Shown: piece after piece, positions 1 to 64,000 of the stretch | Numbering within the stretch: the stretch's first letter is position 1 | Layout: every line of letters begins with the position of its first letter | Source: Planctomycetota bacterium | GTDB taxonomy: Bacteria > Planctomycetota > UBA8108 > SXIK01 | Assembly: GCA_965223265.1 (NCBI GenBank) | Contig: OZ244999.1 | Span: 1 to 64,000, forward strand | DNA: 64,000 nucleotides | Direction of reading: 5' to 3' | Notes under the pieces: generated by a model | What the model was told of the DNA's origin: nothing | What the model saw: only the letters and a program-made list of their open reading frames with translations | Databases searched by the model: none | Program-made: the position numbers and the translations under genes

Positions 1-320
1 GGCACCCCGTCGTTTGACCAGATCTCGTCGAACTGCTCGACGCGCTCGGTGAATTGGAGCGTCGGCACGGCCGCCGCGACGACCATCCCATTGAGCGTTA
101 GTGCGCGGAGTGCCGCAAAGTGGCAGAATTCCTCCTGGAGGTGAAACAGACGATCCCATTCCCGAATCAAGTCGACGCTGCGGCCGCCGCCGCAAACGAT
201 CACCGGGTGGGGGCGAGCAAAGTCAGCGAGAAAGCTCGTCAGCCGCAGCGGCAGGTCTTGAAGGCTCAGCAGGCTGCCGCCGAGCTTGATGACGCACGAA
301 ACATCAGGGGGGGAACCCAT
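1..320 (-). CDS. Amino-acid-kinase family protein, Orf21/MfnE-like (methanofuran/methylofuran biosynthesis); 3' end runs off the window
   Basis: Not in the ORF track. My translation from ATG at 320 (GGAGAGG upstream) gives MGSPPDVSCVIKLGGSLL...VIVCGGGRSVDLIREWDRLFHLQEEFCHFAALRALTLNG, with the VIKLGGS and GGG motifs. Co-oriented downstream of the orf9-like gene. Confidence 0.85.
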   Translation of the reverse strand, partial: MGSPPDVSCVIKLGGSLLSLQDLPLRLTSFLADFARPHPVIVCGGGRSVDLIREWDRLFHLQEEFCHFAALRALTLNGMVVAAAVPTLQFTERVEQFDEIWSNDGV

Positions 321-600
321 GACCTCTCCCAGAAATGAGTGGGCAAACCGGGAGTTTACCGCCGGTGGGGCCGCGGTCAAAGTCCCACCAGCCGTGACGA
401 CCCGCTGAAACCCAACGTTTGCGAAAGACGGTGAGAACGAGCGGCGAGGAGTGGGGCCATCGTGGTATTTCGACACGCGATGGTGTGCGGAGCGCACCCG
501 ACTTGACTCGAGCATTGCTGGCTCCGCTCAAACGTCGGTGATGGCGTGCCGTTCCTCGCGTCGTCGGCGTTCTCGTCGTCGCCGACTTTCGGCGACATGG

Positions 601-1686
601 TCATTCCAGAGCGGCTGCAGGCTGCAGGTCGGCGTCGATGAGCGTCGATGCGAGTTGCTGGAGGGCGACCGCGCACGCGGCGCGGGATGCGTCGTTGCCG
701 ATCGCTGCGCTCAGCGAAATAACACTCAGGCCTGCTGCTACCGCCGCGTCGTGCGCCAGGAATTCGCCGCTCCCCGAAACGACGGCGCTAGTGAGTTGAC
801 CCTGATGGCGTCGACGGACTTGATCGATGGCGGTGGCGATGAGGTCGATCTCGCGCTCGTAGACGCGCCGCGCAATCTCCGTCGCGCCAGCACCGTCCAG
901 CAGTGAACGATCCGCGCAGACCATGCGTGAGAGGCGCGCGTGCGCCATCGAGCGCGTGGCTGCTCGTCCATCGGCGGTGCCTCGGTCTCTCGGTCGCTCG
1001 TCGATTTTTCGCAGCATGAGGTGTGCGTCGAGACTCGTTGCAAAGAGCTCGCGCGCGATGGGGCACGGCTGACCGTTCCACTCCAGTTTCTCGACGAGCG
1101 ACGCGATCGGAGTACGCTCGGCGCCGAGATAGACCAACTCGCCGCTGACGAGACGTTCGGGGTCGGTGCGCCCGATGGCGACGGGTCGACCCGCAAGGAG
1201 GGGAACCACGTCGGTCGTTGTGGAGCCAACGTCAATCAGCACTCCTTTGCCCTCCGGGGCGAATTGGCCAGCCAAGTGAGCTAGCGCCAGCCAGTTTGCC
1301 GCAGCGACTGTGCGTGGAGACTGCCGGGCCGCGTCGCTGTGCACGAAGCGCTCTTCTGTGGTCCAAACGAGCGTTGGTCGAGGGGTCGTCTTGCCGCGAT
1401 GCGCGGCTGCCACGGCGCGCACGAGCGCATCGAGAATGGCTCGCACTCCTTCCTCCTTGATCTCGAACGCGTCGCAAAGTTCGCCGGTCATCGTCACGAG
1501 CACGGCGTCGATCGGCAGCGCGGACTGGACGATGGCGCTGAGCTCGTCGCTGAGGTGTTCCGGGCGCTGCCAGAGCGCAAAAGCACTGCTTTTCGCTGCT
1601 CCCTGCGGCGTGACGTACTTGATGTTCGCGCCGCCGATATCCAAGGCGAGCAAGCGGTGGGAGGAATCCCGGTCTGTAACTGACAT
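601..1686 (-). CDS. Hydantoinase/oxoprolinase-like H4MPT-linked C1 pathway protein (Orf9/MfnF-like)
   Basis: LALDIGGANIK, VTMTGELCDAF, AAANW, LIDVGSTTTD, ELVYLGAERTP, ELFAT, TADGR motifs; C1 cluster context. Confidence 0.88.
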   Translation of the reverse strand: MSVTDRDSSHRLLALDIGGANIKYVTPQGAAKSSAFALWQRPEHLSDELSAIVQSALPIDAVLVTMTGELCDAFEIKEEGVRAILDALVRAVAAAHRGKTTPRPTLVWTTEERFVHSDAARQSPRTVAAANWLALAHLAGQFAPEGKGVLIDVGSTTTDVVPLLAGRPVAIGRTDPERLVSGELVYLGAERTPIASLVEKLEWNGQPCPIARELFATSLDAHLMLRKIDERPRDRGTADGRAATRSMAHARLSRMVCADRSLLDGAGATEIARRVYEREIDLIATAIDQVRRRHQGQLTSAVVSGSGEFLAHDAAVAAGLSVISLSAAIGNDASRAACAVALQQLASTLIDADLQPAAALE

Positions 1687-1719
1687 CTTCTCTCTTCTTT
1701 TGTTGCGGCTGCGCCGCCG

Positions 1720-2748
1720 TCACTCGCGGGTGCGTCGAGCAAGACGTCTCACGGCACCGGTGGCAGAAAACGAAACCTGCCAGTTGTGCCACTTCGGAGC
1801 CTGCACGACTTTTTGCTCGAGCAGACGCAACAAGCAGCCGGCAAGATTGCCGGCCGCCAGTGCGCGGAGTCCGACGTAGGAAGTTGTCACCCGCGGATTG
1901 ATTTCGACGACGACGTCGCCACCTGCATTCCCTGTGACATCGAGGAGAAGATCGACGCCAACGAATCCATGGAGTCCCGAGACCGAGGCGACCGCTTTGC
2001 GCGCGAGTTCGACAGCGCGCTCCTGCAGGCCACTCGTTAACGGCAGGCTGCCGCCGAGGTAGCGGAATGTGCCGTCATTCGACAGGTTTTGTTCACACGG
2101 CATGAGGGGAAGGAATTGATCGTTGCCGACGATTGATAGCACGCTGACAGGCATCCCCCCATGGTACGGCATGACAACCAGATCGGTGTCGGAGGCGATT
2201 TGTTTTGGCCACTTCTCGAGCAGTCGTACACGCTGCGAACCGGCGCCGTGGCGTGGCTTTGTCACCCACGGACCAGGACCAGGTGGCGCGTCTGGAGCCA
2301 AACGCACAGTTGTTAGAGCAGGGATTTCCTTTTCTCGCAGGTGCGCGGCGCACGTTAGTTTGTCGGAAGCGAGTGCCACACCCTCGGCTTTGGAGCCAAG
2401 GAGCTGGGCGCCGCAAGACTCGGCCCGGCGCACCAACTGCAGTGCGATCTCCTCCGACTCTGGGGCGACGATCAGGGACGCGTCGCATTTCTTGACGAGC
2501 TCGTCGAATGCTTGCTCCCTCGCATCGTCCGCGTCGACCGCGAAGAGCGTCAGCTGGTCGCTTTCTGGAAGTGCAGAGTTCGTCGCATACCGGCGGTCGA
2601 TTGTCGCGCAGACGTTGACGTCCGGAAGTGCCGAGAAGTCTGTCAGCAGCGAGGTCAACATAGCCCAGCCTTCGCTCCCTAACGAATCCGGTAGGGAGCG
2701 GTTCGCGAATCCCCCGCCCGTGACATGTTCATAGACGAAAATGCGCAT
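1720..2748 (-). CDS. ATP-grasp ligase, Orf1/MfnD-like (tyramine-glutamate ligase family)
   Basis: Start moved to ATG 2748 (MRIFVYEHVTGGG...SEGWAML). LIVAPE, SDK, KPRHGAGS, GFVGVD, EINPRVTTSYVGL motifs. Confidence 0.85.
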   Translation of the reverse strand: MRIFVYEHVTGGGFANRSLPDSLGSEGWAMLTSLLTDFSALPDVNVCATIDRRYATNSALPESDQLTLFAVDADDAREQAFDELVKKCDASLIVAPESEEIALQLVRRAESCGAQLLGSKAEGVALASDKLTCAAHLREKEIPALTTVRLAPDAPPGPGPWVTKPRHGAGSQRVRLLEKWPKQIASDTDLVVMPYHGGMPVSVLSIVGNDQFLPLMPCEQNLSNDGTFRYLGGSLPLTSGLQERAVELARKAVASVSGLHGFVGVDLLLDVTGNAGGDVVVEINPRVTTSYVGLRALAAGNLAGCLLRLLEQKVVQAPKWHNWQVSFSATGAVRRLARRTRE

Positions 2749-2951
2749 ACACTGGCCTCGTTTACTATGGCAACGAGTCACTTCGACGCGGCCGTCTTGA
2801 CTCGTGAGTTTCGTTGTTGGGCGTCGCTCTCCAAAGTCGAGTTCGGCGTCGGGAGTTTGGTTCAGGTAGTGCGACGATCCGAATTCATCCCTTCCCACTC
2901 CCATGGGCCGTGCCGAAAAGGTCGCGGGGCGCGAAGGGACAGCCTCCTTTG

Positions 2952-5474
2952 TTACTGCTCCCTGGGCTCGAGTCGGTACGCGGGAGTCGACGCCCCGGCC
3001 GGATCGAGGCGCCATGGGGTCCAGGCGAATCTGAGCGAGGTAATCTGAATGTCGGATTTTTTCGGTCTTAGCTGAACGTCGGTCACCTCGACTTCGGCCA
3101 TCGGGTCTTGATCCTTGAGGCCTTCAAGTTCTTCTTCGAACTCCGCTTCGAGTTCGTCGAGCTGCTGCTGGAGAGCCTCTAAGGCTTCACGGGCGCGAGC
3201 TATATCGCCACGTTCTTTCGCCGCGCGACCGACGGTCTTTGCGCTCGTCGCCGCGCGCCCCACGGTTCCGCGAGTTGATTTCCGGCCGAAGAGCGCGCCA
3301 AGGATCGTGGCGCCGATCGAAACCACCGTATCCAGTTTCTTCTGATCGTATTGTGACTCTTCGCGCTCGACTCGTGCCTCTGCCTTGCGGATACGTTCTT
3401 GGAGTCGCTTAAGCTTGGGGGTGTAACGCTTGCGTAGCTTCTCGAGTTGGGCATCGCGAGCTTCTCGCACGGCCTCACGCACTCGGACTCTGAAATCACC
3501 CTCGGTCTCGCCAGGTCGGGAGCGCAGTTTGGGTCGCGAGCATGACCATAGCGTCATCGCGTGTTGTTGGTAGAGGGCGGACACCAAGGCTTTCTTGAGT
3601 CTCGTCACGGCCTGCTTGCCACGCACTGCTTTCGGGAGCTCTGCGTAGCTTCCCGCGTCGATCGGCTCTGCGTCCTCGTCCGGGAGTTCCACCAACTCGA
3701 CAATGTCTTCCCATGCGCGGGAGGCATGAGCGTCAAGGGGCGAAAAGACGATCACCTCTTTCCACTCGTCAAGGTCGAAGCTCGCCCGGGCGAAGTGAAG
3801 CTTGGCGCTGCCGATGAGCGCGGGTTGGTAGACGAGTTGCACGCCCGAACCGGCATCAGGAATCTTGCCATCGACCGACAAGAACGATTCGTCGAGAGGA
3901 GCGGTGAGGACCGGTCGTGACGAGGCGGCGTCGCCGCGTGGCGTGGGTGGATCTTTCGAAGGCTGAGCCGCGCGCGACGTTGCCGCCGCCGCCGTCGTCG
4001 CCGCCGCCGTCGTCGCCGTCGCCGTGCCGTTCGCTCTCGACCCTGACGAGCTGCGAGCGGCCTTCAACGGTGCTGTCAACGTCTTGATCTGCTCGCGCGT
4101 CAAAGGGCCACGAAGATAGGACATTGCCCAGCGGGTGTGAAACAGTACCGGCGCGTCTTCGTGGACGTTGTTCATCAGGAAGACGCGACTGCCGAGTCCG
4201 GCGATCGTCGCTTCGGTCTCCTGCCGGTCGAAGCCATGCCCGGCTGCCGTCGACGCGCCTTCGAGCCCTTCAATGACGCGCGACACATCGCGTTCTGTCT
4301 GCAGGCGGCCGATGAACCAGGTGCCGGCGTTGGAGAGACCCTTGTAGTCGAGATCAACCGGGTTCTGCGTCGCCAGCACAACTCCGAGCCCGAACGCGCG
4401 TGCTTGCTTGAGAAGCGTGAGCATCGGCACCTTTGACGGCGGATTGGCGGTGGGCGGAAAGAAGCCGAAGACTTCGTCCATGTAGAGGAGCGCCCGCAGC
4501 GAAGAAGTGCCCGGTTGGCTGCGCATCCACGCCAGCGTTTCACTGAGGAGTAGCGTCACAAAGAACATTCGCTCTTCGTCGCTGAGATGCGCGATCGACA
4601 GCACAGAGATCTTTGGTTTTCCCTGCGGCGTCCAAAGAAGACGCTGAATGTCGAGCGGCTCCCCCTGCATCCAACCGGCGAAGCTGGGCGATGCGAGCAG
4701 GCCGTTGAGTCTCATCGCCAGGTCGCTGCGGTCCTTCGTCGGATAGAACGACTCGAGGTCGAGCACACCGACGCGTTCGAATGGTGGCTTCTGAATGTCG
4801 CGGATCAGGTCGACGATCGGAACGTCTTGCAGCTGTTCCCACCGATGCTGCAGGATACTCGAAATCAGGATGTGCTCGCGGCTGCGGATGGGATCCGCCT
4901 CGATCCCGAGAAGCGCGAGCAGGCTCGACGCGGCACTCGAGAGCCGCTCTCGCAACAGGTCCGCATCGCCCTTCGCGTCGCTCGCGGGTGCTGCGAACGA
5001 TCGTAGTGCTGAGATTTCCATTCCGGCGCTACTGCCGGGAGTGTAGATGACGACGTCTGCGGCATCGCGGAGTCGCTGAACGCGCGCACCGTCCTGGCCC
5101 CACTGCGCCAAACCGTTTTTCCACAGGGCTGCGACGTTCTCGGCGTGTTCGTCGACGCTGACTCCACGGTTCGTCGCCTCTGATGGATCGATCCATGGTT
5201 TGAACGACGCGGCGTCGAGGTCAGGAAACGTCAACAGAAGATTGCCGATGTCACCCTTCGGATCGATGACGAGCGCGGGGATACCGTCGATCGCAGCTTC
5301 TTCCAAGAGCGTGACGCAGAGACCCGTCTTGCCGCTGCCTGTCATGCCGACGCAAACAGCGTGGGTCGTAAGGTCCTTGGCGTCGTAGAGGATCAATTCT
5401 TCCCCGACGGAGCGATCGCTTGGATCAACGTTCCGACCGAGGTAGAAGGCGCCAAGCTTTTCGAAATTCTTCAT
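2952..5474 (-). CDS. HerA/FtsK-like P-loop ATPase (DUF87/DUF853-like) with C-terminal coiled coil
   Basis: Walker A GMTGSGKT, IDPKGD, Walker B LYMDE, KQARAFG, ATQNPVDLDYK; Ala/Thr-rich linker followed by a coiled-coil tail. Confidence 0.85.
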   Translation of the reverse strand: MKNFEKLGAFYLGRNVDPSDRSVGEELILYDAKDLTTHAVCVGMTGSGKTGLCVTLLEEAAIDGIPALVIDPKGDIGNLLLTFPDLDAASFKPWIDPSEATNRGVSVDEHAENVAALWKNGLAQWGQDGARVQRLRDAADVVIYTPGSSAGMEISALRSFAAPASDAKGDADLLRERLSSAASSLLALLGIEADPIRSREHILISSILQHRWEQLQDVPIVDLIRDIQKPPFERVGVLDLESFYPTKDRSDLAMRLNGLLASPSFAGWMQGEPLDIQRLLWTPQGKPKISVLSIAHLSDEERMFFVTLLLSETLAWMRSQPGTSSLRALLYMDEVFGFFPPTANPPSKVPMLTLLKQARAFGLGVVLATQNPVDLDYKGLSNAGTWFIGRLQTERDVSRVIEGLEGASTAAGHGFDRQETEATIAGLGSRVFLMNNVHEDAPVLFHTRWAMSYLRGPLTREQIKTLTAPLKAARSSSGSRANGTATATTAAATTAAAATSRAAQPSKDPPTPRGDAASSRPVLTAPLDESFLSVDGKIPDAGSGVQLVYQPALIGSAKLHFARASFDLDEWKEVIVFSPLDAHASRAWEDIVELVELPDEDAEPIDAGSYAELPKAVRGKQAVTRLKKALVSALYQQHAMTLWSCSRPKLRSRPGETEGDFRVRVREAVREARDAQLEKLRKRYTPKLKRLQERIRKAEARVEREESQYDQKKLDTVVSIGATILGALFGRKSTRGTVGRAATSAKTVGRAAKERGDIARAREALEALQQQLDELEAEFEEELEGLKDQDPMAEVEVTDVQLRPKKSDIQITSLRFAWTPWRLDPAGASTPAYRLEPREQ

Positions 5475-5525
5475 CGACCGAGAGCTCCACCGCGACGATG
5501 AGATTATTCTATGCTCGTTGAGGGT

Positions 5526-5543
5526 TGCATGTTATAGCATGCA
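5526..5543. promoter_or_regulatory. 18-bp near-perfect palindrome, putative operator in a divergent intergenic region
   Basis: TGCATGTTATAGCATGCA matches its reverse complement at 16/18 positions; AT-rich against a GC-rich background. Confidence 0.45.
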
Positions 5544-5686
5544 CCCGGTCCAGCCGGTCAGGGATTTCCCGATAGATCCGAGACCGCGCCGCGGCTAGTT
5601 TTAGAGGCGCGAGCCGAGCACTCAAGCAGAGCGGCCGCGACGCACGCGAGCGGCCAACGGCCTACCTTTTACGGAGGATTTTTAGG

Positions 5687-5890
5687 ATGTCAGTCGCAAA
5701 GGTTACGGAAATCAGTTCGACTTCGAAGAAGAGCTTCGATGACGCCATCGAGGCCGGCATCGACCGCGCGAACAAGACGCTGGACAACATCTCGGGGGCG
5801 TGGATTCAAGAGATGAAGGTTGACGTCGACGGCGGCAAGATCAAAGCCTACCGCGTCAACATGAAGGTGACGTTTGTACTGAAGGACTAA
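5687..5890 (+). CDS. Dodecin family protein
   Basis: 67 aa, GGAGG RBS; SVAKVTEISSTS..SFDDAI..GI.RA.KTL...YRVNMKVTF pattern. Confidence 0.88.
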   Translation: MSVAKVTEISSTSKKSFDDAIEAGIDRANKTLDNISGAWIQEMKVDVDGGKIKAYRVNMKVTFVLKD

Positions 5891-5974
5891 GGACTCAGTG
5901 CGAGCCTGACATTGACGCTCGGTGCGCATTGCGCCGTAGCGCCGCGACTCGTCGTCAGCCGTCGCCTGCATCTC

Positions 5975-6697
5975 GTGGAAATCTATCCAGTTCTCGACAT
6001 TCGCGGTGGCGTCGTGGTTCACGCTGTGCGCGGGCAACGTGACTCCTACCAGGAGCTGCGTAGCCGCTGGGCTCAGAGCGCCGAACCGGTAGAGGTGGCG
6101 GCCGCAGTGCGCCAGCAGTTCGGCCTTTCGACCTGCTATGTGGCGGATCTTGACGCATTGGGTGGCGGTCAGCCGGCGCTGGAGACGTTCGCTGCCTTGA
6201 AGCGCGCCCGGTTTCGACTACTCGTCGATGCGGGAAGTCGCGACGTCGCCAAGGCGGAACTGTTGTTCGAGCACGGCGTCGACGAAGTTGTGGTCGCGCT
6301 CGAGTCGAGTCCCGAGCTGGACGAGCTCGCCGCGTTGGTCGAGAGGTGCGGCAGCGATCGCATCGTCTTTAGCCTCGACTTGATGGGCGGCGTTCCCATG
6401 GGTACGAAGATGCCGTGGGGTGTGACCGAGCCGCGGACGATCGCACGAGCGGCCTACGGCGCGGGTGTTCGCCGCATGATCTTACTCGACCTGGCGTATG
6501 TTGGCAGCGACGCTGGTCCCGTCCTCGCCAAGCTTCTTGGCGAGTTGAACGACCAGCACCCTGACGTGTCGTGGATCACCGGCGGGGGCGTGCGCAGCAT
6601 CGCCGACCTCGAAGCGTACGAACGTGCCGGGGCGAGCGCCGTGCTCGTGGCCACGGCGCTGCACGACGGTCGTCTTGTGCCGCCGCTTGCCTCCTAA
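5975..6697 (+). CDS. HisA/HisF-related TIM-barrel protein, Orf17-like (C1 cluster)
   Basis: Probable GTG start 5975. IYPVLDIRGGVVVHAVRGQRDSY, YVADLDA, VDAG, FSLDL, LLDLAYVGS, GGGVRS, LVATALHDG motifs. Confidence 0.85.
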   Translation: MEIYPVLDIRGGVVVHAVRGQRDSYQELRSRWAQSAEPVEVAAAVRQQFGLSTCYVADLDALGGGQPALETFAALKRARFRLLVDAGSRDVAKAELLFEHGVDEVVVALESSPELDELAALVERCGSDRIVFSLDLMGGVPMGTKMPWGVTEPRTIARAAYGAGVRRMILLDLAYVGSDAGPVLAKLLGELNDQHPDVSWITGGGVRSIADLEAYERAGASAVLVATALHDGRLVPPLAS

Positions 6698-6731
6698 CAC
6701 ACGGCGATGTCGGTAGGAAATTCCTCGGCAC

Positions 6732-7952
6732 TCACTTCGAATCGGGCAGCGGCTTGATCCAAAGCTGGCTGAAAAAGACCTGGCCGTGGTCGCCCTGGAT
6801 CTTGAACGTGTCGGGTGCAGGTTTCTCGGTCTTTTTCCCGTGATTGTCGGTTCGCGTCGCGCACTGGCGCCCACTGTGAATCAGCTGGCCGTTCTGCCAC
6901 GCCGAGATTCTCATGCCGTCGAGCTTGGCAAAGATGTGATTCCACTCGTTCGGCCCATGGCGTGCTGCTGCCAGCGGCGCATACAGGGAATAGAGCGCGC
7001 CATCGCCGTGTTTTCTGTCGATGGATCCATCCTTGTAGATCTGAATCTCCCACTGATTCCTGAAGTAGAAACCGCTGTTGCCGTTTTCTGCCTCAGCGCT
7101 CGGGTTGCTCTTGTAGCAGTAGTAGACGAGGAAGTTTTCGAACTTCTCGTTGGTCCAGATGTCGAATCCTTTGCTGCCATGGACGATGTTGGAGAAGGCG
7201 TGGTCTTTGACGGCCCAGCCGGATGTGATGTCTTTGCCATCAGCGTGGAAGGCTGAAAGGTCCTTGCCGTTCCAGATCGGACGCCAACCCGAACCGGGTC
7301 CGAAGAGGGGTCGGATGCGAACGCTGCGGTACCAGACGTGACTGTGATTGCCTTGGAGCATGAGCGGGCCGCGTAGAGGAGTGAGTTCCTTCTCGTCGTT
7401 CGCCGACATCTCACCGCCGGTCGGCTTCGGACTATAGACGTTGTCTTGAATCAAGACTCCGTTGTGCCACACAGTGATGTGGTGGCCGATGTGAAGGACA
7501 CGGAACGTGTTCCACTCGCCTGGGGGGCGCTGAGCGTTGCGAAGCGGCAGAAAATCGCCGCCGAAAACCGAGCCGGCATCGACGGGGCGCAGCTCCGAAG
7601 CATCCTTGCCATAGCTGTCGTAGATCTGGATTTCTACCTGACCGCGCAGGTAGACGCCGCTATTGCCCTTGGGCGGAATGCGGTAATCGATCTCGAGCTC
7701 GTAGTTTTCAAACAGTTCCTTCGTGCAGAGATCGTTGACCTTGTCGCGTGTGTTCGTCATGGCGCCGTCTTCGATGCGCCACGCCTGTTGGTGCTGCCGC
7801 GTTTCGCTCGGATGGTTCGGCTTGGCGGCGCGCCAGGCGTCGAGGCTCTGGCCGTCGAAGAGCACGATCCATTTGCCGAACTCCTCGCTTTGACCGTGAG
7901 CAAGCGGCGATGCGATCGCGACAGCAAAGAGCCAAGAAAACATGCGCTTCAT
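6732..7952 (-). CDS. Exported tandem DUF1080 (3-keto-disaccharide hydrolase-like) protein
   Basis: Signal peptide; two copies of LFDG/IWNG...NSG.Y.R...EIQI...GEWN...LQG.H..V.(Y/F). Confidence 0.85.
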   Translation of the reverse strand: MKRMFSWLFAVAIASPLAHGQSEEFGKWIVLFDGQSLDAWRAAKPNHPSETRQHQQAWRIEDGAMTNTRDKVNDLCTKELFENYELEIDYRIPPKGNSGVYLRGQVEIQIYDSYGKDASELRPVDAGSVFGGDFLPLRNAQRPPGEWNTFRVLHIGHHITVWHNGVLIQDNVYSPKPTGGEMSANDEKELTPLRGPLMLQGNHSHVWYRSVRIRPLFGPGSGWRPIWNGKDLSAFHADGKDITSGWAVKDHAFSNIVHGSKGFDIWTNEKFENFLVYYCYKSNPSAEAENGNSGFYFRNQWEIQIYKDGSIDRKHGDGALYSLYAPLAAARHGPNEWNHIFAKLDGMRISAWQNGQLIHSGRQCATRTDNHGKKTEKPAPDTFKIQGDHGQVFFSQLWIKPLPDSK

Positions 7953-8192
7953 CGCAGGATTCTCCTTCTCGTTGGGCGGGGTCGGTGAACGTTGAGTGCA
8001 GTCTCATGAAGTGGCGACCGTGAACACGGCCGAGACGATTCTCGTCGCTCCCGATCATCAGTGCAACCCGGATTCTCCGCGACGTCTTTTGCTGGCGCCC
8101 TTTTCGCCGCAGCGTACAATGCCGAGCGTCGCCCTGCGCAGGTGGTGCGCCTGACGGGCTACGGACGGGATCATGCGTCGAGGAGTTTTGCG

Positions 8193-8999
8193 TTGGACCT
8201 CTTTCTCAAGGATTCGGTTGCGGTTGTTATCGGTGGAGCCCAGGGCATCGGCCTGGCTGTCGCGAAGGAATTGGCACGTGAAGGAGCCCGGGTCGCCGTC
8301 GTCGACCTTGACGTCGCCGCTGAAGAGGTGGCTACGAATCTGAAGTCCGAGTGCGGCGTGGACTCGATCGGCGTGGTCGCGGATGTCACCGAAGCTCAAG
8401 CGATGTCTCACGTCGCCAAGCATGTCGACGCGCAGCTCGGTCCTTGCGAGCACGTGATCTGCACGGCAGGAATCGGCTCGGGGAAGTTCGGCTTCCCGTT
8501 TTGGAACCTCGAGCCGAGTGACTGGGATCGCGTCGTGAAAGTGAATCTCATCGGCACGGTCAACGTGGCGCACGCCTTCACCCCCGGGTTCGTTGAGCGG
8601 CGGCGCGGCGACTTCTTGTTCTTCTCCTCTGTCGCGGGGCAAATTGGCTCGCAGACGGATCCACCCTACAGCGCAGCCAAGGCTGGAGTGATCAACTTCA
8701 CGCAATGCGCCGCGAAGGACCTGGCTCCGTATCGAGTGCGCGTCAACTGCATCTGCCCAGGGATGGTGAAGACCAAGATCAACCGCTCCGTGTGGGAGTC
8801 TCTCAAAGCGCAGGACCCGGCGGCGGCGGGCGCGAGCTACGAAGAGTGGGCCGACGCCAAGGTACGCCAGGTGGTACCGCTGGGACGCTGGCAGGAGCCC
8901 GAAGACGTCGCGGCGATGTGTGCGTTCCTGGCGTCACCGCGAGCCCAAGCTGTCACCGGTCAGACGATCAACGTCGACGGCGGCTTCGTCATGCACTGA
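8193..8999 (+). CDS. Short-chain dehydrogenase/reductase (classical SDR)
   Basis: Probable TTG start after AGGAG; GGAQGIG, SS...YSAAK, VNCICPG, TGQTINVDGG. Confidence 0.88.
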   Translation: MDLFLKDSVAVVIGGAQGIGLAVAKELAREGARVAVVDLDVAAEEVATNLKSECGVDSIGVVADVTEAQAMSHVAKHVDAQLGPCEHVICTAGIGSGKFGFPFWNLEPSDWDRVVKVNLIGTVNVAHAFTPGFVERRRGDFLFFSSVAGQIGSQTDPPYSAAKAGVINFTQCAAKDLAPYRVRVNCICPGMVKTKINRSVWESLKAQDPAAAGASYEEWADAKVRQVVPLGRWQEPEDVAAMCAFLASPRAQAVTGQTINVDGGFVMH

Positions 9000-9050
9000 T
9001 GGAGTTGACTCAAAAGGTTGTGACCACCAGACCCGTGAATGGGCGCCTCG

Positions 9051-12000
9051 TCAGTCACACGCTGAGTGCGATCGGCAACTGAGAATATCGGGCGTCGGAT
9101 CGAAGCCGCAACCGGCGAACGGCGCCGGCGGGGTGACACTTTCGCCACGGAAGAGATGGAGCAGAATGTTGAGCGCGTCGGTGACGTTGATGCGTCCGTC
9201 GTCGTTGGCGTCCGCGGCACTCAGGCAAGAAGGGATTTCGCCGCGGCGGAAAAGGAGATTCAGCACCTGCAGCGCATCGGAGAGATCGACCGTAGAGTCG
9301 GCATTGACGTCGGCGCGCCGGAAGCGGCTGCCTGAGCCGAGAGGTGTCCGCGCCCACGACTCGACGCCAACCTCCGCGAGGACGTCGAAGTTTTCGCCAA
9401 GATAGGCAGCACGCCGCATCAAGGGGCGATTGGGATCATCGAAATCGACACGCTCGTCGAAGAGCTCGACGGCGTGGATCGTTCCGTCGACTGCTGCCAG
9501 GTCGACCGGCGGATCGAGAAGGACCCAGTAGCGCACGTCGGAGTTGTGCTTGAACGCGGAATAGACGAGTCGAAAGTAGTCGCCCGTTGACCGGGTTGCT
9601 CCGCCGATCGAAAGAGTCGCGCTCTCGAGCATTGCTGGCGAGGTCGAGAAGATCGTCCGATCGTCATCGAAGCGCTCTTCGAGCACCAGAGTGGTTCCAT
9701 CGGCCAGCGTCGCATCGATGCGTCCGGCTGGAAGTTGAGTGTAGCGACACGATCCGTAGCGCAGCACTGGGTCGCCATCGAGCTGACCCTGAATGGCTTC
9801 GTTGCCTGGATCAGCGGTCAGAAAGTCTTCGTCGATTGTGAGACGCGCGTCGATGGGCTCGTCGCCGTCGGCGCGGAATTCGAGAGGAGTGACGATCTCG
9901 AGTAGCAGCTCCCGTGCTCCCGGTAGCTCGAAGAACTGCGCGTAGGTGAAGCGGTACGTGGTTTGGCGGTTGCTTCCTGGTGAGCGCTGCACGGTGAAGC
10001 GACCGGAGTCGACGGGGACCGCCACCTCGCGCCCCGGCCCGACGATGACCTCGTCAAAAATCTCCGCAGTAAAACCTTCGGCGAGCGTCTCGAGGCGAAT
10101 GACACCGCTCTTCAAACGCACAGTCGATTTTAGCTGCAGTTCGTCGCGTGGTCCGCGGCCAGCGCCGGCGAGCGCGAAGACACCGCAGGCCGTCGTATTC
10201 GGTGGAATCTCAAGCTCGAACACCGGTGCAGCCGGGAGATCGCCGAGGAGGAACGGTCGCACCTGTTTCACCGCGAGCTCGCCGTCCGGCATGAATTTGA
10301 ACTCGAGGTCGAGGAGAACGTCTCGGCGTGAGAATTCTCCGAGCTCGAGTTCGTAGTTTTGGTCGATGTGCCACATGAGCTCACCGAGCTCGTGCAGCTG
10401 CGCGTCGCTCAAGACGTACTCTCCCGCGGGAAGAAGCGACGAGACCTCCACGCGAACGATCCGTGTGATGCGGCCTTCGATCACTTCGAGCAGGGTTCTC
10501 TCGGCGCGCACGCCAGGGTCGGGGCTGACGACGCTTTCCTCTCCAGCCTGAACGGTGATCACGAAGCGTCGATCGAGAGCGTTCGACGGGTTGCCCGTGA
10601 AAGCGACGCCATTGGCCGCCTCGTCAATGAATGTACGGTTGACCAGGATGCCCATCGACGTCGGCTCCTGAGGGATGCCGAAGAACTCTCTCTCCTCGAA
10701 GGCTCGGAAGTTCCAGAGACTGCTCCAGACTCGTTTGAGAGCTCGTGCGATCGTGCGTTCGTTTTCCCGCGTCGCATCGCACAGCGAAGGGCCAGCCGTG
10801 TCGGCGTCGAGGTCGTCTGCTACACAGCCTGACGTGGAGTCATAGAGGCCCGCGCCGCTGAAGAGGAGTCCGTCCTCGACGTTTGATGACGAGCGGAATC
10901 GAACTCGTGTCGTTGGTTCGGCCCCCATCACTTCGGCGACGCGGGCGGCGATCGTCGCAACGAGCGCGGGATCGACTTGGCTTTCAGTGCGCATGTGGTC
11001 GCGAAGAGCGCTCAGCGCCTGCGCGCGGAAGCGAGAGTCTGTTCGAAACGCCTCGAAGCTCAGCAGTTCGGCGATGTATTCCTCGTAGCTCACGAGGTGT
11101 GTGGCGTTAGCCAACGACGGCAGTTCATTCGAGCGCAGAAACTGTACGTAATATCGCACGGGAATTGCGAATCCACGTTCGATGTATTGGCTCCACGGGG
11201 GATCTTGAAGAATGCGCTGCAGCCTGGCGAGTCCTGTCGCTTTGCCACCGACACGCGACACACTGAGTCCAGTTTCCGGTTCCGCAGCAGCATCGAAGGC
11301 AGAGATCTCAAGGAGGGTCGGGAGGGCGCCGAACTGCTCGTCGCGTCGTGGCTCGATGGGCAGCGTCGGTCGGCTTTCCCAGAATTCTATCGCTTCCGCG
11401 ATTTCCCCGACGCGCACGAGGAGGCGATCGCTCTGCACCTCGAGTCGAACAAGCTCGCCTTCGAGAGGTGCGAATGTCTCGAGTGCCGTCGCCGAGAAAG
11501 CGTTCGGCGTGCCGCGGCCTGCGGTCCGGATGAGCAGATGGCTCAAAGCGGTCTGCGGTTCCGTCGTGACAACACCGCCGAAGACGCCTTCGATATCGCG
11601 CGGCGCATGGTCGAGAACGAGGATGTCCTGGAAGCTGATTTCGCCGCCGGAGTTGGCCTGCTCAAGGGCGTCGGCGTCAAGGATTCGAACGCGTCCGAAA
11701 CCAACGCCCGTGGTGTAAGCTTGATACGCTCTCGCGGTGTCTCCACAGATGGTGAACTGCGTGTTCGTCCACGTACTCGAAGCTTGTCGGGCGAACGTGT
11801 TGTCAGGGAAGTAGCAGAGGGCGCCCAGATCGAACGCCTGAGTCAGAGCGGTGTGCACTGCGGTGACCTCGTCTTGCGAGAGGACTTCGTCCGTGCTCGA
11901 CGTATCGACGGCGACGGTGAACGCGAATCTCGGATCTGTCTCCGATCCGGGATCGACCTCGACCTCGACTACGACTCCGACGTAGTAGTCGCGCGTGCGT

Positions 12001-14555
12001 CGACGGCCGACGAGCGTGTTGTACTGCTCCGCCGTCAGCGCTGGGAAACGATCGGGAAACACTCGCGCGAGGAACTCCTGGTGCAGCGAGTAGCGTTTTG
12101 TGTTCTGGAACAGCGGCGGCAGTAGAGACGGATCCTCCGGGCGCGCGGGGACGATGTACTTGTTCGCCCGCCTATCGCTCGACGAGCGAATCGAGAGCGC
12201 GTCGAAGTCATCGGGGGTACACAGCGTCTCGAGAAAGTCGATATCGAGGCGACGCGTCTCGCTCGTGTTGGTGAGGTGGGTGATCTCGGCGGAGTTCCGA
12301 TCGAGCGAGACCACGTCGACGTCGCCGTCGCTGTCGAAATCGCCGTGAACGACGTAGCGCGGCCCGTCACCGACGGGGAAACGCAACTCTCTGCGGAACA
12401 GGCCGTCGCCCTCGCCGATCAGTATGGTCACCGAGCTGCTGTCTTCATCGGCGGTGACGAGGTCCGTGGCGCCGTCTCCGTCGATATCTGCAGCGCGCAC
12501 GGAATATGGTTCAACACCAATTGGAAAGAGCTGTGGCGGACCAAACGTTCCGTTGCCACTGTTGAGGATGACGCCGATCTCGTCGAGTCCCTCAATGGCT
12601 GCAGCGATGTCGGGCGCGCCGTCGCGGTTGAAGTCACCGACCGCGACCGAGCGCGTGCCACCGGAAATCGGGTTCACCCCCAGGAGAGAAAATGACGCAG
12701 CCCCATCGTTTTCGAGCACCCAGATTTCGGAGGAGGTTCTCGTGGCAACAGCGAGGTCGGAGTCCCCGTCGCCATCGAGATCGGCAGCCTCGAGCTCCCA
12801 GGGTTCACGCCCGACAGCAACCTCGAACGAGTCGGCGAAAGAGCCGCCGCCGTCGTTGAGAATTATGCTCAGGTTGTTCCCCAGCTGGTTGGCGCTGATG
12901 AGGTCGGGCGCACCGTCACTGTTGAGGTCGCTCGTCTCGACAGAGAACGGTCGCTGGTCAGTCGTCGCGTAGAGCCACCTCTCGAACCCACCCGTACCGT
13001 CATTGAAGAACACCAGCAATTCGTTGTTGAGGCGATCAGCGAGCACGATGTCGACAGCGCCGTCGCGGTCGAAGTCGGCGGAATCGATGAAGTTAAGATC
13101 TCGTCGGCCGTTGTTCGCTGCACTGGACGGGGTGTCAGGCGGCGTCGTTTCGACCGGTTGATCGAGAAAACCATCGCTGCGGCCGAAGAGGAGAGAGAAG
13201 TTTTTGTTGAAGTTGCCGTTCGCGGTGGCCACGTCGAGCCTGCCATCGCCATTGAAATCAGCGACGGTGCCACTGTGGGGGCGAATGGTGATTCCCACCG
13301 TTGTCCGCTGCAGATCGAGAGCCACGCCGTCGCCGTTCCAGAGCAGATTGAGTTCGTTCGGGCTCGAGAGCGCGAGTTCGAAGTCACCATCGCCGTCGAA
13401 GTCGCCGGCGCGAACGTCCAAGATTCCTCGGCGTACATTCGGGGCAACCGCGGTGGTGCCAAACTCACCTGCACCATCGCCTGCCAGAACGCGTACTTCG
13501 CCGTTGATGGCATCGAAGATGGCGATGTCGATGTCACCGTCGGCGTCGAAGTCGTCGGCTGTAACGACGCGCGTGACGATCTCGAACGTCTTGGCGATCT
13601 CGAATGTCCCATTGCCGTCGCCCGCTAGTAGAGTCACGTCTCGACTGTTGGTCGTGAGGACGTCATGGGTGCCGTTGCCATCGAAGTCGCCTACACACAG
13701 CGCCGTAGGGCGTCGTCCGGTCGGGAAGGTGGTCGCGGGATCGAATGTACCATCGCCACGATTGCGAAAAGCCATGAGTTCGCTGGCTGTGGATTCGGCG
13801 ACGACAAGGTCGAGGCGAGAGTCTGCGTCGACGTCGGCGACGTCAACGTCGACCGGCGTGGGCCCGACCTGGACGACTGTCGGCGCGTCGAAGGTGCCGT
13901 CGCCGCGGTTGGTGAACACCTGGGCGGCGTCCTCGCCAACGTTGATTGTTACGAGCTCGGGACGACCGTCGCCGCTGAGATCTCCCGTTTTGACGATGCG
14001 CGTTGCAGAGAAGACTGCATACTCCACCGGCCTTTCGAAGGTGCCGTCGCCGCGATTGAGAAAGACGAGAAGAACTGTTGAGTTGGCGCTGACAACGTCG
14101 CCGTCACCGTCGCCGTCGAGATCGTCTGCAGTCAGCCCCGAAAGATCGAGGCCAGCGTCATACTCGACGCCCGGAAGGAATTCGCCGTCGGGCCCCGTGA
14201 CGAAGACGACGAGCGTTGACGCTTTCGTGTCGTCGCGAAATCCGGTCACTAAATCGTCGATGCCGTCGCCGTTGACGTCGGCGATGACGACGTCGCGCGG
14301 CTCGAACGGCAGGGTCAAGCTCTGCTCGCCGAACCCAAAGACGATGGGGTCGAGCTCACACTCGTCAGGCGTACCGTCGTCATTGCAATCAGCAGCTGAT
14401 CCAGCAACGACCTCCTCGGTGTCCAACGTTCCGTTCAGGTTGCAGTCCGCTGCGCGCGTGGTCGCCGCGAACGACAACGCGAAAAGACAAAGTGTGCTGA
14501 GGAGAGCGGAAAGACAGGGTGGTGAGGAGCGCTTTCCTGTCGAACTCGGTGTCAT
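9051..14555 (-). CDS. Large exported protein: FG-GAP repeats + phosphohistidine/PEP-pyruvate-binding (dikinase-like ATP-grasp) module + dockerin-like C-terminus
   Basis: Signal peptide; DCN..G..D..E motif; many D(F/L/V)(D/N)GDG..D repeats; QTALSHLLIR, VGGKATGL, GFAIP, RSSSNVEDG..FSGAGLYDS, KRVWSSLWN.RA..ER, ANGVAFT, DLEFK, KQVRP; RRADVNADSTVDLSD tail. Confidence 0.82.
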   Translation of the reverse strand: MTPSSTGKRSSPPCLSALLSTLCLFALSFAATTRAADCNLNGTLDTEEVVAGSAADCNDDGTPDECELDPIVFGFGEQSLTLPFEPRDVVIADVNGDGIDDLVTGFRDDTKASTLVVFVTGPDGEFLPGVEYDAGLDLSGLTADDLDGDGDGDVVSANSTVLLVFLNRGDGTFERPVEYAVFSATRIVKTGDLSGDGRPELVTINVGEDAAQVFTNRGDGTFDAPTVVQVGPTPVDVDVADVDADSRLDLVVAESTASELMAFRNRGDGTFDPATTFPTGRRPTALCVGDFDGNGTHDVLTTNSRDVTLLAGDGNGTFEIAKTFEIVTRVVTADDFDADGDIDIAIFDAINGEVRVLAGDGAGEFGTTAVAPNVRRGILDVRAGDFDGDGDFELALSSPNELNLLWNGDGVALDLQRTTVGITIRPHSGTVADFNGDGRLDVATANGNFNKNFSLLFGRSDGFLDQPVETTPPDTPSSAANNGRRDLNFIDSADFDRDGAVDIVLADRLNNELLVFFNDGTGGFERWLYATTDQRPFSVETSDLNSDGAPDLISANQLGNNLSIILNDGGGSFADSFEVAVGREPWELEAADLDGDGDSDLAVATRTSSEIWVLENDGAASFSLLGVNPISGGTRSVAVGDFNRDGAPDIAAAIEGLDEIGVILNSGNGTFGPPQLFPIGVEPYSVRAADIDGDGATDLVTADEDSSSVTILIGEGDGLFRRELRFPVGDGPRYVVHGDFDSDGDVDVVSLDRNSAEITHLTNTSETRRLDIDFLETLCTPDDFDALSIRSSSDRRANKYIVPARPEDPSLLPPLFQNTKRYSLHQEFLARVFPDRFPALTAEQYNTLVGRRRTRDYYVGVVVEVEVDPGSETDPRFAFTVAVDTSSTDEVLSQDEVTAVHTALTQAFDLGALCYFPDNTFARQASSTWTNTQFTICGDTARAYQAYTTGVGFGRVRILDADALEQANSGGEISFQDILVLDHAPRDIEGVFGGVVTTEPQTALSHLLIRTAGRGTPNAFSATALETFAPLEGELVRLEVQSDRLLVRVGEIAEAIEFWESRPTLPIEPRRDEQFGALPTLLEISAFDAAAEPETGLSVSRVGGKATGLARLQRILQDPPWSQYIERGFAIPVRYYVQFLRSNELPSLANATHLVSYEEYIAELLSFEAFRTDSRFRAQALSALRDHMRTESQVDPALVATIAARVAEVMGAEPTTRVRFRSSSNVEDGLLFSGAGLYDSTSGCVADDLDADTAGPSLCDATRENERTIARALKRVWSSLWNFRAFEEREFFGIPQEPTSMGILVNRTFIDEAANGVAFTGNPSNALDRRFVITVQAGEESVVSPDPGVRAERTLLEVIEGRITRIVRVEVSSLLPAGEYVLSDAQLHELGELMWHIDQNYELELGEFSRRDVLLDLEFKFMPDGELAVKQVRPFLLGDLPAAPVFELEIPPNTTACGVFALAGAGRGPRDELQLKSTVRLKSGVIRLETLAEGFTAEIFDEVIVGPGREVAVPVDSGRFTVQRSPGSNRQTTYRFTYAQFFELPGARELLLEIVTPLEFRADGDEPIDARLTIDEDFLTADPGNEAIQGQLDGDPVLRYGSCRYTQLPAGRIDATLADGTTLVLEERFDDDRTIFSTSPAMLESATLSIGGATRSTGDYFRLVYSAFKHNSDVRYWVLLDPPVDLAAVDGTIHAVELFDERVDFDDPNRPLMRRAAYLGENFDVLAEVGVESWARTPLGSGSRFRRADVNADSTVDLSDALQVLNLLFRRGEIPSCLSAADANDDGRINVTDALNILLHLFRGESVTPPAPFAGCGFDPTPDILSCRSHSACD

Positions 14556-14641
14556 CGATCCTCACGGTTTTCAGCGATCTTCGGACATGAGCCCAGCTCG
14601 GAACTACGAACCAGCCAACGGATATCTTGGGACGTGACGTC

Positions 14642-17600
14642 CTACAGTTCCCGCAAGCAAGTTGTCGGGCATGTGGCGACCGGGATGCAAGCCCCTCCCA
14701 TCGCGTGCGGGGCACCGCCGCGGAACAGGTAGAGGAGCATGTGCAGCGGGTCGGACAAATCGACGGTCGTGCTGCCGTCGGCGTCCATCAGAGCTAGGTT
14801 GCTCTGGGCTTCGAGCGTTCCATCACCACACGGCAGCGAAAACGCCTGGCCCTTGAAGAGGTAGATCAGCAAGTTGATCGGGTCAGAAACGTTCAGGCGT
14901 GCGTCCTGGTTGATGTCCCCCGGCACCTGAAACCCTAGCTGCAGTGCCGGATCCGAGACGCTGTTGATCGCGCCTGGCGTGCCGCCTAGAGGTTTCGAGC
15001 TGGCCCAATTGAGAACCTCGTTGCCGAACTCAGTCGCTGTACGCCGCTCGAGGCTGCTTCCCTCGCCGTCAGGGCTCTCTGGCCACGGGGCGCGATCGTT
15101 GAAACGGACCATGTCGACGACCGTGAATCCCTCCGGCGCATCTCTCGTAGGTTTGAGAAGCCGAAGCCGCTCGCCAGTATTGGATAATTGCCCTCCGAAC
15201 GGTCCGACGATAGTGGCCGCGGGGTCAATGTCGAGAGCGACGCGATAAATCTCTGGGTCGGTCGGAACGATCAGTAGATATCCGGAGGCAGGAACGATCG
15301 AACCGTTTGGGAAAAAGAAATCGTCCTGGCCGTTCGGCGCATTGATGCCGGTCAGTTCCCAGCCCGAGATGTCAATCGGGCTCGCCGTGGTATTGACGAG
15401 CTCAATGAACTCGTCTTCGTCTTGGTCTTCGATCGGGTGGTAGTGAACCTCGTTGATCGCGATCTGAGGCGTACGTGGAGCCGCGTTCGCCTCGCCCAGG
15501 GTCGGCGAGTTTAGGGGGAAGAACTCGAGGCCAGTGCTGGTCTCGTGACGACCGACCGTAGCGCCGGCTTCGACCGCGCTGTACGAGACTGCCGCGATGT
15601 ATCCACTGAACGAGCCGTCCGGGTGGCTCGCTGACAAGAAGAGCTCACCGCCCGTTGGACTCAATGAAAGTCCCAGGTCGGCAGTGGAGAGGACGACATA
15701 CCCGCCTGGCGGCAGTGACGTTGCAGCCGGCACGCGGGCTTCAGCCAGCGCGCTCAAGTCATCTCTTGAAGTGCTGAGGTACCAGCCGCTGACGTTCACT
15801 TCGCGATCGGTGAAGTTGACAAGCTCGATAGAACCCGGACCGTTCCCGGCCACGTCGTCCGCGCCCCGCGCCATCACTTCGTTCACGACGACGCCGCCAT
15901 GCGCGGGCTCAGGGTCCACCGCTCCCGGCGATCCATCGAGTTCAGCGCTTGCCCGCCAGCTTCGCGGATCGTCTGGATCGCTGTCGATGGCGTCCAATAC
16001 GAGTGAGTACCCGAAACCGCTGGGGCCGATCGGCCAGAAACCAGAACTTTCGTAATTCACAGAAAACAGGACTTCGCCCTCTCCGTCGACGAGCTCCACG
16101 CGCTCCCCGTTCCCGGACAGCCGCGCGGTGTAGGTGCCGAACGGCTCGACGTCCGGGTAGCGCTCGCGGAACGATGGTTCATCGGCAACGAGTACGATGG
16201 ATTCGCCGGGAGCGAGCATGTCTCCCGCCCTGAAGGCGAATGAGATTCCATCGCTGAACTGTACGCCGTTGAGATCGACTGCGGTGCCACCGGGGTTTGT
16301 GAGTTCCAGAAACTCGAAGTTGGCTCCAGCGACGTTCTCGTCGCCTTGCGCGTCGTACATCATTTCCGAGATCACGATGAAACCGGGTTGGAAGCCGCTG
16401 ACGATGAACTGCGCTTCGTTCAGAGCACTCCAGACAAGCTCTGTCCCCTCTTCGGACTCCATGCTCGCGAGCGTCCGCGCTTTCAGCAGCCCGTGGCTGT
16501 CGAATCGGATTTCGCCTCCCGCGTAGAGTTGAGCGCTTGGAGACACCTCGCCGGTGCCGAACGTGCGTGGGTCGCTACCGTCAAGTGTGTAGTAGATATC
16601 ACCGACTGTGTCGCCCGGTAGGGAAATCGTCACCGCCGTCTCGCGGGCGATCTCACCACCGTGTTGACTGAACGTAGGCGCATCGACCGGCGGGTAGTAG
16701 CCACGGCGAACGAACTGTGACAGGACGATGTCGGAACGTTGGCGGAAGTAGTTCTGAACCCATCGGAGTTCATTCAACCAATCCTGGCGCGAATACGGAG
16801 GGGACTTTCGTGTGTCGCCCCACCGGGCCGACTCGAGGAGAATCGCTTCGTTCACCTCGCGGGCGCGTCGCATGTAGATGTCGGCGGGTCGATTTGCCTC
16901 GGGCTGAGACGGGTGCCAGGCGCGCCCGCCATCGACATGCAGCACCCCGCCATTGAAGAAGTGACGATGGATGTGATCGGCAAACAGTGTGCGGTAATCA
17001 GCGTTGATTCCTAGACGCGTATAGAACTCGGTTGGTGTGTCCGACACGAAGACACCTGTCTGATTGACCGAAGCGTTCTTCAGCACGTGCTCGGCGTCCC
17101 AACTGAAAAAGCGATAGCGACCATCCGGGGCGCGACGGTATGTCGCGTACCAGTTGTGCCGTGGCCAATCGTCGTTGCCGCAAAAGATGTTGACGATCAT
17201 GTAGTCGATCAGATTGGGCACGTCGAGCATCTCCGCTACTTTGAGGTAGCCCGAGCTGCTCTCGACGCCGTTATTCAAACGAGATCGCAGTTCCTTCCAA
17301 GCGATAGCGTTTCCCTCGACGACGTTGCCGCCGGTGTGTTTGAGGACGTCATACTCCGACTTTAGCCCGCCGTAGTACGCGGCCGAGAAGGAGTCATCCG
17401 GTCGTTCGTGAAGATCATAGACGCCCCAGTAGATGCCGTTGAGGAAAAGGTGGACGAACCGGCCGTGCGGCGCCACGCCATCGGTCAGGATCTGCAAATC
17501 GCTGACAAATTGGTCGCGGATGTACTGAGCCCGGATGCGCTGGCCGTGGTCGGGGTGGTTCCAGGTCAAGTTGAGCCCGGCGTCGAGGACCAGAGCGTCG

Positions 17601-19741
17601 AACTCGCGTACCGGTGAATCCGCGTAGAGTTTGTAGGTGAGTCTTGAGGGGCCATAGCGATTCTTGAAGAGAAGTCGCATAGAGACCTTTTTCGACTTCC
17701 AGCCGCCGGTGCTGCTGCCACCTTGGATACGGATGCCACAGTTGGCCTGAAACCCGACTTCCCCCTGTAGCGGGTCGATGAATTCAACGGATGTCGGCCG
17801 TTCCCAAGCCAGACCGCTGGAGCTTGGATTCTGGTAGATCCCCGTGGCCGGGTCGAACAGATGGACGTCATGCGTCACGACGGACACGGTCGGCAGCGCC
17901 ATGAGTCCTTCCCACGCCAGTTCCGGATTCGGGTCGACGACGTCCGGATCGACCTCGTAGTCGGAAGTTGTGCCTTTCCACGGATCGGGCATGCCGGCTG
18001 GAACTTTCGGTTGGCGAAAAACTCGGTCGGCGAAGACGTAGGAATGCGTCACCACCTCCGATGGAATCAACCCGTCCTTGTAGACAGCCGCGCGGACCAT
18101 TGCGATCGAGCGGTCTGCCAGTGGCTCCACACGCACGCGATCCGTGTAGACCTCGCCGTTCTCCGGGCCTGGTGTCGTCCCGTCCGTCGTGAAGTAGAGT
18201 GTCGCGTTCGGCTCGAGAGTCGAGAGCGTGAGCTCGAACGGTTCAGTTTGGAAGCTCCGTTTGACGCTGAAGCGAGGCGGGCGCGTGAAGCCATGGAGGT
18301 CGATCGTTGCCGCATTCTGTTCCCCGGGCGTCGCCGTCGCGAAGTAGCCGATCTGGCCGTCTTGTGCGACACCGTACGAATAGTCGGCGCGCTGCGCTGG
18401 AAACTCGAACTCGCTGACAAGCGTTCGAGGCGACTCCGTATCGAACAGGCGCAGTGTTTCGCCGTTCTTCTCGAGAGAAAAGTTCGTGTGCAGCTCTTCA
18501 CCGAACCTGCTGCGATCCTTGCGCGACGCGAAGACGACGAGCCGCTCTCCTGCACCCAGGAGGAATCCAGGGAAACGCCACTTCTCCGCGTCGGCCGAAT
18601 CGGTCACGGTCCAGCCACCAAGGTCGACTGCAAAGGAACTCAGGTTCCTCAGCTCGAACCAGTCTTCGTTGTCGCCATCGGAATCGAGTAGACCGACCCC
18701 GTTGGCGGCAAGCACCTCGGTGAAAACGATGTTTGGTGCCGGTCGGTTTGGATCAACCTCGTAAGTCCACCCGTCGCCATCGGGAACAAAACTGTTCGGT
18801 CTTCGGACAGCGTCTGTGATGTCATGGTCGCTGGACCACGTCACGTGTACGGTCCCGGCTGGCAGCGATGGGAAGGCGAACCGATAGGCTTCTTCGTCCC
18901 CTGCGAGGCGCGTGACGGAGGAGGCTGGCACGTCTCCGAGCAGGAGATCCGTTGCATCCACTCCCTGCACGGGTTCATCGAAAACGATGTCGATGCTCTC
19001 GAGCGACTTCAAGACCGCGAGCGGTGTAGGGATGATCTGTGTGATCGTTGGCGGCGTCTGATCTGGCCCGAGGGGGTCGAAGATCTCGACGTCGAGGTAG
19101 TAATCGTTGCTCGTAGGACTGAAGTTAAAACCCTGTGCGGCGATCACGTTGCGACCGGGAACGAGCATCGCCGCCGCGTCGGAGATGACGAAGTTCCGAA
19201 AGCTCCTCGGCGGATGCGTTGAGTTCGACACACTGTCGAACGCAACAAAGTCGCCGGGCTCGCCGGCGACGCGTTCGCGCACGGCTTCGACACCGTTGAT
19301 CCAGAGCAAGAGGCCGTCGTCGAAGCGGGCGCTGAGGGTCAACTCAGTCACCTCTTCGACGTCGCGAATGAAGAACTCGCTACGCAGAAAAACAGATGAG
19401 TAGTTGCCGCGCATTGGCGGTTCGGCCGTGGCGAGGTCCGTTGTCACGGTCACTGCTGTGCCGTATCCGATGGGAAGTGCGCCGCTGAGCCAGGTGCTAT
19501 CGTCGAACTCGGGCTGGCGCCACGCCGTGGGATCTGGAGATGAGGCTTCTTGCGTTCCCGGCAGATACTTCCACTCGCTGCTTCGCTCCAAATAGAGAAT
19601 AAAATCGCCGCGAACGGCGGTTGCTGAGCCCAGCACCACGGCCATGACGCAGGCCTGCTGCAGTGCGGTGCGTAGCCTTTGTCTGTAGACCGCGCCACTG
19701 GATCGACAACCGTCGCTGAGTTCGTTTCGCCCAAGTCTCAT
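14642..19741 (-). CDS. Exported CotH-like kinase with lamin-tail (LTD), FN3-associated and Ig-like domains and a dockerin-like tail
   Basis: Probable ATG 19741 (GGAG RBS). LTD motifs (FTEVLAAN..DWFELRN, ISEMMY..EFLELTN, INEVHYHP..EFIELVN); CotH motifs LFLNGIYWGVYDLHERPD, DWPRHNW, WDAE, ESARWGD; PGDINQDARLNVSD tail. Confidence 0.85.
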   Translation of the reverse strand: MRLGRNELSDGCRSSGAVYRQRLRTALQQACVMAVVLGSATAVRGDFILYLERSSEWKYLPGTQEASSPDPTAWRQPEFDDSTWLSGALPIGYGTAVTVTTDLATAEPPMRGNYSSVFLRSEFFIRDVEEVTELTLSARFDDGLLLWINGVEAVRERVAGEPGDFVAFDSVSNSTHPPRSFRNFVISDAAAMLVPGRNVIAAQGFNFSPTSNDYYLDVEIFDPLGPDQTPPTITQIIPTPLAVLKSLESIDIVFDEPVQGVDATDLLLGDVPASSVTRLAGDEEAYRFAFPSLPAGTVHVTWSSDHDITDAVRRPNSFVPDGDGWTYEVDPNRPAPNIVFTEVLAANGVGLLDSDGDNEDWFELRNLSSFAVDLGGWTVTDSADAEKWRFPGFLLGAGERLVVFASRKDRSRFGEELHTNFSLEKNGETLRLFDTESPRTLVSEFEFPAQRADYSYGVAQDGQIGYFATATPGEQNAATIDLHGFTRPPRFSVKRSFQTEPFELTLSTLEPNATLYFTTDGTTPGPENGEVYTDRVRVEPLADRSIAMVRAAVYKDGLIPSEVVTHSYVFADRVFRQPKVPAGMPDPWKGTTSDYEVDPDVVDPNPELAWEGLMALPTVSVVTHDVHLFDPATGIYQNPSSSGLAWERPTSVEFIDPLQGEVGFQANCGIRIQGGSSTGGWKSKKVSMRLLFKNRYGPSRLTYKLYADSPVREFDALVLDAGLNLTWNHPDHGQRIRAQYIRDQFVSDLQILTDGVAPHGRFVHLFLNGIYWGVYDLHERPDDSFSAAYYGGLKSEYDVLKHTGGNVVEGNAIAWKELRSRLNNGVESSSGYLKVAEMLDVPNLIDYMIVNIFCGNDDWPRHNWYATYRRAPDGRYRFFSWDAEHVLKNASVNQTGVFVSDTPTEFYTRLGINADYRTLFADHIHRHFFNGGVLHVDGGRAWHPSQPEANRPADIYMRRAREVNEAILLESARWGDTRKSPPYSRQDWLNELRWVQNYFRQRSDIVLSQFVRRGYYPPVDAPTFSQHGGEIARETAVTISLPGDTVGDIYYTLDGSDPRTFGTGEVSPSAQLYAGGEIRFDSHGLLKARTLASMESEEGTELVWSALNEAQFIVSGFQPGFIVISEMMYDAQGDENVAGANFEFLELTNPGGTAVDLNGVQFSDGISFAFRAGDMLAPGESIVLVADEPSFRERYPDVEPFGTYTARLSGNGERVELVDGEGEVLFSVNYESSGFWPIGPSGFGYSLVLDAIDSDPDDPRSWRASAELDGSPGAVDPEPAHGGVVVNEVMARGADDVAGNGPGSIELVNFTDREVNVSGWYLSTSRDDLSALAEARVPAATSLPPGGYVVLSTADLGLSLSPTGGELFLSASHPDGSFSGYIAAVSYSAVEAGATVGRHETSTGLEFFPLNSPTLGEANAAPRTPQIAINEVHYHPIEDQDEDEFIELVNTTASPIDISGWELTGINAPNGQDDFFFPNGSIVPASGYLLIVPTDPEIYRVALDIDPAATIVGPFGGQLSNTGERLRLLKPTRDAPEGFTVVDMVRFNDRAPWPESPDGEGSSLERRTATEFGNEVLNWASSKPLGGTPGAINSVSDPALQLGFQVPGDINQDARLNVSDPINLLIYLFKGQAFSLPCGDGTLEAQSNLALMDADGSTTVDLSDPLHMLLYLFRGGAPHAMGGACIPVATCPTTCLREL

Positions 19742-20236
19742 CGCGAGCTCCGTATCGACCGGCGCGTCACTCGATCCACCCATCATCCACACGACCTGTG
19801 TCCCGAGCACTAGCGTCCGCTATCGAGTTTGCCTGATCAAAGCGCGAAACTACGCCTTGAAGCTTCCCGCCGAGAACACCGAATGACCCAACCGATTCTA
19901 ACTGCCGAGCCTATGCCGTCTATGCCTTTTCGTGTGCTGTCTGGTTTTTGACGTGTCCCGACAGATGGAGACTCGGCTTGATCCAGGTGGGACGGAGAGT
20001 GGTGCCCAGGCCGTAAGCACGGTTCCTCCCCGCGCCAGCGCCTCTGTGTGCAGTGAACGTGTTGACTCGTGTTTGGTCCCGCGGGCGTGCCGGAGATGTC
20101 AATGCGATGGTTGGATCGCGGGCGGGAGCGGCCAGAAACACGTGCGACTTGCGTCACCGCAGCCGTAGTCTTGTTAGAAGCGTTCGTCTGCAACATGTCG
20201 CCCTTTCGCATCGCGTCTGCCCACCGTGAGGAAGGA

Positions 20237-20270
20237 ATCTCCGGCGCGGTGTCATCTCCGGCGCGGTGTT
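20237..20270 (+). repeat. 2 x 17-bp tandem direct repeat
   Basis: ATCTCCGGCGCGGTGTC followed by ATCTCCGGCGCGGTGTT, upstream of the glycosyltransferase. Confidence 0.7.
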
Positions 20271-20353
20271 GGCGTCCGCGGCCACTAAGTCTACGCGAGC
20301 GCTTCGAACGCGCCGCCTACGTTCCTCGTTCGGAACGAACCAAACGACTGACG

Positions 20354-21439
20354 ATGCATAGTGTTCTTCTCAACGCACGTTTTCTCGTGCAACCTGTCAC
20401 AGGGGTCGAGCGCTTCGCTCGCGAGATGGCTCATGAGCTGCGACAGCGGTGCAGTTCAGTCGAGCTTCTCGTGCCTACAGGCGCGACGGTGCTGCCGCCG
20501 GTGAGTGGGCCATTGCAGCGCTACGGCGTGCTGCGCGGGCAGCCGTGGGAGCAATTGGAGCTCGGCCGATACGCACGCTGCGGTGGCCGCGTTCTCGTCA
20601 ACCTGGGCCAGACCGCTCCGCTTCGAGCGACACGGCAGATGGTCACGATCCACGACCTCGCTGTCTTCCACGAGCCACGATGGTTCACAAGGCGCTTCCG
20701 ATCTTGGCATCGCTTCCTCCTGCGCCGCCTCGCGCGCGAGGCGGCCCGTATCGTCACCCTCAGCGAGTTTTCCAGAGGCGAAATCGTCAAGTACCTTGGG
20801 GTGGAGGAGGACCGCGTCTCGATTGTTCCCGGCGCCGTCGCGTCGCAGTTTCTGCATGCAAGCAGACCCGCTGTCGAGGGCGAGAGGTCGTTCGATTTCG
20901 CCTCGGCGCGCCCTTTCGTTCTCACTGTCTCCTCGCGGTCGCGGCGAAAGAATCTCCGGCGTCTCCTTCTCGCCTATCAACAGCTTGCTCGCGCGGACGT
21001 CGATCTCTTCGTCGTGGGGGTGTCTAAACGCGACTTGGTTGCAGCTGGGCTCGGTGCCTTGATGCAGAAGGCGTCGGGCGTTCACGCGCTCGGCCGCATC
21101 GAGGATGCCGAGCTCGCCTCGCTCTACGGTCGCGCCGTCGCTTTCGTGTACCCTAGCCTCTACGAAGGCTTCGCTCTGTCTCCGCTCGAAGCGATGGCCG
21201 GTGGTTGTCCGGTGGTGACGTCAAACATCGCTGCGCTGACGGAGGTCTGCGGCGCCGCGGCCGAGTACGTCGATCCAAATGACATCGACTCCATCGCTAG
21301 TGGCCTGAGGACAGTTTTAGATTCCACTCGGCGCGCGGCCGAGCTCCAGCAACTCGGACTCGAGCGTGCGCGAGCTTTCAGCTGGGAGAAGTCCGGCGCC
21401 GAGTTCGCAGCGATTGTCCGCGAAATCGTTTGCACTTAA
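20354..21439 (+). CDS. Glycosyltransferase family 4 (GT-B)
   Basis: Probable ATG 20354; NARFL.QPVTGVERFA, TIHDL, SEFSR, RKNL, YPSLYEGFALSPLEAMAGG, FSWEK. Confidence 0.9.
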   Translation: MHSVLLNARFLVQPVTGVERFAREMAHELRQRCSSVELLVPTGATVLPPVSGPLQRYGVLRGQPWEQLELGRYARCGGRVLVNLGQTAPLRATRQMVTIHDLAVFHEPRWFTRRFRSWHRFLLRRLAREAARIVTLSEFSRGEIVKYLGVEEDRVSIVPGAVASQFLHASRPAVEGERSFDFASARPFVLTVSSRSRRKNLRRLLLAYQQLARADVDLFVVGVSKRDLVAAGLGALMQKASGVHALGRIEDAELASLYGRAVAFVYPSLYEGFALSPLEAMAGGCPVVTSNIAALTEVCGAAAEYVDPNDIDSIASGLRTVLDSTRRAAELQQLGLERARAFSWEKSGAEFAAIVREIVCT

Positions 21440-21484
21440 TCTTGGCGATTTCGTGCCCGGTTAGACGAGTTCGTGCGGCTTCGC

Positions 21485-22987
21485 TTATGTGACCAATGCA
21501 CGCAGCATCCCGGCCGCTTTGCTCAAGGTTTCGCGATACTCGGCTTCGGGACTTGAGAGCGCGACGATGCCGCCGCCGACCGGAAGCTGTAACCACCCGC
21601 GGGACTGTGTCACCGTGCGAATGAGAATATTGGTCCCCATGTCGCCGGCGAAGCTCATCCATCCCATGCTGCCGCAGTACGCCCCCCGGCTTGTCGGTTC
21701 TAGCTCGGCGATGATCTCCATCGCACGAACCTTCGGTGCACCCGTGATCGAGCCTCCTGGAAACGACGCCTCGAGCAGATCGAACGCCCCGAGACCTCCG
21801 CGGAGTTGTGATCGCACCTCTGACACCAGGTGGTACACCGTCGGGTGTCTTTCGATCTCGAAGAGGCGAGGAACCTCGACACTTCCCGGCTCGGACACCT
21901 TCGAGAGATCGTTGCGCAGCAGATCCACAATCATGACATTCTCAGAGCGATCCTTCTCGCTTTCGATGAGTGCAGCGCCTTGAAAGGGATCATCGAGCTG
22001 CGAGTAGCCACGCGGGCGAGTCCCTTTGATTGGGCGCGTCACGACTCTGCCGCGCTCGAGCGACAGGAACTGCTCGGGAGAGGAGCTTGCGATGACGCGG
22101 TCGCCGGTATGAAAGTAACTCGCAAAGGGAGCTGGGTTTCTCGAGCGCAGTCGTTCGTAGAGAACGTCAGAAGAGATCTCGGCGGGAGACAACAAACGTT
22201 GGGCGAGGTTGACTTGGAACACGTCACCGGCGTGGATGTATTCGATGGCTTGTCTTACGGCCGCGAGGTACGACTCGTGCGAAAAATTGCTCACCAGACC
22301 CGGTGGGCCGGAGACCGGCCACGACGGTGCAAGCTCATCCGTGGCGAGTTGAGAGTCAGGGAGGGGGGCGGCAGGCGGCGGCGTCGCTACCTTCAGGGCG
22401 CGCGACAGTTCGCGGTTTCGTACCTTCGCGAGGCGCGACCGCAGAGCCGCGTTCGTCTCGGGAAAACCGTGCGCCACGAGGTGGGCGCAGCTCTCGACGT
22501 GGTCGAACGCGATCACCCAGTCATAGAAACCAAGAACCATGTCTTCGCCGCTGAATTCGTCCCAGCGACATGATGGGATACGTTCCAGAGTACGTGCCAG
22601 GTCGTATGCAAAGTAGCCGGCCGCGCCGCCTTGAAACGGAGGAAGGTTGCGAACTCTTGGCGCTCCCCAGGCGCCGAAGCGCTCCTTGGCGGCGACGAGC
22701 GGCGGATCGTCCGTGACGTCGTGCGCGTGATACGGCGAATCGAGTCGCGACGGGTCATCTGCCCGCAGCTCGGTGGTTTGTCCGCGGCGCGACACCAAAA
22801 CGGCAAACGGGCTTGCTGCCAGGTAGGAGTAGCGTCCGAATCGAGAATCCGGGGCCGCGCTGTCGAATAGGATCGCGTAAGGGAGATGCGCTAGACGCCG
22901 GAATGTCCACCAAACATCAGGCGTCGGCGTCAGCCGTGTGACGGTCGGAGAGACGTCGCGTCGAGTTCGGGTGTGCGTCGGGTGCAT
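21485..22987 (-). CDS. pabB: Aminodeoxychorismate synthase component I
   Basis: LFDS, GRYSY, PFQGGAAGYFAYDL, GDVFQVNL, SSSPE, PIKGTRPR, ENVMIVDLLRNDLS, FPGGSITGAPKVRAMEII, NILIRT, GGGIV. Confidence 0.88.
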   Translation of the reverse strand: MHPTHTRTRRDVSPTVTRLTPTPDVWWTFRRLAHLPYAILFDSAAPDSRFGRYSYLAASPFAVLVSRRGQTTELRADDPSRLDSPYHAHDVTDDPPLVAAKERFGAWGAPRVRNLPPFQGGAAGYFAYDLARTLERIPSCRWDEFSGEDMVLGFYDWVIAFDHVESCAHLVAHGFPETNAALRSRLAKVRNRELSRALKVATPPPAAPLPDSQLATDELAPSWPVSGPPGLVSNFSHESYLAAVRQAIEYIHAGDVFQVNLAQRLLSPAEISSDVLYERLRSRNPAPFASYFHTGDRVIASSSPEQFLSLERGRVVTRPIKGTRPRGYSQLDDPFQGAALIESEKDRSENVMIVDLLRNDLSKVSEPGSVEVPRLFEIERHPTVYHLVSEVRSQLRGGLGAFDLLEASFPGGSITGAPKVRAMEIIAELEPTSRGAYCGSMGWMSFAGDMGTNILIRTVTQSRGWLQLPVGGGIVALSSPEAEYRETLSKAAGMLRALVT

Positions 22988-23020
22988 GGCAAATTCATAT
23001 CCGGAGGTGCTCCGGACGGA

Positions 23021-24430
23021 TCAACTTGGTTTCGAGCGGCGTCTTGTGTGTCGTTCGATCTGACTCTCTTCCTCGCGCGTCAGGAACCCCCAGCGCAAGG
23101 ACTCATCCTGAGCATAGTTCTTTCCCAGCGTCATAGCAGTCACTGCTTTCGCCATTTCGTAACCGAGATAGAACGCGTGGGCAGGGTCTTCGACCGTCAG
23201 TTGTTCGAAAACCTCGAATGGGTCGGTTCCCGTGACGTGAATTCCGGCGCTCATAGCGTGGATGCGATCGTTCTCCGCGAAGAGGCGGAAGTTCTTGTCC
23301 TTGATCTCGGCTGCCAGTCGGCTCAGCACGTCGGCGCCAAAGGATTTCACCGTCGGGTCACGCAAGAGATGGAGCAGCGGTTCAACATGCTTCGGCAGCG
23401 CCGAGTTCTTGACGGCGTAGTGCACGAGGCGCCGCGCCAGATCGAGTTCACGAACGCACGTTTGTGCCCAGTGGATGACTTCCGTGGTGAGGACGCTGCG
23501 GATCGAGAGTTCCTCACAGAACCCGAGGAGGATCACGTTGACGGCGGCTGAGTCTGCCCCGGTGAGCTCGGTGAGGTTGCCGACCCCCATCATCATGGCC
23601 GCTTCCGGGAAATCTTTGCGCGTCTCTAGATAGCGTGCGAGCGACTGTGCGAACCCGAAGCCGATCGGCTCGAGAACTGGGTCAAGTCGATATCGCTTCC
23701 CCCAAGCGTCCAGTTGCGACGCGGTTTCCGCCATGCCGCGCAGAGACGACGGCTCATCAGGGATGACGACGAACTCGCACTCGAGGTCCTTCGCGACGGC
23801 AACATTGGACGCGTTGACGCTGAGCACGAGCTCAGCGCCAGCTTCGACCGCGTCGACGATTTCTTCTGGATGGAGACTGTCGATGGAAATCCGATGCCCT
23901 TCGGCCTTGAGCATGCGAACGACTTCGCCGACTCCCGTAAATGGGCCGCCAGGGTCACAGCCGACGTCGATGACATCCGCTCCAGCTTGACGCAGTCGCG
24001 CGGCGCTCTCACGGATCTCCTCCAGCTGTAGCTGTGGGGCATGATTGATCTCCGCGATGATCTCGATCGAGAAGGAGCCGTCGTAGCGACCGCCTCCTCG
24101 GCTTTCGCTGCCGAAGAAACGCGGCAGATCGCGGAGGTCCTTAGGGCCGCGCTTGACATCGACTGCGAACGCTGTTCGCAGAGTCTCTAAGTCGCCGCTG
24201 ACATAGCCGGGAAGAATGACGCAGTCGCACTCGGGTGCCGATCGAACTTGTCTGGAGATCCAATCGACCGTCATCAGAGCCGCAACGGCGATGTTGAGAA
24301 CGACGATCTCGTAACGGATGTGCGTCTCCGCGGACAGTTCCCGGAGGGTTGTCTCGAGGGCCGGCGCCGCTAGTTTGCCGGTGAAAAAAGTCAAGTGCTG
24401 AGACTTGCCGATCTCGTTCAACGCACCCAC
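23021..24430 (-). CDS. Dihydropteroate-synthase-like protein, Orf20 (H4MPT biosynthesis)
   Basis: TGKLA, VAALMT, GPKDLRDLP, IIAEI, GADVIDVGC, SIDS, DPVLEPIGFGF, MMGVGNLTELT.AD, HAFYLGYEMAKA...YAQDE.LRWG. Confidence 0.88.
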   Translation of the reverse strand: MGALNEIGKSQHLTFFTGKLAAPALETTLRELSAETHIRYEIVVLNIAVAALMTVDWISRQVRSAPECDCVILPGYVSGDLETLRTAFAVDVKRGPKDLRDLPRFFGSESRGGGRYDGSFSIEIIAEINHAPQLQLEEIRESAARLRQAGADVIDVGCDPGGPFTGVGEVVRMLKAEGHRISIDSLHPEEIVDAVEAGAELVLSVNASNVAVAKDLECEFVVIPDEPSSLRGMAETASQLDAWGKRYRLDPVLEPIGFGFAQSLARYLETRKDFPEAAMMMGVGNLTELTGADSAAVNVILLGFCEELSIRSVLTTEVIHWAQTCVRELDLARRLVHYAVKNSALPKHVEPLLHLLRDPTVKSFGADVLSRLAAEIKDKNFRLFAENDRIHAMSAGIHVTGTDPFEVFEQLTVEDPAHAFYLGYEMAKAVTAMTLGKNYAQDESLRWGFLTREEESQIERHTRRRSKPS

Positions 24431-24756
24431 TTCTTGGGAAAACCTTCGAGCGGGCCGTTTGACTCTGGAAGCCAGGTTGCGATCGACTCGATTTCCTGCG
24501 CCAGAGCGAAGTCTTTGTCGGTGAGGCCGCCGGCACTGTGCGTCTGCAGCTTGACGATCACCTGCGCCCAGCCGACGATGAGATCGGGATGGTGAAAGGC
24601 CGCTTCAGCTCGATAGCCGATGGCGTTGACGAGCATAAGAGTATGCGGCCAGCCCGGCGTCTTAAAGGTGCGGCGAATCCAACCGTCGTCGAGCTGCCAC
24701 TGCGGTAGCGATTGCAACTTGGTTTTGACATCGTCGGGGCTCAGAGCCTCTGACAT
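24418..24756 (-). CDS. phhB: Pterin-4a-carbinolamine dehydratase
   Basis: AEAAFHHPDL, LQTHSAGGLTDKDFALA; overlaps the orf20 start. Confidence 0.9.
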   Translation of the reverse strand: MSEALSPDDVKTKLQSLPQWQLDDGWIRRTFKTPGWPHTLMLVNAIGYRAEAAFHHPDLIVGWAQVIVKLQTHSAGGLTDKDFALAQEIESIATWLPESNGPLEGFPKKWVR

Positions 24757-24996
24757 GGATTGCTTCCTCCCTGAAATTCACTTTGGGGCACTCGCGAGCG
24801 GATGCTCTCGTCTCTGCGGGCGCCGATCACTTGGGTCGCGTTCCGCACCTCGGGGTTAGCGAGGGTTCACGATACCAATCTCTGACGCGTGAGTCACAGC
24901 TGTCCGCGGCAAAAAAGGTACGGCACGCGTCGCAGCCAAAGGGCCTGGCCTCCACACGCGCTAACGCGGTGATGCCTTGGCTCATGGTGCAGCTAA

Positions 24997-25174
24997 CAGC
25001 CCGTTGAAAAAGTCATTCGGCTGAGAAACCGGCCTCTTCACGCCCAGATCAGCCGCGGCGAGCCTCGCCGTGTATATCTTATAGAAGAGGGCTCGGAGAT
25101 TACCTGCGTTCGCCGCGGCTGATCTGGACGCGAAGCGACCAGTTTTCAGCTCGAAGCACTTTTTCAACAGGCTG
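24997..25174. mobile_element. 178-bp palindromic MITE/REP-like element, copy 1
   Basis: TIRs CAGCCCGTTGAAAAAGT / ACTTTTTCAACAGGCTG; CTAA on both sides (24993-24996, 25175-25178); internal perfect inverted repeat CCAGATCAGCCGCGGCGA / TCGCCGCGGCTGATCTGG. Confidence 0.8.
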
Positions 25175-25954
25175 CTAACGCACCGCGCCACCGTTCACGC
25201 GAATCACTTGACCTGTGATGTAAGAAGCTGCCGGGGAGGCAAGAAAGAGCGCAGCGTGCGCAACGTCCTGCGGCGTTCCCCATCGTTCGAGTGGAGTCTC
25301 CCGACGCACGCGCTCCTGCCACCGGTCGCTGGCTTGATCTCCCCAAGCTGTCTTGATCCAGCCGGGGGCAATGCAGTTGACTCGGATTCTCGGCGCCAGG
25401 CTGAGCGCGGCACTACGTGTAAACGCCATGACGCCGCCCTTCACTGCTGAGAAGAGTTCTGCGTCGTCGCCTTCCATTCCCGCTTCGGCTTGGTCCCATC
25501 CAATGTTGATGATCGTCCCGCCACTGGAGCCCATGGTGTCGGCCACGCCCTTCGTGAGGAGGATCGTTGCGCGGAGATCGAGCTCGACGAGGAGCTTGAG
25601 CTTGTCGACGTAGGATCGCTTCGCGTCCTCACTCGTCAGGATGTCGGCGCCGGCGTTGTTCACCCAGACGTCGATTTGACCGAGGGTGTCTGAACACTGG
25701 TGCACCAACCGTCTGCACTCGTTTTCGCGGCTGAGGTCAGCTTGAAACACGACACTTTCTGTCCCGAGGGTGCGGAGCTTGTGCGCCAGCCCCTCGGCCT
25801 CTTGCATCGACTTGTTAGCGTGAACTGCGACGACGGATCCGGCGCGCGCAAACTCGAGCGCGATGGCGCGGCCGATGCCACTCGATGAGCCGGTGACAAC
25901 GGCGCGGAGTCCGTTCATTTGATACGGAGAAGATTCGACTGCGTCATTCAGCAC
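25175..25954 (-). CDS. Atypical SDR (FxxxK instead of YxxxK), possible pterin reductase
   Basis: TGSSSGIG, NNAG, NIGWD, ELFSAVKGG, VNCIAPGWI, TGQVIRVNGG; located among pterin genes. Confidence 0.85.
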   Translation of the reverse strand: MLNDAVESSPYQMNGLRAVVTGSSSGIGRAIALEFARAGSVVAVHANKSMQEAEGLAHKLRTLGTESVVFQADLSRENECRRLVHQCSDTLGQIDVWVNNAGADILTSEDAKRSYVDKLKLLVELDLRATILLTKGVADTMGSSGGTIINIGWDQAEAGMEGDDAELFSAVKGGVMAFTRSAALSLAPRIRVNCIAPGWIKTAWGDQASDRWQERVRRETPLERWGTPQDVAHAALFLASPAASYITGQVIRVNGGAVR

Positions 25955-26047
25955 GACTGTTTCGTCCTCACAGCGCCGCAGCGAAGGTGACGACCATGCA
26001 ACGTTCGAGTTCTGTGTAGCCGACGAGTGACGCTCTCAAAAAGCTCG

Positions 26048-26560
26048 TCACATCTCGACTGGAGAAACTTCGTAACTGGCATTTTGTCCCGGCGACTCCT
26101 CGATCTCGACTCGCACGTGGCGAAGGCGCCCGCCTTTGCCGCTTTCACTCGCGACACGGCTCCGCAGCTCGTCAACGATGCGACCGTGAAACCAGCGGGC
26201 GAGGAGCTCGGCTGTGGTGTTTTCGATCGGCAGTAGGCAACAATCGTCGCGCGGGAAAATCCATTCGCGGTCTTCGTAGGCCATGCGGACGCGCTTCTCC
26301 TCGACGTCGATCTGAAAGCAGGGGCTTCGCTGTGGAACGAGCATGCGGTGGTCTAGCTCGGCGCAGATCTCGAGCAGAATACCCTTGAGCGCGATGAAAT
26401 CGAAGACGAGGAAGTTCTCGTCGAGGTCACCTTCGATCTCGGTTGCGACTCGGTAGTTGTGCCCGTGGAGTCGCTCGCACTGGGTGTCGTTGTAAATGAT
26501 AAAGTGGGCCGAGCAGAAGGAGAGATAGTCCTTACTGACGCGGACTTTGTAGACTTCCAT
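26048..26560 (-). CDS. 6-pyruvoyl-tetrahydropterin synthase/QueD family protein (CExxHGH type)
   Basis: FCSAHF, CERLHGHNY, LDH, NTTAELLA, EES; ATG at 26560. Confidence 0.88.
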   Translation of the reverse strand: MEVYKVRVSKDYLSFCSAHFIIYNDTQCERLHGHNYRVATEIEGDLDENFLVFDFIALKGILLEICAELDHRMLVPQRSPCFQIDVEEKRVRMAYEDREWIFPRDDCCLLPIENTTAELLARWFHGRIVDELRSRVASESGKGGRLRHVRVEIEESPGQNASYEVSPVEM

Positions 26561-26583
26561 AGACGGCAAGAGTCCTCAGCTAG

Positions 26584-26758
26584 CAGCCTGTTGAAAAAGT
26601 GCTTCGAGCCGAAAACTGGTCTCTTCGCGTCCAGATCGGCCGCGGCAAACGCAGGTAATCTCCGAGCCCTCTTCAATAAGGTATACGGCGAGTATTGACG
26701 CGGTCGAGCTGGGCGTGAAGAGGCCAGTTTCTCGGCCGAATGACTTTTCAACAGGCTG
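26584..26758. mobile_element. 175-bp MITE/REP-like element, copy 2 (inverted relative to copy 1)
   Basis: CAGCCTGTTGAAAAAGTG...GACTTTTCAACAGGCTG, flanked by CTAG and TTAG; close reverse complement of 24997-25174. Confidence 0.8.
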
Positions 26759-26969
26759 TTAGGTTCGGTGCGGCGGTTGTCTCGACTCTGCGTTGGCTCT
26801 CCCCCCAGGAGGGCTGCACGTCCGAGAGAGCTGTTCTTGCGGAAGCGATGACGGGCGCAACGACGTCGCGTCGACGACGCTGACTCGGCTCGGCGTCTTG
26901 ACCGGGAAACTGGAATCGGTGCGCCTTGAGCGCGTCGCTCTGACGACGTTACGTCGTCGAAGATGACCT

Positions 26970-27908
26970 TTAGCAGCCGTCGTTGAACTCGTCCGAAAAG
27001 GCGATTATGCCACCGCGTAGCGCTAGAAACAAGGCGGCCGCGATGAGGTCGGCCGTTGCGCCGGGATTACGCCGATTGCCATCGCTGCGTAGCCAGGAAT
27101 CGAACGCCGCGAACCGCTCGCGACTCGCGCTCGTGTGGGGCCAATCGAGATCGAGAACGCTGCGTGCCCGGCGCATCGCGTCGCGGGCGACCTCGATGCC
27201 GCACTTGCGCGCGATCAGCGAGTCTTCCATCCGAGCCAGCGTGCGCAGAGCGCAGCCGACGATCGCGTTTTCGAGCGACTCCCGACGGGCGATAGCGTCG
27301 ACGACATCGACGAGGCACACATCGACGACATCTTCGAAGCTACCGGTGTACTGACGTGCGATGAGGTCACGCGCGCTCGCGAGCTCCATGACGTCGATGA
27401 GACTCCGCTCTGGTGGGCGTGCGACATCCTGTTGATCGACGGTGCCCAGACCACCCGGGGCCGCCTTGCGAATCGCCTCATAGATGAGGGCGACGTCGCG
27501 AGCCGAAGCGTCGCGGACGACCTGATCGACGGCAGCGCGGATCGCCTGACGGCCGGCGGCCGAGGCGACGTCGGGGCTCGCCGGGGTCTTAGAGAGCGGT
27601 GCGAGCAAGAGAACGATGCCGAGGTTCGTGTTCCGCCCGACGGTTGCCAGGGTCGCCTCGACTGCCTCGATCACGAGTTCACCGACGCTTTTTTCGGCAG
27701 CGTGGTCGAACGTCTGTCGAATCGCCGCGGCGCTGCGCAGAAAGTCGTCGAACGTGGTGTCCTGAAAGCTCGCCTGAGGATGAACATTGCCTGGCTTGGG
27801 TGCGCGGGCCTCCAGGAGGCATGCGGCCTCGGCGAGTTGACCGGTGCTGAGGTCGGGGGAATGCTGGTCGATCATCGGAGCAACAGAAGATTTGGATCGC
27901 CAGCTCAC
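26970..27908 (-). CDS. CitG-like triphosphoribosyl-dephospho-CoA synthase family protein, Orf7 (C1 cluster)
   Basis: ACLLEARAPKPGNVH, NTNLGIVLLLAPL, PGGLG, DSLIARKCG, RNPGATADL; 4-bp overlap with orf5. Confidence 0.88.
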   Translation of the reverse strand: MSWRSKSSVAPMIDQHSPDLSTGQLAEAACLLEARAPKPGNVHPQASFQDTTFDDFLRSAAAIRQTFDHAAEKSVGELVIEAVEATLATVGRNTNLGIVLLLAPLSKTPASPDVASAAGRQAIRAAVDQVVRDASARDVALIYEAIRKAAPGGLGTVDQQDVARPPERSLIDVMELASARDLIARQYTGSFEDVVDVCLVDVVDAIARRESLENAIVGCALRTLARMEDSLIARKCGIEVARDAMRRARSVLDLDWPHTSASRERFAAFDSWLRSDGNRRNPGATADLIAAALFLALRGGIIAFSDEFNDGC

Positions 27909-28930
27909 GTTTTGGACGCCGGCTCGCGTCGGGCTGGACGTTGATCGCTCGACGGCTTAGGAAGGCCCACGATTTCGCCCCGGATCCACGCGAGGAGTTC
28001 GGCTGCGATATCGATGCCGGAGACCGCCGCGATCGACCGCCAACCCGGGACGCCGTTGACTTCGAGGAGCCACCAGCGACCGTCGTGGTCAGGGAGGATG
28101 TCCACTCCCGCGATGTCCGCGCCGACCGCTCGCGCGGCCTGCATGGCGATGTCGGTGAGCTCAGGCGGCGCGGTGAACACTGCTGCACGACCGCCCTGAG
28201 CCACGTTGGTTCTCCAGTCACCAGCCGCCGCGAAGCGACGCATCGACGCGATCACCTCGTCGCCACAAACGAAGAGCCGGATGTCACATCCAGGGTTGGG
28301 AACGAACCGCTGTTGGTAGATGACACGACCCTCTGCCTCGAGACGCCGAAACTCCTCGGTCGCATTGCGCAGGCTTTGCACTCGGAGGAGGCCGCGTCCC
28401 TCAGATCCGAAGAGCGGCTTGATGACGACGTCGCCGCCGAGCTCGTCGAACCCACTGAGTGCGCTGTCGGCGCATTGGCTCACGTGCGTCTTTGGCACAG
28501 AGAGCCCCGCAGCTTGCAAGCGTACCGTGCACAGGTACTTGTCGATCGCGGTTTCAAGGGCGCGTGGCCGATTGAAAACCCGCGTCGTCGTTTCGACACG
28601 GTGCAGCACATCCATTCGGAAGATAATTTCTTCGAGGCTGCCCGCCGGCATGGTGCGAACGATGAGGCCGTCGAGCTCTGCGAGGTGAACGTCGCTGTAA
28701 GCAGTCGCCGTGCCGTCGACGTTGCGGCTGCGTTCTGCACCATGACCGCCGCGACGCCTCGTGCGACTCTCTTCCTGCTCTTCGTTGTTGCGCGGCGCGA
28801 CAAGAGCGCTGAGTCGTCGAAAATCGGCGACGGCAAGGTGCAGCCCGAGGCGCGTGGCGGCGCGCCGCAGATCTTGGACGTGCCAACCGGCGGTGGGACC
28901 GCAGAGGACGGCGAGTTCGACGGGTTTCAT
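27905..28930 (-). CDS. RimK-family ATP-grasp glutamate ligase, Orf5/MyfA-like
   Basis: GWH..DL, VRTMPAGSLEEIIFRMDVLH, IDK, KPLFGSEGRG, DIRLFV, WRTNVAQG, GVDIL, LEVNGVPGW. Confidence 0.88.
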   Translation of the reverse strand: MKPVELAVLCGPTAGWHVQDLRRAATRLGLHLAVADFRRLSALVAPRNNEEQEESRTRRRGGHGAERSRNVDGTATAYSDVHLAELDGLIVRTMPAGSLEEIIFRMDVLHRVETTTRVFNRPRALETAIDKYLCTVRLQAAGLSVPKTHVSQCADSALSGFDELGGDVVIKPLFGSEGRGLLRVQSLRNATEEFRRLEAEGRVIYQQRFVPNPGCDIRLFVCGDEVIASMRRFAAAGDWRTNVAQGGRAAVFTAPPELTDIAMQAARAVGADIAGVDILPDHDGRWWLLEVNGVPGWRSIAAVSGIDIAAELLAWIRGEIVGLPKPSSDQRPARREPASKT

Positions 28931-29009
28931 GTGGTGGTTCCGTGGAGCATCTGCGCCGCCGGCGATGGTCGTGGCGCGGAGGTGCGCAGCTCGCTGCGGC
29001 GCCGGCCTC

Positions 29010-29981
29010 TCAAGAGGTCGGTGAACTGAGGAAGGAGGCCTTGAGAATGTCAGGCTCGACGCGTCCGAACGTCCAACGTTTGTGCGTCTCGGTGTGTATG
29101 AATGTTACTTGCGCTGGGCTGAAGAGGTGTGGATCGATCTTGTAGAAGTCGTGGTCGTAACGCGCGAAGATTTTCCGAAACGGTGTCCCATGGTCGCTCG
29201 ACGACGACGCGGGAACGCGCGGTCCCACGTGTTCGATCGCCGCTTCATCTCCACTGACGTAAAGAGTCACCTGCGCGCCGTAGAGCATCGAATCGTTGGT
29301 CCTACCGAGTGCCTCAAGACTGTCGTCGGCCACGGGTGGCACGGGGGCGTCGCCGACACCACGCACGATGCTGGCGAGGTCGAATTCGAGATTGTGAAGC
29401 TTGTGAAGAGCTGTTTCCACCGAACGCGCGACGATCTGCACACCGCCGGCGAGGCTGTTCGTCGGGGCGATGGCTAGAACGATGCTGCTTGGCGACACGC
29501 CCGTTTTTTCGGCGATATAGCGGAAGATTTCCGCATTGGGAATGTGATCTCCCTCCAGGACACCGACTGCGACATCCGGAGATTCGCTGTAGCCCAGCTC
29601 CTCAAACAACTTCTCACCAGCATAGGCGGCGCGCATCGGGCCAGACCCCATGGCGAAAAACTTGCCGACGCTGAGGCGCCAGCCCGCGTACTGCGACGCC
29701 AAACACGCGTGGACCGGATCGAACGTCTTGACGTGAACGCGAGCGGTGCGCCACGGCGTCTCGGTTTCTTCTTCGACGACGACCTCGCCGCAGCCAGAAA
29801 GACACAGCCGCGCGAGTTCGACGCCGGCGGCGAGGCTGCCCGTCGCTTCGATGCCCGCATCGATGACTTCGCCGCCACCTTCTACGCTGTGGACCTTGAC
29901 GCCGAGCGCATCGGAAGCGGCGACGATGCTCCGACTCAGTTCGTAAGCCTTGGCGTTGAGGTTCATCGCCGGGAGTCCCAT
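29010..29981 (-). CDS. mch: Methenyl-H4MPT cyclohydrolase
   Basis: IDAG, CLASQYAGW, GSGPMRA, GGVQIVARSVETALHK, GRTNDSMLYG, DFYKIDPHLFSPA; start 29981 or 29966. Confidence 0.95.
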   Translation of the reverse strand: MGLPAMNLNAKAYELSRSIVAASDALGVKVHSVEGGGEVIDAGIEATGSLAAGVELARLCLSGCGEVVVEEETETPWRTARVHVKTFDPVHACLASQYAGWRLSVGKFFAMGSGPMRAAYAGEKLFEELGYSESPDVAVGVLEGDHIPNAEIFRYIAEKTGVSPSSIVLAIAPTNSLAGGVQIVARSVETALHKLHNLEFDLASIVRGVGDAPVPPVADDSLEALGRTNDSMLYGAQVTLYVSGDEAAIEHVGPRVPASSSSDHGTPFRKIFARYDHDFYKIDPHLFSPAQVTFIHTETHKRWTFGRVEPDILKASFLSSPTS

Positions 29982-30031
29982 AGCGGAATTTCTTTGCGGT
30001 TCGAGGCGCGGGGTTTGCTCAGAGATATACG

Positions 30032-31555
30032 TTACTGCACACCGCGGCCGATCGAAACACGCCAACCGTCGCCACACGGGATCTCGACGTCTGCCGGGGA
30101 GCCGAACGGGGTCGGCCGCTGGGAGAACGCGACGCCAAAGCTTCCGGAGCGAAACAACAGGCCAGGTGCTGCCAACAAATCCCGGTCGAGCACCAGCCCA
30201 CGGTCCCCGGTGACGAGTGCTGCGAGGACGTCGGCGCGAAAGTCGTGGAGTCTTTGAGACGCTCGCAGGAATGCAGCGATCAGGTCGTGGCGATGTGCAT
30301 CGACGTCATCGCTCGCCGTGCCACGTCCTGCCTGCATCGGCAGATCGCGAACGACTTCAGCCGGCGTTGCGACCACGGGAAGCGAGCTTGCGCTACCAGC
30401 GCCCGGCGTCACCGGCGCTTCTCTCAGGGCTTTGAGTGCAGCGGGTGGCAGCGCCACGAAGCTCGCGTCGCTGCCCGGGACCGACGCTTCAACGCTTTCG
30501 CTCCACGCTTTCACGAGTCGAAGCGCGTCGCTCAGCGCCATGGAGTCGAGTGAGAGCGCCACGGGCTCGAGGCTGCGGAGGAGCTGCGTCCAGACGCTGA
30601 CGAGGTCGCGCGCCACGTAGCGAATCAGATCGACTTGGAGAAGCGAACGCACAGCGACGTCGTCGCCGCGGGCCCCAGCGACCTGCGCTGCCACGACGAG
30701 GTCAACGAGCGAAGGGTCGTCAGGCGCGAAGGCGTCATAGAGTGCCAGCTTGCCGTGGACCAGCGCCGCACGCCGCACGAGTGCCTCGAGACCGTAGGAC
30801 CAGACGGTAATCGAGTCGTCAATCAAGTGCGGGACGAGGGACGGGTGGTAGAGTCCAGTCCAGGGCACATCGCGGGCGGCAGGCGCCGGGAACGCGGCCT
30901 GGTACTCCATCAGCGCGAAGAGAAGCGCCGGCAGGGGCACGTCGGCCTCCCGTTGTGAGCCGTCAGCCACGAAGAGTGGACTCAGGAGAATCCCATACGC
31001 ATCGAGCGTCACCGCGGCGCGTAGGAGATGCAACTCGCAGCGCCCGGGCCGGTCGTCGAGCGATTCGTTGAGCAGGTGGAGTGCAGGCTGGTGTTTGCCG
31101 GTGCGCCACAGTTTGGCGACTTCTTCGTGCAGCCGGCGTTCGCGCAGCGCGCCTGAAGCACTGGAGATGCGGAAGAGATGAAGCTGCCAGATCGGCGCTG
31201 CCTCGCCTTCGTGCGTCGATCCCGGCCGCGAAGCCGGCTCGAGTTTCGCTGCGCTGCCGTGGCGGCGCGACCGCGGTGGTGTCACGTCTCCACCGGAGTC
31301 GCCGATGGGCACCATGACGCTCGGGGAGCTCTCTCGCCAAGGTCGGGCTTCAGTCGCTTCCGATTCAGCGTCTGCCACATCACGCCCAAAGGACGTCGCC
31401 GTCGGCTTCGCGTTGCCAGCGACGCTCGAGGCGGGCGCCGCGTTCGTGTCATCAACATTCACGTGCGCCTGTCGACAGCCGTAGTTCGTCAGCAGCCAAC
31501 AAGCGCTCAGAACAAGAAGTGGCACCAGACGTAGTGAAAAACGTGTGCGCGTCAT
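30032..31555 (-). CDS. Hypothetical exported/lipoprotein-like protein
   Basis: ATG 31555 overlaps the upstream permease stop (ATGA); hydrophobic N-terminus ending in Cys; no recognisable family. Confidence 0.55.
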   Translation of the reverse strand: MTRTRFSLRLVPLLVLSACWLLTNYGCRQAHVNVDDTNAAPASSVAGNAKPTATSFGRDVADAESEATEARPWRESSPSVMVPIGDSGGDVTPPRSRRHGSAAKLEPASRPGSTHEGEAAPIWQLHLFRISSASGALRERRLHEEVAKLWRTGKHQPALHLLNESLDDRPGRCELHLLRAAVTLDAYGILLSPLFVADGSQREADVPLPALLFALMEYQAAFPAPAARDVPWTGLYHPSLVPHLIDDSITVWSYGLEALVRRAALVHGKLALYDAFAPDDPSLVDLVVAAQVAGARGDDVAVRSLLQVDLIRYVARDLVSVWTQLLRSLEPVALSLDSMALSDALRLVKAWSESVEASVPGSDASFVALPPAALKALREAPVTPGAGSASSLPVVATPAEVVRDLPMQAGRGTASDDVDAHRHDLIAAFLRASQRLHDFRADVLAALVTGDRGLVLDRDLLAAPGLLFRSGSFGVAFSQRPTPFGSPADVEIPCGDGWRVSIGRGVQ

Positions 31556-33036
31556 ACGGCTGGAAAGATGAAGGCGAGAATCAATACTTCGATGAGTCCA
31601 GCAAGCCCCATGACGCCGAGTAGCGGCGTCCAAGTCGCCAGCGTTTCCTTTTCGGTGAAGCCGCTCATCTTGCCGACCACCCAGAAGCCACTGTCGTTCA
31701 TCCACGAGATAAAGAGCGATCCGAAGCCGATAGCGGCAAAGACGTAGATGACATGACAGGGAAGAGGCGTGCCCTGAAAAAAAGTCGCCATCATCGCCGA
31801 CGTCGTGATCATCGAGACGGTGCCAGATCCCTGTGCGATCTTCAGCAGTGCCGCGATGCCCCAGGCGATCGCGACGACCCCGGCACCGCCGAGCTCCGCA
31901 ATGTTCTCGGAACCTAAAGCCTCCGCTACCCCTGTGCGCGAGAGCATCTTCCCGAACGCGCCGCCGGCGCTGGTGATGAGAATAATAACGCCGGCGCTGG
32001 CGATCGCGGGCTCGAACTTGGCGCTGAGCTCGCCGAGTTTTAGGTTTTTCTGGCGCGCTAGCATGGCGACTGCCATCACCGTCGAAATCAGTAGCGCGAC
32101 GTTCGCGTTCCCCAAGAAGGTGCTCGCCTCGAGAAGCCAGGAGGGCACGTCGGTTCCTGCTTTCTGGATGGCCGTTAGAAGTGTCTGACCCGTGATGAGG
32201 AACACCGGCAGCAGAACCGGCAGCAGCGCGCTGACGAGTCCAGGAAGCTCGCTCTCTTGGCGGTTGACGATCGCTTCGAGCTCTTTGATCGACGACCCAG
32301 GAGCTTCTCGCACTGGGATGTCGAGGCGGCGGTTGACAAACGCAGCGAACGCTAGCCCGGCGAGTGCGGGCGGTAGGCCGAGAAGAAAACCAAAACCGAT
32401 CGCGGCGCCGAGGTCGAGACCTTGACCGGAGAGGTTCTCGACCATGACCAGCGGACCCGGTGTCGGCGGCACCAGTGAGTGGGTGATCGCACCGCCGGCG
32501 CAGGGCGCCATGACGTACAGAACGAAGTTCTTTCCGAGGCGCATGCGAAGCGCGCGCGCCAGCGGCACGACAAGGAAGAACACCGTGTCGAAGAAGACTG
32601 GCACCGAGAGCACATAGCCGGTGGACATGAGTGCGAGCGATGCGTAGGCCTGTCCGAAGAGCGCCAAAAGGGAACGCACGATGCGGTCTGCCGCACCGCT
32701 TTCAAGAAGACACTGGCCGATGATCGCGGCGAGCACGATCACGATGGCGATCTTGCCAGCGGTGCCGCCGAACTCCTCCGCCGTGCGCTGCACGGCAAGC
32801 GTCGCTTTCGGCGGCAGGGATTCGAGTCGGCTCTCGAGCTCTTGCTGGACGCGAGCATCGTCGTCGGGGTACGCGCTTTTCAACTCGGTTTCGATCCTGC
32901 CGCGTTCTGCACTGGCCGGTGAAAGAATGCCGACGAGGATCGCGCCAAGGATCAGCGCCAGGAATGGATGCAACTTCAGCACCGTGATCCCGACGATGAC
33001 GAATGCCACACCAACGACCAAGACGAGGAAAGCCAT
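31552..33036 (-). CDS. GntP/DsdX-family sugar-acid:H+ symporter
   Basis: KLHPFLALI, LLESGAADRI, PVFFDTVF, THSLVPPTPGP, AGGAFG, KIAQGSGTV, SWMNDSGFW. Confidence 0.9.
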   Translation of the reverse strand: MAFLVLVVGVAFVIVGITVLKLHPFLALILGAILVGILSPASAERGRIETELKSAYPDDDARVQQELESRLESLPPKATLAVQRTAEEFGGTAGKIAIVIVLAAIIGQCLLESGAADRIVRSLLALFGQAYASLALMSTGYVLSVPVFFDTVFFLVVPLARALRMRLGKNFVLYVMAPCAGGAITHSLVPPTPGPLVMVENLSGQGLDLGAAIGFGFLLGLPPALAGLAFAAFVNRRLDIPVREAPGSSIKELEAIVNRQESELPGLVSALLPVLLPVFLITGQTLLTAIQKAGTDVPSWLLEASTFLGNANVALLISTVMAVAMLARQKNLKLGELSAKFEPAIASAGVIILITSAGGAFGKMLSRTGVAEALGSENIAELGGAGVVAIAWGIAALLKIAQGSGTVSMITTSAMMATFFQGTPLPCHVIYVFAAIGFGSLFISWMNDSGFWVVGKMSGFTEKETLATWTPLLGVMGLAGLIEVLILAFIFPAV

Positions 33037-33104
33037 GAAGGTTGTCGTCCTTAGGAGAAGCGCTGTTTGACGGCGAGGAGCCCGCAGCGAGATCGTACGG
33101 CTAG

Positions 33105-33146
33105 CACGCCGTCGAAAAAGTGCCCGAGCGCTTCTTCAACGGGCCG
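33105..33146. repeat. 42-bp mini-version of the MITE-like element (ends only)
   Basis: CTAG + CACGCCGTCGAAAAAGTG...CGCTTCTTCAACGGGCCG + CTAT; both ends are degenerate copies of the TIR. Confidence 0.5.
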
Positions 33147-33467
33147 CTATGCGCTGATCCTCAGCCCGTGAGACGCCTATCGAACGAGAAATGGCGCCGC
33201 GGTGCAAGTTGCGAATTCGGCTATCGGAGACTTGGGCGGCTCGTGGCGCGCGGAGGATCCGATAACCGGAGTCGACGGGGCGCGGGCAAACTCGCTGCCG
33301 ACGCTTTCGCCCGCCGATGCTTCCTGCTACGCTGAGCGCTTGCTTGAGATTCCGGTGTGGCGGTCGAGGTGGCCGTCGATGTGGCCATGCGGCGCGACCG
33401 CTGGATCTCGCTTGACAGCGTTGTTGAGCGCTGACGAGCCACCTGAATCCACGAGACGGAGGAATCT

Positions 33468-33860
33468 ATGGATTGCCCACGCTGCCGATTGCCCTTGAAA
33501 AAAGTTGACTACGAAGGCGTCGAGACCGACATGTGCGAGAGCTGCTGGGGGTTCTGGCTCGACACGGGCGAGCTCGAGCAGGTGCTGGCGCGCAAGCGAC
33601 TTGAGTTTTCGAATGCCGAACGCGAGGCGATCCTCGACGTCCGCACCGCGTCACGCGGTGGACCGACCGAGCCAGCTCCCTGCCCCGTTTGCAGCACGAC
33701 GATGGAGCGTCTGCACTACGACGAAAGCGTGCACCTGATCATCGACCGCTGCGCGCAACACGGGGCGTGGCTCGACACGGGCGAGATCAAGAAGGTGCAG
33801 GCACTCGCCGAGAAGTCCATGGCCGTGCATCGAATGCTGATCAAGAAACTTGGGCTCTAG
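33468..33860 (+). CDS. Tandem zf-TFIIB-type zinc-ribbon protein
   Basis: Two CPxC...D.C..(C/H).G.WLDTGE units; GGAGG RBS. Confidence 0.85.
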   Translation: MDCPRCRLPLKKVDYEGVETDMCESCWGFWLDTGELEQVLARKRLEFSNAEREAILDVRTASRGGPTEPAPCPVCSTTMERLHYDESVHLIIDRCAQHGAWLDTGEIKKVQALAEKSMAVHRMLIKKLGL

Positions 33861-34021
33861 CCTACCGGTCGTTTCGCTGTGACGCTGGGTCCTCTCGTGC
33901 GTGGTCTTGCTTTGGCTCTCCGCTCGTCGACGTCGAGCTCTGCCACCGTCGGCGGATGGGCTGCGAGTCGCGAACTTGGCGTGGCGTTCGCCTCTTTCCC
34001 AGGTCGCGAAATCTCGCCAGG

Positions 34022-34061
34022 ACATACCCTTTCCGTACGCTTTCCGTACCTTTGCCGTACT
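34022..34061 (+). promoter_or_regulatory. Direct repeats with 11-bp period
   Basis: CCGTAC at 34033, 34044 and 34055, plus degenerate ACATAC at 34022; upstream of the large exported protein. Confidence 0.45.
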
Positions 34062-34332
34062 CTTTAGCCCGGACGTTCATCGACCGGCATTTGTTGGGTC
34101 GTGAATCGAAGCGGGGGCCGTTGGCACTGAATGCTCCGCCGCGGAAAATAGCTTTCGAGTTTTGCGTTTTTTCTCGGCGCGCCATCACCAACGCGGTCGT
34201 ATAAACGGATCCGCGTTTTCGTACGCCGCTCGGGGCAGGCTTGCGCGCAAGGGAGGCGGGCAAAGAGCGGAGGTCTCCATCACGGACGCCAACAGAGTGG
34301 CAGGAATCATCAGAATGGCGGGATTCATCACA

Positions 34333-37300
34333 ATGGCCCATACAAAACGAATCCAGGGACTTACACTTCTTTTGGCGGTGCTCGCCAACCCGATCGCACA
34401 GGTCTGCGCCGAGTGCAGCTACACCAGCGTCCCCGGCACGATCATCTGGGGCGCTCCGGATCTGCTCGGATCGTGGCAAGATCCCGACTGCGAGTCCTGC
34501 GATCCCCTGCCGCTTCTCTTGGTCGGCGCAGACGGCTACGGGAACTGGGACATTTATATCGAACCCGGCGACCCTGCGGACTGCGTGATCGATGCCCAAG
34601 AGGTCGTCATCGACAACAAGGCTGACGCTCTCAACCCCGGAGGTAGCATCGACGACTGCCCGACGCCCGAGCCGTACCACTATTGGACGGTCTTTCACAT
34701 CGACGCCAGCGCCGCCAACGCCGAGCTGCCGATCGGCGCCCACGAAGCTTGGGACAGTCGCGACGGCATCGTGGACGCCGGACTGGCGGTGGGCAGGAAG
34801 GATCTCGTGACCACGGAACAGTACTCCTTTCTCCCCTTGTTTCCTGTCACCGGAACGTACGAGATTCGCCGGTACTCGAAGGACTGCGGGGAGGGGTCCT
34901 CATACGCCGCACTCGCTCTGCGGGTCGAGGTCACCCAGCCCCTCAGGGCGACGTCGATCCACTTCGACGGCTCGCTAAGCACCGCTACCGCCGTGCAGAC
35001 GCTCGTCGAGTACGCGGCCTCCCCTGAAGTGACAGGTTGCGTCGATAGGATCGTCCCAGACGATACCCTTCGAGTGCTCTGCTCGAACGGGGTGGGCGCT
35101 CCGGGACTCGAGGCCTACGATTTCTTCACCATGGAAGGGTGCGGCGTCGAGAGTGTCGAATGGGAGAGCTTCGAGGAGGGCACGGGCGTGTGGTCGCCGA
35201 TGTCGGTCTCGAATCCCGTCGAGGACCTCTCGAGCGAAGACGTCGCGGCGAATCTGCCCTCGCGAGGATACGTCCGGTTCCGCCGCGTCGACACGAGTTC
35301 GGGAGACACCACGACGACGAACGCGCTGACGGTCGCTATCATCGGCGACATCAACGTACGAGTGACCCCGGCTCGGCAGGACGTCTGCCAATCCGGCGTT
35401 CGTGAGGACCTTGTGGCGGAACTCCGCCAAACGCCCACAGGTCGGGTCCAATACCTATGGCAATCGCGCCTCCTCGAGCCAGGGGCGGAGTGGCAGATGA
35501 TCCCGGACGCATTCGGCGCGGCGATCACGCCGACGGCGGATTCACGCGATTACCAAGCCCTGGTTTGGGCCATCCAAGACACAGCCGTCAATCTCGCGCC
35601 AGGTGGCATCGCGACCCAGTCGAGCACGTTCCCAGGAGGCGACGCGGCCAACGCGATCGACGGGAACCCCCAAGGCAATTGGGGCGACGACCTTCTGTCG
35701 CGCACCGCGCTCGCGGACAGCTCTCCGTGGTGGAGTGTCGCGTTCGATCAAAACCACGAGCTGACCCGCGTCAAGCTGTGGAATCGCGAGGATTGCTGTC
35801 GTTTCCGCTTGACCAACTTTCGCATCCGAGTCATCAGCGAAAGCGGCAGCGATAGCTACTCGGAAGATTTCTACACCGGCGGCGGCGGCGTTCTCGGCGA
35901 TGAGTCTTTCACGCTGCCCGAAGGTACGATCGGAAACGAAGTCCGCATCGAGATCCTGGGTCCGAACAGCTTCGGCGAGACGAATCTGACTCTCGCGGAA
36001 GTCGAGGTCTTCGGCTTTCCGCGCTGTGGCCCGTACCTCTCGAACATGGTGAGGGTGATCGTCGGCGACGACGATGCCAATCCGGCGGCGTACTTTCCCG
36101 ACACGGATGGCGACGGCTACCCGAACAAGAGTGGCGCGTCGCAAGTCTTCTGCGCGGATCCCGGCGACGGTTGGGCGCTCGGCGCTCTCGAAGAGGACTG
36201 TAACGACGGAAATCCGATTCTTCGCCCGGGACAACTCTGGTACTTCGACGGAGACGAAGACAACCTGATCGCGTTCGACGCCGAACCCGTCGAATCGTGC
36301 CAGCGTCCGATGCCGTTCAGTCAGTGGAAGCGGCGCAATCCCGAGGATCCCTGGGACTGCGACGACACCGATCCGAACGTCAACACGGCGGAGTCCTGGC
36401 TCAAAGACGAGGACGGAGATGGCTTCTCGGTCGGCGAGGTCGTGATCAGTTGTGCTCCGCCACTCGGGTATCGATCCGTCGACGAGATCGTCGGCGGCGA
36501 CGACTGTAACGACCTCGATCCGAACGAGAACCCCGGACAGAGTTGGTATCCAGACGCAGATTCCGACGGCCAGGGTGGAGGTCCTGCCGTCGAGTCGTGC
36601 ACGCGGCCCGAGGGCTACTTCACGGCGGAGGAGCTCACCGGCACGACGGACTGCGACGACACCGACCCGCTCTACTTCGAAGACGAAAGCTGGTACCGCG
36701 ACGCCGACGGTGACGGATTTCCCGCGGCGGCGCCCGGCAGCGAAGACGCGGACGTCGCCTCGAGCTGCGGCCCGCAAGACGACTTCACCAAGCGCGCGCA
36801 CGAGCTCGTCAGTCTCGACGTCGACTGCGACGACGAGGACCCCGAGCGCTTCCCCGGCCAGGCTTGGTATCCCGATGGCGATGCGGATGGCCTCGGCGAC
36901 GCATTCGCGTCCCCGACGTTCGACTGTAACCCCCCGAGTCCGACGATGGCAGCGAATCACCGAGACTGTGACGACGGCAACTCGGACCCGGCGCGCTGCT
37001 TGCCCGACGCCGACGCTGGCGCGACCCTCGAGCTTTCTCTCGGTGACGCACTCGCGGCAGACTCCTGGAACGGTACCGGTGAGACGCCGCTCGGCTCATT
37101 CGGGGATTCCGATTTCCTGGTCGAGGCGTGGATTCGCACGAGTGCGGCGCGAGCGCAAGTGATCATCTCGAAGGGATCGTCGTGTGCGGAGTCGAATGCT
37201 TGGGGCATGCGTCTGCGCGCCGATGGCGTCGCCGAGGCATTCGTCACGAGCGGGATCGGAGCGAAGTTAGAGCTCTCGGGGCAGACTTCTCTGAACGACG

Positions 37301-38430
37301 ACGAATGGCATCACGTCGCCCTGCGCCGCATTGACGACGAGCTCTCGATTTGGGTCGATTCCCTTCCCGAGGCCCGCGACTCCATCGGTACCGAGCTCCG
37401 AATTCGGGGCCGCCGCGACGTCGTCGTCGGCAACGACCTTCCCCTCGGGGGAGACGGCTGCGAACCCGGATTCGAGGGCAAGATCGACAACGTTCGGATC
37501 TGGGCCGCGAGTCGATCGCTCGCGGAGTCGGGCCCGGATCTCCACCGCGTGGTCGACGCCGAGTCACTCGGACTCGTTGTCTACTGGTCGTTTGACAAGA
37601 CGGTACCGCACGATGGGGAAATCTACGCGGCCGATTCTGCCGTCGGCTTTCCACTTCTCGTCGAGAGGGGCAACCGGGTGGGCTCGACGGCACCGGTCGG
37701 AGTCGGAACGGCCCAGATTTCCGTCTTTCTCCCTGCCGAGGGAGGGCCTGGCGACTTCATCCACGATGGCGCGGGGCTGCGCGTTAACGGGGCGGTGCTC
37801 GATGCCGTTGCCGCCACGGCGACGACGACTCGCCTCGCAGTCCCGCCGGCCGGGGAGCTTCCCCCGAAACGAGCTCCTCTCACCGACAGCTACTGGATTC
37901 TCGATCTCCTCGGACCCGCCTCTTCGATTCAAGGGGACCTGACGCTTCAGTTCGAAACCGACGTGATCAGCGCCGGCACCGCGGGGCGACTCGAGGAGAT
38001 CTCCCTCTACTCACGCCCCGCGAACTCCGACGGCGAGTGGACGTTCGTGGCGACCGCGGCCGCTGCAAACGAGGCGAGTGAGCAGGTGCGTTTTAACGGC
38101 GTGACGCTCACTCGCAGCCAGCTCGTCGTCATGGACTCCGGCGAGCCCGATGAAACGCCTTTGTACCGCGGCGACTGCAACCAGGACTTGAGTGTCGACC
38201 TTTCCGACGGGATCTTCGACCTCAATTTCCTCTTCGTGAGCGGTGAACCACCGACGTGCGTCGAGGCGTGCGAGGTCAACGGCGACGGCCAGAACGACCT
38301 CTCGGACCCGGTCTACCTGCTCAACTATCTCTTCATCAGTGGACCGGCGCCCGAGGTGCCGTTCCTCGGCTGTGGGCTCGACCCCGATCCGGCTGGGAGT
38401 CTGGGATGCGAGGTGACTGCATGTCCGTAG
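34333..38430 (+). CDS. Large exported adhesin-like protein: F-type lectin/discoidin domain, six Asp/Cys-rich metal-binding (MopE-like) repeats, LamG domain, dockerin-like tail
   Basis: Probable ATG 34333 with signal peptide; NLA...ATQSST...AIDGN...PWW.V...NREDCC; (W/Y).D.DGDG...DC.D repeats; EAWIRT...WHHVAL...GKIDNVRIW; YRGDCNQD..VDLSD tail. Confidence 0.8.
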   Translation: MAHTKRIQGLTLLLAVLANPIAQVCAECSYTSVPGTIIWGAPDLLGSWQDPDCESCDPLPLLLVGADGYGNWDIYIEPGDPADCVIDAQEVVIDNKADALNPGGSIDDCPTPEPYHYWTVFHIDASAANAELPIGAHEAWDSRDGIVDAGLAVGRKDLVTTEQYSFLPLFPVTGTYEIRRYSKDCGEGSSYAALALRVEVTQPLRATSIHFDGSLSTATAVQTLVEYAASPEVTGCVDRIVPDDTLRVLCSNGVGAPGLEAYDFFTMEGCGVESVEWESFEEGTGVWSPMSVSNPVEDLSSEDVAANLPSRGYVRFRRVDTSSGDTTTTNALTVAIIGDINVRVTPARQDVCQSGVREDLVAELRQTPTGRVQYLWQSRLLEPGAEWQMIPDAFGAAITPTADSRDYQALVWAIQDTAVNLAPGGIATQSSTFPGGDAANAIDGNPQGNWGDDLLSRTALADSSPWWSVAFDQNHELTRVKLWNREDCCRFRLTNFRIRVISESGSDSYSEDFYTGGGGVLGDESFTLPEGTIGNEVRIEILGPNSFGETNLTLAEVEVFGFPRCGPYLSNMVRVIVGDDDANPAAYFPDTDGDGYPNKSGASQVFCADPGDGWALGALEEDCNDGNPILRPGQLWYFDGDEDNLIAFDAEPVESCQRPMPFSQWKRRNPEDPWDCDDTDPNVNTAESWLKDEDGDGFSVGEVVISCAPPLGYRSVDEIVGGDDCNDLDPNENPGQSWYPDADSDGQGGGPAVESCTRPEGYFTAEELTGTTDCDDTDPLYFEDESWYRDADGDGFPAAAPGSEDADVASSCGPQDDFTKRAHELVSLDVDCDDEDPERFPGQAWYPDGDADGLGDAFASPTFDCNPPSPTMAANHRDCDDGNSDPARCLPDADAGATLELSLGDALAADSWNGTGETPLGSFGDSDFLVEAWIRTSAARAQVIISKGSSCAESNAWGMRLRADGVAEAFVTSGIGAKLELSGQTSLNDDEWHHVALRRIDDELSIWVDSLPEARDSIGTELRIRGRRDVVVGNDLPLGGDGCEPGFEGKIDNVRIWAASRSLAESGPDLHRVVDAESLGLVVYWSFDKTVPHDGEIYAADSAVGFPLLVERGNRVGSTAPVGVGTAQISVFLPAEGGPGDFIHDGAGLRVNGAVLDAVAATATTTRLAVPPAGELPPKRAPLTDSYWILDLLGPASSIQGDLTLQFETDVISAGTAGRLEEISLYSRPANSDGEWTFVATAAAANEASEQVRFNGVTLTRSQLVVMDSGEPDETPLYRGDCNQDLSVDLSDGIFDLNFLFVSGEPPTCVEACEVNGDGQNDLSDPVYLLNYLFISGPAPEVPFLGCGLDPDPAGSLGCEVTACP

Positions 38431-38459
38431 ATTCAGCGTGGCCCTAGGAGAGTTCGACC

Positions 38460-40508
38460 TCAGTACCCGAGCCTCTTGAGCGCCGCTTCGGTATCGGAGA
38501 GGAGCGGCGCCGCGGAAATCTTTTGGCCGACCGCCTGACGCATCCATTCCTGTGGGTAGATGCTGCCGAGCTGACACATGCGTTCCATTTCGCCAGCGAG
38601 CGGTTTGCCTTCGAGGTGCTTGCGCACCTGATAGGCGATGACGTAGCCGAGAGGGTACTCGGCCAAATAGAAGTCGCCCCAAAGCATGTGGCTGTACACC
38701 GACATGAGACCGTGGCCGTTCGGACCGAAGATGCGCGCGTAGTATTCGTCCCAGACTTCGTCGCCGATGGCGCGCGCGGCTTTCATGATGCGTGTAGGGG
38801 TTGCTTCCGGGTGGGCGTAGAGCCAGTGGTAGAGCCGAATTTCGGTGAGTGCGGCACCGGCGATTTCAAACGGTTGCCAAAAACGCTCGAGCGTGTCGGC
38901 GTCGAGCGACTTGCGCGTCCGCCGGCCCAGAATCTGGTCCGTACGATCTTGAAAGGTGAACGCGAAGCCTTCGGTGAACGCTGTGTTGGGAACCCCCCAC
39001 AGCACTTTGTAGTCCATCTCGTAACTGCTGAGCACCCCTTCGACGCAGTGGCCGAGTTCGTGCATGTACGTCTCGAAGTTGATTTCATCGCAGCCACGTT
39101 TGTCGACGCGGACACGGAGGAGCTGCTGATCGGTATCGTACGCGGGTGGCCAGGCGTGGCCCGCGGAGCGACCGTTGTCGACCCGGATCTTACTTTGAAT
39201 CCAACGAGCACGTTCCTTTCGCCAACCGAGTTTGACTAAGATGTCGGCGATCGCCTCATGCAGTGAATCTGCAGTTGGGAAACGCTTTCGAACGTCATAG
39301 CCAAGCGGAGTCTTCGCTTTGCCGTGGCGCGCAAAGCGTTTGTTGTAGACGTCGAATGGCTCAAGGTCGCGCCCTAAGTGATCGCGCAGGCATGCTGCGA
39401 CGCGTTCGGCTAGCGGCGAGGCGGTGATCGACGTCAGGATGTCGACGACTGTCTCCTCCGGCAGTTCTCGCGCCCCAAGAAACTTGTTGTCGATCAGGTT
39501 GCCATAATGGCGATACGGGTCAAGCTTGCGGTGGACCCGCCAGACCTTGTGAAATTTTTGCCAGCGCAGCGCACCGTGGCCCTGGGCGCGTCGCGATTTG
39601 CCGTTGAGCCTGATCGTGCCGCGCGGAATGTTCCACTCGGCGTTTGGCGTGCTGAGAACGTCGGCTGGAATTTCGCCATCGACGACTCGCTGCATCAGGG
39701 CGAGAAGAGCGCGCTGCTTGGGCAGTGCGTGGCGTGAGCCTTCAAGCTGCACGATGGTGTCGCGCAAATCCCAATGGGACACGAGGCTCGAGCTCTTCGG
39801 GAACTTGACGCGCGCATCACCAAAGTCATAGCGACCGACATGCAGGTTGTAGGCAGAGATGAAACGGTCGGCGTCGGTGCGCGCATTCGCGAACTCAGCT
39901 AGCAGCTTCGCCGGCACAACTTCGCGGCCGACGCGTCCAAGGCGTCGTGCGGCCCAGTCGATGCGGCGTCGCGGCGGCTTTCGATCGTCAGTGCCGAAAT
40001 TGAGCTGCGCAATCGCTGCGATGCCGGCGCGGCGATAGTCTTCCGAGAGATGTTGGTCGGGTGCGAACGCCGCGAGAATGTCCTCGGCTGCGAGCAGAGG
40101 GCGATCGGCGATGTCTTGACCGGCGCGCGTGACTTTCTCTGCCATCCCGAGACTGCCGGCGACCGCGTGATGGAACTCGTCGAGCCGAAGAATGAGCTGT
40201 CGTCGTTCCCGCCCGGGGGGAACGTATTGCGCCAGGCAAAACTGCTCGAACTGCTCGGCGGCGGCGTCACCGCGACTGCTGCCGCGACCGTTCCGGCGGC
40301 GAGCGCTGCCGAAATCCCAGACGCGGGCGCAAGCCTCGACCCCACGTACGATGTCTTGGCGTGTCTTCGCGCCGTGCTTTTTGGTGAGCTCGCGGACGAC
40401 GCGCTTCGTCAGCGCACTGTGCTCGCGGTGTTGCCGTTTGACCTTGGACACGGAACTCTTCTCCCAACACGCGTCTGCGGCCGGCCGACCCATCCGGCGG
40501 TGGATCAA
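38460..40508 (-). CDS. Putative gluzincin (M3/M2-like) zinc metallopeptidase
   Basis: HELGH followed by PNTAFTEGFA (third-ligand Glu) and YSHM...YPLG; start uncertain. Confidence 0.6.
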   Translation of the reverse strand: MIHRRMGRPAADACWEKSSVSKVKRQHREHSALTKRVVRELTKKHGAKTRQDIVRGVEACARVWDFGSARRRNGRGSSRGDAAAEQFEQFCLAQYVPPGRERRQLILRLDEFHHAVAGSLGMAEKVTRAGQDIADRPLLAAEDILAAFAPDQHLSEDYRRAGIAAIAQLNFGTDDRKPPRRRIDWAARRLGRVGREVVPAKLLAEFANARTDADRFISAYNLHVGRYDFGDARVKFPKSSSLVSHWDLRDTIVQLEGSRHALPKQRALLALMQRVVDGEIPADVLSTPNAEWNIPRGTIRLNGKSRRAQGHGALRWQKFHKVWRVHRKLDPYRHYGNLIDNKFLGARELPEETVVDILTSITASPLAERVAACLRDHLGRDLEPFDVYNKRFARHGKAKTPLGYDVRKRFPTADSLHEAIADILVKLGWRKERARWIQSKIRVDNGRSAGHAWPPAYDTDQQLLRVRVDKRGCDEINFETYMHELGHCVEGVLSSYEMDYKVLWGVPNTAFTEGFAFTFQDRTDQILGRRTRKSLDADTLERFWQPFEIAGAALTEIRLYHWLYAHPEATPTRIMKAARAIGDEVWDEYYARIFGPNGHGLMSVYSHMLWGDFYLAEYPLGYVIAYQVRKHLEGKPLAGEMERMCQLGSIYPQEWMRQAVGQKISAAPLLSDTEAALKRLGY

Positions 40509-40745
40509 TTTCTACCAGACGCTCGAGTTCGGTCAACCATCAATCAGCCGCTTCAGGCGCCGCGGTAAAGTGTGAGAGCGTTGACACGAGGGACGCGCCG
40601 CGGGGGCGTTAACACCGGTTTCTCAGTCGAATGTTCGATTCAGCGGGTTCAGGTTTTCTCGATGCGGGCGCTATACTGTTTGCGAACGTGAATCGTGGAT
40701 TCGGATCGGCTCGGAGGCAAACGAGGGCGACGAGATAGAGTCTAC

Positions 40746-43073
40746 ATGAGGCACGAAGACACGCAGCGAACTGCGGCATCGAAGCGGAGCGTCACGCGGG
40801 CGAGACAACCCGTGCGCCGCGACACAGCCATCGAAGAGTGGCCCGACGCCGGGATAGTCGTCTACGGCGGTCCCGGCGACCCACAGCCATCGGTCCGCGT
40901 CGAAGCCGGGCGCATCGTGGAAATCGATGGTCGAACAGAGTCTGAGTTCGACATGATCGACCACTTCATCGCGCTTCACGCCCTCGACGCGGAGGTGTGT
41001 GAGGAAGCGATGGCGCTGGCGCCGCTCGAGCTTGCGAAGCGTCTTTTTGATCCCGCGACTCCTGCGTCTGAAGTGCGTCGCCTCTTTTCAGGTTTGACTC
41101 CGGCGCGCCTGGTCGAGGTGATCTGGCAGCTGGACGTCTTGGAGATGATGTTGGCGCTCCGCAAGATGCGACTTCGTGAACGCGTCGCCAATCAGGCGCA
41201 CGTCACGAATCGGCGCGAGCATCCGGCTCTCCTAGCGGCTGACGCTGCTGAGGCGGCGCGACGCGGCTTTGCCGAGGTCGAAACTACGGTGGGCGTTGCG
41301 CCTCTTGCGCCGCTCAATGCGATCGCGACTCTGATCGGTGCTCAGGTCGGTCGCCCGGGTGTACTCACACAAGCAGCTGTCGAAGAGAGCGTCAACTTGC
41401 GTCTCGCCCTCAAAGGGCTTGTCAGCTACGCGGAGACACTGTCGGTCTACGGCAGCGCCCAAGCGTTTCGCGACGGCGATGACACGCCTTGGTCGAAGTC
41501 GTTTCTGGCCGCAGCTTACGCGTCGCGGGGTGTCAAGGTACGCTTCACTTCCGGCAGCGGTTCCGAGGTTCTCATGGGACACGCCGAGCGCTGCTCGATG
41601 CTCTATCTTGAAGCGAGGTGTCTCCTTTGCATCAAGGGAGCCGGCAGCCAAGGCGTTCAAAACGGTGCGATCAGCTGCATCGCGCTGCCGCTGGCGCTAC
41701 CAGCCGGAATCCGCGCCGTCCTGGCGGAGAATCTCATGGCCTCGAGCCTGGGGCTTGAGCTGGCGAGTGGCAACGACGCGCTCTCGTCGCACTCAGACTT
41801 GCGCAAGTCGGCGAAGCTTATGCTGCAGTTTCTGCCGGGAACGGACTTCGTCACGTCGGGATACAGCCTCATGCCGCGCGGCGACAATCTCTTCGGCGGA
41901 GGGAACTTCGACGCAGACGATCTCGACGCGTGGACATCTCTGCAGCGCGACTTTCAGATCGACGGCGGCATAACGCCGGTAGCCGAAGACGAGATCGCTT
42001 GTGTTCGGAGGCGCGCGGCGCAGGCGATTCAATCGGTTTACGACGAGCTTGACCTGCCAGCGGTCGGCGACGACGAAGTCGAAGCCGCGGTGCTGGCATA
42101 TGACAGTACCGATTTGCCGGCGCGCAGCCTGGCGGATGACTCGGTTGCCGCGGAGAAGTTCTTTCAGTCCGACGCGACGATTGTCGATCTTGCCGCAGCG
42201 CTCGCTCGTCGTGGCTATGAGCCGGAGGCGCGCGCCCTACTGGCGCTGGCCAGGCAGCGCGCAGCGGGCGACTATTTGCAGCCGGCGGCGATCCTCTCGC
42301 GGCGCGGAGACGATCTGGTCGCCGAGAGTGCGATCAACACGCCGCTCGATTACCACGGTCCGGGCAGCGGGTACCGCGTCGCCGGTCAGCGTTGGGATGA
42401 GCTGAAGGACCTGCCGCACGCCAGCGCTCCTGCAGCGCTGGTTGGTGGAGGTCAAGACAACGATTTGCTCTTCGACGAGCTCGAGCCCGCCGCGGCGGGT
42501 CGAGACGTGGAAGTCGTCGTCGCGGTCGGGCCAGCGTTTGCTCGACACTTGTGGACGACGCTTGCGGGGTTGAGCCATCGCGAAGTCATCGCCGCGCTGT
42601 TGACAGGTGTTTCGGCGGAAGATGTTCACTGTCGCTTCGTGCGCGTGCTCGACACCGCCGACTGTGCGTTTTTGGGGCACCATGCCGCCCAGATTTCCGG
42701 CTCCGGAATCGCCGTCGGTCTTCAGTCTCGCGGTACGGCGGTGATTCATCGTCGTGACCTAGCCCCGCTCGACAACCTCGAGCTTCTCAGTCAGTCTCCC
42801 AACGCGTCGGTGGAGACGTATGTGGCGCTTGGACGGAACGCCGCTCGCTACGCCAAGGGACTGTCGCCTGAGCCTGTGCCTATTCGTATTGACAATACTG
42901 CCCGCTTGAAGCACATCGTCCACACAACGCTCATGCACCGCGTTGAAGTTGACGCGGTGCGGGCGGGCGCGCCGCCGATCGAGCTTCGACTGCGCGACGC
43001 CGCGTTGACAGCCGCAGCTGACGCCGCCCCAATACCACCAACACCGACGTCGCGTGGGGAGGGCGAAGGGTAA
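40746..43073 (+). CDS. pduC: Adenosylcobalamin-dependent diol/glycerol dehydratase, fused large+medium subunits
   Basis: QAHVTN, ETTV, YAETLSVYG, DGDDTPWSK, RFTSGSGSE, QNG.ISC, FLPGTDF (large subunit) in frame with VAVGPAF, SGSGIAVGLQSRGT, NLEL, GRNAARYAKG (medium subunit). Confidence 0.92.
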   Translation: MRHEDTQRTAASKRSVTRARQPVRRDTAIEEWPDAGIVVYGGPGDPQPSVRVEAGRIVEIDGRTESEFDMIDHFIALHALDAEVCEEAMALAPLELAKRLFDPATPASEVRRLFSGLTPARLVEVIWQLDVLEMMLALRKMRLRERVANQAHVTNRREHPALLAADAAEAARRGFAEVETTVGVAPLAPLNAIATLIGAQVGRPGVLTQAAVEESVNLRLALKGLVSYAETLSVYGSAQAFRDGDDTPWSKSFLAAAYASRGVKVRFTSGSGSEVLMGHAERCSMLYLEARCLLCIKGAGSQGVQNGAISCIALPLALPAGIRAVLAENLMASSLGLELASGNDALSSHSDLRKSAKLMLQFLPGTDFVTSGYSLMPRGDNLFGGGNFDADDLDAWTSLQRDFQIDGGITPVAEDEIACVRRRAAQAIQSVYDELDLPAVGDDEVEAAVLAYDSTDLPARSLADDSVAAEKFFQSDATIVDLAAALARRGYEPEARALLALARQRAAGDYLQPAAILSRRGDDLVAESAINTPLDYHGPGSGYRVAGQRWDELKDLPHASAPAALVGGGQDNDLLFDELEPAAAGRDVEVVVAVGPAFARHLWTTLAGLSHREVIAALLTGVSAEDVHCRFVRVLDTADCAFLGHHAAQISGSGIAVGLQSRGTAVIHRRDLAPLDNLELLSQSPNASVETYVALGRNAARYAKGLSPEPVPIRIDNTARLKHIVHTTLMHRVEVDAVRAGAPPIELRLRDAALTAAADAAPIPPTPTSRGEGEG

Positions 43074-43468
43074 TGGCAAATCAGTATCCGCTCTATGAGC
43101 ACTCGCGCGACACGCTTCGATTGCCGAATGGTCGGCCGATCAGCGCGGTGTCGCTTGAAGCCCTGCGGTGCGGAGATGTTGGCTCGGATGCCATCGGCAT
43201 TCGCGCCGAGACGCTTCTGGAGCAAGCGCGCATCGCGGCGGAGTCCGGGTTCGCGCAGCTCGCCGAGAATCTGCGCCGTGCCGCCGAGCTTGCGTCGGTT
43301 CCAGACGAGGAGGTCTTGAAGCTCTACGAAGCGTTGAGGCCCGGTCGCAGCACGAGCGCCGAGCTTGAGGCGCTCGCGACACATATTGAGACGCAGTACG
43401 CTGCACCACTGACCGCAGCGTTTTTTCGTGAAGCCGCGGCCTTCGGAGTTTCGCCGGAGGCTTCATGA
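43073..43468 (+). CDS. pduE: Diol/glycerol dehydratase small subunit
   Basis: YPL, ETL..QA.IA, ENLRRAAEL..VPD...YEALRP.RST, AAFFREAA; TAATG overlap with the upstream gene. Confidence 0.92.
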   Translation: MANQYPLYEHSRDTLRLPNGRPISAVSLEALRCGDVGSDAIGIRAETLLEQARIAAESGFAQLAENLRRAAELASVPDEEVLKLYEALRPGRSTSAELEALATHIETQYAAPLTAAFFREAAAFGVSPEAS

Positions 43469-43589
43469 TCCGTGGCGCGGCGCGGGCATCGAGATGTCGA
43501 TCCAGTTCGCCTGTGGGTTCTGCACGTCGATGTGAAGGACCCACGGGCGAGTCGCCGCATCAAAGATGCGTGATTCGGTGGAGTCATCG

Positions 43590-44723
43590 ATGAGATTCAG
43601 TTTCGCCCTTTTGGTCGGTCTCGCGTCGTTCGAACTCATCACCAGTGCTTTAGGATGCTGTTCCATGGCAGCTAGCGAAGTGAAATCGCCTGTTCGCAGC
43701 GACGAAGAGGTGCTGCTCTACCCGACGTACGGAGCCCTCTCTCCGGATGGTCGCGACTGGGTGTTCTCGCTCCATGGACGCATCTACGAGCCCGAGGAAA
43801 ATAGCCTCAAACGTGCCGCGTTGCTGTCACTTTTGAGACGTGCGATTGGTCTTGAGAAACGCGCGTCCGAGACGGAGGCGTTTCGCGAGAGAGCGCGCCT
43901 GTTCCTTGTCGACAACGAACGCGGCAAACGTGTCCCGGTGCGTTTCGGTGAACGCGAATTGCGGCTGCGTGCGTCGCGGCCGAATGGGCATTTTACCGAC
44001 ACCGGACGCCTCGGTGTTGTTGACGCGGAAAAGGTCAGCGACACAATGGCCGGCGGCCACCAGCTACGAGTCGAAACTATTTTGCGACCGGGCGATGCGC
44101 GACGTTTCGTCGGACGTATCCATCTGCTGCCGCGAGACGGCCTGAGCGTGGTTTCAGACATCGACGACACGATCAAGATCAGCGAGGTGCTCGACCGCGA
44201 CGCCCTGCTCCGCAACACCTTTCTAGAACCATACGCGGCCGTCGATGGAATGCCTCGCCTTTACAAGGACCTTGCCAAGGGCGGCGCCAGTTTTCACTAT
44301 GTCTCGAATTCGCCATGGCAGCTCTATCAGCCGCTCGACGAGTGGGCGCGCCAAGCGGGATTTCCTCTCGGAACCTACCACCTGCGCCATTTTCGCTGGA
44401 AGGATAGCAGTTTCGTTCGTTTCGTGGCCAGTAGCGGAAGTCACAAAAAAACGACGATCGAAGCGTTGATGAGAACGTATCCGCAGAGGCGTTTTCTTCT
44501 CGTTGGCGACTGTGGCGAGCAGGACCCTGAGATCTACGGCGACCTGGCGCGGCGCCACCCTGGGCAGATTGTGATGATCCTACTGCGCGAAGTGCGAGCC
44601 GAGGGGACGAACAGCGAGCGCCTCGAAACTGCTTTGCGCGAAGTGCCGCATCAAAAGTGGCGCGTTTTCACCACGCCGGGGGAAATCGACGCCGAGTCGC
44701 TGACTGCACTGACCGGCCGATGA
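43590..44723 (+). CDS. App1-family (DUF2183) phosphatidate phosphatase-like HAD protein
   Basis: VVSDIDDTIK, YVSNSPWQLY, GFP.G, LVGDCGEQDPEIY; hydrophobic N-terminus. Confidence 0.85.
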   Translation: MRFSFALLVGLASFELITSALGCCSMAASEVKSPVRSDEEVLLYPTYGALSPDGRDWVFSLHGRIYEPEENSLKRAALLSLLRRAIGLEKRASETEAFRERARLFLVDNERGKRVPVRFGERELRLRASRPNGHFTDTGRLGVVDAEKVSDTMAGGHQLRVETILRPGDARRFVGRIHLLPRDGLSVVSDIDDTIKISEVLDRDALLRNTFLEPYAAVDGMPRLYKDLAKGGASFHYVSNSPWQLYQPLDEWARQAGFPLGTYHLRHFRWKDSSFVRFVASSGSHKKTTIEALMRTYPQRRFLLVGDCGEQDPEIYGDLARRHPGQIVMILLREVRAEGTNSERLETALREVPHQKWRVFTTPGEIDAESLTALTGR

Positions 44724-44771
44724 TCTTCTCGAGCATATCCCATCTCGGCTTTAGAAACCGTTCAGATTCAG

Positions 44772-45935
44772 CTAGCGCAAGGGCGACACTGAGCGACGCG
44801 ATTCCGGCAGGCGGCCATCGTTCTTTGCCCGGCGCTTGAGGAACGCAAGCCGATAACGCTCCTGCATGCTGCGTTCCTGCGGCTGGCGCACGATCCAAGA
44901 ACCACTCGGGGTCGTCAGCCTGACGTGGTGGCCAGAACTGCCGCCAATCGCTGCCAACTTCGGCGCGGCGTGCTGTCCTAGCATCACGTTCCCTTGTGGA
45001 ACTTCGCGCAAGCGCACCAAGGTCTTCTGGAGAGGGACGCGCGTCGGCTCGCCGCGGTGCGGGCCTCCAGGCGAGTGACCGCGCGCACGCATGCGACGGA
45101 ACGTGATTTGCGGGAGACTCGTCCACGTTCCCGAACTCAGGTTCGACCACTCCAGACGAAAAGAATCGGCCGTGTCAGCGAAGGTGACGATGAGCGTGTC
45201 GTCCGCCAGGCGACCGGTCGACCAATTCGTGTGACGGCCGGCGTCGCGCTGAGAGTGCGTCATGGACGACAGCGTTAGCACCCAGTCTTCGTTGTTGACG
45301 CTTCCCGGCGCGTAAAGATGATAGCGGCCCATCGACCAAGTGGAGCTCTTGTGGCGACGGTCCTGGGAGACGTGGACGCTCTCGATTTCTACGGTGCCGA
45401 ACTCGGTTGCGTCCTCACTGAACGCTATCTGTTTGTTGATGCTGCTGCGGAATCGGATGTGCCACTGTGTGGAGGCATCTTGTCGACCAGTGAATGCGCC
45501 TGCGAGTATGTTCCGCTTCACCACCGGTTGCTTTCGCGCCCGGCGGATTTGAGGTGGAGCGAGAGGGTCGCGCTCGAGGGATTCACCGAGGAGGACGGTT
45601 CGAACGTCGCTGCGTCGTAGCCTCTCGCGCGCGAACGTGACGTCATCGTGTTTGACGAAGAAGACAAGCTCGTCGCCGTAGGCGCGCAGAAAATAGACCT
45701 CGACACGGCGGCCGTCTTTGAGAACCAGCACGTCGGAGTTCGGCTGCACCTCGAACTCTTTCATCTCGAAGCGGCTTTGCAACTCGTCTGGGATCATGTC
45801 CGGATGCACGCCTTCAACTGGGGCCGCCATCTCCTCGGGCTGCGAGCTTTGACCTCGAACTGGCGAATTCAGGATGATGGAACCCGCCGTCATCACGGCA
45901 GCGATGATCGCGACTCGATGTACCCTTGAGTTCAT
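44772..45935 (-). CDS. Hypothetical exported protein
   Basis: ATG 45935 with purine-rich RBS; signal-peptide-like N-terminus; DVLVLKDGRRV motif. Confidence 0.6.
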   Translation of the reverse strand: MNSRVHRVAIIAAVMTAGSIILNSPVRGQSSQPEEMAAPVEGVHPDMIPDELQSRFEMKEFEVQPNSDVLVLKDGRRVEVYFLRAYGDELVFFVKHDDVTFARERLRRSDVRTVLLGESLERDPLAPPQIRRARKQPVVKRNILAGAFTGRQDASTQWHIRFRSSINKQIAFSEDATEFGTVEIESVHVSQDRRHKSSTWSMGRYHLYAPGSVNNEDWVLTLSSMTHSQRDAGRHTNWSTGRLADDTLIVTFADTADSFRLEWSNLSSGTWTSLPQITFRRMRARGHSPGGPHRGEPTRVPLQKTLVRLREVPQGNVMLGQHAAPKLAAIGGSSGHHVRLTTPSGSWIVRQPQERSMQERYRLAFLKRRAKNDGRLPESRRSVSPLR

Positions 45936-46072
45936 GTCCCCTGTTCCTTTCAGGCAGCCGGTTGGTCGAGAAAAGCACCGCCCTGTTGTCCGTTTCGACG
46001 GTGACACGCCGCGCGGGATTCACGAGAATATAGGGGGGAGTCTCAAGTGTAACTCACAGCAGGAGATAGTCG

Positions 46073-46915
46073 ATGATCCTGGAGATCCAGGACGCCACCC
46101 TCCACAGCTTCACAACTCACTTTCGCCTGGCGACGCCGGCTGCCCTCGGCGGCGCGCCGCCCTCAATTCAGCTGGAGGCCATCTCTCGAGCGTTCGCGCA
46201 GATTCCCTATGAGAACCTGACGAAGGTGATCGCGCGGTCGCAGCGCTGCGGTGAGACAGCGTTCCGGCTGCCGGACGAGGTCCTTCTCGATCATTTCGCC
46301 CACGGCACGGGTGGCACCTGCTTTTCGTTGACGGCGGCGATGCTCGCCGTGCTCCGCTCGCTGGGCTGGCGGGCGGAGCCGATTCTCGCCGACCGCCACT
46401 ACGGCGCGGACACGCACTGCGCCCTCTTGGTCTGGGTCGACGGCGTGCCCCATCTTCTCGATCCTGGCTACCTGATTCTGCAGCCGGTGCGAATCGATGT
46501 GGCAGCTGCGACGACGATCCATACAGCGTTTAGCGAGCTCCGACTGGAGCCGCTGGCGAGTGGCGCTCGATTGCAGCTGTCGACCGTCCAGAAACACGGG
46601 CTGACGCCACGATTGACGTACAAGACTGCGGCCGTCGACCCGGGTGACTTTCAGCGTGCGTGGGCGCGGTCGTTCGACTGGGACATGATGCGCTACCCTG
46701 TCCTCACGTGTGTTGCCGGCGATTCCCAGATCTATCTTCAAGGCAGGCGTCTTCAACGGCGCGATCACACAGGTGCGACGCGGCGTGAGCTGTCAGATGC
46801 GGAGTTGACGACAGCGATGAAGGAGCAGTTCGGCATCGAAGCGACCATTGCAGCGCGCGCGCTGCGGATCCTCGAGAAGCAAGGAGAGTTCGGTGGCCGT
46901 ACCACGCCCTCCTGA
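46073..46915 (+). CDS. Arylamine N-acetyltransferase family protein
   Basis: IPYENL, GGTCFSL (Cys), THCALLV (His), LLDPGY (Asp) triad; AGGAG RBS. Confidence 0.85.
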   Translation: MILEIQDATLHSFTTHFRLATPAALGGAPPSIQLEAISRAFAQIPYENLTKVIARSQRCGETAFRLPDEVLLDHFAHGTGGTCFSLTAAMLAVLRSLGWRAEPILADRHYGADTHCALLVWVDGVPHLLDPGYLILQPVRIDVAAATTIHTAFSELRLEPLASGARLQLSTVQKHGLTPRLTYKTAAVDPGDFQRAWARSFDWDMMRYPVLTCVAGDSQIYLQGRRLQRRDHTGATRRELSDAELTTAMKEQFGIEATIAARALRILEKQGEFGGRTTPS

Positions 46916-47441
46916 TCCAGTGAAGGTGGTTGCAGCCATCCTTTGGTCCCCAGCGGCTGATCTGGACGCGTTGAAGGAACGTATCGCGCGCACGTGGGGA
47001 CGGATCGATTTTGAAGGTCCTGATCGACCGTTTGTTGTCACGGAGTACTACGCCCCGGAGATGGGACTAGACCTGAAGCGGCGCTTGGTTTCGATCGACG
47101 TTCTTGTGGCCCCCGAGGATCTCATCGAGCTGAAGAGGCAAGCGAATGCTATGGAAGATGCCTGCAGCGGCGTGCGTGGGCGGCTGGTGAACATCGATGT
47201 TGGATACCTCGACTATCACAAGCTCGTTCTAGGGTCGGGGAAGTTTGACGCGCAGAAGATTCATTTGGGTGACGGGATCTACGCTGATATTGTCTGTCGC
47301 TACTCCGAGGGGAAGTTTCACCCGTACGAGTGGACGTTCCCGGATTTTCGTGAGCGACTTTACGACGATGAGCTGCTGGCGATGCGGCGTCTCTACAAAG
47401 CACAGTTGCGCATCCTGAGGGCCGGTTCCGATGTGGTGTAA
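46893..47441 (+). CDS. DUF4416 family protein
   Basis: GTG start after AAGGAG; YYAPEMG, LIELK..AN, NIDVGYL, IHLGDGIYA, WTFPDF. Confidence 0.8.
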   Translation: MAVPRPPDPVKVVAAILWSPAADLDALKERIARTWGRIDFEGPDRPFVVTEYYAPEMGLDLKRRLVSIDVLVAPEDLIELKRQANAMEDACSGVRGRLVNIDVGYLDYHKLVLGSGKFDAQKIHLGDGIYADIVCRYSEGKFHPYEWTFPDFRERLYDDELLAMRRLYKAQLRILRAGSDVV

Positions 47442-49293
47442 TGTTCTCCGCCGGGCTGCAGGTGGCGTGGGCGAGCATCGCTCCACGCACCGTCGCAAGA
47501 CTCCGCGCGGTTGCCTTGAGAGACCGTCGACCATGGGGCGGCGAGGCGTCTGCACCGTCGCTGAGCCGTCACCGGGACGCGGCCGGCAGTCGCTGTGCGA
47601 CGCGCTGTTTTTGCCGGCGCTTTTGTCGTTTTGTGTTTCTTGCGTTCCGTCGCCGCCGACTCTGCCACCACGACTTCCGCCCGCACCGACGCTCGACTGG
47701 ACCCAGTTCGAACCCGCGGTGCGCGAGCAGTTACAGCGTGCCGCAAAGGCAGCAGGTGACACGCGCGCGGCCGCGGTGGCAAACGCGCACATGGCGAAGC
47801 TTCTGATCGCGTACGGCTGGAACGAGCAGGCCATGCTCTACCTGCGTCGCGCCGTAGTGCTGAAAGAGGACGAAGAGAGTTGGTGGTACTTGAAGGGGCG
47901 CCTCGAGGCGAAGAGTGGGAATCTCGACGCGGCGAAGCTGTCGCTGGAGCGCGCTCTTTCCATCTCCGAAACTCTGCCGACGCTTCTGACGCTCGGGCGG
48001 GTCGCGCTCGATGCGAACACTCTGGAGGGAGCTCACCGTTGGTACCGCCGTGCCGTCGAGTTGTCGCCGGATTCCCCGCACGCTCACGAGGGTTTAGCGC
48101 AGGTCCTGCTGCGAAGGGGCGAGCACGCCGAGGCACAGAAGGAGTTCTTACGCGCGCTGGAGAAGGAGCCTCGCTATGCGCGGGCGCACTACGGCCTGGC
48201 GCGCCTCTACCAATTGCAGGGCGCTCGCGCCGAAGCGTTCGAAGCGCTCAAGGCGTTCGAGACTGGCATCAAGGATCTTCCCTACTCCGATCCGGTTTGG
48301 GAATCCGTTCAATCGCTCAAACTCGACGCTGACCATCTCTTTCGGCAGGCGAATTCTCTCCTTAAGGCAGGACGATTCGACGACGCGATCGCTGCGTACA
48401 AGGAAGCCCAGGGGCGGAATGATCATCTGCCGCTCGCTGACTACAACATTGGTTTGGCGCTGCAGAAGTCCGGCAGGGCGGCCGAGGCGATCACCTACTT
48501 CGAGCGCTTTCTTGAGAAGCGACCAAGATACGTGGAGGCGCACAACAACTTGGCGCTCTGCTTGTTCGAGCTCGGACGCTATTCAGAATCTTTGACTCAC
48601 CTCGAGCGAGCAGTTGAGATCGAGCCGCGGTACGCTCGTGCGCTCTTTAACCTTGGCCTCGTTCACGAGCAGCGAGGTGACATAGATGCGGCCGTCGCGT
48701 CCGTACGCCGTAGTCTGGAGCTGCGCCCGAATCACGCTGAGGCCCACTTCACACTCGGACGGCTTCTGGAGCGAAGCGATCGAAAGCAAGCCTTCGAGCA
48801 CTACCTTGTGGCGATCGCGCTACGACCGCTCGATGAGCGCATCCAACAGCGCTTCCTTGCTGCCCCCGGCGAGCCGCTGTCGGCGCGAGGCTTTCCTCTA
48901 CGCGGCGAACCATTTCAGCGCCTCGCGGACTTTCTGCGCCAGAGGAAACTGAGCGAAGCGGCCATCAGCGTTCTTCGCGTCGGTCAGCGTGAGGTGCCGG
49001 AGGACGCTCCGACTCGCGTGTTTCTGGCATGGGTCTTAGCGACAACGTCCGTCGATCGACTGCGGAAGCCGGCCGAGAGCCTCGAGATTTTGCGCCCGCT
49101 GCGAGCCAAGCTCGAAGACGATCCTCGGTTTCTCGATGTCGTCGCTGCGGCTCAAGCTGCCGTTGGCGAGTTCGCTGGCGCAGTTGGAACCGCCGAGAAA
49201 GCGATGAGCCTGGGTCGAGAGAAGGGCTTGCCGATTGCCGAGATTGAACGTCGCTTGTCACTCTACCGCCAGAACAAGCCGTATCGCGAGTAG
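47431..49293 (+). CDS. Tetratricopeptide-repeat protein, probably lipoprotein/exported
   Basis: Many TPR units (AHYGLA, AHNNLA, ALFNLG, AHFTLG); LAWVLAT...LDVVAAAQA C-terminus; true start probably downstream of 47431. Confidence 0.85.
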   Translation: MWCNVLRRAAGGVGEHRSTHRRKTPRGCLERPSTMGRRGVCTVAEPSPGRGRQSLCDALFLPALLSFCVSCVPSPPTLPPRLPPAPTLDWTQFEPAVREQLQRAAKAAGDTRAAAVANAHMAKLLIAYGWNEQAMLYLRRAVVLKEDEESWWYLKGRLEAKSGNLDAAKLSLERALSISETLPTLLTLGRVALDANTLEGAHRWYRRAVELSPDSPHAHEGLAQVLLRRGEHAEAQKEFLRALEKEPRYARAHYGLARLYQLQGARAEAFEALKAFETGIKDLPYSDPVWESVQSLKLDADHLFRQANSLLKAGRFDDAIAAYKEAQGRNDHLPLADYNIGLALQKSGRAAEAITYFERFLEKRPRYVEAHNNLALCLFELGRYSESLTHLERAVEIEPRYARALFNLGLVHEQRGDIDAAVASVRRSLELRPNHAEAHFTLGRLLERSDRKQAFEHYLVAIALRPLDERIQQRFLAAPGEPLSARGFPLRGEPFQRLADFLRQRKLSEAAISVLRVGQREVPEDAPTRVFLAWVLATTSVDRLRKPAESLEILRPLRAKLEDDPRFLDVVAAAQAAVGEFAGAVGTAEKAMSLGREKGLPIAEIERRLSLYRQNKPYRE

Positions 49294-49297
49294 CGCC

Positions 49298-51130
49298 ATG
49301 ATGCTGAAGCTTAACGTCCCGAGCGCCCTGGTGGCTCGGCTGTTCGCGCGCAACGCTTGCTTAGCAGTCGCGTCGCTGCTTTTGAGCTGCACGCCAGATG
49401 CACCCAACGAGTCGACGGCGGGCGCGCCGCAGGCTGAATCCTCATCGCAACCAGTGGCGAGCTCGAGTCCCACTTCCGAGCCCGCGGATTCCGCACCTGC
49501 TCCCTTCCGCGACGTGACGACCAGCGTCGGTATCGATTTCGTCCACGTCAACGGAGCGACGGGTGGCTTTTTTTTGCCGGAGATCATGGGCGCCGGTTGT
49601 GCGCTCTTTGATTTTGACGGTGATGGCGACCTCGACGTCTACGCGCTCCAGGGCGCGCCGCTGACAGCGACTCGCGCTGCTCCGGACGGCGTCAGAACGC
49701 CGGGTAGCGGTGATCCGGGTCAGGCTCCGGTCAATCGACTCTTTCGCAGCGAGCTGGCAAACAGCTCGGTGCTCAAGTTTGTCGACGTCACCACGACCAG
49801 TGGGGTTGGAGACCAGGGCTTCGCGCTCGGCTGCGCTGTCGGCGATTACGACAACGACGGATTCGCGGATCTCTATGTGACGAACTTCGGTGCCAACGTG
49901 CTCTTCCACAATCAAGGCGACGGCACGTTCCGAGATGTGACGGAGTCGGCAGGCGTTGGCGATCCTGGCTTCGCCGCCAGCGCAGCTTTCTTCGACTACG
50001 ACCGCGACGGTTGGCTCGACATTTACGTCGTCAACTACGTCGAGTATTCCCTCGCCGCCAATCGCGACTGCACGCGGTTCGGTGGCGTGCCGGACTACTG
50101 CGGTCCTATGAGCTACGAACCTGCCAGCGACCGCGTCTTTCGCAATCGCGGCGACGGCACGTTTGACGATGTCACCATTCGCTTAGGGGTTCACTCGAGC
50201 CTCGGCTGTGGACTCGGTGTCGTCTGCGCCGACTGGGATAACGATGGCTGGATCGATGTCTTCGTCGCCAACGACGCGACCCCTAATCACCTGTGGTTGA
50301 ACCGCGAAGGCAGGGCATTCGAGGAGGCTGGGCTGTTGGCGGGTGTGGCCGTCAATCGTGACGGCAAAAGCGAAGCCGGCATGGGAATCGCGACCGCTGA
50401 TTTCGATCGCGATGGAGATTTCGACGTGTTTCTTACTCATGAAGTCGAGGAGACGAACACGTACTACGTTCAGCGCGACGAAGCCTTCTTCGACGACGCA
50501 ACCGCTGTGGTCGGGCTTGCTGCACCAAGTCGCCCCTACTCGGGATTCGGTACGTACGCAATCGACTACGACCTCGACGGCTGGCTCGATCTGTTTGTTG
50601 CCAACGGAGCCGTCCGTCGCCAAACGAACCAAGTCAGCAATGCGAATCCGTATGTGCAGCCGAACCAGCTTTACCGAAACCTCAAGGGGCGATTCGTCGA
50701 ACAGCGCCCGATCGTGGCGGCAAGTGCGGCTCTCGCTAGTCGTGGCGCAGCCTTCGGTGATCTCGATCACGACGGGGACGTCGACATCGTCGTTGCCAAC
50801 AATGCCGGCCCGCTGCAGGTGCTGGTCAACGACGCCGCGGCGGACCGAGCGTGGGTTCGACTGCGGCTTCAGGGTACGCGCGCCGCAAAAGACGCGTACG
50901 GCGCCCGTGTCGAGGTGCAGGCCGGCGGCGTTTCACTCAAGCAGATCGTCGGCACCGATGGGAGTTACTGCAGCGCGTCGGACGTTCGCCGTGTCTTCGG
51001 GCTCGATTCAATCGCCGACCCGGTGGTGGCGACGGTCACGTGGCTCGGCGGAGGAGTGGAACGGTGGAAGAACATTCCCCTGCGATCCGAAACTCTCCTG
51101 CGCCAGGGTGAGGGCGAAGCGGTCGAGTGA
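49298..51130 (+). CDS. CRTAC1-family FG-GAP protein with ASPIC/UnbV C-terminal domain
   Basis: FRDVT..VGIDFVH, PEIMGAG, repeated D(Y/F)D.DG..D, SRGAAFGDLDHDGDVD, GARV...SYCSASD...FGL. Confidence 0.88.
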   Translation: MMLKLNVPSALVARLFARNACLAVASLLLSCTPDAPNESTAGAPQAESSSQPVASSSPTSEPADSAPAPFRDVTTSVGIDFVHVNGATGGFFLPEIMGAGCALFDFDGDGDLDVYALQGAPLTATRAAPDGVRTPGSGDPGQAPVNRLFRSELANSSVLKFVDVTTTSGVGDQGFALGCAVGDYDNDGFADLYVTNFGANVLFHNQGDGTFRDVTESAGVGDPGFAASAAFFDYDRDGWLDIYVVNYVEYSLAANRDCTRFGGVPDYCGPMSYEPASDRVFRNRGDGTFDDVTIRLGVHSSLGCGLGVVCADWDNDGWIDVFVANDATPNHLWLNREGRAFEEAGLLAGVAVNRDGKSEAGMGIATADFDRDGDFDVFLTHEVEETNTYYVQRDEAFFDDATAVVGLAAPSRPYSGFGTYAIDYDLDGWLDLFVANGAVRRQTNQVSNANPYVQPNQLYRNLKGRFVEQRPIVAASAALASRGAAFGDLDHDGDVDIVVANNAGPLQVLVNDAAADRAWVRLRLQGTRAAKDAYGARVEVQAGGVSLKQIVGTDGSYCSASDVRRVFGLDSIADPVVATVTWLGGGVERWKNIPLRSETLLRQGEGEAVE

Positions 51131-51228
51131 GCCCGTCGTCGCCACCTGCCCGCATCCCGTCGGGACGTGCTACGCCGCCTCTGGCGTGCCTTCCGCCGCT
51201 GCTCGTATCTCAACACTGCGGCAGAGTG

Positions 51229-52686
51229 TCAGCGGTGAGGTCGCCGGCGGATTTGGGTCGAGGCGAGGAAGCTTCTCACACGGCGCTGAAGTGACTCCAG
51301 GCAAGCAGACTCCGTCTCCGCCAAGTCCAGCAGTGTCAGAATTGGGTGCCGCGACTCGATGATGGTGCCGATTGACGGAACGTCGGCGTATCGCGGTTCC
51401 GAAAGCATGCCGCCAACTTCGACGCGACAGCAACCTGCGCCGTTGCGACTATGTGAGAGCAGGTCTGTTTCGATGATGCAGCGTGCCGGCGCGAAGAGGA
51501 CCGCCTTGCCGACGACGTGGTGGCCGCTTTCGACCGTGATCTGTGCCGCCGGTGTTGCTGTCGTTTGTCTCCCGGCCGCTCGGCAGGCGTCCGCGTGGAG
51601 GTCGAAGAGATGAGGTTCCGTCGATAGCTCGAGTATCTCCGCCGAGGCGGGATAGCGTGGGTTCACTTCGAGCACCGCAAGCTCAGCTCGCGGCGCGGGC
51701 GTCAGCAGTGATTCCTCGCGGGCGATGAAGTCGACGCCGAAGAGTCCGCGGAGGTGAAACGACGCCACCAACGTATCTCCGAGCCTTTGAAGCTCTTCAC
51801 GCCATGCGGCAGCGATCGGCTGCGGCCCCAGGCCGCCGCACCAACCGAACGGTGGGGCGTGAAGCCAATCGACGCCAACCAATTGGCGCGTCGCGCCGAT
51901 CAGTACTGCGCCGCCCGCACGGCCCACAAAGACGGCGGAGAACGGCGCCCCGCGAGCGCGGTGCTGATAATAATAGCCGCGTCGACCTAGTTGCTCGTCA
52001 CGGTCGCTGTGCTGGTGCCGCACAGCCTTGGCGGCGACTGGCTCTGGCGCTACGCCGCACGCTGTGATGCCCGATCCGCCGCAGCCGCCCTGGCTCTTGC
52101 GCAGCCACGCAGCTGCGCCGGCGCGAGGAGGGGTGCGCGAGAGTCTTGGCATCTGGAACCCGTTTTCGCGCAGCACCTCGCTGAGACGAAACGGATCGCG
52201 GACACCTCGCAGAACTCCTCCGCCGTTGCCCCAGAGCGGACGGACTCGACTGAGCCGGTCGACTAGCTCTGGAGCGTTCTCGAGTCCACCGGTGTAGACC
52301 CATGGCGCGTCGGGGCCGTCTGCGACAAACGGCGCGAGCCCTGCCGGATAGGCGTGTTCGCACCGCCAGGTCTCGTCGCAGTAGCGCCGAAGGTCCACAT
52401 CGTCGAACAGGTCCGCGGCCCGTACCCGCCAGCCAGAACGGGCAGCCGAGGCCGCGGTGGCACGGGCGCTCGCACCGATGACGGTGACGAGCGATCCGTC
52501 ACAGGGTGGGCCGTACAGTCGATCAGGTTGGCCGTCGTGATCGAACGACGTCGTGTGAGTGACCGGGGTGTGATCCGCCGTTTTGCCTCGTTCGTCGGTG
52601 GTTGATCCGCAGTGCTCGGGAATCGTCGGGAAACGATTGCCATCACCGCCTGGGTTCTGGTATAGGTCGGGGACCTGTTGACACAT
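51229..52686 (-). CDS. ATP-grasp protein, OrfY/MyfB-like (methylofuran glutamylation)
   Basis: VIGASARATAASAARSG...DLFDD.D, YTGGLEN, LWGN, GLFGVDF, LEVNPRYPAS, GKAVLFA, ADVP..G....HPILT; ATG 52686 with GGAG RBS. Confidence 0.8.
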   Translation of the reverse strand: MCQQVPDLYQNPGGDGNRFPTIPEHCGSTTDERGKTADHTPVTHTTSFDHDGQPDRLYGPPCDGSLVTVIGASARATAASAARSGWRVRAADLFDDVDLRRYCDETWRCEHAYPAGLAPFVADGPDAPWVYTGGLENAPELVDRLSRVRPLWGNGGGVLRGVRDPFRLSEVLRENGFQMPRLSRTPPRAGAAAWLRKSQGGCGGSGITACGVAPEPVAAKAVRHQHSDRDEQLGRRGYYYQHRARGAPFSAVFVGRAGGAVLIGATRQLVGVDWLHAPPFGWCGGLGPQPIAAAWREELQRLGDTLVASFHLRGLFGVDFIAREESLLTPAPRAELAVLEVNPRYPASAEILELSTEPHLFDLHADACRAAGRQTTATPAAQITVESGHHVVGKAVLFAPARCIIETDLLSHSRNGAGCCRVEVGGMLSEPRYADVPSIGTIIESRHPILTLLDLAETESACLESLQRRVRSFLASTQIRRRPHR

Positions 52687-52744
52687 TGTATCGTCTCCGA
52701 GTTCGAGGTTCCTTGTCAATCGCTTGACTTGCCGCTGGATTGCG

Positions 52745-52792
52745 GTGGCGTAGCGGACACGTGGCGTAGCGGACACGTGGCGTAGCGGACAC
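52745..52792 (+). repeat. 3 x 16-bp perfect tandem repeat
   Basis: GTGGCGTAGCGGACAC three times in the orfY/fae divergent spacer. Confidence 0.9.
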
Positions 52793-52858
52793 ATCGCGTC
52801 GACTTCGACTGGAGCTCACTACACTTTCGCGACTCGTCGCGTGGGAGGAATCGTTTCA

Positions 52859-53356
52859 ATGTCTATGTACATCGGTGAAGCGCTTGTCGGTGATGGAAAT
52901 GAGGTCGCCCATATCGACCTGCTGATCGGTTCGAAGGATGGTCCCGTCGGCGCTGCCTTTGCGAACGCGCTTGCGTCTCAGAGACAAGGACATTCGAACT
53001 TGCTCGCCGTCTTGGAGCCCAATCTGGCCGTCAAGCCGGCGACTGTCATGATCACGAAAGTGACGATCAAGGGCGCAAAGCAAGCCGTACAGATGTTCGG
53101 GCCGGCCCAGGCTGCGGTTGCGAAAGCCGTCGCCGAGTCAGTTGCCGAGGGGGTGATTCCGAAAGATCAGTGTGAAAACCTTGTCATCGTCTGCGGCGTG
53201 TTCATCCACTGGCTCGCCGAGGACGACGCCAAGATCCGGCAGTACAACTACGAGGCGACCAAACTCTCCATCGCGCGCGCCATGCGAGGCGAGCCATCGG
53301 CTGATGAAATGATCGCCGGCAAAGACACTGCCAAGCATCCGTTCGCCGGCAACTAA
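52859..53356 (+). CDS. fae: Formaldehyde-activating enzyme
   Basis: IGEALVGDGNEVAHIDLLIG, AFANAL, KVTIKG..QAVQMFGPAQAAVA, VFIHW, YNYEAT, HPF; GGAGG RBS. Confidence 0.96.
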   Translation: MSMYIGEALVGDGNEVAHIDLLIGSKDGPVGAAFANALASQRQGHSNLLAVLEPNLAVKPATVMITKVTIKGAKQAVQMFGPAQAAVAKAVAESVAEGVIPKDQCENLVIVCGVFIHWLAEDDAKIRQYNYEATKLSIARAMRGEPSADEMIAGKDTAKHPFAGN

Positions 53357-53468
53357 CAGCCTGTAATGCTTCGAGTCGAACTGGTCGCTTCGCGTCCAAT
53401 TCGGCCGCGGCGAACGTAGGTAGCCTCCGAGCCCTCTTCTATAAGATAGATACGGCGAGGCTCGCCAC
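53357..53468. mobile_element. Degenerate third copy of the MITE-like element
   Basis: Starts immediately after CTAA (fae stop): CAGCCTGTAATGCTTCGAGTCGAACTGGTCGCTTCGCGTCC...CTCCGAGCCCTCTTCTATAAGATA...CGGCGAGGCTCGCC; right end eroded. Confidence 0.7.
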
Positions 53469-53853
53469 ACGTCAGAGTCGGTCTGAGGACCGTCTCTGAT
53501 GGGTGGCGAGCTTGTTGTTTCAACGCGAAGTTTGACGGTTAGCCCGCATCTCTCTTACGGTGCCGCAATACGAATCCTGTGAGAGATTCCGGTTGTTAGG
53601 GACCTGCCTCAGTCTTTCGTTACCACCGCCTTGTGAGTGCTACTGCCGACACTTCGTCGCGCCCTCGACTGAACGCTCGAGTCCGCTTCTCTCCCCGCCG
53701 TCCAGTGTCCTGTGGTTTTAGCTGTCTGACATCCCAGGTTCGCAGCTGAACGGAGTGGAGCGAGTTCGCTGCGCGGTTTGGTTTCTTTCTTTCCCTCGGG
53801 TTTTCAAGTCCGTCAGTACTTCAGGAGTGCCAAAGGCTTCTCGCGTTTGAGCT

Positions 53854-54720
53854 ATGACTGAGAAGAAGCGCATACTTGTCCAGCTTGACAGCGATCCGCT
53901 GCCGAGCCTATTCGATCGTGTCGTCGGCGTTGATGCCGGAGCTGAACAGCTTTTCAGCTACGGCGGGATCGTGCCCGAGACAGTCCGCGATCTGATCTAC
54001 GGCGCCATCTTCACGCGCGGGCCCAAAGACCTGAAGTCGACCGCCGTCTTCGTGGGTGGCAGCGACGTCGAATTGGGGGAAAAGATTTTCAGTGCGGCAC
54101 GTGACGCCTGTTTCGGCCCCCTCCGCGTCTCGATCATGCTCGATTCGAATGGCGCGAACACCACGGCAGCAGCGGCCGTCGCGCTGGCGGCGCGTCACGT
54201 CGTGCTGCGCGGCGCCCGTGCTACAGTGCTCGCGGCGACTGGACCTGTGGGGCGACGCGCGGCGAGGTTATTGGCGCGTGAGGGTGCGAGCGTGCGAGTT
54301 GCGTCACGTTCCCTTGCTCGTGCTGAGACCGTAGCTCAAGACGTGCGCGATGCCGTGGCCGGGGCGTCCCTCGAAGCGCTCGAGACGAGCTCAGAGTCTT
54401 CCGTCACTGCGGCACTCGATGGCGCCGACGTCCTCATTGCCGCCGGTGGCGCTGGCGTGCAGCTTGTCAGCAAGGCGGATCGCCAACGTGCCGAAACGCT
54501 CCGCTTTGTCGCTGACCTGAACGCCGTCCCGCCGGTGGGTGTTGAAGGCATCGAGCCGACGGCCACCGCTGTCGAAGACGGAAGCGCGGTAACCTATGGC
54601 GCCATCGGTGTCGGCGGACTCAAGATGAAGATTCACAAAGCCGCCATTGAGAAACTTTTCAGCACCAACGACCTCGCGCTCGATGCCGAGGAGATCTACG
54701 CCATCGGGCGAGACCTCTGA
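53854..54720 (+). CDS. mtdA: NAD(P)-dependent methylene-H4MPT/H4F dehydrogenase (MtdA/MtdC type)
   Basis: QLDSD..PS.FD.VV..D.G, AIFTRGPKDL..TAVFVGG, VSIMLDSNGANTTAAA, TGPVG.R, DLNAVPP.G, GAIGVGGLKMKIH. Confidence 0.9.
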   Translation: MTEKKRILVQLDSDPLPSLFDRVVGVDAGAEQLFSYGGIVPETVRDLIYGAIFTRGPKDLKSTAVFVGGSDVELGEKIFSAARDACFGPLRVSIMLDSNGANTTAAAAVALAARHVVLRGARATVLAATGPVGRRAARLLAREGASVRVASRSLARAETVAQDVRDAVAGASLEALETSSESSVTAALDGADVLIAAGGAGVQLVSKADRQRAETLRFVADLNAVPPVGVEGIEPTATAVEDGSAVTYGAIGVGGLKMKIHKAAIEKLFSTNDLALDAEEIYAIGRDL

Positions 54721-54763
54721 TTTCGGCGGTTGATCGCGTCGTCTCTTGCCGTGAGGATCCGCG

Positions 54764-55609
54764 TCACTCCTGTCGCGAAACGCCTGCGGCCCAGCGTCGT
54801 GGTCGAATGACGAGCACGGGGATGGGTGACTCTACCGCCAGCCGTTCGGCGAGGTTCTCGGAAAACGGTCCTCCGGCTTCACGCACCGCGAGGTGTTGAC
54901 CGAGAATCAACAAGTCGTACCCTCCGCGCTGACACTCCGTCAGAATCTCTCGCAGTACCATTCCCTGTGAGATCACGACCTTGGGTTCGGTGCCGGGCTT
55001 CCACTGCAGGACGTCGATGAGATCGGAGACACCCGGAATCTTTTGCTGCGGCTCCGTACTCTCCTTCGCGCCCTCGACACTCGGGATCGGTACGCTGGAG
55101 CGGACGTGCAGAATGGTCAGCTCCGCCCCCAGCGATTGGCTCAGTTCATGTCCGCACAAGAACGTCGTCTCGCTCATCGGCCCGCCGCTGACGGTGAGGA
55201 GAATGCGTTGAATGCTCTCGGAGACGGGGCGCCGCGCCACCATGATGCTCGACGGGGAGTTGTGGACGACGCTTTTGACTCGCGAACCTTTGATCATGCG
55301 CGCCAGACCACGCCTGCCGGCAGGAGGAAAGATGGTGATCGCCGGCGAAACCGCTCGTGATTCCTGGAGAATGGCTTCGCGCGGCGGACCCGGACGCACC
55401 GCGGTGGTCACCGAGTGGCCGGTTGACTCTTCGAGCTGCGCCGCTGTCTGGTCGAGGAACTCTGGGTTTTTCGCTACGACGTCCTCTGTGGTCAACAGGA
55501 CGACTGAGGCGTTGACACCGCAAAGAAGTTCCCGCGTGAGCGTGAGAGCCCACTCGCTTTCCTCGGAAACATCGACGTAGGAGAGGATTCTGAAAGCTTC
55601 TTCTGACAT
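54764..55609 (-). CDS. Tandem universal stress protein (USP) domains
   Basis: Two USP halves: G.PREAIL...GSRVKSVV and ILLTVSGG...YDLLILG...AERLAVESPIPVLVIR. Confidence 0.8.
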   Translation of the reverse strand: MSEEAFRILSYVDVSEESEWALTLTRELLCGVNASVVLLTTEDVVAKNPEFLDQTAAQLEESTGHSVTTAVRPGPPREAILQESRAVSPAITIFPPAGRRGLARMIKGSRVKSVVHNSPSSIMVARRPVSESIQRILLTVSGGPMSETTFLCGHELSQSLGAELTILHVRSSVPIPSVEGAKESTEPQQKIPGVSDLIDVLQWKPGTEPKVVISQGMVLREILTECQRGGYDLLILGQHLAVREAGGPFSENLAERLAVESPIPVLVIRPRRWAAGVSRQE

Positions 55610-55706
55610 CTTGTCGTTCGACTTTCTTTGTCTGCTCAGGCTATCGCTTGCGACTCTTTATTCTGCCGACCGAATCCGCACAACGCGACCCCGTCGAGTT
55701 CAATAC

Positions 55707-56762
55707 TCACATCCCGAGGACGATCAAAAGGAGCGGAACAATGAACACTGCAATGACGAACACGGTCAACGTCGCGCGGCGCTGCGTGATCGCCGACGTT
55801 AGGGTGTCCATTAGGTTTTCGTATGGGTGATAGACGAGAAAGACGAGCGGCAGCGACACCGTCGTTACGGTTAACGCGCAGCAGAGCACCAATCCAAAGG
55901 CATCGGGATGGCCGATGAGTAGACTCGCTATCAACGTGTCGACGAACGTGGTGATGTTGGCACCCATGATGTAAGGAACGAGATTCTCGCGACGGATGAT
56001 TCCACGCACGGTCAACGGCACGAGCAGCGTGAGCGATACTGATACCGAGAGCGTGAAGCAGGTGACGAGCATGCCGAACAGAAACGCAATCGACGGTCGG
56101 AAAATTGTCGTCGCCATGCGCCCGAGGTTGCCGCCGAGGGGATCCACCGTCGGCAGTGTCAGATCGAACAGCTTGAACGCGACGACGAGCACACCAACTC
56201 CAGCGACCATGAGCGACCACATCGGAAGCGAGACGGTGTCGCAGAGCGCGACGGTGCCGTCGACGATCGGCTGGTAGAGTGTGTCGATGAAACTGACGAA
56301 CACGGGTGGCGCCTCGATCCGAACTCCGTCGAGAAAGCCAGAATGCAGAACGACGTAGCCGAGGAGCAAGGCGGGGATGTAGACCGAAGCCGTGATCAGA
56401 AACGAAAGGGTGCCGACGTAGACTCCGCCACGCGGGCTTTTTGAGCGTAGGTCGTAGATGAACCCGACGGCGAGCACGACGAACGAAGCACCTAGCCGTG
56501 AGCCGACGATCATCGAGAAGCTCTCGAATTTGTCGAGCGTGTTGCTGGCCAGGAGGCTGAGGGCGATCGCCGCAACCGGGGAGCCGCTCAATACGACACA
56601 CGACGTGAACCACCCGAATCCAAGCGAGGCGATCTCGCCATTGACGAAGATGTTCTCGAAGAGATCCGAGAGAGACGCGGCTCCGGTTTGAATGAACTTG
56701 AGCGCGAGAACGAAGAGAAAGACACTCAGGGTTACGAGCGCGATGCGCCAGACGACAGACAT
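55707..56762 (-). CDS. Na+/phosphate cotransporter-like membrane protein
   Basis: Multiple TM helices; LSGSPVAA...GSRLGAS and TLSVSVS...PYIMGANITT repeats. Confidence 0.7.
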   Translation of the reverse strand: MSVVWRIALVTLSVFLFVLALKFIQTGAASLSDLFENIFVNGEIASLGFGWFTSCVVLSGSPVAAIALSLLASNTLDKFESFSMIVGSRLGASFVVLAVGFIYDLRSKSPRGGVYVGTLSFLITASVYIPALLLGYVVLHSGFLDGVRIEAPPVFVSFIDTLYQPIVDGTVALCDTVSLPMWSLMVAGVGVLVVAFKLFDLTLPTVDPLGGNLGRMATTIFRPSIAFLFGMLVTCFTLSVSVSLTLLVPLTVRGIIRRENLVPYIMGANITTFVDTLIASLLIGHPDAFGLVLCCALTVTTVSLPLVFLVYHPYENLMDTLTSAITQRRATLTVFVIAVFIVPLLLIVLGM

Positions 56763-56894
56763 GTAGTTGAGCGGGGCTGCGATTCAGGGAGCGTGATCAG
56801 CTCGATCCACGGTTGACAGCCTGGAGATCGACGGATTGTAGACGGCCGCTCGTGCGAAACCAACACCCGTTTCTGCTGTCCGTGCGCGCCCTCG

Positions 56895-59540
56895 CTACTG
56901 AACGCTGAGTAGCCCGTTCTCTTCGAAGAGGAACCACTGGACGCTGAGTTGCCCCTCCTCGACGACCCAAACCGCGTATTCCCCGCTCTTCAATCGGCGG
57001 CTTAGGACCCACGTGTCGCCGACTCGGACGCCTTCGCTCCAGCGCGGTAGTTCCGCGCTTGTCACGGGAGTCCCGTCGAAGCGAAACAGGGCGGTGAGTT
57101 TGTTCTCGCGCAAGAGAAGCGCGTCGCCATCTACGGCTACGGCATCGACCTCCGGCGGGATGCGCCACGTGAGGTGTTCCGCGCTCTCCACGTCGCGCCG
57201 AAAGATCGTCGCGGCTCCTCCCGGGCGCCAGCGGCAGACGACCTCAGCGCGATGTCCTATCGACCATGACGTCCCTGAGCGGCGTGGGAACTCTCGCAAG
57301 ACCCGTCCACTGCTATCCTGGATGTAGGCTCCGCATGAATCGCCGTAGAGCATGAACGTGTCGCTGTCCAGGCGTCGCCTGGTGAGAACTGAGAGACTCA
57401 GACACTCCTCTTCGGTACGCTCGACGATACGTCGGAGGCGTCGACCCAGGCTTGGGTTGAGCGGAGTGTCCGCGCTGGTCTGTGGCGTGCTGGTCTGTGG
57501 CGCGCTGGACTTGGGCTGTGTCTGCGGCCGGGGGACCCACTGCGGCTGGGTCGAGCCGCGGGAGTCGATCGGCATGGATTCTCCAGAGAGCTCGGCGGCC
57601 ACCGCTGAATCGTCGGCTGTCGCGGTTTGCCGCGCGTCGGTCCGTGTCAGCAGCGCCAACAGCTCGGCTGTCCGCTGCTCGTCTCGAGGCCCGTCGTGGG
57701 TGATCGAGATCGACTCGAGCGTTTCCTCAGCGGGCTCGTCAGTCGACCGCTGCATCGAGCTAATGAGAAGTTCGCCAATGGCGCCGCTCTCTGACCCAGC
57801 CTCGGCGAGGGGAGCGAACAGGGATCGCGGGTCGAGACCTCCGGCGCCTTCGGCCGGAACGTCGATGAGATAGTCAGACGGGAGTCCTAGTTCTTCGTTG
57901 ATCGGGCTCGAAATGTTTCCAGGTGGTGGCGCGCTGGGGCGTAGGCTGTTGGCGACGACGCTGATCGTGCGCTTGAACCAGTTGCCCTCGTTCTCTGCCG
58001 TCGTTTCCGCGGAGGCAGTTGCGAGCGCCGGGGGCAGCCAGCGATCTAGAAATCCCCCGAGATAGAGGAGGATCCCGAGGACAGCAAGGAGGGCGGCTGT
58101 CGAGAGCAGTCGGAACCTGCTACGACGACGAGAGCGTTTGCTGCCCGAGTTTGGCGCGCTTGAGCTAGAGTGTGGCGCGGCGGCCGACGTCTTGGCCGCT
58201 TTCTTCTCAGCCTCCTGGCCGTATTCCTGAAGCAACCGATGAGCTACCATGTTTCCCTGATCCAAGGCGACTGCCTGCTTCAGAAGTAACGTGGCGTGGC
58301 CCGTTTCGCCTCGATCTTGAAGGAGCTTCGCGACGCGAAGGTACTCGTGTGCGGCTTCTTTGATCTCGCCGCGCTGCGCGAGCTGCGAGGCTCGGATCTC
58401 CAGGACGGCGGTTTCCATGCCGCGCACTTCTTCGAGAATTCGGACGCAGTCATCGACGGTCTCTTCGAGCCCCTTCTCTGAGAGGACCTGGAGGTGATTG
58501 ACTGCCAGTTGCTTGAGTTCGGCGAGGACGCCGTTGTTGACGTAGGCTTCCACACACTGCTCGAACGCCGTCACGTTCTCAGGTTGAAGGCTCAGAGCTT
58601 CCTTGTAGCGGCGTGTCGCGACGGACCAATTTTTAGCAACGGCCGCAGATCGCGCTAACTCTTCCAGTTGCGCCGCTGCTTTTTCATACTGATGCGTCTT
58701 GCGATAGAGCGACGCAAGGCGCTCTCGGGCGGAGTCCTTTTCGACCAAGTGGCGCAGGCTGTCCTCGAGCGTCGCGATCTCGATCTCGGGTGTCATCCTT
58801 TGTGCGCGCTCGTGCGAGAGCGTCACCATCTTGCGCTCCGCGAGCGAGACGATGCTCTCGTAGAGCTCCGTGAGAGGCATTCCGGAGCGCCGCCACAGCT
58901 GACCTACCTGAATCCTCTCGCCGCAGAGGCTGAGCAACCGCTGCACTTCAGGTGGCTCTTGGCGACTCGATTTTTTGCCACCAAACGTGACAGTCACGCC
59001 GACCGTGTCATCTCGCACGATGTGGCGGAGTTTACGCCAGCGGCTCAACCATTTGGTGACGTCCCGCGCCAGTTTCTTCGTGTCGACGGTGGCCTGAAGA
59101 ACTTCGCGGTCGCCGCGAAAGAGTTCCTTCGGCGGCTGGCCTTCGTCGATGCGATAGCGTGCGCCTTTCCAAAAGACAAGCTCGCAAAGGTCGTCGCAGA
59201 CGAGTCGTGCCGTGAGGTCGTCGTATTCCTCTCGCGTCAGAACTTCTTTTGTGATGAGGACGTCGCGAAGGCTGGAGCGGAGGGTTCTCTGCTCTTCAAG
59301 GATTTCGTGTAGCAGATCGATCGGGATTTCCTGTGACTCGACCAGCGTCCCCATCAGTCCCGCCCCACACCGCGGACCGACCGAGAGGGCTCTGACGCCG
59401 CCCTTGACGCAGTAAAACAAGCGTTCGCTGCTGCCGTCGGTGACGTGAAGCGTCTTCGCGGTTTCGACGCGCGCGGCGTCATTCAGGAAGGCTTGGAGGG
59501 CGTCTGGAGAGAACGGCTGAGACCGCTCTGCTGCTTTCAT
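56895..59540 (-). CDS. DUF4388-like N-terminal domain + TPR + single TM + extracytoplasmic domain protein
   Basis: TLHV.DG...FY...GG, LV.W..A.Y, TPR units, TM LLAVLGILLYLGGF; ATG 59540 with GGAG RBS. Confidence 0.65.
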   Translation of the reverse strand: MKAAERSQPFSPDALQAFLNDAARVETAKTLHVTDGSSERLFYCVKGGVRALSVGPRCGAGLMGTLVESQEIPIDLLHEILEEQRTLRSSLRDVLITKEVLTREEYDDLTARLVCDDLCELVFWKGARYRIDEGQPPKELFRGDREVLQATVDTKKLARDVTKWLSRWRKLRHIVRDDTVGVTVTFGGKKSSRQEPPEVQRLLSLCGERIQVGQLWRRSGMPLTELYESIVSLAERKMVTLSHERAQRMTPEIEIATLEDSLRHLVEKDSARERLASLYRKTHQYEKAAAQLEELARSAAVAKNWSVATRRYKEALSLQPENVTAFEQCVEAYVNNGVLAELKQLAVNHLQVLSEKGLEETVDDCVRILEEVRGMETAVLEIRASQLAQRGEIKEAAHEYLRVAKLLQDRGETGHATLLLKQAVALDQGNMVAHRLLQEYGQEAEKKAAKTSAAAPHSSSSAPNSGSKRSRRRSRFRLLSTAALLAVLGILLYLGGFLDRWLPPALATASAETTAENEGNWFKRTISVVANSLRPSAPPPGNISSPINEELGLPSDYLIDVPAEGAGGLDPRSLFAPLAEAGSESGAIGELLISSMQRSTDEPAEETLESISITHDGPRDEQRTAELLALLTRTDARQTATADDSAVAAELSGESMPIDSRGSTQPQWVPRPQTQPKSSAPQTSTPQTSADTPLNPSLGRRLRRIVERTEEECLSLSVLTRRRLDSDTFMLYGDSCGAYIQDSSGRVLREFPRRSGTSWSIGHRAEVVCRWRPGGAATIFRRDVESAEHLTWRIPPEVDAVAVDGDALLLRENKLTALFRFDGTPVTSAELPRWSEGVRVGDTWVLSRRLKSGEYAVWVVEEGQLSVQWFLFEENGLLSVQ

Positions 59541-59630
59541 GGTCGCTCCGATGCGCAATAGACCTAGCGTCAAAGGGGCTCAGGCGAGCTGGTATCGAAG
59601 AGTACCCTGAACGTGCGACAACGGCTGCCC

Positions 59631-59803
59631 CTGCCGTTGTGGCAGTGTGGCGTGACTCTGAGCGATTTGCGGCGCCTTTCGGTGTTGGGGTGCCGCCATT
59701 ATGGCAGCTACGGGAGTGGGTGAAAGGAGCCGTGGGAGGTCTATAAGTTGTTGTTTCGAAGCATTTTATGATTTGTTCTCGCGCTCATGGCACGACAGAT
59801 GCT
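59631..59803 (+). promoter_or_regulatory. Putative sigma54 promoter with IHF-like site and two upstream palindromes
   Basis: TGGCACGACAGATGCT (GG-N10-GC) at 59788-59803; TAAGTTGTTGTTT at 59744-59756; CTGCCGTTGTGGCAG at 59631 and CCGCCATTATGGCAG at 59693. Confidence 0.65.
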
Positions 59804-59906
59804 GTTTAAGCTCAACAAACGCAAAAAACGCCGTCGTGGTGGACGGCGCAACCAACTCAGAGATTCCCTGGAACTTCCCATTCCACGCTTGCACGGAGGA
59901 ACACTT

Positions 59907-60344
59907 ATGAACCTTTCACTCGCACGCAGAGGAGACTTTTTCGACCACTTGCAACGTGAGGTGGATCAGCTGTTCGGCGACTTCTTTGGTGTCCGACCGT
60001 TGAGCCCTTCACACCGCGGCACGTTCGCGGCGATCAATTCGTGGGAGGACGACGACAACGTTTATGTCGAGTCTGAGATTCCCGGACTGCGCCAGGATCA
60101 GTTCGAAGTGCACGTCGTCGGCGACGAACTCACGATCACCGGTGAGCGCCGGCTCCCGGACGAGGGCGGCGAAGGCCAGAAGCGCCACCGTGCCGAGCGT
60201 TTTCACGGTAAGTTCAGCCGCACGGTCACGCTGCCGGTCGCAGTCAACCCAGAGGGAGCTGAAGCCAAACTGGAAAACGGTGTGTTGACGATCCGTTTGC
60301 CGAAGAGCGGTCTGTCAAAGGCACGAAAGATCAGTGTCGAGTGA
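59907..60344 (+). CDS. Small heat-shock protein Hsp20
   Basis: ATG 59907 after GGAGG; EIPG, LTITGER, ERFHGKFSRTVTLP, A.LENGVLTIRLPK. Confidence 0.92.
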   Translation: MNLSLARRGDFFDHLQREVDQLFGDFFGVRPLSPSHRGTFAAINSWEDDDNVYVESEIPGLRQDQFEVHVVGDELTITGERRLPDEGGEGQKRHRAERFHGKFSRTVTLPVAVNPEGAEAKLENGVLTIRLPKSGLSKARKISVE

Positions 60345-60382
60345 CAATGGACGTAGGATCCAGCTAGAGGAGTTGATTGACC

Positions 60383-60757
60383 ATGAACGAAAACATTCAC
60401 ACCCCAGCCGCGGTGACGCAAGCATCGACGCGGCGGCCGTATCTTCCCGACGTTGACATCGTCGAAACGGAAACCGAGCTCGTAGCGATCGTCGACCTTC
60501 CCGGAGTTCAGAAGGAGAGAATCGACCTGCGGTTCGAGGGCGGCATCTTGACCATCAAAGCTACCGCGACGTCGCGGCCAGCTGACGATGTGCGGTACGC
60601 CTCTCGCGAGTACGTGGTTGGCGATTTCGAACGCACGTTCGAGGTGCGCGAGCCGGTGGACGCCGAGAAACTGTCCGCTCAGTTCACGGACGGCGTGCTG
60701 ACAGTTTCGCTCCCCAAGAGAGCTGCGGCGCAGCGTCGCAAAATTGACGTAAACTGA
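60383..60757 (+). CDS. Small heat-shock protein Hsp20 (second copy)
   Basis: PDVDIVET, DLPGV, GDFERTF, A..TDGVLTVSLPK; GAGGAG RBS. Confidence 0.92.
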   Translation: MNENIHTPAAVTQASTRRPYLPDVDIVETETELVAIVDLPGVQKERIDLRFEGGILTIKATATSRPADDVRYASREYVVGDFERTFEVREPVDAEKLSAQFTDGVLTVSLPKRAAAQRRKIDVN

Positions 60758-60822
60758 CCGCAGCACCATTGCGACTGCGGTGATGCGCGTGTAGGTTGAC
60801 GAACTCGTAGAGAAAGAGTGGT

Positions 60823-62415
60823 GTGGAAACACCACTCTTTTTTTCTGCCTACCCTCCTGAGTCCGGGAGTCGTCCTGCTGTGTTCGCCTCTCACGATCAA
60901 CAGACCTTGGCGTCGTACGGGATTGCGGTCGCCGAAGCAGAGCGTCAAGTCGAGCTCCTCCGCCGCCCACGTCCGTATCGGACGCTCGTACGGCCTTGCA
61001 CGCTCGGTGACGGTATCCACCCGTGGCGTCCCGCCGAACAGGAGGACGCGGTCGCCGCGGCCGAGATGGCGATTCCCCAGTGCCGCCTAGTTCGGTTCGT
61101 GCCTGCGTCCGGCGCCGCGACACGCATGTTCGATTTTTTGACGCGTGCGGTGATCTCGAAAGGCTTGAGCGAGGAGGAAGTGGCGGTACTCGCGGACAAG
61201 GGTGACGCTGATGCCGCCGCTGCGCAGCGTTTCTTCACGCACCTCCAGGAATTCGCGTTTTGGCCGGAGCTGCAAAGCTCCTTGTCGGCAACCTCTGGCG
61301 CGACGGGTGCCAGCTGGAAGGAGATCGTCCATGCACTACTCGATGAGCGACAACTCGGCTACAGCCTGCTCCCGAAAGGGTTGGCGCTATTTCACCGCGA
61401 CGCTGAGGGTGGACGAACGGCGTTCGACGAGCATTTGACGGAGGCTACGCTCGTCGCCTCGGGAGCCGACGTGTGTGCCATTCACTTTACAATCCAAGAG
61501 GAACATCGCGGTTACTTCACAAAGCGGCTTGAGGAAACGACAGCGCGCCTGAAGCAAAGTGGCGCTCCGCAGCTCGAGGTGGAGTTTTCGACGCAACCTC
61601 GAAGCACGATGACCTTGGCGCTGACCAGCGATCGTGAGCCATGTCGCCTCGCCGATGGGAGCCTTCTCCTGCGTCCCGGAGGGCACGGGTCGCTGATCCA
61701 GAACTTGGCTGCGATTGAGGCCGATGTTGCCTACTTGGGTAACATTGACAACGTTGTCCCGCCGCAGCGTATGAGTGAGGTCGTGCGCTGGCGGAAGGTT
61801 CTCATTGGGAGGCTTGCCGAGCTACAGAACCGTGCGCGCGGCTGGCTCGCATCGCTCACGCCGCACGCCGAGAGCGTCGAGCTTGACCGTGTCGCCGGCG
61901 AACTTCACGCCACGTTCGGATGTGATCTCGGCGACGATTTTGCCGCCCTGCCTGTCTCGAAGCGCCGGCTGCTCCTGGAGACCGAGTTGAGGCGACCGAT
62001 GCGGGTCTGCGGCGTCGTGAAGAACGTGGGTGAGCCCGGCGGTGGTCCCTTTTGGGTGCGAGGCACTGACGGGCGAGTGAGCCTGCAGATCGTTGAGGGT
62101 GCCGAAGTCGACCGAGCCGACGATGGGCAGAAGAGCATCTTCGCCGCTGCCACTCACTTCAATCCCGTCAATATGGCGTGTGCGTTGAAAGATCCTGAAG
62201 GGCGGCCGCTCGCACTGAGTGATTTCGTCGACGAGTCAGCCGTCATGATCAGCAACAAATCAGAGCGCGGCCAGGCGCTCACGGTCCTGGAGCATCCCGG
62301 GCTCTGGAACGGTGCCATGAGTCGCTGGCTGACTGCGTTCGTCGAGATTCCACTCAGCACGTTCAATCCCGTCAAGGTAGTGAACGACCTGCTGCGTGAA
62401 GCGCATCAGCCCTAG
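60823..62415 (+). CDS. DUF4301 family protein (nucleotidyltransferase-like fold)
   Basis: FVPASGAATRMF, LPKGL, RPGGHGSLI.NL, NIDNV, RPMRVCGVVKN.GEPGGGPFW, THFNPV, PGLWNGAM, FNPVK.VNDLL. Confidence 0.88.
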   Translation: METPLFFSAYPPESGSRPAVFASHDQQTLASYGIAVAEAERQVELLRRPRPYRTLVRPCTLGDGIHPWRPAEQEDAVAAAEMAIPQCRLVRFVPASGAATRMFDFLTRAVISKGLSEEEVAVLADKGDADAAAAQRFFTHLQEFAFWPELQSSLSATSGATGASWKEIVHALLDERQLGYSLLPKGLALFHRDAEGGRTAFDEHLTEATLVASGADVCAIHFTIQEEHRGYFTKRLEETTARLKQSGAPQLEVEFSTQPRSTMTLALTSDREPCRLADGSLLLRPGGHGSLIQNLAAIEADVAYLGNIDNVVPPQRMSEVVRWRKVLIGRLAELQNRARGWLASLTPHAESVELDRVAGELHATFGCDLGDDFAALPVSKRRLLLETELRRPMRVCGVVKNVGEPGGGPFWVRGTDGRVSLQIVEGAEVDRADDGQKSIFAAATHFNPVNMACALKDPEGRPLALSDFVDESAVMISNKSERGQALTVLEHPGLWNGAMSRWLTAFVEIPLSTFNPVKVVNDLLREAHQP

Positions 62416-62471
62416 TTGTCTCCGCGAGTAGTGTCCGACCCCCAACGCCGAACCGTGTTGACCTGATCGCC

Positions 62472-64000
62472 TCACGACTTCTGTCTCGCCATGCGCCGGT
62501 AGCTCGTCTTGCGGAATTTCGTCGGCGCGGTGCCCGACGCTTCATGCTCGCGCTTACGAATCTCGAAGTAAGTCTCGAAGTTACCGTCGAACTGTCGCAC
62601 GCGGCCATCGTCTTCAAAGACGAGCACCGAGTTGACGATGCGGTCGAGAAAGAAGCGATCGTGAGAGACAACCAGCGCCGACCCCGCGAACGACAGCAAA
62701 GCCTCCTCCAAGATGCGGAGCGTTTCGAGGTCGAGATCGTTCGTCGGTTCGTCGAGAAGGATAAGATTCGCGCCGCGTCGTAGAGTCTTCGCCAGCAGAA
62801 GGCGGTTGCGCTCGCCACCCGAGAGCTTGCCGACGGGAGTTTGTTGCTGGCCGCCTTTGAACTGAAAGCCCGAGAGGTACTCGCGGATGTGATATTCGCG
62901 CGAGCCAACTTGGATAACGTCTCGGCCTTCCGAGATGGTCTCGTAGACGGTTAAGTCGGGGTCGAGGTCTTCCCGCGTTTGATCCACGTAAGTCGGCGTC
63001 ACCGATTCTCCGAGCTCGATTTTGCCGCGGTCTGGTGTCTCTTTGCCGAGGATCATGCGAAATAGCGTCGTCTTGCCTGCACCATTCGGGCCGGTAATTC
63101 CCATGATTTCTCCGGGACCGAGCTCGAGGCTGAGCCCATCCATGAGCGTCCGATCTCCATACGTTTTCGAGATGTTTTCGATACTGAGCACCTTATTGCC
63201 CAGGCGCGGACCTTGTGGCAGGACGAGATTGACTTTCCCCATGCGCTCTTCGGGCGATGCCTCGAGGAGCTTGTGGTAGTTCTTGACGCGCGCTTTGTTC
63301 TTCGACTGCCGAGCCTGCGGCGTGCTGTTGAGCCACTCGAGTTCTTGCTTCAGGATTTTCTGTCGCCGCTCTTCGTGGCGTGATTTTGTCGCGAGGATTT
63401 CATTCTTACGCTCGAGATAGTCGGTGTAGTTGCCCTGGAAGATCGTCAGCGCTCCATTCTCCACCTCGACCATGTAGTTGGCGACGTTGTCGAGAAAGTA
63501 GCGATCGTGCGTCACCATGACGACCGTCCCGGGGTAGCGTTCGATAAACACCTCAAGCCACTCGACGGTGGCGGCGTCGAGGTGGTTCGTCGGTTCATCG
63601 AGAAACAGGAGGTCGGGCTGCGAAATGAGTTCTCGGCAAAGCGCTACGCGCCGTTTTTCGCCGCCGGACAGCTGGCTGACGTCGGAGTCGCCTGGCGGAA
63701 CCCGGAGGGCTTCCATGGCGACCTCGAGCTGGTGCTCAAGCTCCCAGCCGCCCTTTCTCTCGATCTCGTCCTGTAGGCGACCCATCTTTTCCATGAGCTT
63801 GTCGAATTTTTCAGGGTCCGACTCGGTGCCCATCAACTCGCTCACCTCGTTGAAGTCGTCGACGAGCTTTTGAATGTGAGCGACCCCTTCTTCGATGTTC
63901 TCGCGCACGGTCTTTGACGCATCGAGCGGCGGTTCCTGCTCGACGTAGCCGACGCGGATGCTTGGTGCGTGGCGTACCGATCCGCCGATTTCCGTATCGA
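62472..64000 (-). CDS. ettA: ABC-F ATPase, EttA-like; 5' end beyond the window
   Basis: LSGGEKRRVALC, LDEPTNHLD, THDRYFLD, GNY, ARQSKNKAR, GPNGAGKTT, LSGGERNR; the frame stays open to the window edge (RVGYVEQEPPLD). Confidence 0.85.
   Translation of the reverse strand, partial: DTEIGGSVRHAPSIRVGYVEQEPPLDASKTVRENIEEGVAHIQKLVDDFNEVSELMGTESDPEKFDKLMEKMGRLQDEIERKGGWELEHQLEVAMEALRVPPGDSDVSQLSGGEKRRVALCRELISQPDLLFLDEPTNHLDAATVEWLEVFIERYPGTVVMVTHDRYFLDNVANYMVEVENGALTIFQGNYTDYLERKNEILATKSRHEERRQKILKQELEWLNSTPQARQSKNKARVKNYHKLLEASPEERMGKVNLVLPQGPRLGNKVLSIENISKTYGDRTLMDGLSLELGPGEIMGITGPNGAGKTTLFRMILGKETPDRGKIELGESVTPTYVDQTREDLDPDLTVYETISEGRDVIQVGSREYHIREYLSGFQFKGGQQQTPVGKLSGGERNRLLLAKTLRRGANLILLDEPTNDLDLETLRILEEALLSFAGSALVVSHDRFFLDRIVNSVLVFEDDGRVRQFDGNFETYFEIRKREHEASGTAPTKFRKTSYRRMARQKS

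Follow-up and report, generated by a model that had tools for sequence, protein, structure and literature searches.

The gene at 9051..14555, on the reverse strand of the window, encodes a new predicted extracytoplasmic variant of the dikinase superfamily, with a putative activity. Here, the window is the whole 64,000-nucleotide stretch of planctomycete DNA analysed. We lean towards reading the protein as a Sec-exported, dockerin-tagged, modular phosphotransferase of the dikinase type, with propellers that target an extracellular acceptor. Note that we infer both the catalysis and the acceptor. The open reading frame begins with ATG, encodes 1834 amino acids and contains no internal stops. From N- to C-terminus, the product comprises a leader, 14 FG-GAP repeats, an N-domain of 150 amino acids, a swivel, a PPDK_N ATP-grasp, an all-beta C-domain and a dockerin. 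These features, and the neighbouring gene discussed below, are:

14451..14555 (-): signal-peptide-like leader, residues 1-35, with a K8/R9 n-region, a hydrophobic core at 12-33 and the sequence TRA/AD
14331..14447 (-): Cys-containing N-terminal motif, residues 37-75 (DCNLNG...DCNDDGTPDECE), read from the translation and present in the family consensus
12216..14330 (-): 14 FG-GAP/VCBS repeats, residues 76-780 (Pfam FG-GAP_3 and FG-GAP)
11751..12200 (-): N-domain of the catalytic module, residues 786-935, alpha/beta, of no known family
11406..11738 (-): phosphohistidine-type swivel domain, residues 940-1050, from the predicted structure
11538..11540 (-): codon for His1006, the candidate phospho-carrier histidine, from the translation
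10233..11336 (-): dikinase-type ATP-grasp (PPDK_N), residues 1074-1441; the invariant C1244/C1259 close a loop inserted in it
9339..10223 (-): C-domain, residues 1445-1739, almost all beta strands, of no known family
9168..9314 (-): type I dockerin, residues 1748-1796 (Pfam Dockerin_1, E 3e-07)
9054..9167 (-): Cys-rich C-terminal tail, residues 1797-1834 (Cys 1816, 1827 and 1833)
9051-9053 (-): stop codon
14642..19810 (-): CotH kinase-like neighbour, 1722 amino acids, 86 nucleotides upstream, with 4 lamin-tail domains and a dockerin-like tail

A preliminary description, made from the DNA letters, had proposed an extracytoplasmic dikinase. The ATP-grasp, the swivel preceding it, the absence of a PEP-binding barrel and the export context support that proposal in part. 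The motifs it named are all in place (SHLLIR at residue 1005, GGKATGL at 1103, RSSSNVED at 1221, GAGLYDS at 1234, DLEFK at 1416 and KQVRP at 1430), as is the codon for His1006 at 11538-11540.

Pfam PPDK_N (PF01326) matches residues 1100-1434 of the ATP-grasp with E 8.1e-18 and 65 bits, against a cut-off of 27. The AlphaFold2 model has a mean pLDDT of 86.7. Foldseek, used for the comparison with rifampin phosphotransferase (RPH) that the preliminary description had suggested, matched the grasp model to RPH 5hv1 with E 8e-15 (TM 0.72 on the isolated ATP domain of RPH). Using VIA-align, the grasp superimposes on RPH with Z 29.0 and rmsd 2.4 Å over 297 aligned residues; Z is 27.3 for PEPS 2ols and 20.2 for PPDK 1dik. 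The lysine of the GGK motif and the arginine of the RSS motif align with their PEPS counterparts. With these matches, and with the nucleotide motifs intact, the PPDK-type nucleotide-binding domain recognised earlier stands. Residues K1105, R1219, R1221, E1418, Q1431 and R1433 each occur in 97% or more of some 255-260 relatives, and K1105, R1221, E1418, Q1431 and R1433 are invariant in 49/49 sequences. The roles of E1418 and Q1431 are presumably those of the equivalent residues in PPDK. In all, 20 conserved grasp positions are essentially invariant.

Relatives keeping His1006 (n=249) have lost at most 4 of these 20 grasp residues. In the His-less relatives (n=5), four also lack between 6 and 13 of them. 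Since such grasp-degraded members, devoid of the histidine, stay full-length, non-catalytic versions of the family exist. All five His-less members, including the four with many grasp losses, also keep their C-domain residues. This would suit a pseudo-enzyme, in which the dikinase-like core is a structural or ligand-binding scaffold within a surface adhesin and transfers no phosphate. For the protein described here we regard that explanation as very improbable: every catalytic-type residue tested is present in the window copy and in all 35 paralogs, and the grasp is the most conserved region (60%).

Residues 940-1050, previously noted as a swivel-like segment with a histidine, fold as a phosphohistidine swivel domain in the predicted structure. 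VIA-align places the swivel model on the His domain of RPH (chain 753-867) with Z 10.9 and rmsd 2.5 Å over 99 aligned residues. An unbiased scan of 48,161 chains returned RPH (Z 11.3), PTS Enzyme I (10.6 and 10.2) and the C-terminal domain of pyruvate kinase (10.4), with PPDK (8.4) and 2fm4 (7.8) in lower rows; 7 of the 8 top rows hold His or swivel domains from dikinase-type or PTS-type proteins. The RPH matches thus span Z 10.9-11.3, rmsd 2.5-2.6 Å and 99-106 aligned residues. In both predicted models His1006 is the first residue of a helix (221-229 in module numbering). It is invariant in 49/49 sequences and kept in 249 of 254 relatives. Three sequence alignments set His1006 on the catalytic histidine, none of them individually significant. 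The swivel surface is also strongly conserved (P985, T997, Q1001, R1010 and N1018).

The identity of the swivel rests on predicted structure, because sequence-profile comparisons with canonical swivels were not significant. Three Pfam families had been anticipated in the preliminary description; PPDK_N and FG-GAP were matched and PEP-utilizers was not. Residues 780-1100 of the window copy match no Pfam family at E<=10, PEP-utilizers included. Among paralogs, PEP-utilizers (PF00391) matches 3 of 31 His segments (best E 0.028), and a genome scan at E<=0.001 found only 6 canonical proteins and no family member. Compared with the swivel domains of these six proteins using hhalign, the family His segment gave E 0.13 and a probability of 0.5%, which is not significant; nor is the best PDB sequence match of the segment (E 0.27). 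A family His-segment HMM, run against 56,268 six-frame genome ORFs, recovered the 35 family ORFs and then nothing below E 0.4, so the six canonical swivel proteins were not retrieved. The only Pfam family that recurrently matches the His segment of the paralogs, with scores below cut-off, is GWD1_pHisD (PF22973). This matches 26 of 31 segments (best E 8.4e-5), the window copy not being one of them. Genome-wide, 27/27 matches to GWD1_pHisD lie in the family, the best at 24.4 bits and all below the 27-bit cut-off. As controls, alignments of the N-domain and C-domain gave no Pfam family in more than 2 members.

The swivel-like segment of the preliminary description lies within some 300 residues that have no Pfam family. 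Before the swivel there is an invariant domain of 150 amino acids. This N-domain is modelled by AlphaFold2 with pLDDT mostly above 90, and K799 and H825 (K14 and H40 of the module) are invariant across 42 sequences that include distant relatives. Alone, the domain has no Pfam match at E<=10; across 32 paralogs no family occurs in more than 2 members, and its profile found nothing meaningful among PDB sequences. The domain after the grasp, listed as unknown in the preliminary description, is the all-beta C-domain (strands at model positions 660-954 by DSSP). Conserved residues here are C1457/C1603, R1628, H1670 and N1671. Alone (1435-1740, E<=10), the C-domain has no Pfam match; across 33 paralogs no family occurs in more than 2 members, and there was neither a PDB sequence match nor a usable Atlas match. 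It is missing from family members of about 700 amino acids. Note that the fold searches ran on whole models, and that matches to the grasp or the swivel occupied their lists.

The Pfam and PDB sequence searches of the N-domain and C-domain did not point to any domain that would bind the acceptor, although the ATP-grasp and histidine are conserved. In one report, RPH variants retain ATP pyrophosphatase activity without acceptor phosphorylation (PMC4844700). Such observations fit a module that binds or hydrolyses extracellular nucleotides, as an ATP pyrophosphatase, scavenger or sensor, with no transfer to a captured acceptor; the propellers and dockerin would only position it at the cell surface. 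We consider this unlikely. The invariant K799 and H825, together with the conserved swivel surface, suggest a second docking site, and 35 paralogs with diversified propellers argue for many targets.

In glucan-water dikinases (GWD), the phospho-His domain lies just before the nucleotide-binding domain. The preliminary description had pointed to this order, and the swivel (940-1050) does precede the grasp (1074-1441). More broadly, GWD and PWD (EC 2.7.9.4 / 2.7.9.5) share with the planctomycete protein an arrangement of substrate-binding modules, a phospho-His domain, and then PPDK_N on the C-terminal side, with no TIM barrel. One plant cluster with PPDK_N+GWD1_pHisD also appears among the Atlas look-alikes, at 0.91; we take this as a lead and no more. 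There are also differences. Neither CBM45 nor CBM20 is found here by Pfam in the whole protein, and FG-GAP propellers are present instead. The planctomycete protein also adds the N-domain, the all-beta C-domain and the dockerin. Finally, GWD and PWD are plastidial, whereas the planctomycete protein is predicted to be exported. A 2026 review describes an essential histidine in the GWD phospho-His domain, and states that no high-resolution structure of GWD or PWD is available (PMC12892837).

On the basis of the models, both catalytic domains find their closest structural match in RPH-Lm (5hv1, 5fbu). RPH and the planctomycete protein both lack a PEP-binding barrel and have a non-pyruvate acceptor, which is putative for the latter. 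The published order of RPH is grasp, RIF-binding domain and C-terminal His825 domain (PMC4844700). Hence, the domain order is reversed relative to the planctomycete protein. The RIF-binding domain is absent here (NCBIfam RIF_Ptrans_rph, 14.4 bits against a cut-off of 999) and RPH is cytoplasmic, unlike the predicted exported protein. PEP synthase and PPDK share the PPDK_N grasp, the aligned GGK and RSS motifs and a swivelling His domain, at 16-24% sequence identity over the structural alignments. They differ in that, here, there is no PEP-utilizers_C, the PEP-utilizers model fails and the His domain is before the grasp. The preliminary description recognised no PEP-binding TIM barrel, and Pfam gives no PEP-utilizers_C match in the whole protein or in segments scanned alone. 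With the NCBIfam PEPS models the protein reaches 38-40 bits, where the cut-offs are 598-883.

At the N-terminus, residues 12-33 are the sole strongly hydrophobic stretch by hydropathy, followed by TRA/AD. The signal peptide reported previously is therefore present as a signal-peptide-like N-terminus, a call based on hydropathy and context. All 35 paralog ORFs have a hydrophobic leader segment, directly followed by DCNxNG in 33 of them. The N-terminal Cys motif has a median pairwise identity of 51% (33 long paralogs). At the C-terminus, the tail described as dockerin-like is a Dockerin_1 match (30.9 bits against a cut-off of 22.9; E 4.9e-09 for the tail alone), found at the same site in a whole-genome scan. 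Genome-wide, dockerins were matched at least 109 times, and cohesins 3 times above cut-off. A further cysteine, Cys1777, sits inside the dockerin, and the last 110 residues carry 4 Cys in 33/33 long paralogs. The Cys pairs C1244/C1259 and C1457/C1603 are invariant in the family.

A crude leader test was passed by 170 of 193 family members. We rejected this count as a specific test of export, since 783 of the 1302 long ORFs of the genome also pass. The same lack of specificity favours a protein that is not exported, its hydrophobic N-terminus being an uncleaved anchor or its gene start wrong, and that is cytoplasmic like other dikinases. This is highly improbable in our view, given the dockerin, the FG-GAP repeats, the Cys-rich termini and the invariant Cys pairs. 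Furthermore, five homologs of about 700 amino acids have a lipobox-like Cys after a hydrophobic leader. Fusion partners seen in the family are all of extracellular types (FG-GAP, Lcl_C, LTD, BNR, dockerin, P_proprotein and EF-hand). Export signals and extracellular partner domains across the family thus support the extracytoplasmic location proposed earlier, as far as sequence can indicate.

The roughly 700 amino acids of FG-GAP repeats described earlier are supported by Pfam at residues 76-780 (FG-GAP_3, E 3.6e-78 over 11 stretches; FG-GAP, E 3.5e-26). We count 14 repeat motifs of the DxDxDG type, resembling Ca loops and spaced 45-61 residues apart. These would be enough for two seven-bladed beta-propellers, an arrangement of blades that we deduce from the repeats. 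The family profile matches FG-GAP propellers in the PDB, namely those of a secreted esterase, CRTAC1 and the PVL GlcNAc lectin.

The preliminary description had treated the gene as a one-off. Rather, it is 1 of 35 intact family copies in the genome, and belongs to a large, uncharacterised family of 4279 representative clusters, always seen with export signals or extracellular partner domains. Among the paralogs, the catalytic core is conserved, with the grasp highest at 60% median identity, versus about 30% for the propellers, the most divergent region. Being the most variable part among the 35 paralogs, the FG-GAP propellers most likely select the target. In tandem copies, propellers only 31-41% identical lie beside cores that are 98-100% identical; judged from these alignments, the catalytic core is homogenised in such copies.

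Diversified paralogs, with a receptor-like part that evolves by recombination-driven mosaicism, might also be expected of a delivered effector. This would act in or on prey or competitor cells, use their ATP and phosphorylate a target there, with the propellers binding a receptor. The problem of ATP supply would be removed, and relatives are found in groups that include predators or host-dependent organisms (Myxococcota, among them Nannocystis, and Omnitrophota). We judge it improbable nonetheless. There is no adjacent immunity-like gene, the downstream gene being a convergent short-chain dehydrogenase, and Pfam recognises no injection or translocation domain. Neighbours are not conserved. Finally, a variable N-terminal propeller with a constant enzymatic part is the reverse of polymorphic toxins.

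Across the 35 paralog loci, and 79 loci in other genomes, we found no conserved partner gene or hint of a substrate. Recurring neighbours are mostly explained by synteny between closely related organisms or belong to common families (ABC ATPase, sulfatase and xylose-isomerase-like). A reelin-subrepeat protein is encoded near 6 loci. Four neighbour families, at 5-9 loci each, have no Pfam assignment; the Pfam scan covered two of these. Upstream of the gene itself, the CotH neighbour matches LTD (E 8e-55), CotH (E 1.5e-17), Fn3_assoc and CHB_HEX_C_1 in Pfam. The 86-nucleotide gap contains no terminator-like site; note that a promoter and terminator scan of 8800-20300 gave counts at chance level. 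CotH-like genes are directly upstream of two other family copies. The CotH neighbour may or may not be functionally linked to the dikinase-like gene. Dockerin-bearing CotH kinase-like proteins are an earlier example of an extracellular, dockerin-borne domain of the ATP-dependent phosphotransferase type, with an unrelated protein-kinase-like fold rather than an ATP-grasp with a His relay. The role of those in cellulosomes is called not yet clear in one review (PMC12484212).

For the exported phosphotransferase that we favour, the core would consist of the N-domain, the phosphohistidine swivel and the PPDK_N grasp, ordered as in plant glucan-water dikinases. By analogy with PPDK, PEPS and RPH, the ATP-grasp would bind Mg-ATP. 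His1006 would then attack the beta-phosphate, AMP would leave, and the gamma-phosphate would pass to water or phosphate. The swivel would carry the phosphoryl group to an acceptor held by the N-domain, the C-domain or the propellers. Most likely, the two FG-GAP propellers pick the target, probably a polymer, for instance a glycan, located in the periplasm or outside the cell. Through its dockerin, the enzyme would dock to a surface protein that bears a cohesin. The scheme presumes that nucleotides are available outside the cytoplasm. Because bacteria are not known to maintain ATP there, this would be a nucleotide-dependent exported enzyme without an obvious energy source. Our literature search, with supplementary files outside its scope, turned up no work on this family, nor on a dikinase of any kind that is secreted, extracellular or periplasmic.

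A bolder possibility, about which we are doubtful, is that these proteins are extracytoplasmic polymer dikinases, bacterial counterparts of the plant starch dikinases. Outside the cytoplasm, they would use nucleotide energy to phosphorylate glycans or other surface polymers, thereby loosening or tagging them. A separate propeller pair would direct each of the 35 paralogs to a different target, with the cassette kept uniform by gene conversion. If true, ATP would have to be available in the periplasm of planctomycetes or at their surface. We know of His-relay dikinases only as cytoplasmic or plastid enzymes. The family, of at least several thousand clusters, would be the first exported branch. 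It would raise the question of what drives nucleotide-dependent reactions outside the cytoplasm of bacteria, a question that also applies to the dockerin-bearing CotH kinase-like proteins, including the one encoded next to this gene. Should the acceptors be polysaccharides, Planctomycetota and their relatives would have a new, non-hydrolytic step in polymer processing. The family also illustrates clearly, in nature, how a catalytic cassette can stay constant while the targeting domains joined to it diverge rapidly.

The open reading frame at 9051-14555 (reverse strand) is uninterrupted, with an ATG start and 1834 codons. All motifs quoted for it in the preliminary description are present in the translation where they were placed, including His1006, the candidate phospho-carrier (codon 11538-11540). 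Pfam recovered the FG-GAP repeats that had been proposed (FG-GAP_3, E 3.6e-78; FG-GAP, E 3.5e-26), the nucleotide-binding domain of pyruvate, phosphate dikinase (PPDK) type (PPDK_N, residues 1100-1434, E 8.1e-18, 65 bits versus a cut-off of 27), and the dockerin-like tail (Dockerin_1, residues 1748-1796). With NCBIfam, PEP synthase (PEPS), prodigiosin ligases, and rifampin phosphotransferase (RPH) came up only as partial similarities, far below threshold. The protein has 14 Ca-loop-type repeat motifs, spaced by 45-61 residues. These suffice for two seven-bladed propellers, which is the blade arrangement that we infer.

An AlphaFold2 model of the catalytic module, residues 786-1740, was built on 49 sequences (mean pLDDT 86.7, pTM 0.71; model numbering starts at residue 786). 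In Foldseek, suggested earlier as a check, the model matched RPH (E 8e-15), with a TM of 0.72 to the isolated ATP-binding domain of that enzyme. Other matches were PEPS (5e-11), HpeI (1e-9), and PPDK (1e-4). VIA-align superposed model residues 289-707 on RPH (Z 29.0, rmsd 2.4 Å, 297 aligned), PEPS (Z 27.3), and PPDK (Z 20.2). HMM alignments pair the GGK and RFRSSS motifs of the family with GGK and VRSS of PEPS. Note that excerpts of the RPH study describe Lys22, in the GGK motif, as essential, and Arg117 and Thr136 as required for phosphate transfer to rifampin (PMC4844700).

The segment containing His1006 had been called swivel-like. Sequence methods alone fail as proof of this fold. Pfam PEP-utilizers does not match the segment in the window copy and, across the genome, finds six canonical proteins only, at E<=0.001. 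Using hhalign, the family segment aligned to those six swivel domains with E 0.13. The best PDB sequence match of its profile was 2fm4, an isolated PPDK carrier domain (E 0.27), and a family HMM of the segment did not recover the canonical swivel domains from the genome. In all three weak sequence alignments, His1006 is paired with the catalytic histidine. The predicted structure settles the matter. A second AlphaFold2 model was made for residues 786-1077 (mean pLDDT 91.3). Model residues 155-265 superpose, in VIA-align, on RPH 753-867, its His825 swivel domain (Z 10.9, rmsd 2.5 Å, 99 aligned). When the fold was compared, without bias, to 48,161 chains, the top rows were RPH (11.3), PTS Enzyme I (10.6, 10.2, 9.6), the Bacillus pyruvate kinase C-terminal domain (10.4), aconitase X (9.2), PPDK (8.4), and 2fm4 (7.8). 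In both models, a helix begins with His1006. By structural superposition, the segment is predicted to be a swivel domain, as proposed.

Paralogs suggest its type. The Pfam model for the phosphohistidine domain of alpha-glucan water dikinase (GWD), GWD1_pHisD, matches 26 of 31 paralog segments (best E 8.4e-5) and PEP-utilizers matches three. As a control, alignments of the N- and C-domains of the module were scanned, and no family occurred in more than two members. A six-frame scan of the whole genome with GWD1_pHisD gave 27 matches at E<=10. Each of the 27 falls on the same position of a family ORF; the canonical dikinases have none. Every score is under the curated cut-off and the window copy is among eight paralogs with no match. 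Hence, the assignment of its segment rests on paralog homology and fold.

The N-domain (786-935) is a confidently modelled alpha/beta domain; its K799 and H825 do not vary, distant relatives included. It has no Pfam match, in the window copy or paralogs, and no PDB sequence match. The C-domain (1445-1739) is modelled as nearly all beta strands and therefore not as a TIM barrel, in agreement with the earlier view that a PEP-binding barrel is absent. It also accounts for the unknown domain noted between ATP-grasp and dockerin, with no sequence match in Pfam (window copy and paralogs), PDB or Atlas. Family members of ~700 aa, and some giant proteins, lack it.

The following residues of the His and ATP-grasp domains are rarely lost.

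Conservation over 261 aligned family members
His1006: kept in 249/254
K1105: kept in 253/258
R1221: kept in 255/260
C1244: kept in 256/259
C1259: kept in 256/256
E1418: kept in 253/255
Q1431: kept in 252/255
R1433: kept in 253/255

Five members, from other genomes, lack the histidine (P0012, P0042, P0051, P0185, P0218). Of 20 conserved ATP-grasp positions, they have lost 13, 12, 8, 6, and 1. In the 249 that keep the histidine, maximum loss is 4 and all others lost at most 2 of 20. The one-sided hypergeometric probability of such co-loss, ~3e-8, is indicative only, since the threshold was chosen post hoc and the five may be related. This pattern, in aligned sequences, would be expected if the histidine and nucleotide site cooperate. 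The five also lend support to a rival explanation, that the protein is a pseudo-enzyme. C-domain residues in degenerate members are 4-5/5 intact (5/5 in four), and the four with 6-13 ATP-grasp losses are likely pseudo-enzymes. We conclude that the core is under coupled constraint.

The signal peptide claimed earlier stands as far as a leader read from hydropathy. This is at residues 12-33, the sole strongly hydrophobic segment, preceded by K8/R9 and followed by TRA|AD. All 35 intact paralogs have an N-terminal hydrophobic segment (DCNxNG follows directly in 33) and all 33 long copies have four cysteines within the last 110 residues. The five ~700-aa homologs examined have lipobox-like leaders. 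Elsewhere, fusion partners are FG-GAP, Lcl_C, lamin-tail, beta-helix, BNR, Fn3-associated, and TSP3 domains, dockerin, proprotein-convertase P-domain, and EF-hands. In a crude hydropathy count, 170/193 family members pass. This was ruled out as a specific test for export, since 783/1302 long ORFs of the genome also pass, and the rival possibility of a cytoplasmic location draws on the same lack of specificity. The family protein is likely exported. In the genome, at least 109 Dockerin_1 matches (150/481 candidates scored) and three Cohesin matches over cut-off suggest that this planctomycete has a cohesin-dockerin display system. One 646-aa ORF, near 9.019 Mb, has both Cohesin and Dockerin_1.

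Of 8000 candidates scored in a word-seeded search with residues 790-1740, 270 matched. Among the 120 listed, nearly all are ~1800 aa, have the same Pfam content, and come from Planctomycetota MAGs; the names they bear go no further than 'VCBS repeat-containing' or 'PEP/pyruvate-binding domain-containing'. When 1.84 billion representatives were searched with a profile, 4279 clusters matched at E<=0.001 and 1701 at E<=1e-30. Most of the named records with relatives belong to Planctomycetota; others are from Verrucomicrobiales, Omnitrophota, Sumerlaeia, Anaerolineae, and Myxococcota (Nannocystis, Anaeromyxobacteraceae; match confined to the first ~650 module positions). Distant relatives of 746-1032 aa, with leader-like N-termini, occur at L120 1787-4219, L121 1339-4437, and L122 1323-3563 (loci from other genomes, all reverse strand). 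In front of N-domain, His domain, and PPDK_N core, these proteins carry EF-hands or a proprotein-convertase P-domain; the two-Cys loop is absent. GWD1_pHisD matches two of the three weakly (E 0.035, 0.048). Of 121 genomes sampled evenly across the phylum, five, including that of the window, had a match at E<=1e-20. Of 26 relatives from the same family, order or class, 25 have family members, at 1-10 matches per genome versus 34 in the window's genome. There, on a single 9.18 Mb contig, tblastn located 36 places: 35 intact ORFs (33 of ~1800 aa with propellers; two of ~1070-1100 aa without) and one fragment. A 437-aa ORF at 8070854-8071303 (reverse strand), matching only the first ~150 module residues (N-domain), is probably a remnant.

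Compared in pairs, the 33 long copies have a median identity of 30% in the propellers, 39% in the C-domain, 47% in the N-domain, 55% in the His domain, and 60.5% in ATP-grasp. For 10 of the 35 copies, some other genome holds a closer relative than their own does. The window copy is one of these, with 61% identity to P0003, from another genome, versus 55% to its best paralog. Hence, part of the paralog diversity is old. Some copies are in tandem.

Tandem arrays and cluster, outside the window
2309095-2320559: 2.31 Mb array
4619817-4642312: 4.62 Mb array
8240356-8282298: 8.24-8.28 Mb cluster

Here, catalytic modules are 98-100% identical and propellers 31-41%. DNA identity leaps from ~50% to 97-100% inside one or two 150-nt windows, close to where propellers and module meet in both the 2.31 Mb and the 4.62 Mb array. 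In the cluster, the identical tract starts ~100-150 codons inside the module and, for some pairs, identity falls again near the grasp/C-domain junction. Such abrupt switches in sequence point to gene conversion or cassette exchange.

Neighbouring genes in the window
14642-19810, reverse strand: CotH kinase-like protein, 1722 aa, directly upstream, same strand, 86 nt gap
601-6697 and 23021-24430: hydantoinase_A-like, ATP-grasp_3 plus pre-ATP-grasp domain, HerA-like ATPase, His_biosynth-type barrel and, further on, DUF6513 plus pterin-binding protein

The second set presumably resembles methanopterin-linked C1 clusters of Planctomycetes. A convergent short-chain dehydrogenase gene is downstream. 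A 406-aa protein (6732-7952, reverse strand) has two stretches matching the 3-keto-disaccharide hydrolase family (E 5.7e-70). The 1722-aa protein has CotH kinase-like, four lamin-tail, Fn3_assoc, and CHB_HEX_C_1 domains, and a dockerin-like tail (Pfam). Its tblastn search of the genome gave 68 places at E<=1e-10; by our count, ~23 span the CotH region. Proteins that share its domains (CotH, lamin-tail, dockerin-like tail) are numerous in this genome. CotH-like genes are also directly upstream of the family copies starting at 2309095 and 8246052. Dockerin-bearing CotH proteins are known from cellulosomes, in a role described as unclear (PMC12484212). No conserved partner gene was found around paralogs or 79 foreign loci.

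Nothing that characterises the first half-reaction of a His-relay dikinase is missing from the predicted core. Its domain order is that of GWD, with the His domain before the nucleotide domain, as first described. By analogy, our first guess is that the acceptor may be a polymer such as a glycan, because the propellers resemble lectins (PVL GlcNAc lectins are among their PDB sequence matches) and are the most variable part among paralogs, and because GWD is the nearest architectural analogue. The main objection to an exported dikinase is energetic, since we know of no ATP pool outside the bacterial cytoplasm. Rival explanations, besides the pseudo-enzyme and the cytoplasmic location named above, are a nucleotide-only function and an effector working in other cells. 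Our literature search found no paper on this family, nor on a dikinase that is secreted, extracellular or periplasmic; a 'large unexplored group' of RPH-like enzymes had been pointed out in the abstract of the RPH study (PMC4844700). We conclude that the window protein belongs to the His-relay dikinase superfamily. New, relative to the known superfamily, are the likely exported context, the GWD-like order, two domains without a family match, and a striking expansion of paralogs with mosaic evolution.

Follow-up and report, generated by a model that had tools for sequence, protein, structure and literature searches.

The window analyzed here, a stretch of 64,000 nucleotides from a Planctomycetota bacterium whose 9.18-Mb genome is a single contig, carries two giant genes, P0001 and P0002, which are co-oriented on the minus strand with P0002 upstream. 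P0001 (9051-14555) starts with an ATG and encodes 1834 aa of a propeller, His-dikinase-like and dockerin protein that is predicted to be exported. P0002 (14642-19810), the CotH gene, encodes 1722 aa when translated from the GTG at 19810 and 1699 aa from the ATG at 19741. Both ORFs and the 86-bp spacer between them (14556-14641, minus strand) are present as a preliminary description of the locus had reported. The spacer has GAGGA 5 nt before the ATG of P0001, and no terminator-like hairpin was listed in it. Because of the short gap, the good ribosome-binding site and the lack of such a hairpin, P0002 and P0001 are likely to be co-transcribed. Among sequencing runs, four DNA data sets with this genome, all of a single study, were listed, and no RNA data set. 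A sigma-70-like promoter match upstream of P0002 (19895-19922, minus strand) agreed at 9 of 12 positions; matches of this kind were no commoner than in shuffled sequence. The divergently transcribed GT4 glycosyltransferase gene was confirmed at 20069-21439 on the plus strand. It is not conserved: GT4 was absent from all 92 comparison loci (dikinase loci and P0002-homolog loci), and the gene is a local neighbour only. There was no porin gene between or beside P0001 and P0002.

The features of P0001 described below all lie on the minus strand. In its predicted Sec signal peptide (14451-14555, residues 1-35), a basic n-region precedes a hydrophobic core and an Ala-rich site; the export signals of both proteins, also noted earlier, were judged by a hydropathy heuristic only. 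The layout of this signal, with the Ala-rich site directly before a Cys-rich 'DCN', was the same in 33 of 33 giant paralogs. The predicted mature protein starts with the Cys-rich motif 'DCN...DCN...PDECE' (14358-14450, residues 36-66), followed by the FG-GAP/VCBS repeats of the propellers (12246-14348, residues ~70-770), where Pfam FG-GAP_3 matched 11 stretches (E 3.6e-78). Then come a conserved alpha/beta subdomain (11742-12245, residues 771-938), a swivel domain of the phosphohistidine type (11406-11741, residues 939-1050, with the His1006 codon at 11538-11540), a dikinase-type ATP-grasp domain (10236-11333, residues 1075-1440; Pfam PPDK_N at residues 1100-1434, E 8.1e-18), conserved beta-rich C-terminal domains (9339-10235, residues 1441-1739) and a dockerin-like tail that contains four Cys and two repeats of the Ca-loop type (9054-9338, residues 1740-1834). 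The alpha/beta subdomain and the beta-rich domains had no Pfam match, and no Pfam family was found at E<=10 when residues 771-970, 926-1090 and 1436-1740 were excised and searched. Residues 771-938 and 1441-1739 were assigned no fold, the structural match lists being filled by ATP-grasp, and this lack of assignment is no sign of a new fold. Across the paralogs, the propellers were the most variable part of the protein (mean identity 32%) and the dikinase engine was the best conserved (57-60%).

The core of P0001 was modeled with a pLDDT of 88.7. When the model was aligned with VIA-align, its ATP-grasp domain matched rifampin phosphotransferase 5hv3 with a Z of 28.5 and PEP synthase 2ols with a Z of 26.9, and model residues 169-280, the swivel domain, aligned to residues 755-867 of RPH 5fbu, its His domain (Z 10.9, rmsd 3.2, 101 aligned). 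The ATP-grasp motifs GGK, RSSSNxED and QxRP were invariant in 120 members of the dikinase family, and GGK, RSSxxED and QxRP were aligned when hhalign compared the family with the PEP synthase of the host genome (96.7% probability). P0001 keeps 133 of the 134 columns conserved at 95% or more among these members, at least 97% of which have His1006. hhalign placed His1006 on the PEP synthase His, weakly, with an E of 0.01 and a score that 0 of 20 column shuffles reached; the His domain PF00391 was not matched in P0001 by Pfam. The ATP-grasp domain of the P0001 family also has a two-Cys insertion that is missing from PEP synthase. Identification of P0001 as a PEP synthase or PPDK was rejected because Pfam found no PEP/pyruvate TIM barrel (PF02896), because the His domain precedes the ATP-grasp domain (Pfam and structural alignment), and because the NCBIfam scores, 23-40 bits, were far under the cut-offs of 598-883. 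Ordinary PEPS and PPDK genes are present elsewhere in the host genome. Pfam and NCBIfam searches found no rifampin-binding domain in P0001, and neither CBM45 nor CBM20 was found by Pfam.

P0002, again on the minus strand, has a predicted signal peptide just after the ATG at 19741 (19610-19741, residues 24-67 in GTG numbering), where the same heuristic gives a hydrophobic core of 14 residues and a long basic n-region. Its homologs align from about residue 50-70 onward only, and the excised N-terminus gave no Pfam family at E<=10. A Fn3_assoc/CHB_HEX_C_1 module (Pfam; 18038-18238, residues 525-591) leads into a complete CotH kinase fold (16691-18040, residues 591-1040). This is followed by the best (16052-16384, residues 1143-1253) of the four lamin-tail domain (LTD) stretches of P0002 (Pfam, E 8.4e-55) and by a dockerin-like four-Cys tail (14648-14938, residues 1625-1721). 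Pfam thus places PPDK_N in P0001 and CotH in P0002, distinct phosphotransfer domains as originally described. The CotH match itself spans residues 762-915 (E 1.5e-17); PF08757 scored 64.5 bits on the whole of P0002 and 69.6 on the excised domain (cut-off 23.8), covering profile positions 46-220 of 322 only. A Foldseek search with the predicted CotH domain (pLDDT 84.9) returned B. cereus CotH 5jda and 5jd9 as its top PDB matches, 5jda with an E of 6.6e-12, TMq 0.59 and TMt 0.73 over 428 columns, and the next-best folds, PI3K and others, had an E of 2e-3 or worse. Loss of the CotH catalytic residues would have refuted the proposal of the preliminary description, and both were found in place: the putative catalytic Asp881 (17168-17170) and Asp905 (17096-17098) are common to 51 and 52, respectively, of the 53 CotH paralogs in the host genome and occur without exception in 15 close P0002 homologs. 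The PDB yielded no match in sequence searches, whether the query was P0002, a canonical CotH paralog or a CotH profile of 15 members, so that the catalytic Asp residues cannot be aligned residue by residue to the Bacillus chain; their spacing and invariance suggest that they correspond to D228 and D251 of B. subtilis CotH.

The dockerin-like tail and its distribution

The matching Cys-containing tails of the two proteins were confirmed. They are 31% identical over 67 columns (BLASTP, E 1e-5), have four Cys each and fall under one genome-wide profile. Pfam Dockerin_1 (PF00404) matched residues 1748-1796 of P0001 with 30.9 bits (cut-off 22.9), and no fewer than 137 further sites of the host genome; the P0002 tail had no Pfam match even at E<=10 and was detected, at residues 1625-1721, by a profile made from the host genome's own tails. 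With this profile, the tail was found on 322 proteins of the host genome, at the C-terminus in 265, with a median of four Cys per tail, and its carriers include all 35 dikinase paralogs and 49 of the 53 CotH genes. Because 322 proteins bear it, the tail is no marker of a partnership between P0001 and P0002. Cohesin-like matches in the host genome numbered three above the Pfam cut-off and seven at E<=0.01, and some tail proteins bear cohesin-like modules too. Genes for cohesin-like proteins lie, among other places, at 9.019, 1.526 and 2.393 Mb. The predicted complex of the P0001 tail with one such module (L115 residues 335-500) scored 0.12, the mark being 0.34.

Copy number and neighbours of the two families

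Of the 35 dikinase-like paralogs in the host genome, 33 are 1794-1902 aa long and two about 1070 aa; the 33 giant genes make up ~2% of its DNA. The genome also has 53 CotH genes. A CotH gene was the immediate neighbour of three of the 35 dikinase paralogs and lay within three genes of seven, leaving 32 without an adjacent one. In all three immediate pairs the genes are co-oriented with CotH upstream. The CotH partners in the other adjacent pairs ranked 10, 27 and 38 of 84 P0002 matches, through LTD stretches only, and at the sequence level they belong to subfamilies other than that of P0002. When the CotH label was shuffled among all genes, the association gave P = 0.014 (adjacent) and 0.002 (within three genes); shuffled among genes of at least 700 aa, it gave 0.068 and 0.025; and shuffled among tail-bearing genes, 0.26 and 0.086. 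Tail-bearing genes themselves cluster, with 62 adjacent pairs against 14.5 expected, and given this clustering the adjacency of P0001 and P0002 is not above chance. The recurrent non-tail neighbours of the 35 dikinase genes were DUF1501, PSCyt/PSD, sulfatase and PQQ-type propeller genes, which were rejected as specific partners because they are usual high-copy planctomycete families.

Conservation of the pair, on which the preliminary description had staked its case, failed in other genomes. The surroundings of the best P0002 homologs (14 stretches, 12 genomes) contained no dikinase core, and the 30 loci whose dikinase frame is at least 1500 aa long had no CotH gene (flanks up to 10 kb). Among all 78 dikinase loci, a CotH gene was near four (flanks up to 10 kb). 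G001, the nearest complete genome, has four giant dikinase copies and 70 CotH matches, and no copy lay within 10 kb of a match. Thus a conserved two-gene unit of CotH and dikinase in Planctomycetota is not borne out. Both families were present in 24 of 24 searched genomes of families f1, f2, f3 and f5, a co-occurrence among kin and hence not independent.

An arrangement of a different kind was found in Myxococcota. Of 30 porin loci, 11, which belong to 10 Myxococcota genomes, had the co-oriented gene order dikinase, Porin_O_P, CotH, all of the trio loci coming from metagenome-assembled genomes. The dikinase of this trio is a short lipoprotein form of the P0001-type dikinase, the porin is of the OprO/P type and the CotH member is a lipoprotein; both enzymes have lipoboxes, and all three products are predicted to be exported. 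Porin identity among the trio loci drops to about 27-30%. Because this synteny is conserved, the dikinase and CotH families are linked at the family level, and the trio suggests that the two enzyme families can work as one unit. On four contigs, porin/CotH clusters had VTC polyphosphate-polymerase genes at a distance of 3-5 kb, and one of these contigs has a trio. In the planctomycete host genome, VTC and the trio porin profile had no match and DUF4956 only a sub-threshold one; the sole Porin_O_P match, at 7.26 Mb, is far from all dikinase copies. The Myxococcota trio is new here: full-text literature searches turned up no account of it, nor of the propeller-dikinase-dockerin family or a CotH-dikinase pair.

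Independent exported enzymes or a dedicated complex

Our data suggest that P0001 and P0002 are probably independent members of two expanded exported phosphotransferase families and not a dedicated complex. A dedicated two-enzyme machine is improbable because the families are hugely expanded and the side-by-side position is unconserved. We infer the export, activity, substrates, donor and docking of both proteins from their anatomy alone. P0001 would be exported via Sec, and its engine would pass a phosphoryl group from a nucleotide to His1006 of the swivel domain and then to a ligand. Holding this ligand would be the task of the FG-GAP propellers, which vary, and of the flanking domains, which are conserved. 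P0002 would likewise be exported via Sec and act as a kinase of the CotH fold, both catalytic Asp residues being intact, and its lamin-tail and Fn3-like modules would aim it at a surface or polymer target. Both proteins may be sorted or docked by the tail that they have in common with ~320 other secreted proteins. The two genes are possibly co-transcribed, and their adjacency would come from the clustering of tail-bearing secretome genes. Both enzyme families probably use one common extracytoplasmic phosphoryl-donor supply, as the Myxococcota operon suggests.

The complex first proposed for this locus would have P0002 and P0001 co-transcribed and docked by means of their matching tails on one scaffold, where they phosphorylate envelope proteins or polysaccharides at the surface. 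Part of that proposal stands, in that both proteins look like exported phosphotransferases with their residues intact, and it gains from the co-oriented genes with their 86-bp gap, ribosome-binding site and spacer lacking a terminator-like hairpin, from tails of one family and three cohesin-like matches above the Pfam cut-off, from the like order and strand of 3/3 immediate pairs, from the enrichment under cruder nulls (P = 0.014 for adjacency among all genes) and from the conserved operon in Myxococcota. The pairing itself, however, was seen in 0/30 giant-dikinase loci, 0/14 P0002-homolog stretches and 0/4 G001 copies, 32 of the 35 paralogs have no adjacent CotH gene and adjacency is as expected for tail-bearing genes, the tail is on 322 proteins, and the CotH genes of the other pairs come from other subfamilies; we regard such a complex as decidedly unlikely. 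Docking is called into question from another side if the tail serves for sorting or secretion, as a C-terminal tag for an export or attachment machine instead of a cohesin-binding dockerin, in which case a shared tail means one common export route only. The 322 carriers, 265 of them C-terminal with a median of four Cys, and the few cohesin-like matches (three above the cut-off, seven at E<=0.01) agree with this, but Dockerin_1 does match the P0001 tail and at least 137 other sites, and cohesin-like modules do occur on some tail proteins, so that we take the sorting signal as possible though doubtful.

The two families could also be coupled through their chemistry, exported dikinases forming ATP that the CotH kinases consume. 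ATP would then be made outside the cytoplasm, in the PPDK-like direction, from AMP, phosphate or pyrophosphate and a phosphorylated donor. Dikinase reactions are reversible, as is established for PPDK, and the gene for an OprO/P-type phosphate-anion porin lies between the trio enzymes at 11 loci in 10 Myxococcota genomes; the VTC genes that four contigs, one of them with a trio, have at 3-5 kb from porin/CotH clusters, the expansion of both families in the host genome and their presence in 24/24 searched genomes point the same way. However, the host genome is without a VTC match or a trio-type porin and has DUF4956 at sub-threshold level only, the trio fits two parallel consumers of one donor equally well, and the 24 genomes are kin and not independent. 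We therefore think this coupling, as a family-level link, unlikely. Finally, the phosphotransfer domains might be catalytically dead binding modules of adhesins, given that extracytoplasmic ATP is not expected and that the proteins are rich in FG-GAP and LTD repeats. This is highly improbable against nucleotide-binding and catalytic motifs that are invariant across 120 dikinase members, two Asp residues common to 51 and 52 of 53 CotH paralogs, and an engine with 57-60% identity among dikinase paralogs where the propellers have 32%.

Beyond the favoured reading of two independent enzymes, we offer a wider proposal as speculation, and rate its chances as rather low: diderm bacteria may own an undescribed extracytoplasmic phosphoryl-transfer system, of which the pair in the window would be a local instance. 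Its parts would be a His-dikinase and a CotH kinase, both exported, together with a phosphate-anion porin of the OprO/P type, forming a compact operon in Myxococcota, and the planctomycete would have expanded both enzyme arms to ~90 dockerin-tagged phosphotransferases of the surface (35 dikinases and 53 CotH). Bacterial ATP-dependent phosphotransfer is held to be cytoplasmic, and we know of no ATP source outside the cytoplasm. If the exported dikinases and CotH kinases are active where they are sent, a phosphoryl donor is needed outside the inner membrane, and the proposal, if true, would mean a deliberate ATP supply, or polyphosphate- or pyrophosphate-driven regeneration, outside the cytoplasmic membrane. 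Given a culturable carrier, the Myxococcota operon would be a compact module for asking what the donor is, and it may show the role of 'spore-coat' kinases in sporeless bacteria. For P0001 and P0002 the useful result is a negative one, namely that adjacency and a shared tail do not make them a system.

Comparison with known systems

In domain order, P0001 resembles plant and algal GWD/PWD (EC 2.7.9.4/2.7.9.5), in which substrate-binding modules are followed by the His domain and a C-terminal ATP-binding domain; the likeness is that the His domain comes before the ATP-binding domain. Unlike these enzymes, which work in plastids where ATP is present, P0001 has no CBM45 or CBM20 according to Pfam. 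With the His-dikinases PEP synthase, PPDK and rifampin phosphotransferase (2ols, 1dik, 5hv1/5fbu), it shares the ATP-grasp domain (Z 19-28.5) and likewise the swivel His domain (Z 10.9). In contrast to them, the order in P0001 is reversed, with His before ATP-grasp, there is no TIM barrel or rifampin-binding domain, and the protein is predicted to be exported, its chain also including FG-GAP propellers and a dockerin tail.

P0002 has one fold in common with Bacillus CotH (PF08757; 5jd9/5jda) across its 450-residue domain. The Bacillus enzyme works inside the mother cell, on coat proteins and with ATP at hand, and is therefore no precedent for extracytoplasmic action. P0002, by contrast, is predicted to be exported, is 1700 aa long with four LTDs, Fn3-like modules and a dockerin-like tail, and belongs to a set of 53 copies in a planctomycete that does not sporulate, with 14% identity to the solved chain. 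Its Asp pair, D881 and D905, is 24 residues apart, whereas in B. subtilis CotH the residues whose change is inactivating, D228 and D251, are given as 23 apart (PMC7821199).

Another parallel is SIR_1594 of the Streptococcus intermedius pel locus, described as a secreted CotH-domain protein with polyphosphate-polymerase-domain and MgtC-like proteins as partners (PMC12345266). It too is a CotH protein of a non-sporulating bacterium, tied to a surface-polymer system and phosphate metabolism; it differs in being Gram-positive and in having a VTC-like polymerase partner and no dikinase, VTC being unmatched in the genome of P0002. Giant exported proteins of Omnitrophota contain PPDK_N domains, which the preprint lists as a pyruvate/PEP-interconverting activity only (bioRxiv 10.1101/2023.11.21.568195). 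The likeness to P0001 is in dikinase-type ATP-binding domains within proteins of great size that come from uncultured bacteria and are probably exposed at the surface; unlike the case of P0001, the preprint describes no His-then-ATP-grasp engine, propeller fusion or paralog family.

The P0001 tail shares two Ca-loop/helix repeats with the type I dockerin of cellulosomes (PF00404); tails of this type have, in addition, a Pro-rich extension at the C-terminus and four Cys that are conserved. Compared with cellulosome dockerins, the tail is borne by 322 proteins of a non-cellulolytic planctomycete, where its cohesin partner is only putative. With respect to the Myxococcota trio, finally, the pair in the window is without an intervening porin, and its enzymes are giant proteins rather than short lipoproteins.

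Two giant genes with a shared tail

P0001, a protein with FG-GAP propellers, a His-dikinase-like core and a dockerin-like tail, is encoded by an intact ORF of 1834 codons (9051-14555, minus strand), and P0002, a CotH-fold kinase with lamin-tail (LTD) domains, by an intact ORF at 14642-19810 on the same strand (1722 codons from GTG; the ATG at 19741 chosen in the preliminary description gives 1699). These coordinates bear out that description's two co-oriented giant ORFs, separated by an 86-bp spacer, and its divergent GT4 glycosyltransferase gene (20069-21439, plus strand). GAGGA stands 5 bases 5' of the P0001 ATG, inside the spacer, where no terminator-like hairpin is listed. The surrounding genes in the window (tetrahydromethanopterin-pathway, SDR, 3-keto-disaccharide hydrolase and anthranilate synthase) are unrelated to P0001 and P0002. 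The giant genes interrupt tetrahydromethanopterin-type C1 genes (21485-31705 and 601-6697), a neighbourhood with genes for MCH (29010-30077), PTPS (26048-26569), a CitG-like protein (26970-27908), a DUF6513/pterin-binding protein (23021-24430), ATP-grasp_3 (1720-3015) and a HisA/F-like protein (5912-6697). Elsewhere in the window, a 792-aa ORF (40695-43073, plus strand) holds the large (E 2.9e-230) and medium subunits of a diol/glycerol dehydratase in a single frame, and another large secretome-type gene (34162-38430, plus strand) encodes 1422 aa with modules of F5/8 type C and laminin-G. The genome is a single contig of 9,179,496 bases with the window at its start.

Pfam places in P0002 a CotH domain at 762-915 (part of the profile), LTD in four stretches and Fn3_assoc/CHB_HEX_C. 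A model of residues 591-1040, built from a 15-sequence alignment (pLDDT 84.9), matched B. cereus CotH best in the PDB (5jda, E 6.6e-12; 5jd9, E 1.2e-11; TM by target 0.73), the next matches being far weaker (PI3K, E 2.4e-3; Golgi casein kinase, E 1.6e-2). Only four columns are common to at least 85% of the genome's CotH genes (n=53), and two of them are D881 (51/53) and D905 (52/53), 24 residues apart in P0002. The inactivating substitutions reported for B. subtilis CotH are D228Q and D251A, 23 residues apart (PMC7821199). By spacing and invariance D881 and D905 are the probable equivalents of these residues; sequence searches of the PDB gave no Bacillus chain to align with P0002. The loss of catalytic residues that the preliminary description named as grounds for refutation was thus not seen; P0002 has both Asp, and this check does not refute its activity.

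P0001 has 11 FG-GAP_3 stretches, PPDK_N at 1100-1434 and Dockerin_1 at 1748-1796 by Pfam, and NCBIfam gave only PEP synthase matches, far below threshold. The core (residues 771-1740) was modelled from a 46-sequence alignment with a mean pLDDT of 88.7. Model residues 303-721 superpose on rifampin phosphotransferase (RPH) 5hv3 (Z 28.5, rmsd 2.6, 297 aligned), residues 306-724 on PEP synthase 2ols (Z 26.9, rmsd 2.5, 295 aligned), and residues 169-280 (P0001 939-1050) on the C-terminal His domain of 5fbu, 755-867 (Z 10.9, rmsd 3.2, 101 aligned). At least 97% of the family (n=120) have His1006, which stands at a helix start in the modelled swivel His domain; a weak profile-profile alignment (score 20.9, E 0.01; 0/20 column shuffles reached the score) sets it over the phospho-His of the PEP synthase that the genome encodes, and PF00391 of Pfam does not match the swivel domain. 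The ATP-grasp domain also aligns with that PEP synthase (probability 96.7%), the GGK, RSSxxED and QxRP motifs lining up, and P0001 retains 133 of the 134 family columns conserved at 95% or more. Residues 771-938 and 1441-1739 are conserved and have no assigned domain. An ATP-grasp insertion at residues 1244-1259 (10900-11000, minus strand), absent from the genome's PEP synthase, carries two invariant Cys, and Cys 1457 and 1603 are also invariant; these Cys would fit disulfides in an exported enzyme.

Both N-termini carry heuristically predicted export signals. In P0001 a basic n-region and a hydrophobic core are followed by an Ala-rich site immediately before a Cys-rich DCN motif, and in each of the 33 giant paralogs a hydrophobic stretch lies no more than 30 residues ahead of this motif. 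P0002 has a long basic stretch and then a 14-residue hydrophobic core, and its homologs can be aligned only from about residue 50-70 on. The two tails are 31% identical, with four Cys in each. The preliminary description therefore stands as to the predicted signals and the related Cys-containing tails. The tail is not specific to the pair: a profile derived from the tails of the dikinases detected it in 322 of the 7146 ORFs, C-terminal in 265, with a median of four Cys, and its carriers include 35/35 dikinase paralogs and 49/53 CotH genes. The tail common to both proteins is thus a tag used across the genome and no sign that P0001 and P0002 are partners. Dockerin_1 of Pfam alone gave 137 matches among the 150 candidates scored out of 481. 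Cohesin-like matches in the genome numbered three over the cut-off and seven at E<=0.01, two of the proteins also bearing the tail. A 603-aa protein (L115:1111-2922, minus strand, about 9.019 Mb) has dockerin-like modules at both ends with a cohesin-like match between, and another (L116) has cohesin-like N-terminal modules and the tail; these are possible adaptor or scaffold proteins.

Pairing of dikinase and CotH genes

The genome holds 35 dikinase paralogs, namely 33 giant ones and two of about 1070 aa without propellers; tandem arrays of giant genes lie at 4.62-4.64, 8.23-8.25, 8.27-8.28 and 2.31-2.32 Mb. Identity among the paralogs is lowest in the propellers (mean 32%) and highest in the His (57%) and ATP-grasp (60%) domains, a pattern that would fit one engine aimed at many ligands. 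A CotH gene directly adjoins 3/35 paralogs and lies within three genes of 7/35. When CotH labels were shuffled among all genes, P was 0.014 for adjacency and 0.002 within three genes; among genes of at least 700 aa these values were 0.068 and 0.025, and among tail-bearing genes 0.26 and 0.086. Tail-bearing genes are clustered in general (62 adjacent pairs vs 14.5 expected), and no other group recurs on a large scale within three genes of the dikinase copies: 21 tail-bearing ORFs, six of them CotH, stand beside 15 of the 35. The smaller recurrent groups (DUF1501, PSCyt/PSD, sulfatase and PQQ-type propellers) were rejected as partners, being ordinary high-copy planctomycete families. In all three immediate pairs CotH is upstream and co-oriented, and this common order and strand is the sole point in favour of something beyond chance (n=3). 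The CotH partners in the other pairs rank 10, 27 and 38 of 84 against P0002, with likeness in the LTD stretches only; the pairs are therefore not copies of one CotH-dikinase unit that includes P0002/P0001.

In other genomes, the dikinase core was found in none of 14 stretches (8.5-19.9 kb, 12 genomes) around the best P0002 homologs, which share 41-57% identity in the CotH domain. A CotH gene occurred in 4/78 dikinase loci (flanks up to 10 kb, 876 kb in all), in 3/33 whose flanks reach 5 kb or more in each direction, and in 0/30 with a dikinase frame of at least 1500 aa; a GT4 gene occurred in 0/92 loci. The nearest complete genome, G001 (same family, 7.9 Mb, 4 contigs), has four giant dikinase copies and 70 CotH matches, none closer than 15.8 kb to a dikinase ATP-grasp match. 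Non-conservation of the pair, the other ground for refutation named beforehand, was thus directly seen, and there is no evidence for the pair as a system. What survives of the original interpretation is two intact, exported-looking phosphotransferases with a common tag. P0001 and P0002 are probably not a fixed pair, though their genes may share a transcript.

Relatives have far fewer dikinase copies, with 1-9 matches in each of 28 other genomes (of 40 searched) vs 35 in the window's genome, and P0001-like proteins carry the source labels Planctomycetota/Planctomycetes. Small homologs (G001:C4:6442975-6444315, G025:C6:65737-67053, G005:C72:5328-6638 and others), whose open frames measure about 700-830 aa, match the core over its His-plus-ATP-grasp part alone (residues about 180-680), and are possibly stand-alone relatives of the engine.

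A dikinase, porin and CotH gene order in Myxococcota

Myxococcota account for three of the four dikinase loci with a CotH gene, and there a short dikinase gene (768-818 aa, with a match of about 40% to core residues 5-666), a 370-aa gene and a CotH gene (423-443 aa) follow each other on one strand. The middle protein, searched against 301 Myxococcota genomes, matched in 19 of them, and 30 loci were retrieved. All three genes, invariably in this order, were present in 11 loci (10 genomes); in 12, CotH adjoins the middle gene with no dikinase within the 1.5-kb flanks, and seven are weak matches without either, including L132 of the unpublished genome G236, on which none of the conclusions depends. 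The co-oriented trio occurs at L081:7133-15984 and also at L078, L080, L119-L129 and L138; porin-plus-CotH loci are L125, L130 and L139-L148.

The middle protein is a Porin_O_P: 22/22 aligned members match PF07396 at E<=1 (best 8.2e-13), the first member alone falling short of the 20.9-bit cut-off at 15.3 bits, and the ESM Atlas model of the middle protein aligns to Porin_O_P clusters (TM 0.75-0.81). It has a signal peptide and the terminal aromatic residue typical of outer-membrane barrels. A lipobox is present on the trio dikinase in 2/2 complete genes and, by pattern, on the trio CotH in 7/9 frames, the other two having a Cys after a hydrophobic run. At L081 one flank of the trio holds ftsE, ftsX and the gene of an M23 peptidase, and the opposite flank that of an S41 protease. 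Four contigs (G088:C10, G043:C105, G042:C2 and G119:C362) have VTC polyphosphate-polymerase genes at a distance of 3-5 kb from porin/CotH clusters, one of them with the trio. The dikinase and CotH families are therefore joined by conserved synteny at family level in another phylum, around a phosphate-anion porin. In the window's genome, profile searches found no trio-type porin beside the dikinase copies and no VTC match. Among the non-Bacillus controls, CotH, VTC and DUF4956 all match in one and the same set of three genomes (Bacteroides thetaiotaomicron, Corynebacterium glutamicum and Methanosarcina acetivorans), which would fit a CotH-VTC-DUF4956 gene set.

Possible working and relation to known enzymes

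From their anatomy, both proteins would be exported by Sec, and the common tail would mark them for docking or sorting. P0001 may take a phosphoryl group onto His1006 at the ATP-grasp site and swing it to a ligand on the propellers or flanking domains, and P0002 may phosphorylate a surface or polymer target located by its lamin-tail modules. The Myxococcota trio suggests that phosphate, pyrophosphate or polyphosphate crosses the outer membrane. The trio also allows a dikinase that runs towards ATP and so feeds CotH, a reading that we consider improbable. The weight of the finding lies in the extracytoplasmic phosphoryl-donor problem and the new trio, rather than in the P0001/P0002 pair itself.

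In a full-text literature search neither the propeller-dikinase-dockerin family nor a CotH-dikinase pair nor the trio was found described. PPDK_N domains are mentioned in giant Omnitrophota proteins (preprint 10.1101/2023.11.21.568195), and secreted CotH-domain proteins of Streptococcus intermedius are reported to be tied to polyphosphate-polymerase genes and surface polysaccharide (PMC12345266). By sequence and model, the predicted engine of P0001 is a His domain and then an ATP-grasp domain, an order that differs from that of PEPS, PPDK and RPH, and the PEP/pyruvate barrel is absent from P0001. In the plant glucan, water dikinases the His domain likewise precedes the ATP-grasp domain, as it does in P0001.
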